NCBI GenBank assembly: GCA_050084515.1 | Contig: CM114271.1 | Coordinates: 18,476,001-18,540,000 of the forward strand | Source of the DNA: Blasia pusilla | Taxonomy: Eukaryota | Reading direction: 5' to 3' | DNA length: 64,000 nucleotides | Shown here: piece after piece, positions 1 through 64,000 of the stretch | How positions within the stretch are numbered: position 1 is the stretch's first letter | Layout: every line of letters begins with the position of its first letter | Translations under genes and position numbers: made by a program | Notes under the pieces: model-generated | Told to the model about the DNA's origin: nothing | The model's input: the letters and a program-made list of their open reading frames with translations, nothing else | Database searches by the model: none

Positions 1-3000
1 GTCATGGAGAAGGGTCCAATCTTTACCATGCCGCCTTATAATATCTGCAAATTTTTCTTTCTCCTCTTGAGTCCATGAGGTCGGCTCCCTCCTTGGCTTG
101 AACTCCCCTGCTGCATTTACCCTAGGTCCTCTCTCCTTAGCATGCCCACTATGGGCCACAGGAGGTGATGTGACAGCAGCAGAAGGAGTTTGTGGCACAG
201 GCAATGCTGCTCCAGCTAAGAAGGCTCCACCACTCTCAAGAGACACAACTGGTTCTGACTTTACAACAATTGCATGATTATTCAGATCCGCTTCAGCTGC
301 AACACACGGGCCACTAGGATCAATTGGTACTGGTGTCGCAATCTGATTGCCAAATTCTTGATCAGATTCTGCTCTGGTAGACTTTGGCACCGTGACTACC
401 TCCGCCTCTGCCTCATCCTTACTTGTAGTTGAATTCACAACATCCTTGTGTATTTTGCTGATACTGTCTGACACTGGGATATCTTTCATCTGCTCATCTT
501 TCATTACTTGCTCAGGTTGTTCCTGCACTTCTTGAGCCAACACCACTACACTACTCTCAACCAAAGCTTCCACCTTCATCGCTTGTTCTTTTCCTACTTC
601 TTTTTCTGACATTTGAGTCACCTTCATATCTGCTTCACCAGTCTTCACTGAAGGCAAGTCCATGAACTCTGCTTCCAAAGCCTTTCCTAACAGCGTTAAG
701 CCGCTTTCAGCTTCATTTGACTCTTGCACTTCCACACTGCATTGCTCTTCTACTTCAGTGCTCTCCATTTCCTGGACTCCAGAGGCTTCAAGAGAAGGGT
801 GCTTGGATTCCTCCTCCATAGCCTCATCAACCACCTTCTGAGCTACCTTCACATCACCAGTAGATTCTGGAGACTTCAGAGATATCCCCACACTGACAGC
901 ATCTGAGACCATAACTTCTTGAGATTGGTCCACCAACTCGTCCAATCTAAAACGCTTGCGTGTTTTACTAAAAAACGTTTTACACTGGGTTTGAGTTTTA
1001 GAACTAACATGGTCTGAGATACTCTTGAAATCCTTTCCATACTTGGCGACAGCATCAGTGAAAAGCTGCCGTTCAGTGTCAGTCCATTGAGATTCAACCT
1101 CCTCCCCTTCACCTTTTGAAGTTGAAGTGTCATGATCCCCAGGTGACGTTCTGACCTCCCGACTTCCACAAGGTTGTTCAGGAATAGCACTCCTAGAAGT
1201 GGACACAACTAAACCAGAAACATTCTTCACAGGTGGCTTTTCTCTGCAAGTTTTTGACGTAGATGGTGTGCTGATGCTGAGACTGCAGGGAGAGATTCCT
1301 GCACTGGAAACATCAGGAAGGCTGACTCCCTTGCTCTCCTTTGGGCACATGGATTTCACTACCACTGGGTCCAAGTTACCAGGATCATAAGTGGTGACAG
1401 GTCGAGATTTATCAACTCCCTTTTGGGATCGGCCCTGTAAGGCCTTCGCACTGTCTCTGGAAGCTGCATAAGCTGCAGCTGCTGCCAAGGTAAGTGCCTG
1501 CACACGTGTAGCATTTACGTCTCTATTCCTGCTGTTGCCAGGAGTAGTAGTAGCCAAGTAGGAAGCATTTGACACAGAGTAATCCCGTCTTTTCTTAAGC
1601 TGTTGCCTCCTCCTAATCTTCTCAAAATCTTCTGACTTCTGATTTCGATAGTAAAACTCTACACAGTCAGCAGTAGTTTTGTGTTCCAGAAAAGAAGCAA
1701 TTTTGCTGAAGTTCTTGTTGTAGATAGCAAACTTTTCCAAAAAAAACTTCTTTTCTTCTGCTGTCCACGGATTGATGGTCCTTCGTTCCTGCTCAAAAGC
1801 AACAGGATCCTCAACTAGCCCATTCCTGCTATCAAACCGCCGAAAGCACCTCTCTTTCTCATCAATGAGCATAGCAGGCATCTTCAAATCCTGCCTGAGC
1901 TGGTAAGTTGGAGCAACTGTCAACATTCTTTTCCTCATTTGCCCATCTTCTTGTCCAGGATCAGATTTCATGGGACCAGTAAGCATAGGCCGAAATCTCA
2001 AGGTCGTATTCGTGGATCGGTTGTTTGTCCCGATACCAGCAGCATTCCGACGCTCTATTTCCAACCTCCGTGCGGGCTTCACACGGTCTTTTCTTTGGTA
2101 TATCCCAGGTTGACCATGCTGACACACATCTTTCAAAGCTCTGTATTTCAAAGCAAGAACACGCTCCTTGAACATCAGTATTTTCTTCCGTTCAGCTAGC
2201 CTTCCCTGCATCCTCGCCCTATTTTTTAAATGGCTTTCTACATTGACATGCCAGACTGGAGTTTCCTCAGGAGTACCATAAAACTTGCAACGATCATCTG
2301 AGGCATCCTTTGCCAACAGATGTGCAAAAGGAGCCATAGATTCTTTAGCTAATCTTCTGTTCTCTTGAATCAAAGAATAAACCAAACTCCACTGATAGGC
2401 CATCAGATCTCTTGGCTCAAATTCAGTAGCTTTCGCTTTCTCCACCACGGGCTTCAACACCAACATCTTGCCATCTGGTAGTCCATTAACTTCAATATCC
2501 ACATCCTTCCCATTAACTTCAACATCCACATCCTTCCCATTAACTTCAATATCCACATCCTTCACCACAGGGTCCAGTGTATCTGCTTCCCCATGCTGCA
2601 GTGCCTCAGCAGAGCAAGCAATTGTTCCTTTCAAATCCTCTCCAACATCTCCTTGTGTTGGTGCCAGATTAGATGGGACGGTCAACTCCACCACTGTAGA
2701 TGGACTGACAGTGAGGCCAGATGTCTTGTCATCTACATCATCCGCAATTGGTGCCGTGGGCTCTGAAACCACTGAGTTGACATGCGTAAGACCATCAGCA
2801 TCTGACTCAAGAACTCCATCTTCACTTGTGGAAGGCATGTCTTCATCAGGGTTTAAGTTTGCAACACCACTCCCAGCTTCTCCCGAGTCGGGAGTGCTTC
2901 CCTCCAGCCCACGAGACAATTTTGCAAGTTCTTTCTCCACGTAATCAATTTCACCTTCCACTTTTTCCACTCTTTGAAGAATTGTCTCCTTCGACCAGCC

Positions 3001-4023
3001 TGAAATGTCGTCTTCGAAATCAGACACAATCTTAGACTTCAGAAAGTCCTCAATGCCTTGCTCCTGCATTGAAACCTTTTTCTGCAAATCAGCCCCATCA
3101 TCCATCTTCTTCCCTGCATGCACATGGCTGCTTGGAAGCGGAGAGTCTAGCTGGTCCAGAGCTCCACTTTGCTTGACAGATGATCCTGCAGAAAGACCAC
3201 CGCTAACAGCACTTCTCACACAAGAACTGTCCGTGTGAATACTCACCAGCTCTGATGCGGTTGAACAAGCCCCTTGAAGTAAAGATCCAAGTCGTACATC
3301 ATGAACCGAACCTGGCTCTGAGAGTTTATTCGAACCTTCAACTTTTTGACCCACAAGCTCAGTTGGCGGCAGAGACTTGTCGCTTGAAATCTCCGGTTGT
3401 AACGCTCGAGCAGAAATAGATGGAAGTTGGCACGCCAAGGTGGACGGTATGCGGTCCACTGCACTTTCCTCTTCAGAATGAAACTCGATCTTACAGACAG
3501 TGTCAGTCTTGGTGGTGCAGGTGGCTTTGGGAACATCTTCGCCATCAGCGCCCTTTTTCCTCTCATACTTGGCTAATCCTTGTCCCCAGCCAAGCCGCGG
3601 TCTCTTAGGTGGAGACAAATGGCTCGCGTCATCGTGACCGATTTCCGAACTTCCCAGTGCGGATCCTCCCGAGAACGTACACACTTGTGGCGAGAGCGTG
3701 TTGGTAGAAACGTCAAACCCGGCTTGGTACCTCGCGCTAGTCTCCTGGGACTCCGAATTGCTCGCAGAAAAGGGTGGACTCCATGAACAACCCTGCGTTC
3801 CAGACGGTCGCTTTCTCCAATCATACGTGGAAGACAAATCTTTCCCGCCGTGTATCGCATCTCTAGAGTGGATATCCCGGCTACTCGCATATCTGTCAAC
3901 CCTCCCTTCCATCTCTTTGTCGATCGAACTCCCATCTCTCCCTGTGTCCAGTTGCAGTGCTGCACCACTTCTTCGGTGCGAATCTTCACGGCTACTGGCA
4001 TATCTGTCAACCCTTCCTTCCAT
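1..4023 (-). CDS. PWR: POWERDRESS / N-CoR-like SANT-domain protein (HDAC co-repressor scaffold); 5' part, runs off the left edge, >=1341 aa
   Basis: Manual translation: ATG at 4023 just after an in-frame TAA (4027-4029). The same frame holds PKRPRLGWGQGLAKYERKK (~3553-3610), LKMPAMLIDEKER..FDSRNGLVEDPVAFEQERRTINPWTAEEKKFFLEKFAIYNKNFSKIASFLEHKTTADCVEFYYRNQKSEDF (SANT1, ~1625-1890), WTDTERQLFTDAVAKYGKDFKSISDHVSSKTQTQCKTFFSK (SANT2, ~965-1086) and WTQEEKEKFADIIRRHGKDWTLLHD (SANT3, 1-75). The ORF track lists no ORF in this frame, consistent with no stop inside the window. Confidence 0.9.
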   Translation of the reverse strand, partial: MEGRVDRYASSREDSHRRSGAALQLDTGRDGSSIDKEMEGRVDRYASSRDIHSRDAIHGGKDLSSTYDWRKRPSGTQGCSWSPPFSASNSESQETSARYQAGFDVSTNTLSPQVCTFSGGSALGSSEIGHDDASHLSPPKRPRLGWGQGLAKYERKKGADGEDVPKATCTTKTDTVCKIEFHSEEESAVDRIPSTLACQLPSISARALQPEISSDKSLPPTELVGQKVEGSNKLSEPGSVHDVRLGSLLQGACSTASELVSIHTDSSCVRSAVSGGLSAGSSVKQSGALDQLDSPLPSSHVHAGKKMDDGADLQKKVSMQEQGIEDFLKSKIVSDFEDDISGWSKETILQRVEKVEGEIDYVEKELAKLSRGLEGSTPDSGEAGSGVANLNPDEDMPSTSEDGVLESDADGLTHVNSVVSEPTAPIADDVDDKTSGLTVSPSTVVELTVPSNLAPTQGDVGEDLKGTIACSAEALQHGEADTLDPVVKDVDIEVNGKDVDVEVNGKDVDIEVNGLPDGKMLVLKPVVEKAKATEFEPRDLMAYQWSLVYSLIQENRRLAKESMAPFAHLLAKDASDDRCKFYGTPEETPVWHVNVESHLKNRARMQGRLAERKKILMFKERVLALKYRALKDVCQHGQPGIYQRKDRVKPARRLEIERRNAAGIGTNNRSTNTTLRFRPMLTGPMKSDPGQEDGQMRKRMLTVAPTYQLRQDLKMPAMLIDEKERCFRRFDSRNGLVEDPVAFEQERRTINPWTAEEKKFFLEKFAIYNKNFSKIASFLEHKTTADCVEFYYRNQKSEDFEKIRRRQQLKKRRDYSVSNASYLATTTPGNSRNRDVNATRVQALTLAAAAAYAASRDSAKALQGRSQKGVDKSRPVTTYDPGNLDPVVVKSMCPKESKGVSLPDVSSAGISPCSLSISTPSTSKTCREKPPVKNVSGLVVSTSRSAIPEQPCGSREVRTSPGDHDTSTSKGEGEEVESQWTDTERQLFTDAVAKYGKDFKSISDHVSSKTQTQCKTFFSKTRKRFRLDELVDQSQEVMVSDAVSVGISLKSPESTGDVKVAQKVVDEAMEEESKHPSLEASGVQEMESTEVEEQCSVEVQESNEAESGLTLLGKALEAEFMDLPSVKTGEADMKVTQMSEKEVGKEQAMKVEALVESSVVVLAQEVQEQPEQVMKDEQMKDIPVSDSISKIHKDVVNSTTSKDEAEAEVVTVPKSTRAESDQEFGNQIATPVPIDPSGPCVAAEADLNNHAIVVKSEPVVSLESGGAFLAGAALPVPQTPSAAVTSPPVAHSGHAKERGPRVNAAGEFKPRREPTSWTQEEKEKFADIIRRHGKDWTLLHD
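2483..2563 (-). repeat. In-frame 27-bp tandem repeat x3 inside the PWR-like CDS (KDVD[I/V]EVNG x3)
   Basis: ccattaacttcaa[t/c]atccacatccttc occurs three times in a row. Confidence 0.9.
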
Positions 4024-5074
4024 CCCTTAGTTAATTGAGCTTGAAATTCTTCCCGTGCCAAGCTGAGCGTTTGCATGTCCTCCACGCTAGGAATCTGTTC
4101 TGTTCTCCCCGGAAATCCCCGTATTTGACCCCGTTCTTCTTGACCTGGTAACTCCCGAGTGACAGAATCGACCACTTTTAACCTTTCGTAATCCCAAGAG
4201 TTCTTAGGATCACAGCCGAGTGACTGATTGAAGGGAATGGCCGAGTCATATCCATCTTCTGAACACGGATAAGATTCACAACAGCAGTCGTCATCAAAAT
4301 CCTTCAACTGAAATCCATTCCCAAGCTTCCCAGCAGATCCTATATTCACGAAAAGAAGACATGACCGAGTCAGCCAGGACCGCAGAACGACACGAACAAT
4401 TGGGGAAATGTCGTAAGGAAACAAGAAAAATGCATCCAACCATCTCAACGCATCCAGTTCGCAGCAACTGTGACCACGCGCGTCTCAATTTCCATGACAA
4501 ATTCCAACAATAAACAACTACTAAACCGAGCATCAACAACGAGCTTCCTCGCAACAATTACCTCGGCCAACCCTGAACCAGATTCGGACACCGACTACTC
4601 TCACACCCACCAGCAATCCTTTCATACTAGGAATTAAACCACACAACCCGTCAACCAGTCGCACATACCAGAAATCCTTCACTGAAACGCGGTACCCACT
4701 ATGGGACAAGAAAAGCGGAACACATTCTGTCCTGCTTCCACACCGACTCCTCCTTCGCCAGCCTTCACCCCACTTCCTCTACCTCCTCAGTTTCCCACTC
4801 ATCCATCACCCGATTCGCACAGACTTTCTGTCAGCGACACCGCGATCGTAAATTGAGCCAGCGATGAAGCAGACACTCCACTGTGATCTAATCGAACATA
4901 CAGTCCAATCTCACCCTCCACAATCCGACACCAAGTACCTCCACGCATCGAGCTAATATCCAATTTAGCGGCCCTGACATACGAGATCCTTCTCGCAAGG
5001 AAGAATTTCTTCGCTCTCTGGCGGGGACCGCCCGAAAATCGTGGGACTCGAGAGCCAAGATCATCACCCCCTGT

Positions 5075-5088
5075 ACCCTAACCCTAAA
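5075..5088. promoter_or_regulatory. Telo-box-like motif (ACCCTAACCCTAAA) in the probable PWR promoter / 5' region
   Basis: Motif is visible ~1 kb upstream of the ATG in a GC-rich stretch; function is inferred only. Confidence 0.3.
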
Positions 5089-6059
5089 TAAATGCTCGCC
5101 AGATGATTTATTTATTTATGTTCGCAGTCTCTCATTGGCATCCGCGAAGCCCGGTAGGATTACTTATCCTCGTGAGGTGCCCGTTATCTCGCGGCCAGCG
5201 AATCAACTGCCATGGTGTTGTCCGCGGGAAGTTGCTGCAGTTGACTCTTCTTTCGTTTTGAAGCTAAATTGGAACTCCCGCCTCGCTTGCGGAAGTTCTT
5301 CGACCCAAGAGCACTGCTTCGTTTGAAGGATTAATGCTACCCACCGATCAAATAGTACGCTTATGGAAGTGAGAGAAAATGCCGTCGTTCAGATGTTTTC
5401 TGCCTTTCGAAAGTCACTTTTGTCTCCATGTTTAGCTCTTCTTAAAATAGTAAGTTGGAGAATTATTCCAATCTTGGTAGCAGGAAGAGTATTGTTTGGT
5501 GCTTCGATGGCAGCTACTACTAGTAAGGTACACGGTTAATATATGTTTCCGACTTTAATACCATTTCAAATTAAGCTTTCATGATGAAATGTCCCAAATT
5601 TGTAGAGGAGAAATGGAGGGGGCACATCCAGATTATTGCATCCTCCTTTTAGAATGTAGATGGATTATACTTTTAAGTACACTCTTCAAAAAAAAAAATG
5701 TAAATGTATGTGTGTATTTTTTTTATTTGGCATATCATTTTCGATCATAATGTATTAGTTGGTGTCGGTTTGATGCATGAATATATAATTTTGAATTATC
5801 TATCCTAAGTGTACAATTTAATTCGAGTAATCCTATTGGCTTAGACAATGAATGACTCTATTGGTTACAAAGGAAATGTGTCAAAAGAAGAGGTGATCTC
5901 CGATAATAATATAGATTAGTTTATAGATTGAATTCCTCATAAATCTTTTCACTTTTAAATTCTATTTGTTCATACTCTCAAATTTAATGATGTATAGGAT
6001 GTCTAGAGTTGTGGGTTTGCTCTATCAATAAGACGATAAAACAGTAGTCAATTTTCCGC

Positions 6060-8432
6060 ACCACGCTACTTGTTGCAACACATTACACGTCTACGTGCGA
6101 GGGAGTGTAGATTGAGTGTCGCATATGTTAGTTTCAAGTGATAACTCGCAAGACCAAGAATGATCGTGTGAGGGGGCATGAGGTTCATCATTTCATCCTT
6201 TTGGCACTGTAAGAGGTGAGGTGGTCTGTCGGAGAGAAGCTTTAGAGGTTTTACGCGAAATGGCACGAGGTTTCGAGGGTCTCCACATGAGAGACCATCT
6301 CGACCTCATTTTTATTTATATCATCCTTAGACAAGGGGGAGGGCGTAGAGGACTTTGTTAGTGCATCATCGTACATAGTGAATGGTCTTACCGCCTAGGT
6401 GTACAAGATGGACGATTGAGCAGAGGATTGTGTACATTTTCAGAGATTGTGGATACTATAGTAGAGTTATATGACTTCATTACAGAATTTAGGATTTTTT
6501 GTGACTCATAAAGGGCCAAGAACTTCAAAAATTTCAGCTCTTTCACGACATGGAATAGGATGTTCCAACACCTAGAGGAGGCACACCCGAGATTGAGGCC
6601 TCGAGACTATACTATGACCCATATTACGTGTTATGGACAAAGCCATTTCCATACAAGGAGGAAGAGCTAGGGGAGGCTACTTCCTTTGCCACAAGTGAGG
6701 TTCAAGGAGGGATAAGTCAGACAAGAGCAATTTCATTGTCGATTCGGGTTCATCCTAAACTCACCCTCGTGGTTGAGTTCTTTACGGAGTTTTTGAGGAA
6801 CTACCAATGGGTAAGGATTGAGAAGTTATGGAGCACATACAGCTTCCATAGGCGCACGGGAGAGAGTTTGTGTGAGGCATTTACTTATCTACGCGCCTAA
6901 TTAGTGTCACTTAGGAGATGACAGAGGTCTCGGTTGTCCATACCTGATATAGAATGCAAGAAGCAAACCTACAAAGACGAGGGAGGGATGTGATACTTTT
7001 GATACGCACCTCACCTACGTTAAGAAATGTGTTTGAGAAGACTTATGGCTGCTAAACTCTCCTCAACCACAAGGTTTTGAGGGTCATGTTGCCCTCAATG
7101 AGTGCAACATGGTTAAGAAAAATGTAGCAGCCATAAGTCATGCGCAAGTGCAGCCACCATTGCCTACACCACTAGTGTACTAACATGGATTTTGAGAGAG
7201 GAGTGTGGCACCATGAGCTTGTGGAGATTATCATGAGCATGTGACACATAAATCAATCTTGTGATATGCGGCGTAGTACACTAAAGCCTAGAGGGCGGCC
7301 ACTAACATGTACTGCACCCCATAGTTTTCTACTTCCGATGTTATAATGTTGGGAGGTATGTCGTTGATGTTTTTTGGCTAGCGGATGCACCATGTGAGTG
7401 TGGAGATGGTGTCACTCCCTCATGTTCAGAGGTGGTGGACTTGCCCTTGGAGCCTGTGCTCAAGTCGTTCACCTCAAATTCATGGCATGTTACAATTGCT
7501 AGAATGACGGAGATGCCCGCTAGACCCACGATAGAGCGTGCCATGGTTTCTTTGTTTGCTTTTTTTTTTATAACTTTGGAGAGGTCTTCCGTTAGATGAG
7601 TTGAGGAGGTAGGGTGTTTTATCTGCGGCACGTCTTGTTGGATTCTAGAGTGCAACCTGTGATGTTGGGGAAGGAAATATTTACACAATTGAGCCTAACA
7701 AGGGCCGATGTAAAGCATGGCCAATTTAGGATACTAACGTCCTTGGTTGGAGTAAGTACGACACAATTTATCACCCTAAATGAGGTTGTGATGAGGATTT
7801 GACCATGACATCCATCCGATGAGTTCGTGGTGTGAGCCAAGGCGATAGTGCCCGATGTCAAGTCTTATGACATCTTGGTTGGTGGAGCAATGTTGTACCC
7901 GATGGAGATTTCCCTATATTAGTGGGAGGAGTCAACATCCTACAAACCACGATGGCAGTGAGGTGATAGTAAACTTAGCTCGTTATTTGTTTGATTCATG
8001 AGTGAAGTGATTGAGAGATGGCCAAAAGAGATGGCGACTCTGGCAACGTTCACTAGCGTCGTCACGTGGCCTCAGATCTGATTGAGGGTCATGTCCATGC
8101 AAAGGACATACCTATGACTAACTTTCCTATGGAGAGGAGTGTTAAGGTAGGAACATCATTGCGTGGAGGAGAGATGCCTGTGTGGGGCTTTGTTATGAGC
8201 ATATGTAAATGGCCTGAAAGAGTGACGCATTTGCACCACAATAGTGCACGGTCAGACGAACCCAAGTCACTCGAAAGTGCCATGATGTGGTGCAATTACA
8301 CCTTTGTTTTCCCGACTTGTTTCCGCCGGCTTGCAGGGATATCAGATTTCCCTACCGAGGGAAAAATCCTTGTTCCAGGCATAGGATTTGGATCGGAGGG
8401 GGGAGGGACCATTTGGTCATTTCTGGTTGGCT
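6060..8432 (+). mobile_element. Decayed Ty3/gypsy relic of the DNMT-carrying family: gag - aspartic protease - partial C5-DNMT
   Basis: 6240-6900 matches the reverse complement of the gag at ~36600-37400. VLLDSRVQPVMLGK (~7632-7675) is a degenerate D[ST]G protease motif. SYDILVGGAMLYP matches SYDVLVGSLVLYP at ~33280. It ends in GYQISLP...DHLVISGW (~8335-8430), homologous to the DNMT motif III-IV region at 33960-34051. Confidence 0.75.
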
Positions 8433-8620
8433 AATCCTATGAATGCACAAACTCGACTCACATCCAAAGGGCGTGGAATGCATGAGATACCCTATACCTT
8501 TGTCTATTGAACATCAAGGCCATCTTGGTGTATCATGTGACCCAATAGCTCATTCTTGTTGTAGAAGAATTCTCATTTTTCTGGATGTAGCTTCATCCTG
8601 TGTATAGCCATTATAGGGAT
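8433..8620 (-). mobile_element. Short inverted RT fragment of the same gypsy family
   Basis: Nucleotide similarity to 25620-25810 (MKL.P.K..F....LGH..; IPRP.DVSRV.AF.G). Confidence 0.65.
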
Positions 8621-11600
8621 ATTATTTGAGTTCAAGCATATGGTAGTATATATGACAATAACATTATACAATAAACAAATATTGAAGTTAGAAATGAATT
8701 GAGAAAAAGTTGTTTGATTGCATATATAAGAGCTATGAGTGGAGTAAAACGCATTATATAATAAGACTTAGAGTGGGCATAAGGAATGTTTAAAAATAAA
8801 TAAGTGAGATAATTCATCACTTTAAATTTGTTAAGAAAAATAAAAAGAATGGAGCTCTAGTATTTGTACCTCACAAGAAATCCATACCTTGCATAACGTA
8901 TCTATGATACTATTACATGTTAAGATTTAAGGGGATGATATGTGTACATAGGTTACCCAAGTAGAGAATTCATAGAAAGGGACGGATAATACCCAAATAG
9001 AACGAGCTTTAGAGCTCATTCTTTCTTTGTTGAACCTTATTTCACGAGATGATACAAGCATGGTTGTCCTTTCCTTGAGAAAAACCGAAACCTCTCATTG
9101 GCAAAGTGGATTTGGTTTGACATGTAAGTCGAAGGGAGAGGTAGATAGATAGGGTATAACATATTTCTAGCCCCATAAGATTAATTGGAGATATTTGATT
9201 TACAATCGTCTATGTGTCTAGATACCATGAGTGAATATGGTATCTTGTATTTATGTGTGTATGAATGATGACACCAATATGTAAGCGCACGATAAATAGG
9301 ATCGAAGATCTTAAACCACTTTTCCACTCGATAATGTCATGAAAAAATTAACATCCCCTTGCATTAATTAATGAGAAGCCTTTGGAAGGATAAGAGAGCT
9401 CAATATATGCATCTCTAAAGAGAATATGAAATAAGATTGGGAGTTTTCAGGATCTTCATCTAGATGTTATTGTTTAAGCAGCAATGTGTGATTTTGGATT
9501 GGAGCATAACTTATCTTGGCCAACGAGCACATGTCCATATTATGGGGACATTGATGGAATTGAATTGCAATTCAAGGAATAATTTCCATATGGATTAGTC
9601 AAAAATATATGCCCAAATCCACATTCTACATATATAAAGTATACACATTTTGTTTTGGATGAATTCTACTCCATAAGAACAAGCTCCTCTATCACCGGTT
9701 GCGGTCAATCCCTATCTACTGGAATGGCGCTTGCATCCCTTCCTCCATCTACTCCTTTAATACCAAGTCAGCTTGGTTTTCCCCAACACATGGCTGAGGG
9801 GCTTTCAAGGAGCACTACTTACCACTCATGAGTGGAAGATCTATTGGAGAAATATGCATGCTCAAGGGGAAAATAAACTTACTGATGTGATCGGCGTAGA
9901 TCAAATAGAAGCGATTCAAGTGAGAAATATTTTTTTCCCAAAAAGAGCATGTGAATTGTGGATCCAAGCTCAAATCACATCCCTCGATACCAATTCACTG
10001 TTGAAAGAATTAAGGAGTCGAATATGAAACTATCAAATAAGATCTCATGGTCTTGGATGATAGCTAAGAAATTGGATAGGAAAATGATGAATGTAATTGA
10101 GGTGTGGAGCAAGATCAAGGTTGTATTAATATTACGATATAAGAGGTTGAGAATTCCATATTTCTCAATAAAATTCTAAGATATTTTCACTTGATTATTT
10201 TGGCGTTATTGACCTTTACTACTTTATAGTCATGATCTTAAATATCTTGGTAATATTTTGCCTATATCATACAATAAGTTGTATGGATGGAAAGAAACAT
10301 AGACCTAATGAAAAAACTCTATCTTTCTATTTTTATAATAGAAAATTCATGAAAATTTATTTTTTGATGGAGATATATGGCAAGCCTAAGAAGTGGATAA
10401 TTACAATGTAAGCCTGTAGTTTAACTACTATATAGAAATTGACTTTGTGGAGTATAACACCTAAGCAACGAGTGTGTAAATAGTAACAACATTAAAAAAA
10501 GTTTGAAGATGAATGAAAATGGTATTATTATAGCGTATTTAGTAAATAATTCCTATTTCCCCCCTTACGAGTTTAGGAAACAAGATAATATGTCATTTCC
10601 CAACCACCGTCTATTCTTTACAAGGAGAAAATCATTTTGCATTATTTTCACACTTTTCTCTTATTCCATCTCATAATTCTTGCATGAAATATAATTTAAT
10701 TCTCCCTCAAACAAATCGTGGAAATCCCAAATATTTTCTACTTGCTTTTATGTTTCCAAACATAAATATTCTCTTTTTTAGAAGGAATAGGAGAATGAAT
10801 CTAAGGGAGAATTGGGAACATTAGATGGAGATTTGTAAAAATATCATGAAATCTAAAACACTTAGCTATCTTCGAGACTTCCCTCAAGGAGAACTCAAAT
10901 TTTGCATCTAAAATCCTCTCCTAAAGAATCTGCTTCAAATTTTTAATTGTCTCGAGATCATATTGTAGTTTTTACAAAAGAGTCTTACCCTTTGTTTTTG
11001 GAGGAGATCTTGTTTCTTTCTCATTTAATCCAATTTGTTTTATGTGAGAATCAATCATGGATTTAGACATAGAAGACCCTTCCTCTCTTGGTATTTGTAC
11101 CTCTGATTTTCCTTTCATTCTTATAGTTCTCGCTCTTCTTGCAACCTCTTCAAGATTAATACCAACATTATCGCGTCTCTTTGTCTCCTTGACATTTGCA
11201 TGTCGCCAACTAACATGTTTCTCTTGTACTAGGTTTGATTTAACCCAACCACCTTCCACAAGATCATCCCATCCGATCAGATCACGAATTCTATCTACCC
11301 CTCGTAGCATCACTTCTCAAATAAATTGTAACAATTCACTCTTAGCTCCATACACAATAAGTGCAAAGACCTATCTTTACTCCAAAGGTTTTAGAATCTA
11401 ATGTTGTTGTAGAGATCTCTACTTGATCTCTCAAAACACTCTTCATTCTTCCTCTATTGCAAAGTTTATATTCAACGGCATGCCAATATGTGTTAAATGA
11501 AAATTTCATATTTGAAATTTATAACTTCATTCCTAAGAGCTTATGGAAACTCCTCACATTCTCATCATTGATGCTCAATATTATCATATCCATATGCATC

Positions 11601-11699
11601 TCCTCACAAAATTCACACTTGTTAAAGAAGCACCAACACCATGATTCCTATGAAGCTTAATCTCAACCATTTCTATTCTCAAATCTCTTCAAATTTTCA

Positions 11700-13660
11700 C
11701 CAACTTATCCATAGCAGAATCCTCAAGCTTTATTGCTATGCGCTTAGGCAAGGAAGTAGAAGTTAGTACATATTATTTGAACATTGTGACTCTACCTCTA
11801 TTACGATTTTGCTTTCTAAAGATACCAATAGCCTCTTCCACTTTCTTCCAATTTCTACTTACACCTTCTTCTTCAATCTTACCTGCCAACATTAGGGAAA
11901 AGCTTGTAGTTGTCTTCTTGATTATTGTTAGTTGCCTCAAAGAATAGCTCGATTTTCCTTATATCAAGAGTTGTCCTTGTAGAAGAAAATAATTGGAAAA
12001 ACAAGTTCTCATATTCACGCAATAATTAATCATGAGTCATTCCCTTCCCATTGTGTTGCTCTATCCATTCTAGGAAAGTTCTCTTGGATATACGATCCAT
12101 ATCATCTTCGAAGAATTTTGCTTTCAACAATAGCTTATACTCCTACCAGGAGGTTGAGCAATTGTTGAGAGGGAAATTCTTTCACTTCACTATGAATCTT
12201 TGATATTACATCTAATTAAATTTTTGACATAATATCACCTTCAAAAACAAGTTTTACCTCCACATCACATTCATACTCTCGAGCATACTTCGTCATATTT
12301 CTCCCATTAAATTCTTTATAATTGCTTGAAGTGTCCTTGTTTATCTTTGCTCTTCCATACAAACTCTATGTTGTTGGTTCAACAATGTCGTCAATGTTGA
12401 GAGAAGATCCTTAGCTCCATCAATTCCCATCGATGAAGCACCATCCAAAAAAGTCATATTGATAAAACATCAACTTCAAAAAATATAATCTACCAACTGA
12501 AAGATCTCTCAATGGAAGCACCATTTATCTTATTTAAAGTTTTCTTTGAGCAAAGACAAACCTTTTAGTCGGGGTAATCGTTGATGCAAGATTGAATCCT
12601 ATAATAAGTTTTTCCATGGAGTATAGAATCACTACATCCACCTTAATTTTCATGCTTTCAAGATAGAAATTACGAATGGTAGTGCCGAGGCGATAAGTTA
12701 TTCATAACATCTAACATCAAAATTCTTAATTTTGAAGTCTATATAAAATAATTTATATTTCTACATTAAAATGTCATAGCTAGTATTAAACCCTACTCGA
12801 GCAAACTTATTTACATACATAAATTGCTAAATAAAGACATACAAGATACAATCCCAAACCCTTCCGTATGTGATAATAGGAAGTATTAATGGAATTGATG
12901 ATTCCATAACTTGGTTCATGGATGCCTCTTCAAAATGATGGACAAGATAAAAGATAAAAAAAGTGTCTATTTATGAAGAGGAACTTTACGTGGTATGGAT
13001 TAAGACAAGGAAAAATCGGGTACGATTCGCGCTCCACGCCCATCCATGATTGACAAACATCTTCTATCCTCATATCTTTCCCTACACAAATTTAGGGCAA
13101 GGGTAAATCACTTCACAAATTCTCTCAAATTTATGGAAGATTTGTTTCCCCAATTTAACCTATACGCGGTAATCTCTAACTCCTTAAGAATGGGTAATGG
13201 TGGAGTTGCGCTCCCAAGATGATTAATCCACTCTCATTGGAAAAGTAACCGGTCCAAATCCATTAACTGTCCCTACAATTAAAAAAAAGGAAATCTTCTA
13301 AGATAACAAGCCTCTCCAAATTATTATCTCTACATGCACATATAAGACTCTCAAAACTCTCGAAGGATATATATTGGCAAAGTCACTCTCCCCAGAGGCA
13401 CAATCCACTCCGATTAGAAAGGCTGAAATCCTAATGTCATCCACTCAAGAGTGACAAGAGAAACTCGAGAATCAAGAAATTATGTTCAAGCTCGTATTGA
13501 CTTCATATCCTTCAAACTACCCTAGCCTTGATTTCTTCAAAAACCAAAATTACTTTAAATTTATTTTCATCAATACACCAATCAACTTATGTACTTCTTA
13601 TATTTTCCATGTCTCATTCATTACCTCTCTTCTTAGGGTAGGGCCGTAGAAATCGCACAT
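11700..13660 (-). mobile_element. Highly decayed LTR retrotransposon 5' end: LTR (~12530-13660), PBS-like site, gag remnant
   Basis: 12530-13660 resembles the solo LTR at 28339-29611. TGGTGCTTCCATTG on the minus strand at 12510-12523 directly follows it. Gag-like KEFNGRNMTKYAREYE and W*EYKLLLKAKFFEDDMDRISKRTFLEWIE lie at ~12050-12320. Confidence 0.55.
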
Positions 13661-14199
13661 CCTTCGATATCTGGTGAAAAATCAAGACTTCTTACTATGC
13701 TACTCAAAGATTTATTGTTGCTATGTCTTTTGATTGATCTAACTCAAGAAATCCCTCACAAAAAATATTGACTCTTTCTTTTAGCTTGAGAATTATGCCA
13801 TCTAACTTACATAGTTTGTCAGTGGATTTTTTGGAAATAAAGACTACAATATATGGAGCAAATCAACGGTGTAAAATATTCTTAATATTATATTGTGCAC
13901 AAAGACCCAATCTCCTTTTGAAGTTAATGGGCTTTATTAAAGAACTCATTGTTTTCTATCCTTGTTTCCTTTAGTTTGATTAACGCTTTTCTTATATCCC
14001 CTTCTTGTGTTATGACCAAGATGACACTACTATTCTTGTACTATGATCGAGTAGCACATTCCCCAAAACTTTGTAGCATAGTAACTAGATCTACGACCCA
14101 TTGATGATGCATGAATAGAGAAAGGGTACCTAAATTTTAAGTCCATATCTCACCTTGATTTTTTATTGGATTTGACATTCGAGACATAATCCCAAAAAA

Positions 14200-17100
14200 A
14201 TCCTTTTTTTTTTATAGTCCCATAGTACCCAAATTTTAAAAATTTTGATAGAAAAATCAAATTTTGTACATAACTCTTGCTGGAGTAACGACTAAAGACT
14301 CAACATCGGAAGTAAAGATGTGTACTTTACTGAAATTATGTGAAAACCTTGATTGACATAGCTCCCATGAGAGGTCAAGAGATATTAGAATATTAAGGAT
14401 TGTCTTGGAGGAGTGAGAATTATGTAAAAACAGGAAAAGAAGATAGAAGAGAAAGCAAGTGTGCTTTGCAAGAAAGATCATAGTAAGAACAATGTAAAAG
14501 ATTGTTAACGAATATTGGAAGAAGCTTCCTTGTAAAGAAGAATGAAGGTAGTCTTTGTGCAAAGACTAGGTACAAAGAATGAAGAACGAAGAGCAGAGAC
14601 TCAAGAGCGAAAACTAAGAATCCAAATAAAAAGAGGAAGAAGCGAAAGAAGTCAAAGAGTCTTCAAGAAGTAGAAAGGTGTATTAAGAATAGGAATAGAA
14701 AGATAGGAAACGCTTTGAAGGCAGCCGATTCAAAAAAAGTAGAAAGGAGGACTTTTCACGGCGATAGAAGGATAAGAGTCCTCGTCCGAAGATAGGAGCG
14801 CAAAGGTAGGATAGCAAAGATAAAGACTATAAAGACTACAAAGAGTGCGAAGACTATGAAGATTGAACCGTCGGGGCAGTTTCGGAAGCCATAAATGGAG
14901 CGGCGCAACAGTTTAAAAGGGAACGGAATTGAATCTCCAAGGAAACCAACGGTCTTGGGAAGATGGAGGGTTGGAAAATCTGAATAGAGTAGGTTAGGTG
15001 TAGCAGTTAGTATTATAGATTAGGATCAGAAGAGCAATCAGGGATTATAAAAGACTATTTAAAGAGTATATTAGTAGAAGAAGGGATCATTCCCTTGTGT
15101 CTTGAATTCCCCAATACTGTTCCGAGTATCTTGAGATTACCAACAGTCTCGGTGAGTGTGTAAGAAGTTTTATTGAGGGATGATCCAAGCTGAACATTCT
15201 TTTACTTTCTGAAGCTTGTAATACTTTATACTTCTTTCCACTCTTTGATGCAAAAGACGAGTCTTATCTCATACTTTTTTACGTGGGGAGTTGAGTGTAA
15301 AATGTTATTAGGCCGCAGTAGAGATGAGAGTTTAATCTTGTAGTTTCGAAATTCCGGAAGATAATCAAGAAGAGCTTAGGAAAGCTGCTAGGTTGTACAT
15401 TACATAAGGAAGAAGGTGAGGAAATTTTTGGCACCGCTGCCGGGGATCACATGATCTTCCAAGTAAGGAGAGGTAGCGAGAGAGTGGGGTATGGGAGTAG
15501 AACAAGTTGTAGGACCCCCACTTGGTGTAAGATGAGTAGTGCTGAAGGAGGATCCTCCTACGCAGAGAGTACTATTGAGATAACTAGATCATCTAAAGAA
15601 TCTTCATTCTCATGGAGTGGAGCCTTGCGCGTTGGGTGAGGCGCTTGGCAAAAAGATTTTTGGAAGTTTGGGATGGATCGGGAAAGAAGTGTTGAAACAC
15701 GCGAGCAAAGATCTGAGCGACGAAGAAGAGAAAGAGAAGAGCGAAGTGCCTGGAGACCGTCAAGGACACCTGCAAAGAACCTTCCCCCTCTTTGTCCAAA
15801 GCCTCCTGGGCAAAGACGAGAAAGGAGGAAGTTGCCTATGCCTCATGAGTCACCACTGAAGCCAGACCTTCAAGAGGAGTGGGATTGGTCTGACCACAAC
15901 AGCTCGGGCGAAGAAAAGGATAACTTTACCATAGGGACTTGCCTTTCCCATCAGGTGAGGGAAGTCTTCTCAGTAGCGAAGACAGCAAATGACCGATGGC
16001 ACAACCACACAAATCGCTGTTGAGGTACCCCATCTTTGCATGAAGCAAGCGAGATGATACGGGTGACTTCATGTTGGAGTTAACTCATTTGGAAAAAGCC
16101 AATGGAGAGGGATCAGAGCAAGATCTTCTTAGAGTCTTTCTTGGACTCTTAAAGAAGTGTGCCAGTTAGTGGTACGAGGGAATAGAAGCGAAAATCCTGG
16201 AAACTTGGGGACCCCTGCTTAAGGCGTTCCTTCATGAATCTCGCGACCTGGAATTTGATGATTGCCTACTGACGTAGCTTCATGATCTCAAGAGGAGGAA
16301 GAAAGAGACTTTGAGAGAATACACTCAAAGATTTTCCAGCTTGTTCGGCAAGTTGGAGCACATCAGTGTGTCATAGTTGGTGGATTGGTATGTGTCGGGT
16401 TTATGGAATGAGATGGATCATTATTGTCGCAAAAGGCAGCAAGATTCCCAAGCACTTGTGATCACCTCTGCAAAAGCTTACAAGGACTTGGAGAAGTCCA
16501 AGAGGACGCGAAAGAAGAGACATCATAGGAAGCGGATAACCTCTTCGTCAAAGGAGTCTTCGTCTTCTTCCAACTCTTCGGATACCTTGGCAGGCACCAC
16601 GTGCAGCAAAGACTCAGAATCCGAGGAAGACTCCACACGCAAGAAGAAGCAGAAAGCAAGACGCCCAAGATCATCTTCTTCTTTGGGAAAGGGGCGTAAG
16701 GATTAGAGCACGAAGAAAGAGAGCCGCAAGTCTATTGGTCGCGCCCGTAAGAGTAACAAGGATGGGGAGAAGTCCGCAATCAGTGAGTTGACAAAGAAAA
16801 TGGCCAGACTAAAAGTATACCTGACGGTCTGTGATACCCACAATTTTGTACTTTGGAAGAAATGTATCTTTTTATTGAACAAAGACTCTTGTACATTATG
16901 GTTTGGATTATTATATGCAATTATGGAGAAGAAGGAGGGTGAGAAGCTCCTAAGACAAGGCAGAGAGATGGAAGATCAAGGATTTGCCTTAGAGGAGAAT
17001 CAAAAGCCGTAACGAAGAGCGAAGCACGAAGAGAATGAAGAATGAAGAGCTTCGTCCTCCGGAAATTCAGCGCAGCGAAGCTCAGCATGATTGTGATTCG

Positions 17101-18300
17101 AACCGGCACATAGTTAAAACAGTTAGCCTAGGAAGAAGCGCAACCCTTTGTATCAGATAGATAGTTAGGACAATTTGTTCTCCGGATTCCTAAAGACCAT
17201 CGGAAAAGGAACGCACACCATAGATCTAGGTAGTTAGAAATATTGAAGAGACACCAACTCCATCAAGAACGCTTCGGATCTTAGAAACGCTCCTACTCTC
17301 GAGAATATTTAAGAAACAGGACAGAAGCTATCATTATAATTCGCTCATGAAGTCCTTATGCTGTAGGAATGGTCCGAGCAAGAGAGTTGTACCCTCTCGA
17401 GCTTGTATATACTTTGAAGTCTTCCCATTCTTGATGGAGTAGTAAAGCAATCATTCATTCATTCTGATGTGCGATGCTTATGTGTGAGTATTCTTTTTGG
17501 GTCTGCAGAATGAAGAGTGAATCAGGCGAACCTTTCTCATCAATGGAATAATCAACATAGAGTTGTATGACATTTATTTGATAGAGAGTAACCTGCCAAG
17601 ACGGATTAAGTTCCGAAAGTAGGAGAAGCCAACTTTATTCTTGAGATCTCTGTGAGGTTCCGAGATGTCGAGAGAACAATTTGCCTGAGCGTACTTTAAA
17701 TTCCACTCGAGAGAATTGAAGAAGAAAACATAGGTACTAAGGAAGATCGGAAGATGTTATTGGAATACTACATTTGAATTACATAATCAACCACACTACT
17801 TTTACAACATAATAATCACTTTATACTCTCTTTTCATCCAACAATGATCCTCTTGGGGATTGAACTTTACAAATGACTGTAAATAAGAAACACTTGGACA
17901 TTACACGGTCAACAAAGATCCTTGAAGAAGGTTGGGTCTTATGCGGCCTAACATATGGTGCATCGCTTGTGGGACTGAAGGGCATACGGTGTCGGAGTGC
18001 CCGCTGCAATGAGATTTAGGTTGGATGCAAGAAGAACCCTCAAGGGAGGAGGGATGGTATGAGCCGGATTAGTGGAAAGGATGCTACGCGGTTGATGTAG
18101 TTCCCAGAGCTAGTACTCATTGTAGCTCGATTCCCACGTACGTACCACCTGAGTATGAAGAGAAGAGGCCTCTACGTCAGATCATGGGACCGTTGCATTT
18201 ACCCCACCAATCAAGAGGAATTGTTGTTATAATTTTGGGACAGCCAATCATTGGGCAAACAACTGTCCAAACCCAAAGAGACTAGTGGGGCTGAGGGATA
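14200..18300 (+). mobile_element. Non-chromovirus (Athila/Phygy-like) Ty3/gypsy 5' end: LTR, PBS, gag with CCHC knuckle; split by a solo LTR
   Basis: PBS TGGCACCGCTGCCGGGGAT at 15429-15447. Gag remnants WYEG..ETWGPLLKAFLHE..LKRRKKETLREYTQRF..LVDWYVSGL at ~16170-16405. Zinc knuckle CIACGTEGHTVSEC at 17959-18000 is in register once the 16830-17905 insert is removed. The left LTR boundary is approximate. Confidence 0.8.
16830..17905 (+). mobile_element. Solo LTR with perfect 5-bp TSD
   Basis: Starts TGTGAT, ends ATTACA, flanked by CGGTC at 16825-16829 and 17906-17910. Removing it rejoins the gag frame (LTVNKDP). Confidence 0.9.
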
Positions 18301-18319
18301 GCTAGAGATAGTAGATGCT

Positions 18320-19330
18320 CTTCGGTGAGCACTAGATGGTTGGGTCTCCTAGGCGACAAGGCTTCTTCCCTCGGCCCAGGGGTACCCATCACTGTCTCTC
18401 TTTCTAGCAAATCTTATGATCCCCGACAACGGCGCCAAAAGTTGTTTGGTTTATGTAATGTACACGTGATTTTAAAATATATCTTTTTACAGTATTTTAA
18501 TGAGTTCGATCCCCAAGAGGATCACGATTATGTGAAAAGAAAGATCAAGATGTCCTTTATCTTGCAATAGTTGTAATTAAGTGTGTATAATTCAGATTTA
18601 AGGACTTATCATTGCCTTCAGATCTCTCTTAGTACCATGATTTCTTTCCTAGATTCTCTCTAGTGGAATTGAAACCACGCTCAGGTATATCTTCACTCAA
18701 CATCAAAGAACCTCACAAAGACCAAAACAAGAAGCTGGCTTCTCCTACTTTCGGAACTCAATCCGTCCAGGCAGGCTATTCACTGTCGAGCAGATTTCTT
18801 ACAACTCCATGTTGATTATTCTAATGATGAAAGTGTTCTCCTGATTCACTCTTCACCATGTAGACCCAATAAAAATACTCAAACATATGCATCGCACAGC
18901 AGAATGAAGAAATAAGTGCTTTACTACTCCATCAAGAATGAGAAAGCTTCAAAGTGTATACAAGCGTGAGAGGATACTACTCCCTTGCTCAGACCATTCC
19001 TACAACATAAGGACTTCGTGAAAGAATGATGAGGATAGCTACTTTCATGCTTCTTAAATATTCTATGAAGTATGGGTGGTTCTAAGGATCTGAAACGTTC
19101 TTGAGGAATATGGTGTCTCTTCAACATTTGTAACTACCTAGAACTATGGTACTCTTTTCTTTTCCTATGATCCATGTGAGTCCGTTGATCGTAATTGTAC
19201 TAACTCCCTATTTGATACAAATGTCGCGCTTCTTCCTAGTCTAACTGTTCTAACGATGTGCCGCTTGAAATCACTTTGAATCTTAGCTTCGCTTTGCTGC
19301 AAAGACTGGTCCTCTTTTGCTTCCCTTGAA
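18320..19330 (-). mobile_element. Inverted LTR + PBS fragment of a related Athila/Phygy-like element
   Basis: TGGCGCCGTTGTCGGGGATC on the minus strand at ~18418-18437. The adjacent sequence resembles the reverse complement of the LTRs at 14600-15400 and 17100-17700. Confidence 0.7.
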
Positions 19331-20596
19331 ATTGTGAAACCAGAGAATAAGAGGGAGGGGGAGTTGAGAATACTAAGGAGGGGATTTATATGTTTATATA
19401 TAAGGATTTGTATACAACGGGAGGGCAAGTTGAGAATATGAGGTAGAAGAGTTATATATTTGTATATGAAGAGAGGGGAAGTTGAGAATAGGAGAGGAGG
19501 ATTTATATGTTTGTATACGATAAGAGCATACACGAAGAAGCGACACAAATTGAATCACACAAATTTAATTCATACAAGTAACACGAATTAGATCCAAATT
19601 CTACATCCACGGTATACATCAATCATAAAATAGATGCAAAACGAATGACACATATAGGGACCGTAATTAATTTGAAATTTAAGAGAGTTTCTAGGCTTAG
19701 AAGGGACTTAAACTCACGGAAATATCGTTTTTTTAGTAAAACGGAGAAAAAATGAAGGTTAGTAAGAGTTTTATCTCAAAGGAAATTTAGGATTGTTAGA
19801 ACAATGGAAGGAAAAGAAGTCTAATTTTGAAAACTATCGAAAAAAACATTGGATAGACTTCTTATTGGCTGGACATAGTTTTTGTCCACAGAAAAAGCTC
19901 GACACGAACTCTTTAAAAAAATGAATAAAGATATATATAGTTGGTAAAGGGACTAAAATAAAATTTTTGAGCCCTTTTCAAAACCTCGGTTAGGTTAGCA
20001 CACTAGAGGGCATCTATACTATTAACCGAGCATGGGAGATTACTAAAGGGGGAAATGAAAAGAAAGAAGGAATCTAAAAGAAGTGAAGCTTACGACCTAT
20101 TTTTTGGTCACATGATTATTTGCTTAGCACTTTGATCTCTGCCTTATCTTTAATAATCTGATCTCACATATGTAGTCTTCTATTTTTTTTGTGATATGAT
20201 CTCGATCTATTTTTGCATCTGTTGGCAACACTTTGAGACATATGTCAAAGAACTATTGGATATACTACGCGGACACGTGTTATTCATAGAGTGCACCTGT
20301 TATGTTGAGACACCTGTTGAGAAACCTAGAGACATTTGAGGCGTTTGACTGTAGATAAATATGTTCTACTCGCGCTCTGTTTAATACTTTGGGAAAGTTT
20401 CGAGAAGAAAGAGGAGGAGGAAGATCCGAGCATGAATCCACAGCCCCGAAGCCGCATTGAATTTTAAATGTGGAGTTTCAAATCTGTAGCTCGTATGTTG
20501 CCTTATTTTGAATGTGGAGTTTCAAATGTGCAGCACGTAGTTGCGTCGGATTTTGAATGTGCATTTTTAGCTCATGAATAGCGTTCATCTAGTAAG

Positions 20597-20598
<2 letters not shown>

Positions 20599-20664
<66 letters not shown>
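20599..20664. repeat. (TC)33 microsatellite
   Basis: Directly visible perfect dinucleotide run. Confidence 0.98.
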
Positions 20665-20666
<2 letters not shown>

Positions 20667-23400
20667 CGTGGTTGGGTTTAAACCCCAAAACTACAAGTCC
20701 CGATAGGCCTGGTATGTTGGGACGACATGTTCTAAAGCATTGCTTCTGGGTAGCTGATAATGAGTGAACCGCGTGCAAGCAATATAGCAATACTCTCTAT
20801 CGAGTTGCCCATTGTTAAAGTTGGAACCTGTAATGAGCTTGTGATGTCATTCCCCTGGTTGGTAGGTGTGGATTACTGTGTCATGTAATCCATGTGACTT
20901 GTGGTAGTTGTGCCACAAGTAAAGTGTCCAGTGGACTTAGTTGAAGAAATGGAGACCTCTCCTTCTTTTGAAGTTGGATTCACGTGCCCTCCTTTGTAGC
21001 TTAATACCAAGATTGTTCACCTTGGCAGGTAGTGATGATCTCTGGGGGTAACAAGAAGGCTCTCTTTGGGCATCTTGCCGCTTGGAGGCAGCCCCTCCAA
21101 ACAAATAGGACAGCGAGTCCCTGTCTAGACTCTCGGCTGGTAGCTTAAACATTCTCCCCAGATCCTAAATCAGTTGTTTGCCAAACCTCTACATATAATC
21201 AGCCGCCTTGAGCCCAATATATATGTGTCCTCCCAAGCTTGTGAGGAGTATCAGTTCATCTATCAAAGGCGCATACCAAAGCTCTGCATCCTCAAGCTGG
21301 GCGGGGAATTCCGACATGTTTATGTGAGACGATCAAAGGCCCCTCGCAGTTCAGATGTGGGCAGAGAGTTCAATCTGGTCTATAGGAGGAGACCACGGTT
21401 CCACATGATCATTTTTGGTGTACGTCCCACAAAAGACTTTGTCTCATTTAAGATCATGTGCACAGCTTTGGGCTTTGAATTCCTGGCTACTAATGGAGTT
21501 ACTCGGATGATGAATGGGTGTTAATGTATCTTCAAGGCGTCCATCAAGGGCACAAGAGGCCAATACTTGGCTTGCCACAAAAACCAAGTGTCTCAAGAAC
21601 TGAGACGTGCCTACAACTAGAGGGCTATGGTAGTCGAGGGTGGTTCCAACTTGAAGGGAAGGCCCATCTCCACAAAACGGTTGGTGATCTACACACCTAA
21701 TATCTTTAGTGTTCTCCAAGGAACCAACGATGAAGAGCCTGCACATGAAGAGGTTCCATGTTGCAAGCAGCCACACCTAGGCCAAAAGTGAGCCCGCCGA
21801 CCCCCAACCTACTTAGTGACAGGTCTCTGTTTGGGTATCTGGAACTTATGTGGACTGACCCATGCAGTGAAGCTATTGGAGGTTGCTGAAAAATCAAATT
21901 CATATATGCGGTGGTCAGGAAACTTGGAAAACTGAATTAATGGAGATACCCCATGTACCACACTATGCATGGTTTGGAAAGATGTGCAGCACCCAGGTGG
22001 ACAACAATAGAGGTATGAAGGGTTTCAGATTCTTCATTAGAGACTTCATGGTGGACAGGTATGAGATCATCAGCACAAGGCTCGAGTATGAACACATCAT
22101 ATCGGTCAAAGTCCAAGTAGAGTGCAACTCGCGGGATATGTATATTGGGTATATTTACATGCCTACAAACAATGACTCTGCTGTTGTAACAGAGGAAACT
22201 TTTGATAGTGTGAAAATTGATTGCCTTGGGTTCCAGACAAAGGGGAACATAGTCTTGCTGGGAGACTTCAATAGCTGGGTGGGGCAAGGCACCGATTCCC
22301 AAGCGGAAATCGGGATGTTTGGAGATGTGAGAGTGAATGGCAATAGCACAGGGCTGATAACGCTGTTGAGGGAACTTCAACTGATGGCACTGAATGATAG
22401 GCATAAAGTGGGTTCCCCAGCTTGGACTAGGGTTAACTTCAAGGAGAATAAAATATCCATTGTGGACTACATAGCTGTGGATGAGGAACTCTACACATGC
22501 AGTGGGAAGATCACACTGGATGCGACAGACATTGGAAGATCAGAACATTCATTGGTTTGGACAAAGTTGCAGCAAAGGCTAAAATGCTCGACCAAACCAG
22601 TGAAGAGAGTGATCAAGAAATGGAGGATAGAGGACTTCCAAGATGAGGGCAACAAGAAGGTGTACATTGGCAAGCTGGAAGAAACTCTCTTGGCGTTTGA
22701 CACTTTCATTGCATCTACCGTCAAGACCTTTGGGCTCATAAGAACAACTGTGGACATGGTGTTGGCATGGTGGGAGCGTGAAGTGACAGATGCCGCCGAG
22801 ATTGTTGTTGGCAGGAAATTGATAATATGCGCCATAGTCGTCAAATGGTGGTCCTTGGAACTCAAGGCAGCCATTGCCAACCAAAGGGAAGTGTATGTAA
22901 CAAGTGCCAAAGCCAGGGACGATGCAACCTTGTGGGCAAAGTATGTGGCCCAACGCAAGGAAACCCGTCTTCTCGTGCGCATGCATAAGAAGAAATTGAA
23001 CCAAGCAACATACTCATCCATCAATGAGAATTTCATTGAGAATCAAAAAAGTTTTGGATGGAAGTGCGGAAATTGAGCAAGGTTAGGGACAAAAATAACA
23101 TAAAAGCCTTGAAGAGAAAAGAGGGTGGAATGGTAACCACGGCTAAAGAGATCCGACATGTGTTGGAAGACCATTACAAGGAGTTAGGCAGGAAGCCCGC
23201 TCGGACATCCCTTGAAGAGCAGAACTTCGAGAGGGTGGTGGAGGATTTTGTTAAGATACAATGGGAGAAGGTAGATGATGAGGTTGAGTTGGACAACCCA
23301 TATAATGATTGGTTCTCCTTGGCTGAGGTGGGAGCAGCGATCAAAGAACTTGTGAACCACAAAGCAAGCGATGGTGATGAGCTTGTGAATGAGTTGTTGA
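20665..23400 (+). mobile_element. 3'-truncated LINE: possible ORF1 remnant plus ORF2 APE endonuclease, cut at the start of RT
   Basis: LCLGIWNLCGL (~21824), then a frameshift to IHICGGQETW..YIGYIYMP..VLLGDFNSWVG..VNGNSTGL..IVDYI..GRSEHSLV (ORF 21883-23076). It continues as HYKELG..FSLAEVGAAIKELVNHKASDGDELVNELL (RT entry) and is then replaced by an LTR. The 5' boundary is approximate. Confidence 0.85.
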
Positions 23401-23855
23401 TGATGATGCTCTTTCTCCGGAGATGAAGACGAAGCGCTCCATTCTTCGTTCTTATTGCAGGTGCTTTGTTCTTCATGCTTCGTTCAAGAGCGAAGTACTT
23501 CTTCCTCTTCTTCTTCGTCATGCTTGGTTCAAGAGCGAAGTACTTCTTCCTCTTCTTCTTCATCGTGCTTCGTTCAAGAGCGAAGCACTTCATAAATAGA
23601 TTCTTAATAAGGTTGCGTTGTCTTTTCCAAGCTTCGCTTTTAGTCTTTAGACTTCGTTGTTGCATTTCCATCTCCTTTAAGGCAAATCCTTGATTATCTA
23701 CCTCTCTACCTTGTCCTAGGAGCTTGGTGATTTCTTCCAATATTACTCATTCTTGTACTACACAAACATAATATCCAAAATCATTATGTATACACATGTT
23801 CTTATCGAATAAAAAAGCTCTAAATCTTCAAAAGTACAAAATTACGGGAATCACA
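23400..23855 (-). mobile_element. LTR 5' fragment, same family as the 16830-17905 solo LTR, with an internal ~45-bp tandem repeat x3
   Basis: Minus strand begins TGTGATTCCCGTAATTTTGTACTTTTGAAG at 23855, versus TGTGATACCCACAATTTTGTACTTTGGAAG at 16830. Confidence 0.8.
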
Positions 23856-26620
23856 TTGGTCGATAACAACCTCCTCGAATAGTCACGTACCTCAATGTAT
23901 CCCAATGTTGCGCGATCGCCAAGTTCTCAAACGCCATGGGCATCACTCTCCGAAACAACTCAACCCTATGAGAACATGCTTGCATCTATACATCAGGTTC
24001 AACACCTCACCAACATCTCGACGAATGGTCGGAGGTAAATCCGACTCTCGGCCATAAAGTAGCAAGTATAGTGAGAGAGATGCTAAGGTTGCCTACCTGC
24101 TAAATGTGTATCCCATTGGCAACCCTGGCAATTGGAGGTCCCAATCTCCTAAGTGACTTGTCTCCAAGCCATTCTTGCGTTATCCTCTCTGCATTATCTC
24201 CACAACCCTCTCTGCTAGTCCGTGTGCCTCTGGATGCTCTCGCGAAATGGTGCGGTGGTTGATCAGCGCCTGATCACACAGGGCAAGAAATTGTTTGCGA
24301 AACTCTGTAACTTGGTCTGTCAACACCTCGATTGGTAGGCCATAGTGACTCAACATTCGATCTAGGAAGGCATACGCTACTCCCTCACTCGCTCTGTCAA
24401 GCAATACAACCAACTCTATCTAGTTTGAGAAGTGCTTGACCATCACCAACATATACGGACTATGGCGCTCCGTCAAAGGTAAAGGTCATACAAAATCCAA
24501 ACTCCATGTATATCCTAAATCCATGATCGAAAGTGGATGCAACTATGGAGTCAGAGCATTGAACAATGATTTCACCCGATCACACACCATGCACTTGGCA
24601 ACAAAGTGTTGAACGTGAGTCACCATGCCTCGCCATGAATTTTTTATATAGAGCAAGTTGTACGTCTGCTTCACTCCAAAATGACCCAACTTCTTGTGAG
24701 GATGACGTACCAAAGGTGCTCTCTGCGAAGCATGATGCACTACACAAACTCTACCATCCTCCCAAACTCGAATCACATATGTCTCCTCGCATCGGAAGTG
24801 TCTCGCTGGTTGTAGGATCCGATCCCGCTTTCTAGCATCCATTTTGCCTTACGACGCTGCTAGTACGCATGTACTCCAAGACTACTCCTTTGTTATGGAT
24901 ATCTCGGCCACATGTCGTCTCCTCACCGGCCTCTTGATATAGGGACTCTCCATGAGATCTCACCATGGAAGTCTTAGCAATATGGCTCTCCATAGCCAAC
25001 AAGCCCAAATAGGATGACGCGTGCCATTTTGGCACCAACTCCTCGTCACTCTCACCATGCCAACGAACTCCAATCGCATCTCGCTGACTAGGGCATGGGT
25101 TATGGCTCAAACCATGTGCATCTTGGTTGAGCATCCCACATCTATGTACCACTTGGAAGTCATACTCCTGCAATAAAAGGCTCCAGCTTGCAAGCTTCCT
25201 AGTAAACTTGTTGGACTCTATCAACCACTTAAATGGCTGGTCATCAATTGCTGAATAGATAAGACGTTAAATGCGCGATAGCCCACACTACAACCAAGAA
25301 ATCACCCTCATATGAGCTACATTTTGCCCCTACATCGTTGTTCAGGCGATTAGCGTAAGCCACCACAAACTCTCTACCCTCATTGTCATGATGGGTGAGC
25401 ACGGCTCCAACAGCCAACATGCTCCAATCAGTATGCAATTGGAAAGGACGCCCCCCTGATCAGTCTCCTCAATATGGGCGCAAATATCAATATGTCCTTG
25501 AGCAACTGAATTGCTTTCTCTTGCTCATCCCCAAATGCCACTTGTGATCCACCTTGGTTAGAAAGGTTAGCGACTTTGCAATTGAAGTGAAATCCTTGAC
25601 GTAATGTTGATAGAAGTTCTCCGATCCCATGAATGCACGAACTCGACTCTCATCTGTGGGGCGTGGAATGCATGAAATAGCCTCTACCTCTGTCTGTTAC
25701 ACACCTAGGTCACCCAGGTATATGGTATGACCGAGGTACTCAATCAATTTGTAGAAGAACTTGTACTTGCCTGGTTGTAGCTTCATCCCTAGTAACTACC
25801 ATTGTCGAAATATCTCTTCTAAATGTTGCTCATGCTCCTCAATCGTGGCGCTAAAGACTAGGATGTCATCAATAACAACTTGCAATATCTAGACCTGCCA
25901 AGATCCTATCCATGACCCTTTGAAACTCAGCCAAGGTGTTCTTTAACCCAAACAATAAGAATCGCCACTGGTACAAGCAATCCTTCCTGTGAGGATCGAT
26001 GCCCCAAAATACCGTCTTTTGCCTGTCCTCCAATCTGATAGGCAATTGATGGTACGCGGCTCCAAGATCGAATAAATTGAAGAGCTTTGCATGCCAAATA
26101 GCATCAAAGATCTCCTGAGGGATGGGCATGGCATACCTATCAGACTTTGTCTACCGATTGATAGGTCGATAATCTGCACATATCCGCATATGCGTCCTGT
26201 TGCCATGCACATCCTTCTTTATGACCATGATAGTGGCAGATGCATACTCTCCATGCAACATCTCCACAAGTCTTGCTCCAACCAAGTATTGGTTCCTACT
26301 CTGAATCAGAGGCCTCTCCATGTCACTATACCTGTAGGGTTGTCGGAAGATTGGCGTGTCGCTCAACAACTCAAATGTTGATCCCTTGACCCTTCAGCGT
26401 ACCCAAATCATGCATACGAAATGAAAAACAACTCCTATAGCTCTTAAGGAAGTGATGTATACAACACCGCTCTCCTCCTGTAAACTTTAGGGCCCATATT
26501 AGGCTCCCTAGTCTCCATCGTGACTACGGTAAGACTCTCAGAAGTGGATGTTGGTGGTTGCTTTGGTGCAACCTTGACTCAGACAGCAAAACTCGGTTGC
26601 TTCCCTGCAACCATTGACTG
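23856..26620 (-). mobile_element. Decayed Ty3/gypsy pol (RT-RNaseH-integrase) of the DNMT-carrying family
   Basis: PIFRQPYRYS, RICADYRPIN, DLGAAYHQLPI..KTVFW..FGLKN..AEFQRVMD..CY*DD, HTDWS..VGAVL..VVAYA, KLASWSLLLQEYDFQVVHR, LGHFGVKQTY..CMVCDR, EVLTDQ..HPEAHGLAER. Collinear with 35080-36550. Confidence 0.9.
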
Positions 26621-29600
26621 TCACAAGTTTCCTTGTGTTGAATGGAAGACATTGGTTCTATAAGGCTCAAGTCAACACGGATTGGAAGAGACAAAGATTC
26701 ACCTTCCAAGCACCATACAATACTCCAAAGAAGCTCGTGAAGTTGTCTTGGAAGTCTCGGCCTTCACAAGGTGAGACCCCCGCCACGGATGAGGGGTACA
26801 CTTCGGACCAAGGCTCGGCGGCCGACAGAGAGTCCTCATCTTATGTTTGCTATCTGGAATGTTATGAGATAGATGACAAGTTCTTACACCTAGAACAGAG
26901 TAAGTCCTTCCATGGAGAAGAGCGAGCCGGGCTCACTACATATCAGTTTACTAAGAAGATGGTGCAAGTAAAAGACTACGAAGAAGTCTCTATCAGTGAC
27001 ACCAAGGCTTTGCATCTATCCACACATTTGTCTACTTCTGAACTTTCACAATATAAGACCTTACTTGCAAAGTACCGTGATGTGTTTGCTTACACATTGG
27101 ATGAGATGAAGGGAGTGCCAGCCAGGTATTGGGAACATAGGATTGATCTTAAGCTCGAGGTCGTTCTTGTAAGAATGCGTCTATACAGGCTGAATCCCAA
27201 GAATCATTTAATGGTTAAGGATGAGATTGACCAGCGGCTGGAAGCACGAGTCATGTCTCATGAGCTGAGAAGTGAATGGGTGTCCCCCATTGTCATTGTA
27301 TTGAATTAGTAGTCGGGAAAGATCAAGGTTTGTCAAGACTACCGGAAGGATCAGGGTTTGTCAAGGCCACCATGAAGGATCATCACGTACTGCCATTTAC
27401 TAATACTATTTTGGATAAAGTGGTCGATCGTGAGCGCTTTACCTTTTTGGATGGATATTGAGGTTACAATCAAGTGTCCATTAGAGAGAAGGACCAGGCC
27501 CTGACTACTTCACTACGAATTGGGGCACTTTTGCCTATCGAGTTATACCTTTTGGGATTTGCAACGCACCTTCCACCTTTCAAAGAATAATGATTTCTAT
27601 CTTTTAGGAATACGTACGAAGATTCATAGAGATCTTCTTGGATGACTTTTGTGGCTTTAGTTTTGAAGCCGAGCATTTACAGAAGTTTGAGCTAACCTAA
27701 GCTTGGTGCAGAGAAGTACAATTGTCTTTGCATCCGGAGAAATCTTACATTGTAATGAGGCAAGGTATCTTGTTGGGGCTTCGAGTATCCTTGCGAAGTA
27801 TCGAGGTGGATAAGGCTAAGGTGTAGATAATTCCGGAGTTGGAAGCCCCCATGAGTCTTCATGAGCTAAGGGGATTCCTGGGACATGCGGGGTATTACCG
27901 CAGGTTCATTAAAGATAATACAATAAAGGCAAAGTCTTTGACTACCCTATTGAAGAAGACAACGGAGTGGGAGTGGACTCCAACTTATCAAGCAACATTT
28001 GAGGAATTGAAGCAGGATTATTGACGGCTCCTCTGCTTCACCCTCCTGATTGGACAAAGACGTGCCAAGTGTATCTAGACACGTCTGCGTTTGCAAATGG
28101 AGTGGTACTAAGTCAGTTGGATGAGAAGAAGAAGGACTACCCCATCTACTATGCAAGCCGCCAACTCTTACTTGCAGAAAAAAGTACACTACCACGTAGA
28201 GAGAGGCTTTGGGGATGGTCTTCGCTTGCAAAAACGTTTTGACATTACTTGTTGGGGTACTCATTTTTCTTTCATGTTGACTATTTTGCGCTTCGGGCCT
28301 TAGTTGTCCCAGTGGATTTGTTAGGGAGGATTTCTTGGTGTCGTATTGAGAGGCTTTCTTTGAGTAAGGGTAGGCCTTCTAGCTATGGCAGACGTGGTCG
28401 ATGCAAGCTGAACTCTCTAAGAAGTTACCCTTTTTCAATGCAAAATTATTATGTATACTCTCCATTCTCTCATGACAGGTATCACAAATGGAAGTGCCGA
28501 GGGGATCACTTATTCGTAACATCGGACCTTGAATTTCCTAACTATAAAATCCCTATAAACTACTTTTCGCTTGTACACGAGGAAAATAGCACAACTAGTG
28601 TTAAACCCTACTTGATCAGGCCTATTGACGTCAATGGATCGCTATATAAATCACTATATAAGGTCATACAAAGTGCAATCCCATGTCTTTCCATATGTGA
28701 AGATAGGAAGAATCACCGGAGTTGGAGATTGCATGACCTGGTTCATGAACGCCTCCCCAAAGTGATAAACTAAATAGCGAGTGAACCAGTGCCTATCTAC
28801 AAAGAGTACCCTGACATGATAAGGATTGAGGAAAGGAAATTTGGGCAGAACTCGTGCTCCATCCCTATCCATGCTTGACAGACATTCTCTAATCTCCTCA
28901 AGAATGGGCTTTGGCAGAATTATTCTCCTAAGCGGGTTAATCCACTCTCATTGGGAAAATAACAAGCCAAAATATTCATTATTTTAGTATGACTAAACTC
29001 CTCTAAGGTGACAAGCCTCTCATCTCCACACACACTACATTCTAGAAACCATGAGTCAAGTTACTCTCCCAAGACGGATGATCCACTCTCATTGGAAGAG
29101 CAAGCAATCCAAAAGCCATACATTCAAGAATGACACGAGAGACTAAAGATATGGAATAGAATGTGATGAACCCTTGAAGGTCCCTCCTCTTTATATGCTT
29201 ACAAGAGATCCATAAGAGTATGAAATAGAACTTATCTTATCTTGTGCCACATGGCTTCCTGTCAAGGCTTAGCCAATCACATTTTGACACAAGTAAATTT
29301 CCTCTTATTTCTTCCTAAATATCCTCTTTTACCCATTTGATATTTTCCAAATTACCCTAACTACCCTAGCCACCAACAAAGACTACTTTTGCTTTTCATT
29401 AAAGCACCAACATCACTACTTTACTTTTATAAAGTAATTTTTTATTTATTACCTCTTTTCTTAAAGTTGGGCCCGCATAAAAGAGGCACCATAAAGAGGT
29501 TTAAACATGGGAATTTCCGTTTCCTAAGAAAATTTACTTAATACTAATAAAACTCTATCTAACACTTAATGAGGAAGGATTTTATACACTGGCTGATTTT

Positions 29601-31018
29601 ACTATACGACATCGGTGGATTCTATTGTAATAGGAATTCACATTTGATGTGGTAACAAGAGCGGTAAAGATCCATACCAACACGGATTTGATGTTACGCT
29701 TAAGGACGCCAAAGGTCGACCTCACGAAGACTCTTGAAGATAATTTTTCGGACGAAGATATGTTCCTAATCCATGAGGAGACTCCGCGAAGATACGCTTA
29801 TGAAGATATTTTGCATTGCCTCGTCACTTTTTGATTTCCAGCCCTCATGATAGAAGAAGAACGTGCATTGTTTCTACAGAAGGTAGGGCCTTATGAGCTC
29901 TGCTAGGAGGTGTTATTCAAGGTGGACGCAGACCAAGAATATCGTAGATGCTTAGAGAGGGAGGAAGTTCCTCGAGGGATTGCTGCTATGCATTTAGAGG
30001 ATGCAAGAGAACATTATGCAGTCAAGAATACTGTCAAGAAGATTTTGGATGCGCGCTATTGGTGGCCAACAATGTATGGGGATGTCTGGCTCTTCTTTCA
30101 GAAATGTGATGCTTGTCAAAGAGCAGGAAGGCCAATAGCGACTTCTTGCTGGCCTTTGGTTCCTATTCTTCCTTTAGCTCCTTTTGAGAAACGGGGCATT
30201 GATTTCATGGGACCTATTTCAGCAGCCATTAGGCAGACCCGACGGAAATATATCTCAATTGCTTTCAATTATTGTTCTAAGATGGTGGAAGCAATGGCTA
30301 CTCGCAAAGATGACAATGAGGTAGTGGCCAAGTTTTTATATGAGATGATAACAACCAGATGTGGGTGTCCTTTGGAATTGGTAAGCGGCTGAGGAACCCA
30401 TTTCCTCAACAAAACGGTTGAGGTGCTCACTGACCACTTCCGCATCGAGCGTAGGAAGATTACGCCCAAAGCCAATGGATTGACAGAAAAGTCCAATGGG
30501 TTTATTTTTTCCGGATCTTTAATCGCATGACTGGCACCTATCCCTATGACAAGGATACCAAGATCCCTGCAATACTTCGGGCCTACCGAATTGCGGAAAG
30601 GGTCACTACCAAGTACACACCATTCTACTTGACGTATGGGATTCAACCCCTTATTCCAATTGAATGGGATGTGCCCACCCAACGGATTTTGGAAGAAAGG
30701 AACGAAGAAGAAAACCAAAAAGAGGAACAAAGACTTGGTAGCCGTAGAGGAGACAAGACATCTTGCTCTTAGCCATACAAAGACAGTCCAAGCACAAAGA
30801 AAGAGACTTTATGAAAAGTACCTAAGACCACTGTCGATACGAGAAGGGGATTTGGTACCACTCTATGACAATTAGCGTCTGAAGTTAAACTGGATGGTAC
30901 CTTATAAAGTCTTGGAGATCTTTGAGAATGGTTCCTTACAACTAGCAACTTTGAATGGAGAAGCATTGCCGATGCGAGTGAATGGCATGCATGTCCGAAG
31001 ATATCATATGCCCAACTA
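26620..31018 (+). mobile_element. Decayed Athila/Phygy-like Ty3/gypsy pol (protease end, RT, RNaseH, integrase), interrupted by a solo LTR
   Basis: [126 protein letters not shown]. Many stops and frameshifts. Confidence 0.9.
28339..29611 (-). mobile_element. Solo LTR with 7-bp terminal inverted repeat and 4-bp TSD
   Basis: TGTCGTA...TACGACA, flanked by TTGG (28335-28338) and TCGG (29612-29615). Removing it restores the RNaseH frame GRISRWILL. Orientation is inferred from the PBS next to its relative at ~12520. Confidence 0.85.
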
Positions 31019-33179
31019 AAGGCTGTGGCAGGGGGAATAAGCACGATCGGACCTCTCCGTGCAAGGCGTGTCAAGGACCCATCTTAAAGACTCTGAAGTC
31101 TCCTAAGCAAAGACCCCCGCAGGCGTACAAAGACTCACAAGAGACAAGGCGAGGTTGTCTTGGTCTTTGCCTTCTTTGTCCTTTTCTTCTTCGTCTTCTT
31201 TGTCTTCGTCGAGCGGCTACAAATCATCACATAACAAAGCCAAATACAAACTCTGACCCCATCAATCCAAAGAGGATGACGGCGGTGGCCACAACACAAT
31301 AGGTGGCGACGGCGTTGTCAACCCTCCAATCAATGACTATCCCTCCAAACCGTCAAGTAAGCAATAGTAGAGTCAAAGGAGCAACGGTAGAACCAGATGT
31401 TAACGGTGGATGACGGACTGACCGAGCACGACAGACATAACATGGTTAGGGACAGTGAATGATGCACTCGTATAAAACCGTGTGATGAAAAAGCCATCGG
31501 AAGCACAAAAGAGGGGGACTCAAAGATCAAAACCTGAAGGCCACAAACGGCAATAAGGCACGGACCATGGAGAGACGGGCGGCAACTCAGTGATAGAACA
31601 GGGGACTCACGGGACGGACCGTAATCATCGGCCCGGATCACCTCTATCGGCGCACGCTGTGGAGCCACAAGCTGCTTTATTTGCACCAGGTCAGGGATAG
31701 GGACCGCAGGGTCGAGGGCGACGGCCCTAGGCGTAGGGGTAGGCAAGGAACGCGGCAGGCAGGCGCCGTAGTCCGCGCGGTGGAGGCCGTTGTAGCGACG
31801 CGACTCCAGGGCGGCAGCTAGAGGCACGGCTAGACACGTGGGCACGGTCGGTGGCTACCAAGATGGATAGAGGGCATTGGGAACGGCCATCCGGAAGGCG
31901 AGCGAACAGTAGGCCTGAGATAGGGAAGCTTTGGTAGTCGGAATCCGACAGGACCAGGACTCGGCGGAAGAGCGGTCGCGGCGCGGTACACAGGCTGCGG
32001 AACATTGTAGTTACGACTTCAAATGGTGACGCGGTCTATCAGGGGACGGCTGCACTCGCCTATGAGTGGACGACTGTGATTGTCTTTTGGACAATGGTGG
32101 GAAGGTAGGCAGCGACAACCACGGCCGGATGCGACTGTGGTGAGCGGGCGGAAGCTACGTGGTCCGGATCCGTCGTGAGCTCTCGACAGTGGCTCGTGCG
32201 GAAACGTAACCAGAGCAGACGGCAGACCTGGGAAGGCACCTAGACGAGGGGAAAGACCCGAACGGAGCCTGTGGAAGCCGCCGACTGCCAAAACTGTCAA
32301 AAATTGGCTCTATAGGCTCCGCCACCATAGTATCGAGGAAACCTGTGAGCAGCAATAGCGTTGTGGTCGTGGTGGAGCTGCGGTTGGCCCGGTCCCCCTC
32401 TTTTTTTTCTTGTTGCATTATTGAATCGGCCCCCTCAAATCCGAATTAATTATCTTATTCTCATCCAGACTTGGAGGTTTCCCACATCCACCTTAAATCT
32501 AGGGTCAACACTACTAAATCAACTCTTTCACCATCTTCTACCTCTAAGTGAGAGTTTCACTTGTCTAGTCCACTCAACACAAACAATTTTACTTTTCTAC
32601 TTCTCCAAGGAGGATCTCACCGTAGGAAAATTGAAATTGCTTCCACATATGGTGACTATGGCAGCCTAACAAGAGCTGTCATAACTCCCTGCTCAAACAA
32701 TGAAATTATGCAACGTTTCTTCACTAGCATACAGTGGCGTACACAGCTTCCCGATCTATGAGAGTGTCAAATCAGTTTCTTCATCTAACCTTCCAATAAA
32801 AAACTGACGTGGACTATAGACAGCTCTTCAATCTGCACTCCTATAGAAAATTGGTAGCGCATGCACGCTGATTTCTCCCGACAAAAATGGCAAACCTGTA
32901 TTCACAAGGTACTCCCCTGAGCATCGGCATGGGGCAACCCGCCCCTATACTCAATTTCTTACCAAATTTTGGCAGCGCTTGTGCCTGGCACTCTCCCACA
33001 AGAAAAATCAACAAAGGAATCAACAAAATTGAGCGGCTCTTGCTCCGATGAGGAGTCCCATTGACCGCTGAACGGTGTCGTGCGCATACATATCGCTACA
33101 CAAGATACATTGTTGGTCACATCTACACCACGCAACAACGATCTTCCCCACACACGGATAGATCCACACATGTACAAAA

Positions 33180-34192
33180 ATCAACTCATACATATACAGG
33201 AGATAGTTGTTAGAGTCCACCTAGAGTATGCAACGGATAGTGCTATGGTGTGCACATTTGCGATTACGACACCAGTTGAGTCGTACGATGTGTTGGTGGG
33301 GAGTTTAGTGTTATATCCCCTAGGATTCATCCTTGACTTCTGGGAGGAGACCGTTGCTTATCGGCTAGGGTGGCGGTCAGGTGACGGCCAATAGTCAATT
33401 ACTCGTGCAGTTTGCGAGACGAGGTGGTCGATCACGAGACGAGTGTATGACCACGTTGGTAGCTTTCACAGGTAGTGTTTGCTGGCCACGAGAGTTTTTG
33501 GAGGAGAACGCACATGCGGAGAATGTCCCTGTATCAGATAGTCCCACGGAGAGACATGCCATGGCGGGTGTCTATTCCCATGTTGGCGAGACCTCTTCAC
33601 CATTGTGGGGTACGACTCGAGATCTACAGAGGAGTGCCGACGACCAGGTGAGGCAAGCGTGGAGTCATGCCTTTATCCTCGAGCAGCAAGATTCAGGTGG
33701 CAATCGGGCCCCGGAGTGGAGACGTTGACCCCATTGGATACTGCACCCGTTGTGTGGCAGTGTCCAGAGGAGGGTGTTAGGGTGCTAGATCTCTTCAGAG
33801 GGATTACCACAAGATTGGCTGCGGTATTGCATGCGGGCTTACGGGTGCATTAGTACCTTTATGTGGAGAGAGATGAGACCGAGCGGCGAGTATCATTACG
33901 TCACGTAGGGAGATTGGTCCAGAGGTATCCTGAGTTGTTGTCGGTATCTGCAGTACGCGGATATCAACATACACTACCCGCGGACATCTCTCTAGTGGGG
34001 GCGCACGATCTGGATAGAGTTGGCACCATTCATTTGTTGATTGCTGGATGGCCATGTCAGGGTCATTCATCAGCTGGCCGAGGGTTTGGATTTTAGGATT
34101 CGAGGTCAGGGATGTTTTGGGAGATGCTCCGAGTAGTAAGACACTTGCAAGAGGGTCATACATCTTCTCCGGCGTACATTTTGGAGAACGTG
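33180..34192 (+). pseudogene. Retroelement protease C-terminus followed by C5-cytosine DNA methyltransferase motifs I-VI
   Basis: One frame from 33776: VRVLDLFRGITTRLAAVLHAG (I) ..YVERD (II) ..ADIS (III) ..LLIAGWPCQGHSSAGRG (IV; PCQ at 34052-34060) ..DSRSGMFWEMLRVV (V) ..AYILENV (VI; 34184-34192). Two in-frame TAG stops. Confidence 0.92.
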
Positions 34193-34560
34193 TCAAACCA
34201 AACCCACTCTCCTAATAAGAGGCTTGGGTTACACTCACAAGGCAAGGGACCATAGCTCCGCCGCTTTATGCCAAGGGGTTCAACAAAGAGAGAATGAGCT
34301 CTCAAGCTCTCTCTCTTGGAGGTATACCCCCTTCCCTCTCCCAAGCCCTCTCAACGGTAACCTATGCTTGTAGGTCATCTCCTTGGCTCTTGACCTGTTG
34401 TAGCGGGTCAAGGGTCACTTCCCAAAGTGGAAAGTCAAATATCCCTAATATTGAAACTTACTAGAAATAGTAAGTTTCTATCTATGGCTCCAAATGATCC
34501 GAAACGAAAGGGAAACCTACTCTCTTAGGTTTCCTGGGGCCTCAACTGGTCAGCACGGCA
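34191..34560. repeat. LTR-like dispersed repeat 'X'; other pieces at ~33076-33180, ~39010-39525, ~48055-48670, possibly 63664-63749
   Basis: TGTCAAACCAAACCCACTCTCCTAAT.AGAGG... is shared at 34191, 39082 and 48251. The family appears to end in TGTCGTGCGC (33076) and CGTGACA (39525), like the LTR at 58723-59773. Confidence 0.75.
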
Positions 34561-34569
34561 TACATCTCT

Positions 34570-37500
34570 AGGACGCTAAGAGCATAAAGGCAAAGTGCTT
34601 ATGTGGCCCCATCGTTAGTCGCCTTCCTGTCATCCATATCATAAAAAAAGTCGGAATCGAAACCTACCTAGTATCTCTTCTATGTAAATCTGGGACATAT
34701 CCATCGTCCATGGGGAACCCTAGTGAGAGGTGGCGTTAGACATGCCATATGCCAACCTCTCGAACATCCATCACAGACTAGCATCGTGGCCGCACCACGA
34801 GCAGAACTACACAACATACAACGCAAGCTTGTAGAAACTACTCCGGAGCTCGGATCTACTCTACCATCAATGTTAGGAAGGTGACATGGCGCACAATTAC
34901 GTAAATGGTCCTTCCATACTATATCATCGCGTCCCTCCAAGGAGAGAACAGCAGATGGAAAAATGTCACGCATTCTCAGGATAGTGCGCCTTGAAGTCAC
35001 ATCCAACATCGTCGGTGTTGATTGCTGCAAGTAGACATAATCTCCCTGATGAAATCTCAGGATAGTTGGTCAATAACCACCACCCCGAATAGTCGTATAT
35101 CTCAACGTATCCCGATGGTGCGCAATCGCTAAGTTCTCAAACGCCATGGGCATCACTCTCCAAAACAACTCTGCCCTCTAAGAACATGCTCGCATCCAAA
35201 CGTCTGGGTCATCGAGGTCCAGCACCTCACCAGCATCTCGACAAATGGCCGTAGGTAAATTTGGCTCTCGGCCATAAAGTAGCAAGTACGGTGAAAAAAA
35301 CGCTAAGGATGCCTGCCTGCTGAATCTGTATCCCCAGCGCCAACCACGGCAACATGAGGTCCCAATCTCCTAGGTGATCTCTCTACAAGCCATACTTGCG
35401 TAAACCCCTCTTGATCGTTTGCACTACTCTCTCCGCTAATCCATCCGCCTCGGGATGATCTCGCGAAGTTGTGCGGTGGTCGATCGGCCTGATCAGACAA
35501 GACCGGGAACTTATCACAAAACTCGGTACCTTGGTCTGTCAACACCTCAACCGGTGCGCCATAATGACTCAGCACTCTCTCAATGAAGGCATAAGCTACT
35601 CTTTCACTCGCTCTGTCAGGCAATGCAACCAACTCCATCCACTTCGAGAAGTACTCGACCATCACCAACACATAATGACTGTGATGCTTGGTCAATTGCA
35701 AAGGTCCTGCAAAATCCAAACTCCATCTTTACCCTAAGCCCATGATCAGTAATGGATGCAACTGTGGAGTCGGAGCATTGAACGATGCTCGGACCCGATC
35801 ACACTCCTTGGACTTGGCAAAAAATTGCTGAACGTCACTATGCATGCCTCGCCACCAAATACTAAATCTTGACCAAGATGTACGTCTGCTTCATCCCAAA
35901 AAGATCCAACTCCTTATGGGCATGCTGCACAAGTCGTGCTCTTTGCGGAGGATGTGGCACTACGCGTACTCAACCATCCTCCCAAACCCTCAAAACATGT
36001 GTCCCCTTCCAATGGAACCATCTGGCCCGCTGTAGGATTTGATCCTGCTCTCTAGCATCCACGTTGCTCGCAACGCTGCCAGTACGAAGGTACTCCAAGA
36101 CTACTCCATCATCATGAATATCTCGGCCACCTGTCGTCTCCTCACTCGCCTCAGGATCCAAGGACTCTCCACTAGACCTTGCCATCGAAGTCTCCACACT
36201 CTGGCTCTCCATAGCCTACATGCCTAAACAAGCAGACGCATGCCATCCTTGCACTGACTCCTTATCACTTTCTCCATACCATCGAGCTCGAGTCGCATCT
36301 TGCTGACTCAGGAATGGGTTACCACTCAATCCATCTGCATCCTGATTGAGCGTCCCGGGTCTATGTAACTCCAGAGGAATTGATGTATCCGGCGCCGCTC
36401 TCCTCCTATCAACTTAGGGCCCATATCTAGGTCCCAAGTCTCCATCGTGACTATGGTAGCACTCGCTGGTGCGGGTATCAGTGGTTGCTATGGTGCAACC
36501 CCGTATGGAACAACAACACTCGGCCGCTCTCCTGCAACCAACTGTAAACTCTGATCTCCTCCACGTGTAGTGCCCTTAACCACGCTCGATGCAATGGCTA
36601 TCATCTTCTGGCGTACGTGAAAAACATCCCAAGAAGCCTACGAAAACTCTCATGTGGGCGCCTCTAAAAGTCATGGATGCTGTGCAACTTCTCTATCCGT
36701 GGCCCCTGGTAGCTCGCCCTCAACTCTGCAAAAAACTCAACCACAGGGTTGAACTTGAGACAAACCTGACTAGACGGTGCAACTGTTCCAGTGCGAGTGA
36801 CCCCCCTAAAACATCACTAGTAAAAGAGGAAGTAGCCTCTCGTGACTCCTCCTCCTCATCTGGGAACGGCTCCTTCCATGCCACATAGTGTGGGTCATAG
36901 TAGAGCCTCCACGCCTCGATCTCAAAAATATATCTCTGAGAGAACTCATCGTAATCGTCCATGGGCACTACCTCTAAATGAAGGAACAAATGGTTCCATG
37001 GTGTAAACGGGTTGAACTCTCTAGAGTTCTTGGCCCTCTAGGAGTCGCACCAACTCCTAAACTCTACTATGAAATCATGCAACTCAACCGTGCCAACTGC
37101 ACATGAAAAGCTACGTTGTCCTCTACCTCGGTCGTCCATCTCCTATGCCCAATTGGTAGGACCACTCACAATGTGTGGCGATGTGCTCACAAACTCCTCT
37201 ACACCCTCTCCCTTGTCTGATGATGACACAGAAGGAGGTCGAGGTGGTCCCTCGCGTGGAGACCCTTGAAACCTTGCGCCACTCCTCGTAACACATGTAG
37301 AGTTACTCTCGGTTCACCACCTCGCCTCTCAAAGTCCCGAACAAACCCTGTGATGACCCTCGTACCCCTCTCACCCCATCACTCTCAACCTCGTGAGAAA
37401 TCCCTCAATCTCTCATCCCAAACATGCGGCACTCGATCTACATTCTCCCTCCTCAAGACGTGTAACGTGCGGCAACACGGGGCATGGTGCGGCTAATCAA
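34570..37500 (-). mobile_element. Internally deleted gypsy copy: gag - (deletions) - RNaseH end - integrase - PHD finger
   Basis: Gag LFLHLEVVPMDDYDEF..EIEAWRLYYDPHYV (~36880-37000); integrase DFAGPL..YVLVMVEYFSKWMELVALPD..EVLTDQGTEF (35303-35719); PHD CMLCSSARGAATMLVCDGCSRGWHMACLTPPLTRVPHGRWICP (~34690-34822). Confidence 0.9.
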
Positions 37501-38256
37501 CGAGGCTATCATCTCATCGACAACCTACCCTCAACTCCGGACATCCCACACAGGTCTATGTCCCCTAAACCACATACATGAATGATGCTCTCAGCATCCA
37601 CACAACCCAATATCCTTAAATAAACTACCAAAATCCAAGAATCCCTCACACGTGCAGGGTAAAGGACCAGAATAGGTAACCTGAACACATGTCGATGTCG
37701 CTCCATGGAAATTGCAAATCTCGACCCCAACTTGGTGGTCAAGACAACTCCTCCAATCAGCAAGTTGTACTCCTCTCGTACTGACGCTACTCAACGTCCT
37801 CGATTTGCGATGCAGGTCGAGCGGTCGGGTGCAACACTGGCGGCACGGAACGGCTACAAACAACACGCCACTTGGAAATGGGGTGCGGCACTCGACGGCA
37901 TACCACCCTCTATCAACAATTTAAAAGCTCTACTAAGAGTGCGGTGCGGTGTGGCCACGAGCAGCAATCGGCGGCGTGTTTAGGGTTTAGGGTCACGACA
38001 CGGTACTCGATCGTCGTCGAGCGGCTCCCAATCATAACATAGTAGCATGAAAAAAAAAATCAACCACCATAATCGGAGGTCATCTGCCATCATAGGTTGA
38101 TGATGAAACTGTGATGAAGGTGGCGGCCAAAATAAAGTACGTGGTGGGGACGCAAGTCAGAGAATCAACGAACGTCGTGGAAGACCCTCCACTCCATAAT
38201 TGCAGTAATGGCAACCAAAGAGTGGACAACGAATGGTGGACCGTTGATAGTGCCGC

Positions 38257-38445
38257 TTGACCGTTGGTGGTGATGGCCGACCGGTGACCGTGATGGTTGA
38301 CCATTGACTATGACGGTTGACCGTTGATGGTGATGGCCGACCGGTGACAGTGACGGTTGACCATTGACTATGATGGTTGACCGTTGATGGTGATAGTTGA
38401 CCGTTGATGGCAGACTGTTGACAGTGACTATGACGGTGACGACCG
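38257..38445. repeat. Minisatellite of 20-bp subunits (TTGACCGTTGATGGTGATGG-like) in a 60-bp higher-order unit
   Basis: Lines 38281 and 38341 are near-identical at a 60-bp offset. TTTAGGGTTT motifs lie at ~37979 and ~38465. Confidence 0.85.
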
Positions 38446-39525
38446 CCGACGCCGTGGCGGCAAGTTTAGGGTTTGAACAATTTTACCCTAAAAATCGCCT
38501 AGCAAGGCATTTTTTCAACATTGACCATAATTTTTTTCTCGCAACTCCAAATTGCACACTGTTTGTTGCACAACATTCACAACTTCACAATCATAAAATA
38601 TTTAGAATCAAACATTCCAGTAAAAATAGACGGGGACGGTCGTAAAGCCCATTGTCTCTTTCTCCTACAAAAAATTTGGCTGCACTTCTGCGCTGATTTC
38701 TCCCAACGGAAATGTAAAACCTGTAAAAATATAAATCAACAAGCTCCATGGTGCTCCCGAGAGTGTCGGCATGGGGCAACGTGCCCCCATATTCAATCCC
38801 TATCAGAAACTGGGCAACGCTTCCGCGCGCCACTCTTCCACACGAAAAATCAACATATGCAAAGAACAATCAAAGCAACCCTTGCTCCGATGAGCACTCC
38901 CATGAGCCGCTGAATGGGGAACACGGTCCCGGTGCATGAAAAAATAGTGAGTGACGAATGAGGTCCCCCATGAAGCTCTCTCACTCTCTGATTCTCTCAT
39001 ATTCTCTCTTTGTAAATTAAGATCCAATCTCTCTCTACACGATCTCACACAATAGCTCTCAAATGTGGGCACTCTCTCTCATGTCAAACCAAACCCACTC
39101 TCCTAATGAGAGGATTGGCTTACACTCACAAGGCAAGGGAACATAGCTCCACCGCCTTATGCCAAGAGGTTTAACAAAGAGAGAAGAAGCTCTCAAGCTC
39201 TCTCTCTTGGAGGTATATCCCCTTCCCTCTCCCAAGCCCTCTCAACGGTAACCTATGCTTGTAGGTCATCTCCTTGGCTCCTGGCCTGTTGTAGCGGGTC
39301 AAGGGCCACTTCCTAAAGTGGAAAGTTAACTATCCCCAATATGGAAACTTATTATAAATAGTAAGTTTCTCTATATGGGTCAAAATGAGCCGAAATGAAG
39401 TGGAAACCTGCTCTCTCAAGTTTCTCGGGGCCTTAAAAGGTCATCCTCAACCTCCTAGGCTTGTCCTCCACTACTCGTGTAGACATTCTGCTAGATCCCA
39501 CGGATCTATCCTTACCGTCGTGACA

Positions 39526-40125
39526 ACGGATTTTCAAAGAGTGATGGATAGGATTGTGGCTTGCTTGGATTTTGTACATTGTTACATAGATTATATTCTT
39601 ATCTTCAGTTCCACGGTTGAGGACCATGAGCGACATATGGAGGATTTGTTTGGGCGATTGCAATTACATGGACTGAAGTTACATCCAAGCAAGTGTAGAT
39701 TCTTCCAGGAGCTGATTGAGTACTTGGGACATACCATATACCCGAGTGGGTTAGGCGTTCAATTGACGAAGGTGGAGGCTATTGCGCACATTCCACGCCC
39801 TACAAATGTGAGTCAAGTCCAAGCGTTTCTTGGACTGGAAAACTTCTCTCGATGGTATGTCAAGGGTTTTAGTGTGATTGCAAAGTCTTTGACCTTGTTG
39901 ATGAGACTTCATCATGTTTGGTTGTGAGGAGATGATCAAGAGCGAGCATTTTAGGAGCTCAAGGACAAGTTGACGTCCTCACCCATTTTACACAAACCGG
40001 TTAGGAGTCCCCCATTCCACTTACATACGAATTGGAGCATGTCGGGTCTAGGAGCAGTGCTTACTCAGAGGGATGACGAGGAGAGTGAGTTCGTTGTGGC
40101 TTCCACGAGCCAATCAAACAAGAAA
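39526..40125 (+). mobile_element. RT-RNaseH fragment of the DNMT-carrying gypsy family
   Basis: DFQRVMDRIVACLDFVHCYIDYILIFS..GLKLHPSKCRFFQELIEYLGH..IPRPTNVSQVQAFLGL..PFHLHTNWS..GLGAVL; homologous to 25330-25930. Confidence 0.85.
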
Positions 40126-40231
40126 GATGAGAAAGATGGCTTAGGAAAGCCATCTTCCTCTCTTATGTAGGGTTGAGGAGAGCCAAAAGGCTCTTCCGCT
40201 AAAAATAGCTATCCTCTTGGTAACATGCGCG

Positions 40232-40555
40232 CATCCAACAACGACACATTCTCTAGAATCTATGAGGGAGACAGAGGCTCGTGCTTATGACCATGCAAAT
40301 GATGCAAGATCTACACCTGCTTGCAAGATAACCTAGACTTTTTCAATTCAACTCCTCTTCCTACACTCGATGGACCTCGACGAGGTCAACCTGAAAATCC
40401 GAAATGGATTGTGCCCATCCAATCGAGATCATACGTCCCCAAGACTTTGGTAAGGAACTTTGGTAATCTTGCACTATTGCAATAGGCAATAGATGGGGAA
40501 ATTATTGTGTTAATAGAGAAACATGGCGGAGAGATATTCGGCTCGTAGTTGCATC
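40232..40555 (-). repeat. Near-identical direct duplicate of 42709-43044 (DNMT motif II-VI segment)
   Basis: catccaacaa.gacacattctctagaatctatgagggagacagaggctcgtg... matches with a few substitutions and a 12-bp deletion at ~40443. Confidence 0.9.
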
Positions 40556-42199
40556 ATTCATGTGGACATAGATACAAGACAACATACTCACTTCTGACAC
40601 CTACATCCGTTGATGATCGAGTATAAAAAATCATCCACAATATGAGAGAGATTTTGGCCATGCTTTAAGGGACACCCCAAGGCAATTCGTAGTACATTGC
40701 GATTATGGGGTTCACAACATTATATTTGATGAACAAGGAGCAAGTATCGAGAAATACGATTTTGGACCCTAAAATGAAAGTCGACCACATCACTCTACGC
40801 TGTGCGTATAATCAAGAAAAGATAATGTTTGATGAAGGGACAAATAAAAGGTTACGAATGTCACTCACATAAATAAATATAACTAAGTAAGCATGATTGG
40901 TGTTGGATACTCAATATTATTATTCCAATTTAATGTGAATAATGTTGTATATTAGGAGGCAAATAGATTTGTGGGCTTGACTTTGATGTTGTAGGAGTCG
41001 TAGTAATGTCACGTAGATGGTGTATGGATTAGTGCTTTTAGAGGTATCTAACCTTATCGTGGCATATTGTGCAAGTATCATGATGCAAAATAGCGTCATT
41101 AAACTATCTACAGATAGAGGTGAAGAAAATAGGCCACAAACTCTAATTTGTCAAGAAGCCGAATTGTTGGGAATCAAAGCAATAGCACATTCTCACGTCA
41201 AATTTTCCTCCATGTTTAGGTTCCATTGAAGCTATGTTAGGAGCACAAAAATAGACAAGGTCATTCTCTAGTATTAAGATTTGTTATATATTTTATCGAT
41301 TTGTTCATGTTATATTTTCTCTCATGGCATCAAAGAAAAAACACAAGTTTTTTGAGTAAAAAGTGTTAACATTAATGGCTTTTATGCATATCATCTAGCC
41401 TCATCTCAAGAGTTTTGTAAGAAATATTCTAAATTCCTTTTATTAAAATAGAATTACCATATGAGCCTTTATCTCTAGAAGACTAAAGTCTTTGGACCAA
41501 ATTCACGTCTAACAAATTGAAAGAAGTGTTGATCCATATCATAAGGAATCTGATGGGTCTACATAGTCAATAGAGAATAACCAAGTTATGAGAGCTCCAC
41601 TTTGACAATCAAGACCGTATGCTTAATTAATAGAGCTTGGTTTCTTAGTTTATGGCAACGAGTTGTTATAGCCTTTAGTTTGGAATACAATTTTTTCTCT
41701 TATGAATATGCTTCGCCAATTATTTATTGTTAAGAGGCACCTTTTCCTTCTAGTTAACAAAGGCTTCATTTAAAGGCTTCATTATCAAAGGCTTCATTTT
41801 AAAAAAACAACCATTTTTTATCTAGTAATCTTGTCTGTTTCCAAAGATGCTTGAGAGATTACTCATTCTACTTAAATTCCTACTTGTCCTCCTCTTCAAG
41901 GTGGAAGGAAGTTACATGGGTCTAACTATATAGACATTCTAAAAGTTCACAATGAGAATTTTCCTTCAATCATCTGAGACAAAGGAGGAAACCGTTCAAA
42001 TGGATTCATATCCATGTGCATGTGCATTATTTCACAACATCTCCAAGGATGTCTATAGAGATCATCTCATGTCTATGGGTATTCTCTTACCTCACTCCCA
42101 CCAACGCATATATCCTACTGATACACTTGGGGCTTTCTAAGAATTCAAAGGTCAGACGCCTCAATCACATTCGACGTTGTTCGACCACTCATAAGTTGA

Positions 42200-43200
42200 T
42201 AGTCCATGTAACACAATTCATATGCAGATCCATAGCCCAATCAAGCATCTGGAGTTAGGATGCTTTTTTCAATTAAGGTATAATTTGTATTCCTCTAGGG
42301 AATCCCATTGCATGATTGCTCACTTAGGTTGGGCTTCATTGATGGTAATGCTTGATCATCCAAATTAAGCTTGGATTGGCATCCTTATAAGGTAAGAAGG
42401 TTGAAAACTTGGTAATGTGGAAAGTGCTAGAATGGGCATGCCCACTCTATTCCCCACACTTAGTCCGGGTTGATCACCATGTCTAATTGTGTGTAATCAT
42501 AGCCCATGATCCAAGATTGAATCCACCAACAAACAAGGGGGTCGCTGCACTTCAACATAGGCCCTCTTCAAAACCTCATGCGTCATCAATTTTTCCCACC
42601 AAAGTCGTGGGTAATGCACAAAAATCCAACACTTGCCGCAAGCAAGAAAAAACTAATCCAATGCATCCATAAACCTTATATAGGTTTGTCACTACCCATA
42701 ATCAAGAGTCATCCAACAATGACACATTCTCTAGAATCTATGAGGGAGACAGAGGCTCGTGCTTATGACCATGCAAATGATGCAAGATCTACACCTGCTC
42801 GCAAGATAACCTATACTTTTTCAATTCAACTCCTCTTCCTACACTCGATGGACCTCGACAAGGTCAACCTGAAAATCCGAAATGGATTGTGCCCATCCAA
42901 TCGAGATCATACGTCCCCAAGAATAAAACGTCCTTTGGTAAGGAACTTTGGTAATCTTGCACTATTGCAGTAGGCAATAGATGGGGAAATTATTGTATTA
43001 ATAGAGAAACATGGCGGAGAGACATTCGGCTCATAGTTGCATCACATTTTGAATATATGTACTTTTGCACATAAATATTTTTTCCCAACACAATAGCCAA
43101 ACGAGTACTAATCTCTCCAAAGAGATCGAGTATCCACATACCCTCCTTGAAGGATTGCTATACAATGAGGATGGTATCCAAGGAAATTAATGTAGAAATT
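42200..43200 (-). pseudogene. Decayed C5-cytosine DNMT domain spanning motifs I to X (gypsy-borne)
   Basis: Not in the ORF track. Manual translation: EGMWILDLFGEISTRLAIVLG (I) ..LPKDVLFLGTYDLD..SG*PCRGPSSVGRG (IV) ..ILENV (VI, ~42723-42738) ..VHYPRLWWEKL (VIII, ~42587-42619) ..AMGFPRG (IX, ~42291-42311) ..QMLDWAMDL (X, ~42225-42251). Collinear with 33720-34192. Confidence 0.8.
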
Positions 43201-44429
43201 CGTACCACCTCATGCCTCTTTGACTTATCTCAACTTGACCCTAAACCTCTCTCTAGGTCTTCTATACGTTGTTATGAAGTAAAGTGATTTAACATGAACA
43301 TCTTACTGATTGTGTGAGAGAGTATTTTTATAAGTGTAGAGTGACTACTTTGGGAAAATAAATTTTGAAGAAGACTCGACCTCAATTTGACCATTGTATC
43401 TGAAAGGATTCCACCCACACCGTCGTTATCTTTCAATGGAAGGCTCATCAACCGTTTTGCCTTCATAATGAAGGAAATGCGTACCAACTGCCCAAATGAT
43501 AGATCGAGTCGCGCTTATTCACTACCAACTAACTAAGTCCTTGGGGGAAATATCTCTTGCTTAATTATGGAGTAATTCTCAGCGTGATCGCCCCACTTGA
43601 AAGGATTTCCACCCAAACCGTCATCACCTTCAAACTCAAGAGTCACCAACCTTTTTGCAGTCAAGCTGAAGGGAATGCGCACCAACCGCAAAATAATAAG
43701 GGGGGACTTCGCGTTGATTCACCACCAATCAGCTAATTACTAGGAGGGAGAAGAGATCTCACTAAATTGTGGAAAATGAGAAATGAAAGGCATCGGAGCT
43801 TATCCTTATATAGTTTCGGAGACGTTGGATCTCGATCGTTGGGGTGATGGTGACGGAGGACTATTGGGGCGACATCCATTTTTGAGCATTGGAGTGATAG
43901 AGACGGTGGATTTCTATGGCATTAAGGGTTTAAACGTCCAACAGGTTGCACTTAGCCAAGGAGGTTGTACGCCACACGCCTTTTCAAGAGATAAATGCAA
44001 CCTCTTGGATTCTGAGAGGTTCAATGACCCTTTCATTATGTGATAAAGATGAATGGGAATTCCCATTCATCTTTCTCACATATGTTGGAGACTTCCAACT
44101 TCAGACCAACTGCAACTTTTCTGAATCCGACGGGTTGACAAACATGACCCCTTACAACCCATTGGAGTCAGACGGGTTTCATTTCCAATTTGACTCACTT
44201 TCATCCCAACCATAAAAAGCAACTCCATAGCAATCTGTTGAACTGGGACTGGTTGCTTATCCATTCATCTGATGTAGAAATATTCGTGATTGCTTGGTCG
44301 AGTTGGGAGGTGATATTTCAACTTAACTACCAACAATGTGTCAAAAACCTTTTGTTAGAAAATAAACAGACACTATTCACTATCAATTCAACATTGTCAT
44401 TTCAATTCCCATTCTTTCTAGATTAATCA

Positions 44430-47400
44430 TCTCTTATGTCATATCTAGATGGAAACTCACTTGTGGGAGCCATCTAGCAATCCTTCCTCAATTGGAGATA
44501 TTTTGGATGAAACCTTATGATTCTTAGATACAAGTTGGAGAACATTTCCTCACTCGAATTTCTTCTCCAAAATTGGAAATGTGCTGGCTTCCAAGGATGT
44601 AAGGATGGACGGAACGGATGACGTTATAGGTGAAACAATCCATGCTCAAATTGGAGACAAAAAAGTAAGAAACCTCACTCCAATTGACAATACAAAGTCT
44701 ATGGCTTGCCTCTAAAGCCCACACTCTCATCTTGACGGTCCAAAACCTACGAGGGCTCTAAGCTCTACCTTTTCCACCCCATGCTTCTACCAATCATACA
44801 TCCCCTAAAAGCTCACAAGTTTGGTACAATGGGGTTGAAGCTGAGGACATTCAAGATGTTGTCAACCTCATTGGATTTGTTGGAAACAAATCAGACCCAA
44901 CATCTACATACTCATTTTTGTTGCGAGTTTCAGGATATAGTTTGCAATCGTCTCTATTCTTGAAAATGTTTAAGCATATTCTTGTTGATGAGCTGCTAAC
45001 CACATATGATGGAAACCTTTATTTTTAGTTGCCTCCACTTGGTGGTCTTGCTCAAAAAAAAAAAGGAGAACACTTGAAGGGGATCCTTCAAGTGTTTTCT
45101 ATTTTTCTGTTCGCGATGGACAAAAATTCTGATTGTCATTGATAGTGGGGATGGTATCAGATTAGTGCTTCAATCCTAAGTGGTCCTTGGATTGTGTCTC
45201 CCCACCAATGGGTTGCAGCCTTGCAGTGTAGAAGTCCAAGCTGCCCGTTCCTAGAGCGGAACAGGGAAGTCAATACCTCACAAATCCCCCAAAAAATGCA
45301 ACAAATCCTCGTGCGGTCGGTGCGACCATATGGCCAATGGACATGAATGTCCTCATTGTCATGCCTTTCCTTTTTGCGTTGGAGCGTATCATGCTCACAT
45401 TTGTTTCAGAATGCAGGACTACAATTCTATGTCTAATTACACCAATCTGTATATTCATGTTGGCTCTCACACTCATCATGTCATTGGTGCCATTAAGAGT
45501 GACATCGAGGAGGATCTGGCCAAGAAAGTGGCGGAGGTATATGAAAACAATGCGGGATCTAAGCCTACAATGATCAAAATGGCAACGGCATCACAAATCT
45601 ATGATCAACTCCTTGGAATACTCGGCAAAGAAGAGATCTTACTAGTTGAGGAGAAACAACAATCGGATAATTTTGCCTTTCTCATTGATCGCGAGTGCTT
45701 CAGGAACTTGTTGCGGAAAATGCAAATACTTCATGGAGAGCTAGTAGAGATGGATGCCATCGCAAGGATCAAATAAAATTCCACGTTCAATTTATTCAAA
45801 GATGGCAATTCATGAGCCAAGGAGGCAAGGGATTAAGAGTTTATGTATTCAAAATATTTGCTACACGGCCCTCTAGTGGCCTCAATCTTATTCACAGAAT
45901 GAGGGAAGGAGAAGATGTATTTGGGAGCATTGTTAGTTTTGATATTTGCTATTGGATTTTGAATGGATGGTTTCTGAAGGGTGCTCACGTCTATCATCAT
46001 CTAGAGATGGGACTCATAAACATATTTGTTAGTGACGTAAGAGCATAAGATATTGGTAGCTTGAAGATGTGCAGGTTAATCCTATGGGAGGCGGTGGAGG
46101 AAAACAAAAGCCCACCCCCTTAAATTTGTGCATTCATGGCGGAACTTGCCCAACCATGATGGATAGCTATCCCCGAGGTGTTATGGGGAGATGAAGATCA
46201 ACTAGAAAGGGAGAGATCAGATGCTTCCCATTGGCAATATTACGTGAAACGGTACAAAAAATCTTGCATCATGGAGAATAAGAGAACAAAGCGCATTGCT
46301 CTTCTACAATGATGCAAGAACAACAAAACCTTGAAGCAAATCATGGAGTGCCAAGAAGAACTTCATGAGTGTTGGAAAAAGCATGCAATTAAGGAAAAAT
46401 ATAAAGAATTGTGTTCGTGGTTGAGTTGGTGAACTATTCGTTTGAGGCAATGGGGAAACTTTATGCGGCGGGTGAGTAAAATATTTTATCCTTTCTAGCT
46501 CACATCTGTAACTTGCTTCATTTCCTTGGGTTGCAACCTGTATGAATCTAACACGTTGCAATTATTTGTGTTTGGCAATCCGTCGAAATCTAACTAGTTG
46601 CATAAGTATGCAACCCGTTCGATTCCGACGGGTTCCATTGGTGGCAATCTGTTGGAATTTGACTCGTTGTGTACTATATGCAATCCATTGCAATCCAAAA
46701 AGTGGAATACTTATGAAAACTCTAAGATTGTGACGTGTGGCCAACCACCAACCAATCGTATTCTAGAATGACAATCTTTCACTCATGGAAGAATGTCAAC
46801 AAGACCACCCGAGAGCAATGTTAAAATCTGCAGTATCTGAAAAAAATTTCACAAAAGGTAAAACAAAGGAAAAAGGCCCGTCAATTTATAAACTCTATGT
46901 TAGGGCCGCAATGAGAACACGAGATGAGAAAATATACGTCAAATCATTCAATCGATGGGTAGTCGGAACTCCTCTGAGGAAAGAAGTCCACATTAGTGGG
47001 GACATTCATGGGCAAGTTTCAAGACATTCAATTTCATAGGTGGGAGAAGAGTGTGAGCAAGACTCCTGGAGACCAAATAAGTATCTTGACGTAAGACAAG
47101 TCAAGTGTTTGCATGGAGGAACCAACCGGGTGATTGATCAGGATGATGAAAGCACCCTTCCCATATATTCTAAAACACCGGATAGCTCCCAAGTTTGAGT
47201 TGGCCTGTCTTTTGAGTGGTAAAGGTCTCATTTATGAATTGCTCTCTAGCGGGGACTTCCCATGATCCAGTCTCAAGGGCTATTCAACAATATGGAATTC
47301 TTGTCATAGAGGTGGATTGTAATCTCAAAAGGTGGGATATCTCTCGGAGGAACCTCGAAGGTGGATCCACCTTCAAAGGTGGATTTGATGGAATGGGGAG

Positions 47401-48050
47401 AGCATGCAACAATTTCCTCAATAAGAATTGTACAAGGGTAAGTGGACCAGCATGAGGCTTCTAGGGTTCGAAAACCTTTGATTGGTTTACAAGGAGAGGG
47501 GATTAATGGAAGCACTTCTTTAGCCCAAATGAATCATGTGCATTTAGAATGTCGTATCCATTTGCCATTGAAGCTTGGGCAAATATCCCTATGACTAGGC
47601 CCATTGGTTTAGGAACCAATTGCACTAAGGAGAAAGTTGACAATCTTACAAGTGCAGGGTTGAGATTGGTAGACGGAGGAGTTTGGAACATATTCACATT
47701 ATTGAGACATTTGCATTTTGGATCCAACCTACGATAAGTGTCCTTTTTATCGAGAGAAGGTGGATGATCTCAATCCACTATTTTCGTACGAGTCAATAAA
47801 TGGAATGAAGAGAAACATAATGAGCAAGCCATTAGTTGAGAGGACAAAGCGAATACCATCGGCTTGTGAGGCCAATATGGAAATCATTGCCATAGTGGGA
47901 ATGGAAAAGGAAGAATATATTGGGTTAAGAAAAATGATGTGAATATTAGTGTTTATGGGGTATGTTGCACATATATATTTCTTTCCACATGTTTATGCGA
48001 TGGCTTTGTCCAGATAGAAACAATTGGGAAAAGGTATTTTCCCTGTAAGT
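44430..48050 (+). pseudogene. Older copy of the Mutator-like transposase gene (DDE + SWIM), truncated by LTR X
   Basis: Collinear with 49069-53020: GPWIVS..LQCRSPSCPFLERN, CPHCHAFPFC..IHVGSHTHHV, SFDICYWILNGW..GAHVYHH, FMAELAQP, RERSDASHWQ, intron donor GTGAGT at ~46472 followed by palindromic repeats, KGPSIYKLYVRAAMR, TCLCDGFVQIETIGKRYFPCK. Confidence 0.8.
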
Positions 48051-49068
48051 ACTCTTATGCGCATACACATCGCTACACAACATACATCATTTTTGCCAAA
48101 CATACACACAACTACACACGATCCCATGTCGACTCATGGCATCCAAACAACGAGACAATAAGTACCAAAATATCTCCAATCTCATTGTAAATCAAGTAGA
48201 TGCAATCTCTCTCAACACCAAAGCTCTCAAATGTGTGCACTTTCTCTCAATGTCAAACCAAACCCACTCTCCTAATGAGAGGCTTGGGTTACACTCACAA
48301 GACAAGGAACCATAGCTCCGCCGCCTCATGCGAAGAGGTTCAAAAAAGAGAGAATGAAATCTCAAGCTCTCTCTTTGAGGTATACCCCTTTCTCACTCCC
48401 AAGCTCTCTACTTGCTAACCTATGCTCGCAGGTCACCTCCTTGGCTATTGACCTCCTGTAGCGGGTCAAGGGCCACTTTCCAAAGTGGGGATTCAACTCT
48501 ATCAAATATGAGAACTTACCAAAAATAATAATTTTCTAAGTATGGCTCCAAATGAGCCAAAACGAAGGGAAAACATGCTCTCTCAGGTTTCCTAAGACCT
48601 TAGCAGGTCATCCTGGACCTCTTGAGCCTGTCCTCCTCTAGTCGCGAAGGCGCTCTACCGAATCTCTGAGGTGCGGTAAGAGGAGAGGAAGAGAGGAAGA
48701 GAGGAGAGAGGAAACTACCTTCAACCGAAATAGATACTTTTTTTTAAAGAGAGTTTCCGTTGGGTTGAAAAAGGAAACTTGTTGTGTGAATTTTTTGGAC
48801 TTTTTTGCTTAGTTATTAAGCAGTCCCACAATTTTTTTCCTCTTCCATATTTTGGCAACCCCTCTAAGTCCGACGAGTCCGACGAGTTGTAAATTGCACA
48901 AAATTTAGAAAACTGAGAAATCAGTGGAATCATATGTGTGGAACCAATCACTTTTTCCATCCAAGGTCTAGAAAAAATCTATCATTTGCCCTAGGTTGAA
49001 AAGAGTTCGAGCTCAAAGTGAAGGTTATGGAAAAATGAAAGTACAATCTAAAACCTCATTTTGCATCC

Positions 49069-52000
49069 TCAAAGTGGTCTGTTTAAAATACTTCGCACTT
49101 CTTTGAGGGACAGAATTGGTTGGTGGATTCCTACTCCTACCTCCGACTCTCTTAAAACTACCAGCAACACATAGTACATGTGCTTACAAGGAAAATACCT
49201 TTTGCCACTTGTCTCTCGTTGGACAAAGTCATCACATGAACATGTGGGAAAGCAATAGATGTGCACCACATACACCCCTGTGACACTTGAATTTACAGTG
49301 TTATTCCTGACCCAATACATCCTTCCTATTCCATTGCCACTCATGACATCTTTCGTGGCGATGATCTCCATTTTTGCCTCCCGAACTGATGCAATTTCCT
49401 TTGCTCTCTCCACCATTGGCCTATACATTTTGTTTCTCTTCACCCCATTTCTAGACTCAAACAAAAATAGTGGATTGAGATTATCCACCTTCTCCGCGTA
49501 TATGTTAACGTCAATCTTGGGTTGAATACGAAATACGAATGTCTCTCTAATACGAATATGCTCCGAACTTCCTCCATCTACGAGTCTAAAACCGGCACTT
49601 GTAAGATTTTCCACTTCGTCTTGAGTGGAGTTCGTACCTGCGGCGATGGGCCAAATCGTGGGGGTATTCCCCGGAGCTCCAATGGCAGCCGGATAAGACT
49701 TACGAAAAGCGCAAGATTCATTTGGTTTGAAAGAAGTACTTCAATTGATCCCCGGTCCTCGTGAAACGATCAAAGGTTTGGAGTCCCCAAAACCAAGGTA
49801 GTGGTCGTCCAGTCCTAATACAATTCTTATTTAGGAAACTGCCGCATGCTTTCCTTATGCCAACAGATCCTGCCCTGCAAGTGGACCCACATCCTGGGTT
49901 GCTCCGAGATATATGGCACCATTTTAGGTTGCAATCCACCTCCATTACCAGAATCCCATATTGTTGAACCACCCCAACGATCGGAAGTTGCGAACTTCCG
50001 GCAACCGAGGGCTTTTGAAATAAAACATTCACTGATTTTGGAGAAGTTACTCCATCACGGATTTGGGAGCGGTCCGGGGTCCTCGAATGTGTGGGCGGCG
50101 TAATTTCCTCATCCAAATCAATCAACGGATTCGTTTCTCAATGTTGCCCCTTCACCTGCCTGAAGTCAAGATACTTATCTGGTCTCCACGAGTCTCGCTC
50201 GGACTGCTCTACCACCATCTGTATGGGATGTCTTGAAACGCGCCCACGAATATCCCCACCAATGTGTTTGTCTTGCTCGAGGGGAGTTCCTGCTACGCAC
50301 CCGTTGAAGGCTTCAACATAGAGTTTTTCATCACCAGATCTCACAGCCGCCTTGACATAGAGCTTGTAGATCGAAGGCCCCCTTCCTTTTGTTATGCCTT
50401 TTGTGAGGAAGATATGCGATGCTGTAGATTGTAGCATTGCTCTTGCGTAGTCTTGTTGGCATGCCTCCGCAAGTGAAATTCGTTGGCATGCCTGTGACGA
50501 CCTCTAGGAGGAATGAACACTTTTGCTCCAATTGTGTTGGGGCAGAGGGCATTTTCGTGAATGTTCAATCCCTGCAACGACGACAATGTTAGAAGGGAAG
50601 GAAAAGAGCTTTGAAGTCAAACTCTGTGATCCGTCGGGTTCCGACGTCTTGCAACACCCAGGAAACACCTACTACAACCTGGCCGATTCCCGACGGTTTG
50701 CAAGAACCTTTGGCCACTCCGGGTTGGAAGATCCAAGTGCAAGTCATCCGAAACCCATCCAGGTCAAACTATTTGTAGGCCTTGTATGCATGCGACTTGC
50801 ATACTTGTATACGGGTTGCACCAAAATTATGGATGCAAACCGCCGGTTTCCGACTGGTTGCACACACAGGATACCCGTCCGTTTCGGATGGGTTGCACAC
50901 TTGGGCAATCCGTCGAATCCGACAAATTTCTTGGTTTCTTCGGTTCGAAATCCGTATAGTTCCCACGCTTCTCAACTTGAGCTGCAACTTTTCAAACAAT
51001 TCTTAGCGTGAGCTTGACAAGACAAAATAGTGAACTCACCTGCCGTATGAAGTTTCCCCATTGTCTCATACGTATCTTCCACCAACTCAACCAATAGCAC
51101 AACTCTTTCTACTTCCCCTCAATTGCATGCTTCCTCCATCACCCATGAAGTTCTTCTTGGCATTCCATGGCCTATTTCAAGATTTTGGTGTCCTTGCAGC
51201 GTTGGAGTAGAGTGTGACATGCTCTGTCCTCTTATTCTCCTTGATGTAAGATTTGGTGTACCGGGTCACAGACTGTTGCCAATGGAAAGCATCCGACCTT
51301 TCCCTCTCCGATTGAACCTCTCCACCCCATAATACTTCCCTGATAGCAATCCACCCAGGTTGTGCATTGGCCGCCATGAACCCATAAATTTCCAGAGGTG
51401 GTCTTTTGTTTTCCTTCACCACCTCCAATAAGAGAAACCAGCACATCTTCAAACTGCCAACGTCTTCTACTTTTACTTCACAGAGAAATATAGTTTTGAG
51501 TCCATTCTCCACATGGTCATAAACATGAGCACCCATTGTTAACCATCCCTTCAGCACTCTATAGCAAATATCAAAGCTTACCCAGCTCCCGTAAAGATCT
51601 TCCCCTTCCCTCATTCGATCTATAAGATCGAGGCCACTCGACAGACCTGTGGGTGACATTTTGAAGACATAGGCCCAGGACCCCTCGCCTCCCTCATCCA
51701 TGAACTACCATCTTTGAATGAATGGAAATCGGGAGTAGGCCTTGATTGTGGCAATGGCATCCATTTCGGCCGTTTTTCCATCCAACACCCGTATTTGACG
51801 CAATTAATTCCGGAAGCATTCAGGATCAACAAGAAATGCAAGATTTTCCTAGAGTTGTTTCTATTAGCAGTTGTGATCTCGCCCTCTCCTGGGATTCCAA
51901 ATTTTTTTTCTCAAATTTGTGATGATGTTGTGAGCTTGATCACTCCAGGCTTTGAACCTGGAGAGTTTTTGTACACCTCCGCCACTTTCTTTGCGACATC

Positions 52001-53020
52001 CTCCTTGATGTGTCTCTTAATTGCATTGGTCATAGGATGAGTGTGGGAGCCAACATGAATTGCCAACCTTGTGTACTCTGACGTGAACCCTAAACACGCT
52101 CCAACGCAGAAGGGGGATGCGTGACAATAAGGACATCGATGGCCTCCCGGCGGTATGGTGGCACCGATCTCCTATGGAGACCCTATGATTCTTGGGGGGG
52201 AATTGTGACGTACTCACTCGCCCGTTGCGCTCTAGATACGGGCATGCTGGACTTCTATACTCCAAGCCTCCAACCCATTGGCGGCGGGAGACAATCCAAG
52301 GACCATCTGGAATTGAAGCACTAGTCCATTGAAGCCTGAACCATCGATGACAATCAGACTTTCTGTCCATACCCTTCAAGCGTCCTCCATCTTTGTTTTG
52401 AGCAAGAGCAGCAAGTGGAGGCAACTCAAAAATGCAATTACCCTCGTACGTGGGTGGCAGCTCATCGAAAAGAATGTGCTTGAATATTTTCAAGGCCAAA
52501 GACGATAGCAAACTATTGCCTGATACTCGCAGGAGGAACGAGTAGGCGGATAGAGGCCCGGTTGGTGTCTGACAGATCCACTGAGGTTGAAAACATCCGG
52601 AATATCTTCAAGAAGTACAACATTATAACGAGCGTGTGAAGTTGGAGTCGAAGCAGAATCTACATAGCTAGGAGTTGCAAACGTAGAGCTCAGTGCACTA
52701 GGAAATTCTCGACCGTCTACTTGGGAAACAGAGGAATTCAGGGGCAAGCGGTAAACTCTGTATTGACCATTTGCTAGAGGTAGGAGATTCCATACTTTAC
52801 AGTCTGCAATCATTGGCTGGACTGTCTCACCTATCATGTCCTCCGTACCGTCCAACCTAACATCCTTGATTACAAAGATGGTTCCAATTTGGAGAAATCG
52901 AATTGAGAGAACATTTTCATCCACTGCTATGAAAGACTCATGAGCTTGCGGTTGAACGATTTCTGATTGAGGAAGGGACGCTAGATGACTGCCACAAGTG
53001 AGCTTCACATAATTGTCCAT
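49069..53020 (-). pseudogene. Mutator-like transposase: Cys/His-rich N-terminal region, DDE core, C-terminal SWIM zinc finger; intron 50572-51039; frameshifted
   Basis: WVSFDICYRVLKGWLTMGAHVYDH..TIFLCEVKVED..GFMAANAQPGW (second Asp apparently mutated) ..RERSDAFHWQQS (CxxH-like) ..WGNFIRQ|GLNIHENALCPNT..SVHSS; SWIM PTCSCDDFVQRETSGKRYFPCKHMYYV. The GT-AG intron joins in phase 0. Confidence 0.8.
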
Positions 53021-53179
53021 TCCCAGAAGATTCCAGCGTGAGGAGACAGAGAATTGGTATGAGAATGAGAATGTTTAATTAATAGTGAATAGGGACTCAG
53101 ATTCACCTGACAGTTTTTGACTGACAAGATGAAGTTTGGTAGTTGAAAAATGTTTGACACAATGGATCCAATTCTGTTG

Positions 53180-54130
53180 CAACTTGTCGGAGTCAGGTGG
53201 GTTGCAGAATTTGGGAATCAGAGACGTTGGTTTTGAAGCATGCACTTCTTTTTGTTGGAACCCGTCAGAGTCCGTTGGGTTGGTACCCCCTTCTTGCCGA
53301 CCAAAGGTTTTTTGAGTCGATTTTGCTAGCATGAACACAAGATATCCCTTGCATATGCTAAGGCAACCAATGGTTGGGGACTTTTGCGGGATTGTCCAAC
53401 TCAGGGTAGATCTTGTGACCCGTCGGATTGCAATGGGCTCGGAACTATGCGTTGTCACATTGTTATCCGAGGGATAGAAAAGCGTGCAACCTGTCGATAA
53501 CCAATGGGGAACCCTGGTACCTCGCCTATTAATCCAACATAAGCAAAGCGTGCAACCCATCGACTTCAGATGGGTTGCACGCTTCTGCCTCACCTTGTAA
53601 CGCTAACATGAAGGTTGCGCGCCTCCGTCGATCTCTGACGAGTTGCGCGGGTGCTGCGCCTTCTTGCTCGAAGACGGTGGAGGCTCGCAACCCGTCGGCC
53701 TCATACGGGTTGAGCAATTTCCTGACCTTATGTAACTAACTTTAAGGAAGCGTACAACCCATCTCTTTCCAATGAGTTGCGCGGGCCGCACCTTTTTGCC
53801 CAAAGACGGCGGAGGCGCGCAACCCGTCTCAGGCCGACGGGTTGCGCAAGTGTCTCGCCTTGTAACGCTTACATGAAGGAAGCATGCAACCTCTCGGCCT
53901 CCGACGAGTTGCGTGGGAATCCCGCCTTGTTATCCCAAGATGAGGGAAGCGTGCAACCCACCGCAATCCGACAGGTTGCGCGGGTAGCTCACGTTCTTGT
54001 TCGAAGACGGCATAGGCACCCAACATGTGCGTCTCTGATGGGTTGCGTGGGTACCTCGTGTTCTTGTCTAAAGACGATGGATGCCTTGAACCCTCGGGAA
54101 GCGTGCAACATGTCGAAGCCTTCGGGTTGG
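53180..54130. repeat. Array of 27-bp palindromes (consensus GCAACCCGTCGGAnTCCGACGGGTTGC), ~67-bp period, between the divergent genes
   Basis: Copies at about 53179, 53259, 53418, 53486, 53552, 53620, 53687, 53754, 53819, 53886, 53953, 54020, 54104; spacers alternate between two related types. Confidence 0.85.
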
Positions 54131-54220
54131 TTTTTTTTCACGTCCAGACTTCCATAACGGCCAACACGTCGCCGTCACCAGGACGATGCGACCCAACGGT
54201 CAGCCCATCGGCTTGAAAAG

Positions 54221-54228
54221 TATAAATA
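54221..54228 (+). promoter_or_regulatory. TATA box (TATAAATA) upstream of the cargo gene
   Basis: Consensus TATA followed by a pyrimidine-rich stretch, ~290 bp before ATG 54513. Confidence 0.55.
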
Positions 54229-55709
54229 GGGGAAGGCTCGCTCATTTCCGGTTTTTCGTTCCGCGATCTCAATTCCTCTTCCACGCAGCAATTGACCAGA
54301 TACCAAGGGGCGCTTTACACCTTGACTCATCGCGAGACGATTCAAGCAAACGATCATGAGACGTCCTGCTACTCATCAAGGCAACTCATCAAGACATCAG
54401 CAAGCCGACTCATCATGACATCAACAAGGCGACTCATAAAGGTGATTCCTCGAGCTGATTCATTGTGCATAGAGAGCAATTTCCTTGTCCATAGGAGGTA
54501 TTTTTGGACATAATGATGAGGAAAAAATATCAAGCAAACAAGGCTGGGAGCTTCACTCCCAAGTCCATGAGGAACTCTGCTTCACCATCTCCAGGGCCTC
54601 GTTTGGCCAATGAGATAAGGCAGCAAGAAATCGAGGAGCAGAAAAGGGAAGCGGAGAAGCACAAGCAAGAGCTTCTTGCAAAACGTGCACACAAGGCGCT
54701 CGAAAAATATAACGCATAGGCTGAGGCGCCGCATGCCTTCAAGAAAAGGGTCGCCGACGAAAAGCGAGAAAAGAAGGGTCTGGATGCGTCGGTGATGAGA
54801 GCAAAATTGGCAAAAGCTCGGAGGGAAAAAGCAAATGGCATTGGAGAAAGCCCTGCCCATCCAACCAAAAATGTTGAGATGCAGGAAATGTCCCTGATGA
54901 AGTCCGGGAAATGATCAATATAGCGGAAACGCCGAAGTTTAAGTGACGCACGATGAGGTCATGAGGACCGCCAACGTGGAGATGGTGGAGAGCGGTCATC
55001 CTCGTCCCTAAGCCCCACGGAAGAAATCAACCTCTATCGCATCAACGAGTTTCCAATGGACTTGCCTGCTGCCATCCCAGAGCAGTCCGCTGGCCTAGAC
55101 ACCGACCCAATCTTCGAGCGGTTAAGAGAGGATATGTGTTCATTGAATTATGTGAAGGCCCATGTTGCAATTCATTGGCAATTGATTGTAGCTTATTGCC
55201 CTTGTCCCCGCTGTGACAGGTGGTAAAGCAGATGGCACTGATGGAGGGCCAGTACGCCCCGAGAATTCCACTTTTCCGATTGCAAACTATGGAGTACGTC
55301 TGCGAAATTCGGTCTTATGAGGATAATGCGAAGCTGAAATAATCGGCTGCGACAGCATCCTACGTCGACACCTTCCCTCTGTTCTATGTTCAGCCTTACA
55401 ATGACCATGGAACCCTAGCGCTGGTTACGGAGGAGGACTTGGAAGCGCTCGAAACATTCTGGAGGATGAGAAATCAAGAATTTAGAAGGGCGATAGAGGG
55501 GAGAAAATTCAGCAGGATGTGGAACCTGTATTTCTTCATCTGGGATGGAAACCATAGGTTCATGGCGTGGACCCTGTGTGCAAAGGAGCGCCCAAACTCA
55601 TTGGAGGCACATTTTTGCGTGAAGGCAGTGGTGCGACATCCATACCCTCATCACATGGCGACGGTGGAGATGGTCATGCATGCCATGAACATGTAAGTTT
55701 CCTCTTGCT

Positions 55710-56452
55710 GCAAACCGTCGGACTCCTACAAGTTGTTTGAGTCGCCATTGTTTTTGGAATGTTTTTGGCCGAAATCAACTGGTCAGACTCCAACGAGTTG
55801 CTTGGTTGATCAGTGGTTTAGGATTTTTTTTTTCCGAAAGCAACTCGTCGAACTCGGACAAGTTGCTAGACTGATCACTCGTTTAGGATGTTTTTGGCCA
55901 AAAGCAACTCGTCAGAGTCCGACGAGTTGCTTGACTGATTTGTCGTTTAGATTGTTTTTGTCCGAAAGCAACTCGTCGAACTCCAACGAGTTGCTCAACT
56001 CACCGCTGTTTTTGGATGTTTTTGGAAGAAAGCAACTCGTCGGACTCGGACGGGTTGCCAGACTCGAAGCTTTTTTTGGATGTTCTTTGATGTTTCTGGC
56101 TGAAAGCAACTCGTCGGCGTCGACGGGTTGAAACTCGGCAATCACAACTCTGAATGCAATCCCTCGGACTCCGATGGCTTTGCTACTTGCATTCGAAAGT
56201 AGCAAAGCTTCATTTTTGTGGTCAAATTGCACCTTAATTGAAATTGCGCAACCTATCGGACTCTCACGGGTAGATATGTTCACTTTTTTCGCGGAAACAA
56301 CTCTCTAAACAACCCGTCGGACTCCGACGGGTTGAAACTCGGCAATCACAACTCTGAATGCAATCCCTCGGACTCGATGGGTTGCAAATTTTAGCTCGTT
56401 GCTTCCATTCCGACCATGAGCTATGACGACGTGTGGGAGTCCTGACGGGTTG
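55710..56452. repeat. Intronic array of the same palindrome, ~63-65-bp period
   Basis: About 12 copies; perfect example CAACCCGTCGGACTCCGACGGGTTG at 56310-56334; spacers share TTTTTGGATGTTTTTGG. Confidence 0.9.
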
Positions 56453-58029
56453 GAGGGACCCATGTACCTTGCAAAATTTCTAATATTGAGTTCGGATGTG
56501 TAGGATTATATCGGAGGGGAATGTCACCTACCACTCGATCGAGGATTGTGATCGGGTCAAGAAAGTGCTATCGACGCACCCGGTAGAGTACAAGGGGTTC
56601 TTGGGCGACGCCCTTGTAAATGAGATGCTCGCAAAGAGTGCTCGAATAAAAAAAAAGACTTGGGCAAATAAGTTTATTTCCCAAGATGCAGCGGTGACAA
56701 TCGTTTGCTGGTCGAAGATACAGGCTGCCAAGAAGAGTTCTGCACTGGAGCAAGAGCGGAGGGAGAAAGTGTCTGTGTATGAGCGTACAAAGTTCATCCA
56801 TGCTGCAGTATCTGCACCTATGAAGTACACGGCAAGCAAGATGCATCAGTACATGGCCATTCTCAATCCCGAACTTGGCCCCCATTTCTACAAGGAGATG
56901 AAGGCGATCATCAAGCGCCAGCGGAAGAGGGTTGAAGATCCGCAGGGTCGGATTGGGGAGAAAGTGTCTCTCGATCGCGTGCATCGATTTTCTTTGTCTG
57001 GAATTAGCGAATTTAGGATAATCCGATTGATGAAAATCAGTCTTGAGGGCAGAGAGGCCCAAAAGAGGGCGGCACACCATCCTCTGGGTGTCTCTGATCC
57101 TGTGATCTCCCACTGGCTCCGTGAATGGTCATTCTGGGATGCGTTGCGGCTTCTCGGGAAGTCCATGCTCGTGGGTCTCCAAGCGGAGCTGAAAAGAATA
57201 GAGCTTGTTCCGCAGGAAGCAAACTCGGAGAGCGATGAATATTTTGGACTTTGGCTTGATGACATGCGGGACAAGCCCATAAAAAACCCTCGTTTGAGGG
57301 TGATGTTCGAGGATCGCATCCTCCCTCGGGCAGAAAAAAGGGATTTCACAAGGAAGAAGCGAGATCTTCAGGAGCAGTCGGCCGATGCATCTCGACTAAG
57401 AGTTGCCCAACGCATGGTGTTGAGGTACCTCGTCCATTGTAAGAATGCAGGAACATGGCAAAAAATACCGGCAGCTTGCAAATTGTGGGCTTCTTTGCCT
57501 GATGGAGAGATATTTTCCATGTACGATATGGAGATGGCTCAAAGCATGTCCTATTGGGAGGTGGAGAATTTCCTGATTTTGCTAGACTTCAACGACCCTC
57601 AGGACATAACTGAGAAAGATCTATGCTTGCTCTATGACGAAGTGGCCGCAGGTAGGGACATCCCCAATTTTGTGCAGCCTGAAGACTTTTTCGAAGGAGA
57701 CGCAGAGGAGCAAGCCCTTGAGACAGCGGAGTTGGTGTCCAAGGTCGTCACCGCCAAGGACAAATCTACAACGGGTCTCAAAGCCAAGGCGAGGGGATCA
57801 AAGAATTCCGACGCCGAGTCTTCCCAAAGAGAGGCTGAAGATTCAAGGCAAGAGCCGGAATCGTCCAGGCGAGCGGGGAGAGAGGGTTGGACCAGGTCCT
57901 CCGCAAAGAAAACTCCACCTGAGTCTGAGGTCATAGAGACCCTAACAAGCCGACCGCAGACTCGGGAGAAGCGGAAGCGAGATGCGCCAGGGTTGTCCCA
58001 GGCAACACACCAGGATGTGGAATAGACCC

Positions 58030-59773
58030 CATCATCCTTGGAATCGGTTCCCAATCAACTCCTTGAAATCTTCCCAACTCAACGTTTTCCCACAACCTAG
58101 ATGTTCTTTACGGTGAGCTGTCCACCAATGGAGAGCGTGATCCTTCAGAAACGTGACCGCTACAGTCACTTTGTCTTGTTCGTCTCCTTTTTGCGCTTCG
58201 AAATAAAGTTCAAGTTCCGTTAGAAACTCGCTCACTTTCCAAGAACGCCCCATTCCTCTGAATGGCATAGGCGAATTAGTCTTACTAGAGGCTCCATTTG
58301 ACTTGAATTCCGATATCACCTCGCTCTTTTCGGCCATCTGGTCTGCCATCACCTTCATAAATCCCATCATTTGGATATAAAAGGTCGGATCGTTTAAGTT
58401 TGGAACCAAAGGTCCCGCGGAAAGATTTTTGGTTGGAACATCTTCATGTCTCGGGTCTCGGCACTTCGGGAATCGCAAATTCCACCTCTTGCTCTCGGTT
58501 CGTCTTTGATTTGTCTCTCGGCTTTTTTGCTCTGACTCGCGGTTTCCTCGGTTCTTCACCTTTGGTCACCATTTGCGAGTCTTTGCTTTCTCAGATCTCC
58601 TCCTCGCCTCTCGCGTTCCTCCTCGGCGTCGCGGTCTTTCGACTATCTTGAGTTCTCCCCAAACGTCCTGATCTTCAACGACCCCAAGTTCACGCTCAAC
58701 AAGGATTAGCTCTGATACCACGTGTCGTGCGCCTTATCTCCTTGAACGTTAATCTTGTTTGTTTGCAAAAGCGTGCGTGCAGTAGGTCACGCTCTTAACG
58801 CTGATCTGCATCCAAACACGCACTTTGGTTAGTCGAGTCTTGGATCAATTAGTGGGATAAATTTCCGAGTACTTGTCTCGGACTCTCATCAAGCTCAACC
58901 TTACTAGTTTCGCGGTTTACAACACATGCAAATCTCGAAAGACTTGGGACTGACTTTCTGGTGGGTTCAGGAACGTGAAAGGGCGTTTCGCGCCTAGCGG
59001 TTCCAATTGTCTGATGGATATCCAATGAGTTCCTCATCAAGACTCGCACGAAGTGAAGCTCGGGTTGGAATCCAAGTGTGGCGTACAAAGTCCAATCCCT
59101 TGGATCAGGTTTGGGTTTCGAGTTCCCACGCCAAACTCCCGTTCCATCCCGTGCCTTTGAAACGCCGTTTGGCGCCCAAAGTGGGGACTCATTTCCCGAG
59201 ACATATTGGAGAGAGTCCTCCCTTACTAGTTCTTATGGGGATCTCCGCGGGCCCCCTACATTTAGGGAAAGACACCCGGGGCTCTCCAATTGGCCCTTAA
59301 CCCGATTGCTCTTTCAATCGTTTTCCACCAATATCTCTGCTTGTACTTATGCGTTGCTGAGATCTTGGGTGCGTCGCGTCGGAAGCGTCTCAAGATAAAC
59401 TTTCCAACGCGCTCTTGGTTGTCCGGAACACATCTTGGAGATCAACGTTATGGTCCTAAACACAGTCAGATTCTCCCAAACGCTAGTTGTGTTCCAAACT
59501 GGTTCTCACCTCTTTGGCAACCAACCTCCTAATACGCAACTCATCTCAAGTCTTGGCCCGACTTAGTGGTCGCGACCAAGAAACCTAGGTTTCCTGTTCG
59601 CGACCACTCATGCATGAAATGCACAACTCAGTTCCACGTTCGTCTCTTAAACTTTCCCAAGAGACTTTTCCAAACGCCTCTCGAAGGCGCAAACCTCGCA
59701 GCGTGAGTTCCTTTGAGCTCTCATGTTTCGCTTGGCGCCTATTTGGTGTTGTTTGGTTATGAGGGTCGCGACA
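58030..59773 (-). mobile_element. Truncated chromovirus-like Ty3/gypsy insertion: 1051-bp 5' LTR (58723-59773), tRNA-iMet PBS, partial gag
   Basis: LTR TGTCGCGA...GCACGACA; PBS TGGTATCAGAGC at 58709-58720 (minus); gag VSEFLTELELYFEAQ..KVTVAVTFLKDHALHWW..LSWEDFKELIGNRF (ORF 58032-58559). Confidence 0.92.
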
Positions 59774-62258
59774 CCATTAGGTGAATACAATCCATCGGAA
59801 TCGGACAGGTTGCAAGTGCTAATGCTTTTGCAAAATTCTGGAAAGATGCAACCCGTCTGAAAGCGACGGGTTGCTCTTAGCCAACCATGGGCTGCTCTAA
59901 GCCAGCAACCTGTCGCCTTCCAATGGGTAACTCATGGACAAAAAAATCACAAGACACTAGTAAAACATCCCGTCGGACTCCAACAGGTTGCTCCAACCTT
60001 AGGATCATAAAGAAGTTCTCTGGGGTTAAGCGAAGTTCTTTAGGGACGTGTTGCACATTATGTCACCATACTGAGAGTAGACTTGTGGCCAAGTAGCTCT
60101 TTGTTGTTGCTGACATTGTTTCCAATGTGCTTCTTTATAGATGGACCACTCCTATGTTTACTGCTTTGTTCGACCCGAGCACAACTTCCAAGTGTTAACG
60201 ATCATGGATCCTGTAGATCCATGCTCCGAAGGGTACAACTTAGATAGTTTATACAATTCCCCGGAATTTACATGCAAGACAGTACCCCATTACTTGGAGG
60301 AAGGGAAAAGTCACCAGACCTTATGCAAATGCTCATCGAGCTATGGTCAAGTCCGGGTGACGAAAGCGTTAACGAAATGGGCACGCTCACTGGACGGGTC
60401 ATGGGCAGGTCAAAGAATTGGCGGTGGATCTCCTCGTCGCTTATTTGCCCTCGGGGTTGCGCTTGTGGGACGAGAATCCGTCCGACGAGGTCCCGAATTG
60501 GAATGCCCCTCTTTCTTATGACCAGATCGCGCTCCTATTTTCCTTTGCAGACGCTTATCTTTGAGATAGGGGTTGTTTCTTAGTTTTGATTGGAGGGAGC
60601 GAGGACGAGCTCTTCAACCTCCAGTGCGTCAAGACGTCGCTGCAGTGGAGGACAGCGCAATCGTGGGTCATCAAGAACGAGTATCCACTCTGATCTGCAA
60701 CGAGTCAAATTTGGGTAAGGGATCTTAATTTGTATCCAAATTGTGTTTCTCCGACATGTGGCATCTGTGCATGCAACCCGTCGGATTGTTTGAGCTGGGT
60801 CTTTTTGCAATCCGTCTCAAAGTGACGGATTGGAGTTTGAGGGCAAGTCTCGATTGGGTGAATGCAAGCTGTCGAAACCCGACGGGTTGCAAGTGCTATT
60901 GCTTTTGCACCTTTCAGGAATGAAGCAACTAGTCTAAAAGGGACGGGTTGCAAGTGCTAATGCTTTTGCAATTTTCAGTAATGATGCAACCCGTCTGAAA
61001 GCGACGGGTTGCTCTTAGCCAACCATGGGTTGCTTTAAGCTAGCAACCTATCGCCTTCCGAGGGGTTGCTCATGGACAAAAAAATCACAAGACACTTGTT
61101 AAACAACCTCTCGGCCTCCGACAGGTTGCTCCAATGTTAGGATTATAAAGAAGTTCTTTGGGGTTAAGCGAAGTTCTTTAGGGACATGTTGCACATTATG
61201 TCACCACACTGAGAGTAGACTAGTGGCCAAGTTGCTGACATTGTTTCCAACGTGCTTCTTTACAGATGGACCACTCCTATGTTTACTGCTTTGTTCAACC
61301 CGAGTAGAACTTCCACGTGTTTAAGATCCTGGATCTTGTGGATCCATGCTCCGATGGGTTCCGCTTAGATAGTTTATACAATTCCCCCCCGGGAATTTTC
61401 ATGCAAGCTGGTACCCCATTACTTGGAGGAAGGGAAAATTCTTCAGCCCTGATGCAAACGCTAATAGAGCTTTGCTCAAGGCCAAGTGACTTGGTTTTCG
61501 ACTTAGTGGGCCTTTCGGGGGCGAGTATCAAAGGCGCCTTGCAGAGTGCCAGGAACATTCTCTTCCTTGAGGGAAGGCAACAACTGTTTGACCTTTGCAA
61601 GGAGGCAAAGGCAGATTACGACAGGCTAGTTGGGGCGTACAACTCTCCTCCGAGGCCGAGAGCTCTGGTTCCAGACCCACCATTGGTAGTGACACCATCG
61701 TAACTTCCCACGATTCCAAAAATCGGGAGGGCAAGGCCGACAGTTATGTTGGAAGAGCTCTCGGACGATGATGAGTGAGTTCAAAGAACTCAAGGACCGA
61801 GCTTAACTACAGCGTTTGGAGTAGGGATTTATTTGATGACAAGGCAAAAGATTTCATAGAATAGATCAAATGTACAGTTTCGAGCTTCTTTCGGATGTAA
61901 TAAAGGACAAGATTTTTTCAAACGATGATGGTGTTTGTAAAATTTTGCTGAATATCGTTTTTGGTCTTGTTGACTGTGATCGTCTATGTACTCAGAGCAC
62001 TTCTATTTTGCAACCCGCCGGATTTCCACAGCTTGCAACTTTTCACATTTTGACCACTGCAGCTTTTTAACCACTTCCAAGCAATCGGTCCTATTCCGAC
62101 AGGTTGGCTGCGTGAGTGGTCGGACTATTTCGGACTCTTTAGAGGCATTCTGGAGGGCTTCTTCACTTTGGCACCTTCCCTAGTATCGTCAAACAAGGCG
62201 TAGGCTTCTTCTCTTCTCTAAGACATGTTGGATTCCTCCTACCTGTTGGATTGCCATC

Positions 62259-62546
62259 ATGGTATTTCCAAGAACGGAGCACATATTGATACTGGATGGG
62301 GGTCACATTGCAGAGCGTACAAGATATACAGTCGAGGAAGGCGATGGGACTCAAATCAGGTTACATGGGACCGTTATGGTGTACCAAGGGGGGGGGCCAA
62401 GGCTCTCGAATTCGCCAACATTTTTTATCCCCGTCTACAATCGGCCAGAGGAGCCACTTGTATCCCTGGACATTCCTTTTGTACAGGAACCTAGGAGAGT
62501 TAGGAGTAGATTTGTAGATGACGAGGCTGAAGAAATCATAGACTAG
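62259..62546 (+). CDS. Small intact ORF (95 aa) of unknown function ending RFVDDEAEEIID, inside the DNA transposon
   Basis: ATG-to-TAG ORF followed by an AATAAA-containing block that also follows the methyltransferase-like gene. Confidence 0.3.
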   Translation: MVFPRTEHILILDGGHIAERTRYTVEEGDGTQIRLHGTVMVYQGGGPRLSNSPTFFIPVYNRPEEPLVSLDIPFVQEPRRVRSRFVDDEAEEIID

Positions 62547-63789
62547 GTCAAATATACATTTTCGAGATTCCTTCGGATGTAATAAAGGACAAGATTTTTC
62601 CAACCGATAATGGTGTTTGGAAAATTTTGCTGAATATTTTTTTTGGGCTTGTGGATTGTGTTCTTCTAGCTAATCAGAATTACAATTTTGAAACCGTATG
62701 ATTCCGACGGGTTGCAACTTTTCACTTTTTGACTACTACAATTGTAAAACCATTTCCAGGCAAGCTGTCGGATTCCGACAGCTAGGCTGCTTGAGTGATC
62801 AGACTCTTTCCCTGTGAGACCAACTTCTGGCGTATTGTGGCCGGCTTCTTTACTTTTGGCTCATTCCCCTAGATTTGTCAAACCAGTTGTAGGCTTCTTT
62901 TCTTGTCTAAGATGTGCAGGATTTCTACTACGTGTCGGCTTGCCATTTCCTCCTCCGAACCTGTTGAATTCTCGTGGGTGGTGGGTGGAATGAAATCACT
63001 TCTCAAAATCTTTCCTTTGTTATGGTGAGCTTGCTTGCAAGGGGTGCAAGCCATCTGATTCCGACGGGTTGCAAGAGTTGCAACCTGTTAAATTCCGACG
63101 GATTGGGAGGGGTGCAGCTTCTCGGTTTCTTAGATTTAGGATGTGAATGAAGGGACATCAATTTCTCTTTACTCCAGACAGCTAATAATCTTTTGGTTCA
63201 ATTATCGTCTCCTATGTTCACATTTCACAAAGTTGGTCTTTATTTGATCCTTTCATTGAGATGAGATTGCTACTTCTAGTCAAAGTATCTGCCTAATGGT
63301 CCTCCAACAAAAATACCCTTGGGCGGAGCTTACTATAGACTGAGACAGGCAATGTGAAGAAACTTAGGCTCACATGGAGAGTGATGTAGTGGGCTTATGA
63401 TGTCTACTTGTTTTTCGCCTCCTGGAAAAAGAAGGTTTATTTAGGCCCGAATGTGGACCACTACCTACTCTCTTCTAAAGATTTCATGAATTTGAAAGGA
63501 AACAAAAAATTCAAATATGTCAAAAAGTTTCAAAGAGAGGAGGCGGATTTGGCCCTTTCTTTTGAAGAGAGACTCTTCTCTCTTCCTCTCTTCCTCTCTT
63601 CCTCTCTCTTGCCAAAATACCAGCCCCCAATCTCTCCGATCTTTCCTAAAAAGTTGAGACAGTTGTTGTGTGCATACACATCGCTCGCCCAACTTGCTGG
63701 TGTTTAGGTCCCTCTAACTGATAGCCATCTTTCCCTGCCTACCATGACATACATCTGTCAAACGCTCTGAGCAAGAAGGCCGAGTGGTC

Positions 63790-64000
63790 ATGTAGCCCGA
63801 TCGTTAGTCGCCTTATTGTCATCCATGTTAGAGAACAAGTCAAAATCTAGAACTAGCTATCTTATGTACATCACGGACATATCCATTGTCCCTCGAGATG
63901 CCTAATGAGAGGTGGCATCACACATGGCATATGCCATCCTCCCGACCACCCATAATAGACTAGCATAGTGGTTGCACCATGGGTGGAACCACACAACATA
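63790..64000 (-). mobile_element. 3' end (degenerate PHD finger and downstream sequence) of another copy of the DNMT/PHD gypsy family
   Basis: MLCGSTHGATTMLVYYGWSGGWHMPCVMPPL..GQWICP; downstream ATCGTTAGTCGCCTT..TGTCATCCAT matches ~34611-34637. Confidence 0.8.

Follow-up and report, generated by a model that had tools for sequence, protein, structure and literature searches.

The 64-kb stretch of DNA analyzed here (the window) contains relics of Ty3/gypsy elements that encode a C5-cytosine methyltransferase (DNMT) and, at the C-terminal end of the integrase, a PHD finger. They are dead, rearranged copies, very probably of one LTR retrotransposon lineage, and what is new is the land-plant, high-copy occurrence of a kind of element known from a green alga. 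In plants, transposons are silenced mainly by cytosine methylation, so that a transposon with its own de novo methyltransferase presents a paradox; to our knowledge, transposon-borne enzymes of this type have so far been documented only in dinoflagellates and in one charophyte alga. Land plants, among them the genetic model Marchantia polymorpha, are now found to have the same kind of element, and in one genome it is transcribed and reaches several hundred copy-equivalents. Gag, protease, and the methyltransferase are all encoded ahead of a conserved stop, whereas the PHD finger is carried on the integrase. Together, the land-plant occurrence, the copy number, and the ORF layout lead to testable ideas on the timing of enzyme production and on the landing sites of the element.

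Relics in the window

The domain order of the relics (Table 1) fits that of Ty3/gypsy pol: protease (PR), RT, RNase H (RH), and integrase (INT). No host gene was found within the window.

Table 1. Coordinates of the relics and repeats in the window
Feature	Position	Strand	Evidence or remark
Gag (6419-7034), protease (7318-8072), linker, at most the first DNMT residues	6419-8432	+	tblastn; six-frame reading
RT, RNase H, integrase relic	24099-26520	-	tblastn; pre-RT linker extends to 26613
Protease, C-terminal part	33176-33391	+	tblastn: Marchantia P0172 residues 191-261 (44%), P0163 from residue 685
Protease-DNMT linker	33393-33700	+	Frame shifted by one; tblastn match to P0172 residues 264-356
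DNMT3-like C5-cytosine methyltransferase, N-terminal half	33713-34190	+	69% identity (110/160 residues) to Marchantia P0163
DNMT motif I	33785-33811	+	Read-through translation
DNMT motif IV (PCQ)	34046-34069	+	Read-through translation
DNMT motif VI (ENV)	34175-34189	+	Read-through translation
LTR-like repeat A, TG...CA ends	34191-34552	.	Self-BLAST; alignment
PHD finger, C-terminal end of integrase	34689-34820	-	Pfam PHD E 4.7e-11 on ORF 34680-35069; stop codon 34680-34682
RNase H end, integrase zinc finger, core, C-terminal region	35066-36367	-	Pfam rve 1.9e-11; tblastn; frameshifts present
Pre-RT linker (stretch between DNMT and RT)	36375-36636	-	78% to 26447-26613; translations
Gag relic	36640-37329	-	P0163 residues 9-93 at 49%, residues 115-172 at 41% (tblastn)
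Long leader, ~60-bp tandem repeats at 38233-38440	37330-39081	-	Self-BLAST; translation
Repeat A, second copy	39082-39443	.	90% identical to 34191-34552
RT C-terminal half, RNase H start	39526-40127	+	Pfam RVT_1 7.8e-13, RT_RNaseH_2 6.9e-15
Duplicated piece of second DNMT relic	40448-40573	-	tblastn
Second DNMT relic, motifs I to X	42168-43208	-	tblastn P0163, P0164, P0171
Third relic of PHD end and 3' untranslated region, truncated by the window edge	63748-64000	-	76% to 34559-34818; tblastn P0088, P0203

A preceding sequence-only reading had described 33180-34192 as a protease-DNMT fusion with the PCQ and ENV motifs, which tblastn matches and motif coordinates bear out on the plus strand. 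Its description as intact holds for these two motifs only: the copy is dead, with two in-frame TAG stops in the DNMT, a linker shifted twice, and a cut directly after ENV, where repeat A begins. A complete open DNMT domain with the C-terminal motifs is therefore absent at 33713-34190, which ends after motif VI. Behind position 33392, an extra G is present in 396 of 420 genomic reads. Immediately upstream of the protease end lies a leader-like fragment of another copy (32838-33075, 69.5% to 38662-38917).

At 34680-37329 on the minus strand, internal deletions join gag to the end of RNase H, the integrase, and the C-terminal PHD finger. The same kind of gag joined to integrase and PHD had been claimed for 34570-37500, and tblastn and Pfam agree, but place it on the minus strand. 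The PHD finger is 71% identical to Marchantia P0193 and 69% to Calypogeia P0195; its last zinc-binding Cys reads F. In self-BLAST, the integrase block is 78% identical in DNA to 23856-25148 and the gag relic 72% to the gag at 6212-6524; the gag match to residues 9-93 of P0163 spans 37124-36640 (minus strand). The pre-RT linker, part of which (36375-36540) matches 26447-26613, carries an in-frame stop where the family has its ORF1/ORF2 stop and is flanked by deletion joints at 36366 and 36636, where 1069 and 899 genomic reads, respectively, have loose ends. The copy of repeat A at 39082-39443 is possibly the 5' LTR of this minus-strand element. The copy at 34191-34552 has the deepest genomic read coverage of the whole stretch (∼2150-fold in its bin), and a third copy lies at 48251-48593 (85% to 34191-34552). 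The 5-bp flanks of the first two copies differ (gaacg versus tcctc), so that a simple nested insertion is not demonstrated.

Beyond the second repeat, on the same strand as the PR-DNMT relic, lies an RT-RH fragment (39526-40127) that is 61% identical to residues 622-823 of Marchantia P0176 and ends at a genomic-read loose end at 40127. Between the PR-DNMT relic and this fragment ∼300 residues are absent (the DNMT ends at P0172 residue 520, and similarity picks up again at residue 825) and there is no matching target-site duplication, so the two plus-strand fragments around the nested block need not belong to one element. The second DNMT relic is nearly whole but heavily decayed, interrupted by many stops and frameshifts. 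Neither protease nor RT adjoins it, and its read depth is close to single copy; a part of it is duplicated (40232-40556 versus 42710-43044, 94.6% identical in self-BLAST).

Two more claims of the sequence-only reading concern the left half of the window. The relic at 6060-8432, taken for gag-protease-DNMT, does encode gag and protease, but its DNMT stands at best in part: tblastn found no DNMT match there, and at most a degenerate start near motif I can be read by eye before the relic breaks at 8432 and an opposite-strand RT fragment follows (8426-8689). The RT-RH-INT relic at 23856-26620, on the minus strand, does share the linker and the integrase with the PHD-bearing element, as claimed. 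Its RT is 52-67% identical to the RTs of the DNMT-bearing Marchantia proteins P0172, P0176, and P0171, versus only 31-33% for the other Gypsy RT in the window (27530-28012).

Architecture of related elements

The composite order gag-PR-DNMT-RT-RH-INT-PHD, previously assembled from overlapping relics, exists in relatives as single elements. Among 80 metagenome loci surveyed for domain order, the DNMT is followed by RT within 800 bp in 63, whereas 13 stop before this can be judged and RT is missing from 4 despite sufficient room; in 29, DNMT, RT/RH, INT, and PHD are colinear on one strand. The intact locus L001 encodes gag-PR-DNMT (ORF1, 1369 aa, with a complete open DNMT domain), a TAG stop, and RT-RH-INT-PHD (ORF2, 1047 aa); its Pfam domains are those expected, and a chromodomain is absent. 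In the metagenome proteins P0160 and P0156, CCHC, PR, DNMT, RT, RH, and INT form a single chain, in which the DNMT is inserted after the protease and the Ty3/gypsy pol order is otherwise kept. Copies joining DNMT to RT or integrase, whose absence would have spoken against the composite, are thus represented by these loci and by the Marchantia gene models P0172 and P0176, in which the DNMT is joined to RT-RH. Most relatives are decayed as well: by a strict test, an uninterrupted DNMT is found in only 5 of the 80 loci.

An in-frame stop separates DNMT from RT in all 27 junctions found (TAG in 20, TAA in 7) and is always followed by CAA or CAG. This layout bears on the alternative that two neighboring Gypsy families are involved, one with DNMT and without PHD and the other the reverse, so that the composite would be an artefact of stitching. 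In the window, no single copy unites the DNMT with RT, as the sequence-only reading had correctly stated, or with PHD; P0160 and P0156 have no Pfam PHD match; and many database proteins are RT-RH-INT-PHD chains with no DNMT among their Pfam domains. These chains, however, are ∼1040-1170 aa long and represent ORF2, whose start lies immediately behind the conserved stop, so that absence of the DNMT is expected. Given also the 29 loci with DNMT and PHD in order on one strand, the match of the gag of the PHD-bearing element to that of DNMT-bearing P0163, and the fact that the PR-DNMT and INT-PHD pieces of the window have their best locus matches in the same group (e.g., L007, L012, L014, L036, and L057), two separate families are improbable, and a single lineage is preferred.

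Four relatives (L017, L032, L036, and L037) have A..B-A-B repeats, with one repeat at the 5' end and a B-A-B block at the 3' end. In the window, where the 3' copy of repeat A is followed by the broken DNMT of another relic, no such layout was seen.

Type of methyltransferase

Among solved structures, the closest to the DNMT are DNMT3A, DNMT3C, and DNMT3B (E ∼1e-7), ahead of the bacterial M.HaeIII and M.HhaI; the plant DRM structure 4onj is matched weakly (E 4.5e-3), in the late part of its chain. Motif order is non-permuted: I, IV, VI in the window copy at 33713-34190 and I to X in relatives. Assignment to the plant DRM methyltransferases, in which a circular permutation places VI-X before I-V, was accordingly rejected, and the enzyme can be classified as DNMT3-like from its structure matches and motif order.

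Capture of a host fragment, or a fold that is catalytically dead and has no enzymatic role, could also account for the fact that every window copy is broken and for the modest Pfam scores (DNA_methylase on an 80-aa piece of the 33180-34192 relic, E 0.0045, below the curated cut-off). This is nevertheless very improbable: in an alignment of 12 sequences, the catalytic PC and ENV and the glycines of motif I show either no variation or a conservation of at least 90%; dN/dS is 0.10-0.15, albeit in only 3 usable pairs; liverworts, Closterium, Scenedesmus, and hundreds of metagenome contigs share the architecture; and retrotransposon DNMTs are reported to methylate CG sites de novo (de Mendoza et al. 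2018, PMC5890265, available text). The DNMT is no one-off capture in this genome, in view of the read depth of the PR-DNMT relic given below.

Copy number and transcription

Read depth was estimated from whole-genome reads bearing the species label of the window, at a likeness of at least 85%. It amounts to ∼900-fold for PR-DNMT, ∼1840-fold for INT-PHD, and ∼1190-fold for RT, versus ∼1.4-fold for the flanks, which supports the earlier suggestion that the lineage was amplified in this plant. Three RNA runs show strand-asymmetric depth (∼90-140 for INT-PHD, ∼27-33 for RT, and ∼3-7 for PR-DNMT) whose direction, on the assumption of the usual library convention, flips with the orientation of each relic. 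The family thus comprises several hundred copy-equivalents in this genome and is transcribed. Relative to INT-PHD, the DNMT has half the depth in DNA and about one-twentieth in RNA; such a difference would also fit two families, and for a single lineage it means that many copies, and most window-like transcripts, may lack the DNMT.

Distribution in land plants and algae

A library search with the read-through of 33180-34192 returned 1086 matches at E≤1e-3. Among the 31 matches listed for the PR-DNMT query, 15 are Marchantia models and 1 is from Calypogeia, with the best of these reaching 47% identity over 88% of the query. Annotated proteins of Marchantia polymorpha and Calypogeia fissa carry PR-DNMT(-RT-RH); in P0164, the DNMT is joined to the RNase H end (Pfam), and the last 36 residues are 69-75% identical to the integrase region of the window. 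The nearest named relatives of the window sequences are M. polymorpha, C. fissa, and Sphagnum fallax, which indirectly supports the earlier assignment of the DNA to a land plant. Judging by these protein matches, the lineage occurs in liverworts (Marchantia and Calypogeia), and its INT-PHD part is shared by a moss and by Klebsormidium, from which the profile search yielded no DNMT-bearing protein. DNMT-bearing retrotransposon architectures are found, in addition, in Closterium, Scenedesmus, and hundreds of metagenome contigs.

The identities to Marchantia, Calypogeia, and environmental contigs are similar (∼45-70%), with no clear host-like pattern, as could be expected after a recent horizontal transfer into this plant without vertical persistence in land plants. 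There is little chance of such a transfer, though, as related elements are present in two liverworts, the INT-PHD part extends to a moss and a charophyte, and the window copies differ from one another by 22-28% (self-BLAST), so that several old sublineages coexist.

Predicted roles

The window copies are truncated, frame-shifted, and stop-bearing, and thus incapable of the functions considered here for intact elements. The stop between DNMT and RT is probably read through at a low rate, which would yield Gag, protease, and methyltransferase in excess over RT and integrase. By analogy with the chromodomains of chromoviruses, the PHD finger of the integrase may tether integration to histone H3 tails, probably those unmethylated at K4. 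Somewhat more doubtfully, and in line with a proposal by de Mendoza et al., the methyltransferase might act on newly copied DNA of the element itself or on the site of insertion. The combination would functionally pair a writer of methylation with a reader of chromatin. A broader scenario, in which this Gypsy lineage with a DNMT3-type writer and a PHD reader persisted from charophytes to bryophytes, is still transcribed from hundreds of copies in a land plant, and has an enzyme that may also act on the host genome, appears rather unlikely; if true, a transposon-encoded enzyme would account for some of the de novo methylation in such plants, and the annotated relatives in the model liverwort M. 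polymorpha would make a genetic test feasible.

Comparison with known systems

As had been stated earlier, Symbiodinium and a charophyte have retrotransposons with a DNMT, which agrees with the available text of de Mendoza et al. (PMC5890265). According to it, KnitGypsy-Dnmt3 of Klebsormidium nitens has a DNMT3-type enzyme inside a Gypsy polyprotein and A-coding-B-A-B repeats. It shares with the lineage described here the non-rearranged DNMT3-type domain within a Gypsy LTR polyprotein, the repeat layout (in the four relatives mentioned above), and purifying selection on the DNMT (Ka/Ks < 0.2 there). Between ORF2 of DNMT-bearing loci and the INT-PHD proteins P0211 and P0244 of Klebsormidium, identity is 47-53%, a comparison that covers INT-PHD. 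In contrast, the host here is apparently a bryophyte, with liverworts as the closest named relatives, and Marchantia is not mentioned in that text; the copy number is high, whereas few copies in Klebsormidium were stressed; and the PHD finger and the DNMT/RT stop are likewise absent from the text. A search of the available literature returned no report of such elements in land plants, although other papers, or the supplements of de Mendoza et al., may contain one.

SymbioDIRS-Dnmt3 and SymbioLINE-Dnmt of Symbiodinium also have a cytosine methyltransferase in the retrotransposon coding region but, unlike the Gypsy elements here, belong to other classes (DIRS with a tyrosine recombinase and LINE, respectively). 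The available text of PMC5890265 describes independent acquisition and proposes self-methylation of cDNA; de novo CG methylation is credited to SymbioDIRS-Dnmt3, whereas the tested SymbioLINE-Dnmt gave no DNA methylation in yeast.

Chromoviruses, as described in the available text of Neumann et al. 2019 (PMC6317226), similarly have a chromatin-reader module on the C-terminal end of the integrase, which is a chromodomain there and a PHD finger here. No chromodomain match was found in P0276 at E≤0.01, and identification as a chromovirus was rejected on these two grounds. Neither PHD nor methyltransferase is mentioned in the available text of that REXdb paper. EpiLTRs and DAM-carrying retrotransposons of Cymbomonas and Euglena (bioRxiv 10.64898/2026.05.21.726589, available text) also combine a DNA methyltransferase with a chromatin reader in an LTR element but have an adenine methyltransferase, a DNMT sister to DNMT4, and a chromodomain; “streptophytes (Gypsy-DNMT3)” are given there as a known case.

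Green-algal RT-RH-DNMT-INT-PHD polyproteins, exemplified by the “pol” protein P0088 of Scenedesmus sp. PABB004 and the metagenome proteins P0027 and P0256, likewise combine, in one Gypsy polyprotein, DNMT and INT-PHD regions related to those of the lineage described here (33-42% identity for the DNMT). In these proteins, however, the DNMT is located between RNase H and integrase rather than between protease and RT.

Domain architecture of the element family

The family whose relics lie in the window is of bryophyte type, present in high copy number, and transcribed, and it belongs to the known Gypsy-DNMT3 kind. The sequence-only reading had pieced together from overlapping relics a composite order of gag, protease (PR), C5-cytosine methyltransferase (DNMT), reverse transcriptase (RT), RNase H (RH), integrase (INT), and PHD finger in a Ty3/gypsy family. 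Its observations are confirmed once strand, frame, and intactness are corrected, and its interpretation is supported. This order is real: metagenome loci, among them the intact element L001, show it colinear, and related proteins show parts of it.

When the read-through translation of the window PR-DNMT piece (P0001) was compared with 1.84 billion representative proteins, 1,086 matches were obtained at E≤1e-3, long polyproteins included. The proteins P0160 and P0156 combine a CCHC zinc knuckle, protease, DNMT, RT, RNase H, and integrase in a single chain. Among the 31 matches listed from a word-indexed search, 15 were gene models of Marchantia polymorpha and one came from Calypogeia fissa; the best match showed up to 47% identity across 88% of the PR-DNMT query. 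The annotated Marchantia protein P0163 is identical to the window DNMT half at 69% of residues (110 of 160), and DNMT is fused to RT and RNase H in P0172 and P0176, also from Marchantia. In P0164, DNMT is combined with the end of RNase H (by Pfam), and the final 36 residues match the window integrase region at 69 to 75%. The INT-PHD piece matches sequences from Marchantia (71%), Calypogeia (69%), Sphagnum fallax (61%), and Klebsormidium nitens (50%), as well as many RT-RH-INT-PHD proteins of about 1,040 to 1,170 residues.

A scan of JGI metagenome contigs with the gag-PR-DNMT protein alignment confirmed 437 relatives; from this set, 80 loci were retained. RT follows DNMT on the same strand within 800 bp in 63 of the 80, and in 13 the contig ends too near DNMT to judge. 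The remaining 4 have room for RT but none by the rule used; one of them is an internal deletion, and in another the RT match abuts the DNMT match. DNMT, RT/RH, INT, and PHD lie in order on one strand in 29 of the 80 loci, 8 of which also contain recognizable gag and protease. In the intact L001, an ORF1 of 1,369 codons (gag, protease, and DNMT) is followed by one TAG and an in-frame ORF2 of 1,047 codons that encodes RT, RNase H, integrase, and the PHD finger; no chromodomain match was obtained in this locus. Both the PR-DNMT and the INT-PHD pieces of the window find their best matches in one subgroup of loci (e.g., L007, L012, L014, L036, and L057). No other subgroup lies closer to Marchantia or to the INT-PHD protein of Sphagnum.

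An in-frame stop codon at the DNMT-RT junction (L001:5083-5085) is present in all 27 loci whose junction was found by the probe, as TAG in 20 and TAA in 7, and the codon that follows is CAA or CAG in every one of them. The two window relics in which this stretch survives also have a stop there, at about 36400 and about 26480 on the minus strand. In L017 and L032, which belong to a third, more distant subgroup, DNMT and RT share one open frame. In plant viruses, readthrough is favored where CAA or CAG comes directly after the stop. The DNMT-RT stop may be leaky and read through at times; Gag, protease, and methyltransferase would then outnumber RT and integrase.

Relics in the window

Coordinates of the relics are listed in the table. 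As the sequence-only reading had stated, no window copy joins DNMT to RT.

Features of the DNMT-bearing Gypsy family in the window and repeat layout of a metagenome relative
Feature	Position	Strand	Remark
Gag-protease relic, same lineage	6419-8072		Broken at 8432, about the first DNMT motif
RT-RH-INT relic, same lineage	26520-24099	-	
Protease, C-terminal part	33176-33391	+	Retroviral type
Protease-DNMT linker	33393-33700	+	Frame differs from both neighboring parts
C5-cytosine methyltransferase, N-terminal half	33713-34190	+	
DNMT motif I	33785-33811	+	
DNMT motif IV	34046-34069	+	Catalytic Pro-Cys
DNMT motif VI	34175-34189	+	ENV
Minus-strand block as a whole	34553-39081	-	
C-terminal PHD finger	34820-34689	-	Pfam, 4.7e-11
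RNase H end, integrase zinc finger, and integrase core	Within 34553-39081	-	Integrase core: Pfam rve, 1.9e-11
260-bp stretch	36636-36375	-	Sited between DNMT and RT in intact relatives
Gag	37329-36640	-	
Repeat A, second copy (362-bp type)	39082-39443		90% identical to 34191-34552
RT C-terminal half and RNase H start	39526-40127	+	Beyond repeat A copy 39082-39443
Duplicated piece of ruined DNMT	40573-40448		
DNMT, whole but ruined	43208-42168	-	
PHD end	63748-64000		
Repeat layout A ... B-A-B of L036	L036:8139-8475, 16773-17342		

The segment 33180-34192 had been described as PR-DNMT with intact PCQ and ENV. The domains and motifs are indeed there, but the copy is not intact: judging by its sequence, it is dead, because in-frame TAG stops interrupt its DNMT part twice, the linker has slipped into another frame, and the domain breaks off directly after ENV, where a 362-bp TG...CA repeat (34191-34552) starts. 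An extra G after 33392 is present in 396 of 420 genomic reads. A single open frame from protease to DNMT is ruled out by the frameshifted linker, with three of the five stops of P0001 falling inside the misframed part. Reassignment of the TAG codons was set aside, given that these copies also contain frameshifts and truncations. The observed/expected ratios of CpG (0.67), CAG (0.65), and CTG (0.72) indicate a CG and CHG depletion that is compatible with a methylation footprint, although too weak to count.

The junction of gag to integrase-PHD claimed at 34570-37500 is confirmed, on the minus strand. Deletions have removed protease, DNMT, RT, and the greater part of RNase H from this copy (34553-39081), and the last zinc-binding Cys of its PHD finger (34820-34689) is replaced by Phe. 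Genomic reads of other copies diverge exactly at 36366 (n = 1,069) and 36636 (n = 899). Tandem repeats of ~60 bases are found at 38233-38440, in the long leader of this element.

The two plus-strand fragments that flank the minus-strand block are colinear, with ~300 residues absent between DNMT and RT, and possibly come from one element. A simple nested insertion of 34191-39443 into one plus-strand element was rejected, as no matching 5-bp target-site duplication was found at its flanks and the ~300 residues are missing; this arrangement would be compatible with two insertions that later recombined with each other.

Several further observations concern repeat A, the LTR-like repeat with TG...CA ends. 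Two of its three copies have ~50 to 60 flanking bases in common on both sides (39444-39500/48594-48644 and 39020-39081/48190-48250), so that the repeated unit extends beyond A or, alternatively, a rearranged derivative has itself been copied. Genomic reads connect 39476 or 39525 to 33076. All three RNA runs contain a joint between 34328 and 34555 that skips 226 bases (4, 8, and 10 reads), and no DNA read does; four other letters stand between its sides, and neither strand offers GT..AG ends.

Of the remaining relics of this lineage, the one read as gag-PR-DNMT at 6060-8432 retains gag and protease and breaks off at about the first motif of the methyltransferase. The RT-RNase H-integrase relic placed at 23856-26620 was recovered as such, on the minus strand.

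Copy number and transcription

A sample of about 1 in 100 reads from a whole-genome run that bears the species label of the window was aligned to 32000-44000 at ≥85% likeness. The DNA depth was about 900-fold over PR-DNMT, 1,840-fold over INT-PHD, and 1,190-fold over RT, compared to about 1.4-fold in flanking bins, and thus corresponds to several hundred copy-equivalents; these figures are rough, because over half of the reads align only partially. Most of the 80,596 aligned genomic reads show 85 to 95% likeness; they fall into 242 at ≥99%, 2,394 at 95 to 99%, 27,597 at 90 to 95%, and 50,363 below 90%.

In three RNA runs, chosen by species label, the depth is strongly strand asymmetric, with the favored strand changing according to how each relic is oriented; under the usual stranded-library convention, the signal represents sense transcripts. 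The RNA depth is about 90 to 140 over INT-PHD, 27 to 33 over RT, and 3 to 7 over PR-DNMT. Relative to INT-PHD, the DNMT signal is lower by a factor of two in DNA and of about twenty in RNA, so that many copies, and most window-like transcripts, may be without DNMT. The window's own deletion derivative (34553-39081) likewise lacks it.

Methyltransferase and PHD finger

Among solved structures, the natural DNMT of L001 is closest to DNMT3A, 3C, and 3B (E about 1e-7); the bacterial M.HaeIII and M.HhaI rank behind them, and a plant DRM gives a weak match, to a late part of its chain. The motif order is nonpermuted. Across 12 aligned sequences, conservation is complete or at least 90% at the catalytic Pro-Cys, at ENV, and at the glycines of motif I. 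The dN/dS ratio of DNMT is 0.10 to 0.15 in the three pairs with usable dS, out of 10 pairs among the 5 of 80 loci that passed the filter of one uninterrupted match.

The PHD finger is closest among solved structures to those of CHD4, PHF12, PHF21A, KDM5, and UHRF1, several of which read histone H3 unmethylated at K4. H3 with unmethylated K4 is a lead as to its possible target. The roles of the methyltransferase and of the PHD finger are ones that we infer.

Comparison with known elements

A Gypsy element of Klebsormidium nitens with DNMT3-type domains, conserved catalytic residues, and Ka/Ks below 0.2 has been described (PMC5890265), and its authors (de Mendoza et al. 2018) propose self-methylation of cDNA. 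This element, KnitGypsy-Dnmt3, has few copies and an A-coding-B-A-B layout (PMC5890265). The same layout, in which a single A stands at the 5' end and a B-A-B block at the 3' end, is found in four relatives of the window family (L017, L032, L036, and L037). Neither Marchantia nor a PHD finger is mentioned in the consulted text of PMC5890265, from which both the integrase PHD finger and the conserved stop that groups the methyltransferase with Gag and protease are absent. A 2026 preprint (bioRxiv 10.64898/2026.05.21.726589) includes "streptophytes (Gypsy-DNMT3)" among known cases, and a 2025 paper cites de Mendoza et al. 2018 for streptophytes. The REXdb survey of plant LTR elements (PMC6317226) mentions no PHD finger and no methyltransferase, and PMC8557442 calls PHD fingers a common accessory domain of Chlamydomonas transposons. 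No report of a DNMT-bearing Gypsy in land plants was found in a literature search that covered article text.

DNMT-bearing proteins are also encoded in Closterium. No Klebsormidium protein was among the 46 returned by the alignment A1 profile search, which was crowded by one subgroup. Two cluster look-ups gave Scenedesmus and Closterium as their only named organisms and no DNMT-bearing protein of Klebsormidium. In contrast to the window family, to which they are related, Scenedesmus and metagenome polyproteins have DNMT between RNase H and integrase. This RT-RH-DNMT-INT-PHD order is seen in P0088 (a Scenedesmus "pol"), P0027, P0256, and P0238. P0256 additionally shows a weak Tudor-like match and, despite its label as a bacterial MAG protein, looks like a product of a misbinned eukaryotic contig; P0238 has a weak match to D12 N6-adenine methyltransferase at its C-terminal end (E = 0.0028).

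Other content of the window

Dead transposable elements fill the window like a graveyard. No obvious host gene was found in it, and an Rfam search of its whole length gave no matches. The segments 40232-40556 and 42710-43044 are a duplication, 94.6% identical, that takes in a piece of the decayed DNMT and is much younger than the relics copied in it. Genomic reads break at 40127, where another high-copy segment (40127-40420) starts. A second, unrelated Gypsy with RT and integrase occupies 26578-30661 (plus strand), and a 401-codon open frame at 21871-23076 (plus strand) resembles, by eye, a LINE endonuclease region. A long inverted repeat spans 45453-52060 and includes an ORF at 49069-49740 (minus strand) with a SWIM-like Cys/His motif, recognized by eye. 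An open frame of 511 codons lies at 56490-58025 (plus strand).

Follow-up and report, generated by a model that had tools for sequence, protein, structure and literature searches.

A methyltransferase-like domain with degenerate motifs, carried by a repeated element of Blasia pusilla

Introduction

A stretch of 64,000 nucleotides from Blasia pusilla (contig CM114271.1, positions 18,476,001 to 18,540,000; hereafter the window, to which all positions below refer) contains at 60373-61703, on the plus strand, a stop-broken and apparently intron-split reading frame for which a beta-class DNA methyltransferase-like domain with a non-canonical catalytic motif was proposed from the letters alone. Does this locus really derive from such an enzyme, are its two pieces halves of one domain, and could the protein still transfer methyl groups? 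To our knowledge, transposons carrying their own DNA-modification genes have been described only recently, for the most part in algae, and lack biochemical tests so far. The present locus would add a methyltransferase module that lacks both hallmark motifs and yet is recognisable in two organisms, here in a large genome with hundreds of copies or more.

Results

Reading frame and exon layout

The frame starting at 60373, just after a TAA at 60370-60372, reads RNGHAHWTGHGQVKELAVDLLVAYLPSGLRLWDENPSDEVPNWNAPLSYDQIALLFSFADAYL*DRGCFLVLIGGSEDELFNLQCVKTSLQWRTAQSWVIKNEYPL*SATSQIW and displays in order VDLLVAYLPSG, AYL*DRGCFLVLIGG and SWVIKNEYPL*. The exon announced by the original prediction, with its two TGA codons (60562-60564 and 60691-60693) and its quoted motifs, is indeed present in the sequence. 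This exon 1 (60373-60714, plus strand) has a candidate acceptor AG at 60407-60408, carries motif IV (VDLLVAYLPSG) at 60424-60456 and ends in phase 0 at a GTAAG donor at 60715. The presumed intron (60715-61265, plus strand) runs from GTAAG to TTTACAG, with its acceptor AG at 61264-61265, and holds copies of a palindrome, for example at 60987-61011. Position 61266 is in frame with an open frame at 61308-61703 (...RENSSALMQTLIELCSRPSDLVFDLVGLSGASIKGALQSARNILFLE...), and the coding part of the last exon would cover 61266-61703 on the plus strand, including an in-frame TAG at 61305-61307 that the original prediction did not mention. Within the last exon, the motif X-I region spans 61446-61595; motif I, FDLVGLSGAS, occupies 61497-61526, and the Glu of motif II is encoded by 61569-61571. 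It is followed by a likely 3' untranslated end (61704-61930, plus strand) with an AATAAA at 61899-61904, where one-stranded RNA of a depth of at most 12.5 drops in bins 61874-61960. No RNA read joined 60714 to 61266, and exon 1 had RNA at a depth of one read; the splice between these positions is predicted from sequence, and would give a domain of ~235 residues.

The last exon is related to beta-class methyltransferases

Compared with Pfam, the last exon matched PF01555 over profile positions 168-219 of 221 (E 0.02) with 15.3 bits, a score that falls below the gathering score of 26.7 bits. Among 1.84 billion representatives, its sole match was P0001, a protein of another organism (E 2.4e-5, 39% identity), which itself matches the same PF01555 stretch with E 1.8e-4. 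In the alignment A1, 21 of the 22 members match PF01555 at E <= 0.1 (best E 4e-6), and a precomputed PF01555 label is found on 3 of 38 relatives. Aligned with hhalign to 13 true beta-class enzymes, A1 gave a probability of 95.3 and an E of 2.1e-8 over 52 columns. Searched against the PDB, the A1 profile found as best matches 5hek and 5hfj, both named 'Adenine specific DNA methyltransferase (DpnA)', with E 2.6e-4 and 3.9e-4 at residues 171-230; its N-terminal part also matched a C3a-receptor (E 0.012-0.017). As a single sequence, the last exon matched a light-harvesting protein (E 0.29) and DpnA (E 0.32) equally well.

PHROG DNA-methyltransferase families were matched with E 8.7e-4 by the window and 2e-6 by P0002, and tblastn of P0002 at E <= 0.1 returned 52 phage and 25 plasmid records; among the 30 matches listed, 26 are annotated as DNA methylase or methyltransferase at the match and four carry no such name. 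Scanning contigs from metagenomes and viruses with A1 gave 132 and 121 pattern matches, none of them confirmed. When the whole window was translated in six frames and compared with an HMM of the 13 independent beta-class enzymes, the best match was 61446-61595 on the plus strand, and shuffling the last exon 2000 times never matched its score. The structure model computed with A1, for this single exon only, is of low confidence (pLDDT 56.5, pTM 0.33). By homology, the last exon is assigned to the segment of beta-class (PF01555) DNA amino-methyltransferases that runs from motif X to motif I; this portion of the originally proposed domain holds as a homologue of N6_N4 enzymes, while exon 1 fits the N-terminal half weakly.

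Exon 1 as a putative N-terminal half

Joining exon 1 to the last exon raised the HMM score from 9.2 to 12.7 bits, with an alignment crossing the junction. The other five frames of exon 1 gave 7.8-8.1 bits when joined in the same way, and the two exons in the wrong order 8.3 bits as against 12.7; when exon 1 was shuffled before joining, none of 2000 trials reached 12.7 bits, and with random pieces of the window in its place, one of 2000 did. On the profile, exon 1 occupies columns 21-86, with weak support, and the last exon columns 188-239, which is the permuted order of this class. In hhalign, VDLLVAYLPSG pairs with SVDLIxTDPPY and AYLXDRGCF with RILKxxG. Taken alone, exon 1 obtained E 0.075 and probability 0.75 against the enzymes with hhalign, and 0.3 bits against the enzyme HMM, a score reached by 29 of 2000 shuffles. 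It had no match in Pfam, PHROGs or NCBIfam and nothing significant in the PDB, where the best match was a mitomycin-binding protein (E 0.7). From its behaviour when joined to the last exon, exon 1 would represent the N-terminal half of the methyltransferase domain.

The window copy belongs to a large repeated family

To follow other copies, reads were aligned to 60362-61960 only, which kept a nearby direct repeat out; the DNA reads came from one run, sampled at about 1 in 100, and the best DNA runs had small shares (0.11-0.13). The 3152 DNA reads placed consisted of 14 at >=99% likeness, 202 at 95-99% and 2936 at 90-95%, and with only these 14 close to the window copy the domain is carried by a repeated element, a family with hundreds of copies or more. 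With the two directions summed, DNA depth lay at roughly 67-120 for the greater part of exon 1 and rose up to ~720 at 61550-61960. DNA reads also cover the presumed intron, where joints show that copies of the family differ in their count of ~61-bp units. Over the last exon, RNA reads from family members are one-stranded and reach a depth of 12.5, and RNA depth was 0 in bins 60740-61063 of the presumed intron in all three RNA runs.

The reads also give the state of the family at the sites where the window copy departs from enzymes. A family Asp (GAT) had been forecast in motif IV where the window copy has Tyr (TAT), and 73 of 77 DNA reads carry G instead of T at 60442, changing Tyr to Asp as expected. 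For the TGA at 60562-60564 a CGA>TGA change had been suggested as plausible, which turned out to be wrong: in 55 of 58 reads it is the third letter of the codon that differs. A selenocysteine at this position was rejected on the same count, as these reads have no TGA there. The first letter of the TAG at 61305-61307 differs in 137 of 144 DNA reads, and of the three stops, two are peculiar to the window copy; the TGA at 60691 may be common to the family. Most reads also differ from the window copy so as to give PGD (61485) and GR (61549), closer to the enzyme consensus. Among the variants listed, the motif IV change concerns the codon of the first residue and none affects the other three codons, and the only change in motif I codons is synonymous (61517).

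Motif IV and motif I are degenerate

Motif IV reads Y-L-P-S in the window copy and D-L-P-S in the family, neither of which conforms to (D/S/N)-P-P-(Y/F/W), nor to the SPPY/TSPPY of eukaryotic N4-cytosine methyltransferases. Motif I reads V-G-L-S-G-A-S in the window instead of the F-x-G-S-G-T-T of enzymes, and does not fit F-x-G-x-G. The 39%-identical family of another organism has a similarly degenerate motif I, A-S-T-G-A-S, while all 13 reference enzymes carry G-S at the motif I columns. Because both motifs are degenerate at family level, and motif I in the second organism too, the domain is proposed to be a pseudo-enzyme, one that probably no longer transfers methyl groups. Against this, G-L-S-G could still make a cofactor loop, and the Asp, a Gly and the Glu of motif II are retained.

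Rearrangement and decay of the window copy

Just upstream of exon 1, an extra partial copy (59776-60361, plus strand) contains a frameshifted intron tail and last-exon head, and the family HMM A1 matches at 60218-60394. It forms a direct repeat in which 59803-60361 corresponds to 60941-61490 with 86.3% identity over 563 nt; the upstream arm consists of this frameshifted intron tail and last-exon head and ends immediately before exon 1. DNA depth is ~10 in 60362-60415 and ~76 from 60416, and the end of the extra copy is a rearrangement breakpoint. Further upstream, a Ty3-type retrotransposon gag fragment lies in antisense (58032-58565, minus strand; PF19259 Ty3_capsid, E 7.7e-7, 29.2 bits for a cut-off of 29.1), a foreign insert that separates a 511-codon frame from the methyltransferase-like exons. 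With its stops, its partial duplication and the gag insertion, the window copy is a rearranged pseudogene. Neither the pseudogene state nor the rearrangement featured in the original prediction.

Upstream frames and palindrome array

An exon-like open frame ending at a GTAAG donor (55343-55696, plus strand) contains the motif FFIWDGNHRFMAW (DGNHR) and is a candidate ParB/Srx-type domain. Its nearest Atlas cluster scores 0.94, and PF02195 ParB_N is found on 11% of the members of that cluster; searches of Pfam, PHROGs, NCBIfam, the PDB, phage sequences by tblastn and a word-based search gave no match, and its single-sequence structure model is of low confidence (pLDDT 51). We keep the ParB/Srx-type assignment as a possible lead. 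The following presumed first intron holds a tandem array (55711-56057, plus strand) of six ~64-bp units spaced by 64-65, each with a 25-nt palindrome (CAACYCGTCRGA N TCYGACGRGTTG). This palindrome has 17 matches in the window for 0 expected, six of them in the array, and inverted-repeat arrays do accompany the gene. The 511-codon open frame (56490-58025, plus strand), whose stop lies six bases before the antisense gag frame at 58032, has no recognisable family, with nothing found in the word-based search or the Atlas. On the minus strand, the frames at 49.7-53.1 kb matched no transposase family, and a SWIM-like finger at 49069-49740 scored below the cut-off. The methyltransferase-like domain may belong with these upstream exons and palindrome arrays.

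Discussion

The explanation that we favour, and hold with some confidence as a whole, is that 60373-61703 would represent the last two exons, in broken form, of a gene residing on a mobile element of high copy number. Their origin would lie in a beta-class DNA amino-methyltransferase (N6_N4, PF01555-type) of prokaryotes or phages, whose permuted order (motif IV, helper motifs, motif X, motif I) appears to be retained. With its motifs degenerate, the domain may be kept as a pseudo-enzyme, a module by which an accessory protein of the transposon binds DNA or a cofactor or serves as a scaffold.

How does this explanation compare with the others? That the resemblance arose by chance in non-coding repeat DNA, with nothing real behind it, is already very unlikely and receives hardly any weight from us: the window's own scores are all under curated cut-offs and its copy is untranslatable without stop read-through, but the independent family of another organism aligns to true enzymes at E 2.1e-8, nearly every A1 member (21/22) matches the same Pfam stretch and no shuffle of the last exon attained its score. 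More serious is the reading in which methyltransferase ancestry is confined to the last exon, the likeness of 60373-60714 being a coincidence or this stretch not belonging to that gene as an exon. By itself, exon 1 reaches significance in none of the libraries, contains two stops, and is covered by one RNA read, compared with a depth reaching 12.5 for the last exon; its DNA depth is several-fold below that of the 3' end, so many copies may be devoid of it. However, the gain in joint score is restricted to the proposed frame and order, the exon 1 motifs come in the expected order and spacing, the intron bounds are canonical GT..AG with matching phases, and the forecast Tyr-to-Asp family state was confirmed. 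We consider this reading unlikely.

The family protein could also be an active DNA amino-methyltransferase that uses an unusual DLPS and cofactor loop to mark the DNA of its own element with 6mA or 4mC. In its favour, the family has an acidic residue in the first position of motif IV (73/77 reads), shares PGD and GR with working enzymes, retains the Asp before motif I, one loop Gly and the Glu of motif II, and has members transcribed from one strand; similarly built algal transposon proteins are also predicted DNA methylators (PMC12477816). Against activity, motif IV lacks its first Pro and an aromatic fourth residue, GxG has its first Gly replaced by Leu here and by Ser in the distant family, and such motifs occur in 0/13 working enzymes of the alignment A2; in the rotifer N4CMT, changing SPPY to APPA killed activity (PMC8885841). 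An active enzyme appears rather improbable to us, and we retain the pseudo-enzyme as the preferred reading.

A more specific version of the pseudo-enzyme reading is that a conserved 'dead' methyltransferase domain, present in mobile-element families of at least two organisms, serves as a reader or clamp within a ParB-like accessory protein that recognises the palindrome arrays of its element. We find this version possible, although doubtful. If true, the protein might, for example, sense modified DNA or shield it, or else recruit silencing by the host or escape it, and would represent a transposon-encoded epigenetic pseudo-enzyme and not a writer. More generally, a module recognisable in two organisms despite the loss of both motifs would indicate that accessory proteins of this kind are able to turn from writers to binders, and the protein together with its palindrome array would make a concrete testable pair. 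For annotation, the locus illustrates that family reads can recover a domain broken by stops and split by an intron.

Comparison with known systems

The PF01555 enzymes (5hek/5hfj 'DpnA', E. coli YhdJ and phage enzymes) resemble the domain in that the motif X-I part aligns, the motif order appears retained and the joined length of ~235 residues is comparable, whereas here DLPS (YLPS in the window) replaces DPPY/SPPY, VGLSGAS replaces FxGSGTT, the scores stay under the Pfam cut-off and the domain is intron-split within a eukaryotic repeat. The rotifer N4CMT (PMC8885841) and Marchantia DN4MT1 (bioRxiv 10.1101/2021.02.12.428880) are likewise PF01555-type permuted domains captured by eukaryotes and interrupted by introns; they differ as single or few host genes with intact SPPY or TSPPY and shown activity, in contrast to a high-copy element gene. 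METTL14 offers the model proposed here for the domain, a methyltransferase fold kept with broken active-site motifs as a binding or scaffold partner, but it belongs to the MT-A70 clade and is a host gene acting on RNA with an active partner, none being known here.

Among mobile elements, DIRS and LTR retrotransposons carry prokaryotic DAM adenine methyltransferases, and are alike as eukaryotic elements with a prokaryote-derived DNA methyltransferase domain; theirs is another methyltransferase family, reported to keep its catalytic pocket (bioRxiv 10.64898/2026.05.21.726589) and fused to a reverse transcriptase or recombinase. An origin from DIRS or DAM retrotransposons was rejected because no reverse transcriptase or recombinase domains adjoin the methyltransferase-like gene and its methyltransferase family is different. 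The Plavaka elements of the red alga Bostrychia (bioRxiv 10.1101/2025.02.11.637652) have the accessory genes PAG2, an N6-adenine methylase with SET, and PAG3, ParB-like with a 2OG oxygenase and adjoined by tandem inverted-repeat arrays. They share with the present element an epigenetic-enzyme-like domain on a transposon and inverted-repeat arrays beside or inside an accessory gene (here the six 64-bp units at 55711-56057, among 17 palindromes), whereas the domain combination differs and the arrays lie here in presumed introns; array binding is putative in both.

Transposon-borne ParB/methyltransferase accessory genes are already published, a precedent absent from the original prediction, and the closest are those of giant algal transposons. 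The accessory protein of Sola1-1_Ec32, a 21.5-kb transposon of Ectocarpus, has a ParB-like region, whose upstream counterpart here is a possible lead only. At our locus the family shows degenerate forms of both diagnostic motifs, the copy is a pseudogene, the ParB domain is a candidate only and no transposase is tied to the element, in contrast to the Ectocarpus protein; the comparison is one of descriptions. In both cases, a large multi-domain protein on a repeated DNA element would have at one of its ends a DNA methyltransferase domain of the prokaryotic N4/N6 type and is proposed to act on the DNA of its own element.

The last exon derives from a beta-class methyltransferase

The original prediction placed a beta-class methyltransferase-like domain on two exons, taken here as + strand exon 1 (60373-60714, motif IV included) and a + strand last exon (61266-61703, motifs X and I). 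Taken alone, the last exon points only weakly to PF01555 (N6_N4_Mtase) in Pfam, scoring 15.3 bits (cut-off 26.7; E 0.02) over profile positions 168-219 of 221. Among PDB sequences, 'Adenine specific DNA methyltransferase (DpnA)' at E 0.32 had an equally good companion in a light-harvesting protein at E 0.29. A search of 1.84 billion representative proteins returned a single match, the 147-aa protein P0001 (39% identity, E 2.4e-5), which itself matches the same PF01555 stretch at E 1.8e-4. P0001 has 37 relatives (identity 65-89%) on ENA contigs of up to ~1.2 Mb, indicating a repeated family in another organism. We aligned the last exon with 21 of the 38 P0001-group proteins, the longer ones being chosen (alignment A1), and 21 of the 22 A1 members match PF01555 (best E 4e-6). 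Searched against PDB, the A1 profile found two DpnA structures, 5hek (E 2.6e-4) and 5hfj (E 3.9e-4), at residues 171-230; the unrelated C3a-receptor appeared at E 0.012-0.017 on the N-terminal part of A1, and CcrM at 0.95.

As an independent reference, we used A2, made of E. coli YhdJ and 12 annotated phage methyltransferases taken from the 40 records listed of 783 matching ones. By hhalign, A1 aligned to A2 over 52 columns that span motif X, motif I and the GR..IGIE after it (E 2.1e-8, probability 95.3). PHROG DNA-methyltransferase families were matched by the window (E 8.7e-4 and 2.3e-3) and by the query protein P0002 (~2e-6). With P0002, tblastn at E <= 0.1 returned records from phages (52) and plasmids (25); among the 30 matches listed, 26 overlie an annotated DNA methylase or methyltransferase, and none is named under the other four. 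Scanned over all six reading frames of the window, the A2 HMM had its top match at 61446-61595 on the + strand. Judged by its relatives, which settle the assignment, the last exon is methyltransferase-derived, and the predicted beta-class identity holds through these relatives, the profile comparison, PHROG and tblastn.

Exon 1 appears to fit the domain, but only in the context of the last exon

Exon 1 alone had no match in Pfam, PHROGs or NCBIfam, and in PDB nothing came closer than a mitomycin-binding protein (E 0.7). Its A2 HMM score was 0.3 bits, a value reached by 29 of 2000 shuffles. By hhalign against A2 (E 0.075, probability 0.75), it was paired as expected, with AVDLLVAYLPSG on SVDLIxTDPPY and AYLXDRGCF on RILKxxG. 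Joining exon 1 to the last exon by script, with stops entered as X, raised the A2 HMM score from 9.2 to 12.7 bits, a gain of only 3.5 bits, and the alignment crossed the junction, SWVIKNEYPLXSATSQIW followed by MDHSYVYCFV lying on the W.K ... hE..l.f.K stretch. Of 2000 joins in which exon 1 was shuffled, none reached 12.7 bits, and with random window pieces in its place one of 2000 did; the other five frames of the exon 1 DNA gave 7.8-8.1 bits and the exons in the wrong order 8.3 bits. Based on the joined score and these controls, the frame, order and splice phase of exon 1 appear to fit a permuted beta-class domain, a fit seen only in context.

A diverged copy from an abundant family

The window DNA is eukaryotic and repeat-rich, and all the sequence features quoted in the original prediction were found in it. 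The exon 1 frame opens at 60373, just after a TAA at 60370-60372, and reads RNGHAHWTGHGQVKELAVDLLVAYLPSG...FADAYL, a TGA (60562-60564), DRGCFLVLIGGSEDELFNLQCVKTSLQWRTAQSWVIKNEYPL, a second TGA (60691-60693) and SATSQIW. The presumed intron runs from GTAAG at 60715 to TTTACAG ending at 61265; the phase at the end of exon 1 is 0, and the open frame 61308-61703, containing ...RENSSALMQTLIELCSRPSDLVFDLVGLSGASIKGALQSARNILFLE, shares its reading frame with 61266. Two features had been absent from the prediction: an in-frame TAG at 61305-61307, inside the proposed last exon, and a frameshifted direct repeat of 563 nt and 86.3% identity between 59803-60361 and 60941-61490 (wider span, 59776-60361 and 60853-61490). 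The extra copy duplicates the end of the intron plus the beginning of the last exon, and stops just 5' of exon 1.

One genomic run of the same organism (X11, ~1/100 sampled) and three RNA runs were mapped to 60362-61960 at a likeness of at least 90%. X11 placed 3152 reads, 14 at >= 99%, 202 at 95-99% and 2936 at 90-95%; this copy is thus a diverged family member. Summed over both read directions, DNA depth was about 10 at 60362-60415, roughly 67-120 over most of exon 1, 16-243 in the intron and 435-723 at 61550-61960. Since single-copy depth is ~1, as bounded by the 14 near-identical reads, these depths lead us to infer around a hundred copies or more of exon 1 and several hundred of the 3' end. 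The depth peak (up to ~720) at 61550-61960 indicates that the coding part is greatly outnumbered by the element's 3' end or a derivative thereof. Just 3' of the last exon, 61811-62257 and 62496-62946 form a direct duplication (77% identity). Because DNA depth jumps near 60416 and the direct repeat ends at 60361, a breakpoint lies near 60361-60416, and the upstream partial copy is a rearrangement unshared by most family members. Many genomic-read joints at 60786-61012 skip or repeat 66-198 bases, so that the number of ~61-bp palindrome-bearing intron units varies among family copies.

The reads bear out the guess that the family has Asp in place of the motif IV Tyr, G being found at 60442 in 73 of 77 reads. 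A CGA>TGA origin had been suggested for the stops; it fails for the one at 60562, whose third letter differs in 55 of 58 reads, so that this stop is private to this copy. At 61305, 137 of 144 reads have another first letter than the T of the TAG. For 60691-60693 no variant is among those listed, 191 further ones lying outside the listing, and this stop may be shared by the family. In the last exon, most reads carry PGD at 61485, GR at 61549 and D at 61408 (the latter as in the P0001 family), all closer to the enzyme consensus than this copy; in the motif I codons (61497-61526), the only variant among those listed is synonymous, at 61517.

Transcripts come from other family copies

The three RNA runs placed 25, 32 and 25 reads, nearly all 90-95% alike, with five at 95-99% and none at >= 99%, indicating that they come from other family copies. 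On the last exon, the first mate lies almost only on the - strand, which in usual stranded libraries corresponds to + sense RNA. RNA depth starts in the bin holding the acceptor (61226-61279), peaks at 12.5 and declines over 61874-61960, shortly past an AATAAA (61899-61904), and it is 0 in intron bins 60740-61063 in all three runs. Exon 1 is represented by a single read over the three runs, and no 60714>61266 joint is listed at that depth. The predicted 60714/61266 splice is compatible with these data.

The surrounding element is rearranged

Upstream, a + strand exon-like frame at 55343-55696, closed by a GTAAG donor, contains FFIWDGNHRFMAW, a motif that recalls ParB/Srx-type domains. Its nearest Atlas cluster (score 0.94) has ParB_N on 11% of members, and HMM, PDB, tblastn and word searches gave no match for a ParB-like identity; a putative ParB-like part of the gene is only a lead. 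Six 64-bp tandem units follow in a presumed intron (55711-56057), each with one 25-nt palindrome (CAACYCGTCRGA N TCYGACGRGTTG). The window holds 17 such palindromes for 0 expected, all within 44.1-63.1 kb and some in the 60715-61265 intron; they are possible binding sites of the element's own protein.

A 511-codon + strand frame without recognised family (56490-58025) is followed by an antisense (- strand) Ty3-type gag fragment at 58032-58565, perhaps extending to ~59770 (Ty3_capsid, E 7.7e-7), and then by the partial duplicate (59776-60361) and the two methyltransferase-like exons from 60373, all on the + strand. Given its start six bases past the stop codon of the 511-codon frame, the gag fragment probably reflects an insertion or rearrangement by which that frame was cut short. 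Owing to its three stops, the foreign insertion and the rearrangement, this copy is a pseudogene.

Elsewhere in the window, a chain of - strand open frames (49069-53602) gave no transposase family match, the last one carrying a SWIM-like zinc finger below cut-off (E 0.0018); by eye, 51177-51704 (-) looks like a DDE transposase core. A 1342-codon - strand frame running off the window (1-4026) has three Myb DNA-binding repeats (E 1.3e-26), with DUF7952 just below cut-off, and a + strand reverse-transcriptase fragment at 39358-39927 (RVT_1, E 5.4e-13) is unrelated to the methyltransferase-like gene.

A probable pseudo-enzyme and its relation to known accessory genes

The observation behind the original prediction is confirmed and its interpretation partly supported. 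The family protein would end in a beta-class methyltransferase module. Its motif IV is D-L-P-S, with neither the first proline nor the aromatic residue, and its motif I is V-G-L-S-G-A-S, missing the first glycine, while all 13 reference enzymes have G-S at the motif I columns and Y closing motif IV. The 39%-identical family of the other organism has A-S-T-G-A-S at motif I, so that this departure is old and kept. In rotifer N4CMT, a change of SPPY to APPA abolished activity (PMC8885841). Less probably, the module could still be a working enzyme despite its unusual motif, since it retains the Asp, one Gly, PGD, GR and the motif II Glu. From the motifs as a whole, it is most likely a pseudo-enzyme, its fold kept for DNA or cofactor binding or as a scaffold; it would then act like the inactive METTL14-type paralogues (PMC4738411).

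A limited open-access literature search did not turn up any description of such an accessory gene in a catalytically degenerate form. The Ectocarpus Sola1-1 transposon encodes a 1104-aa accessory protein with ParB-like and N4/N6 DNA-methyltransferase domains (Dinatale et al.), and in Bostrychia Plavaka elements PAG2 combines an N6-adenine methylase with SET, and PAG3, which tandem inverted-repeat arrays adjoin, a ParB-like domain with a 2OG oxygenase (Petroll et al., bioRxiv 10.1101/2025.02.11.637652). Compared with these genes, the window gene differs by its degenerate motifs, and resembles them in its repeated element, large protein, methyltransferase-type end and palindrome arrays; its ParB-like part is a lead only. 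We read it as a decayed member of this published kind of transposon accessory gene, its methyltransferase module being unusual and probably non-catalytic.
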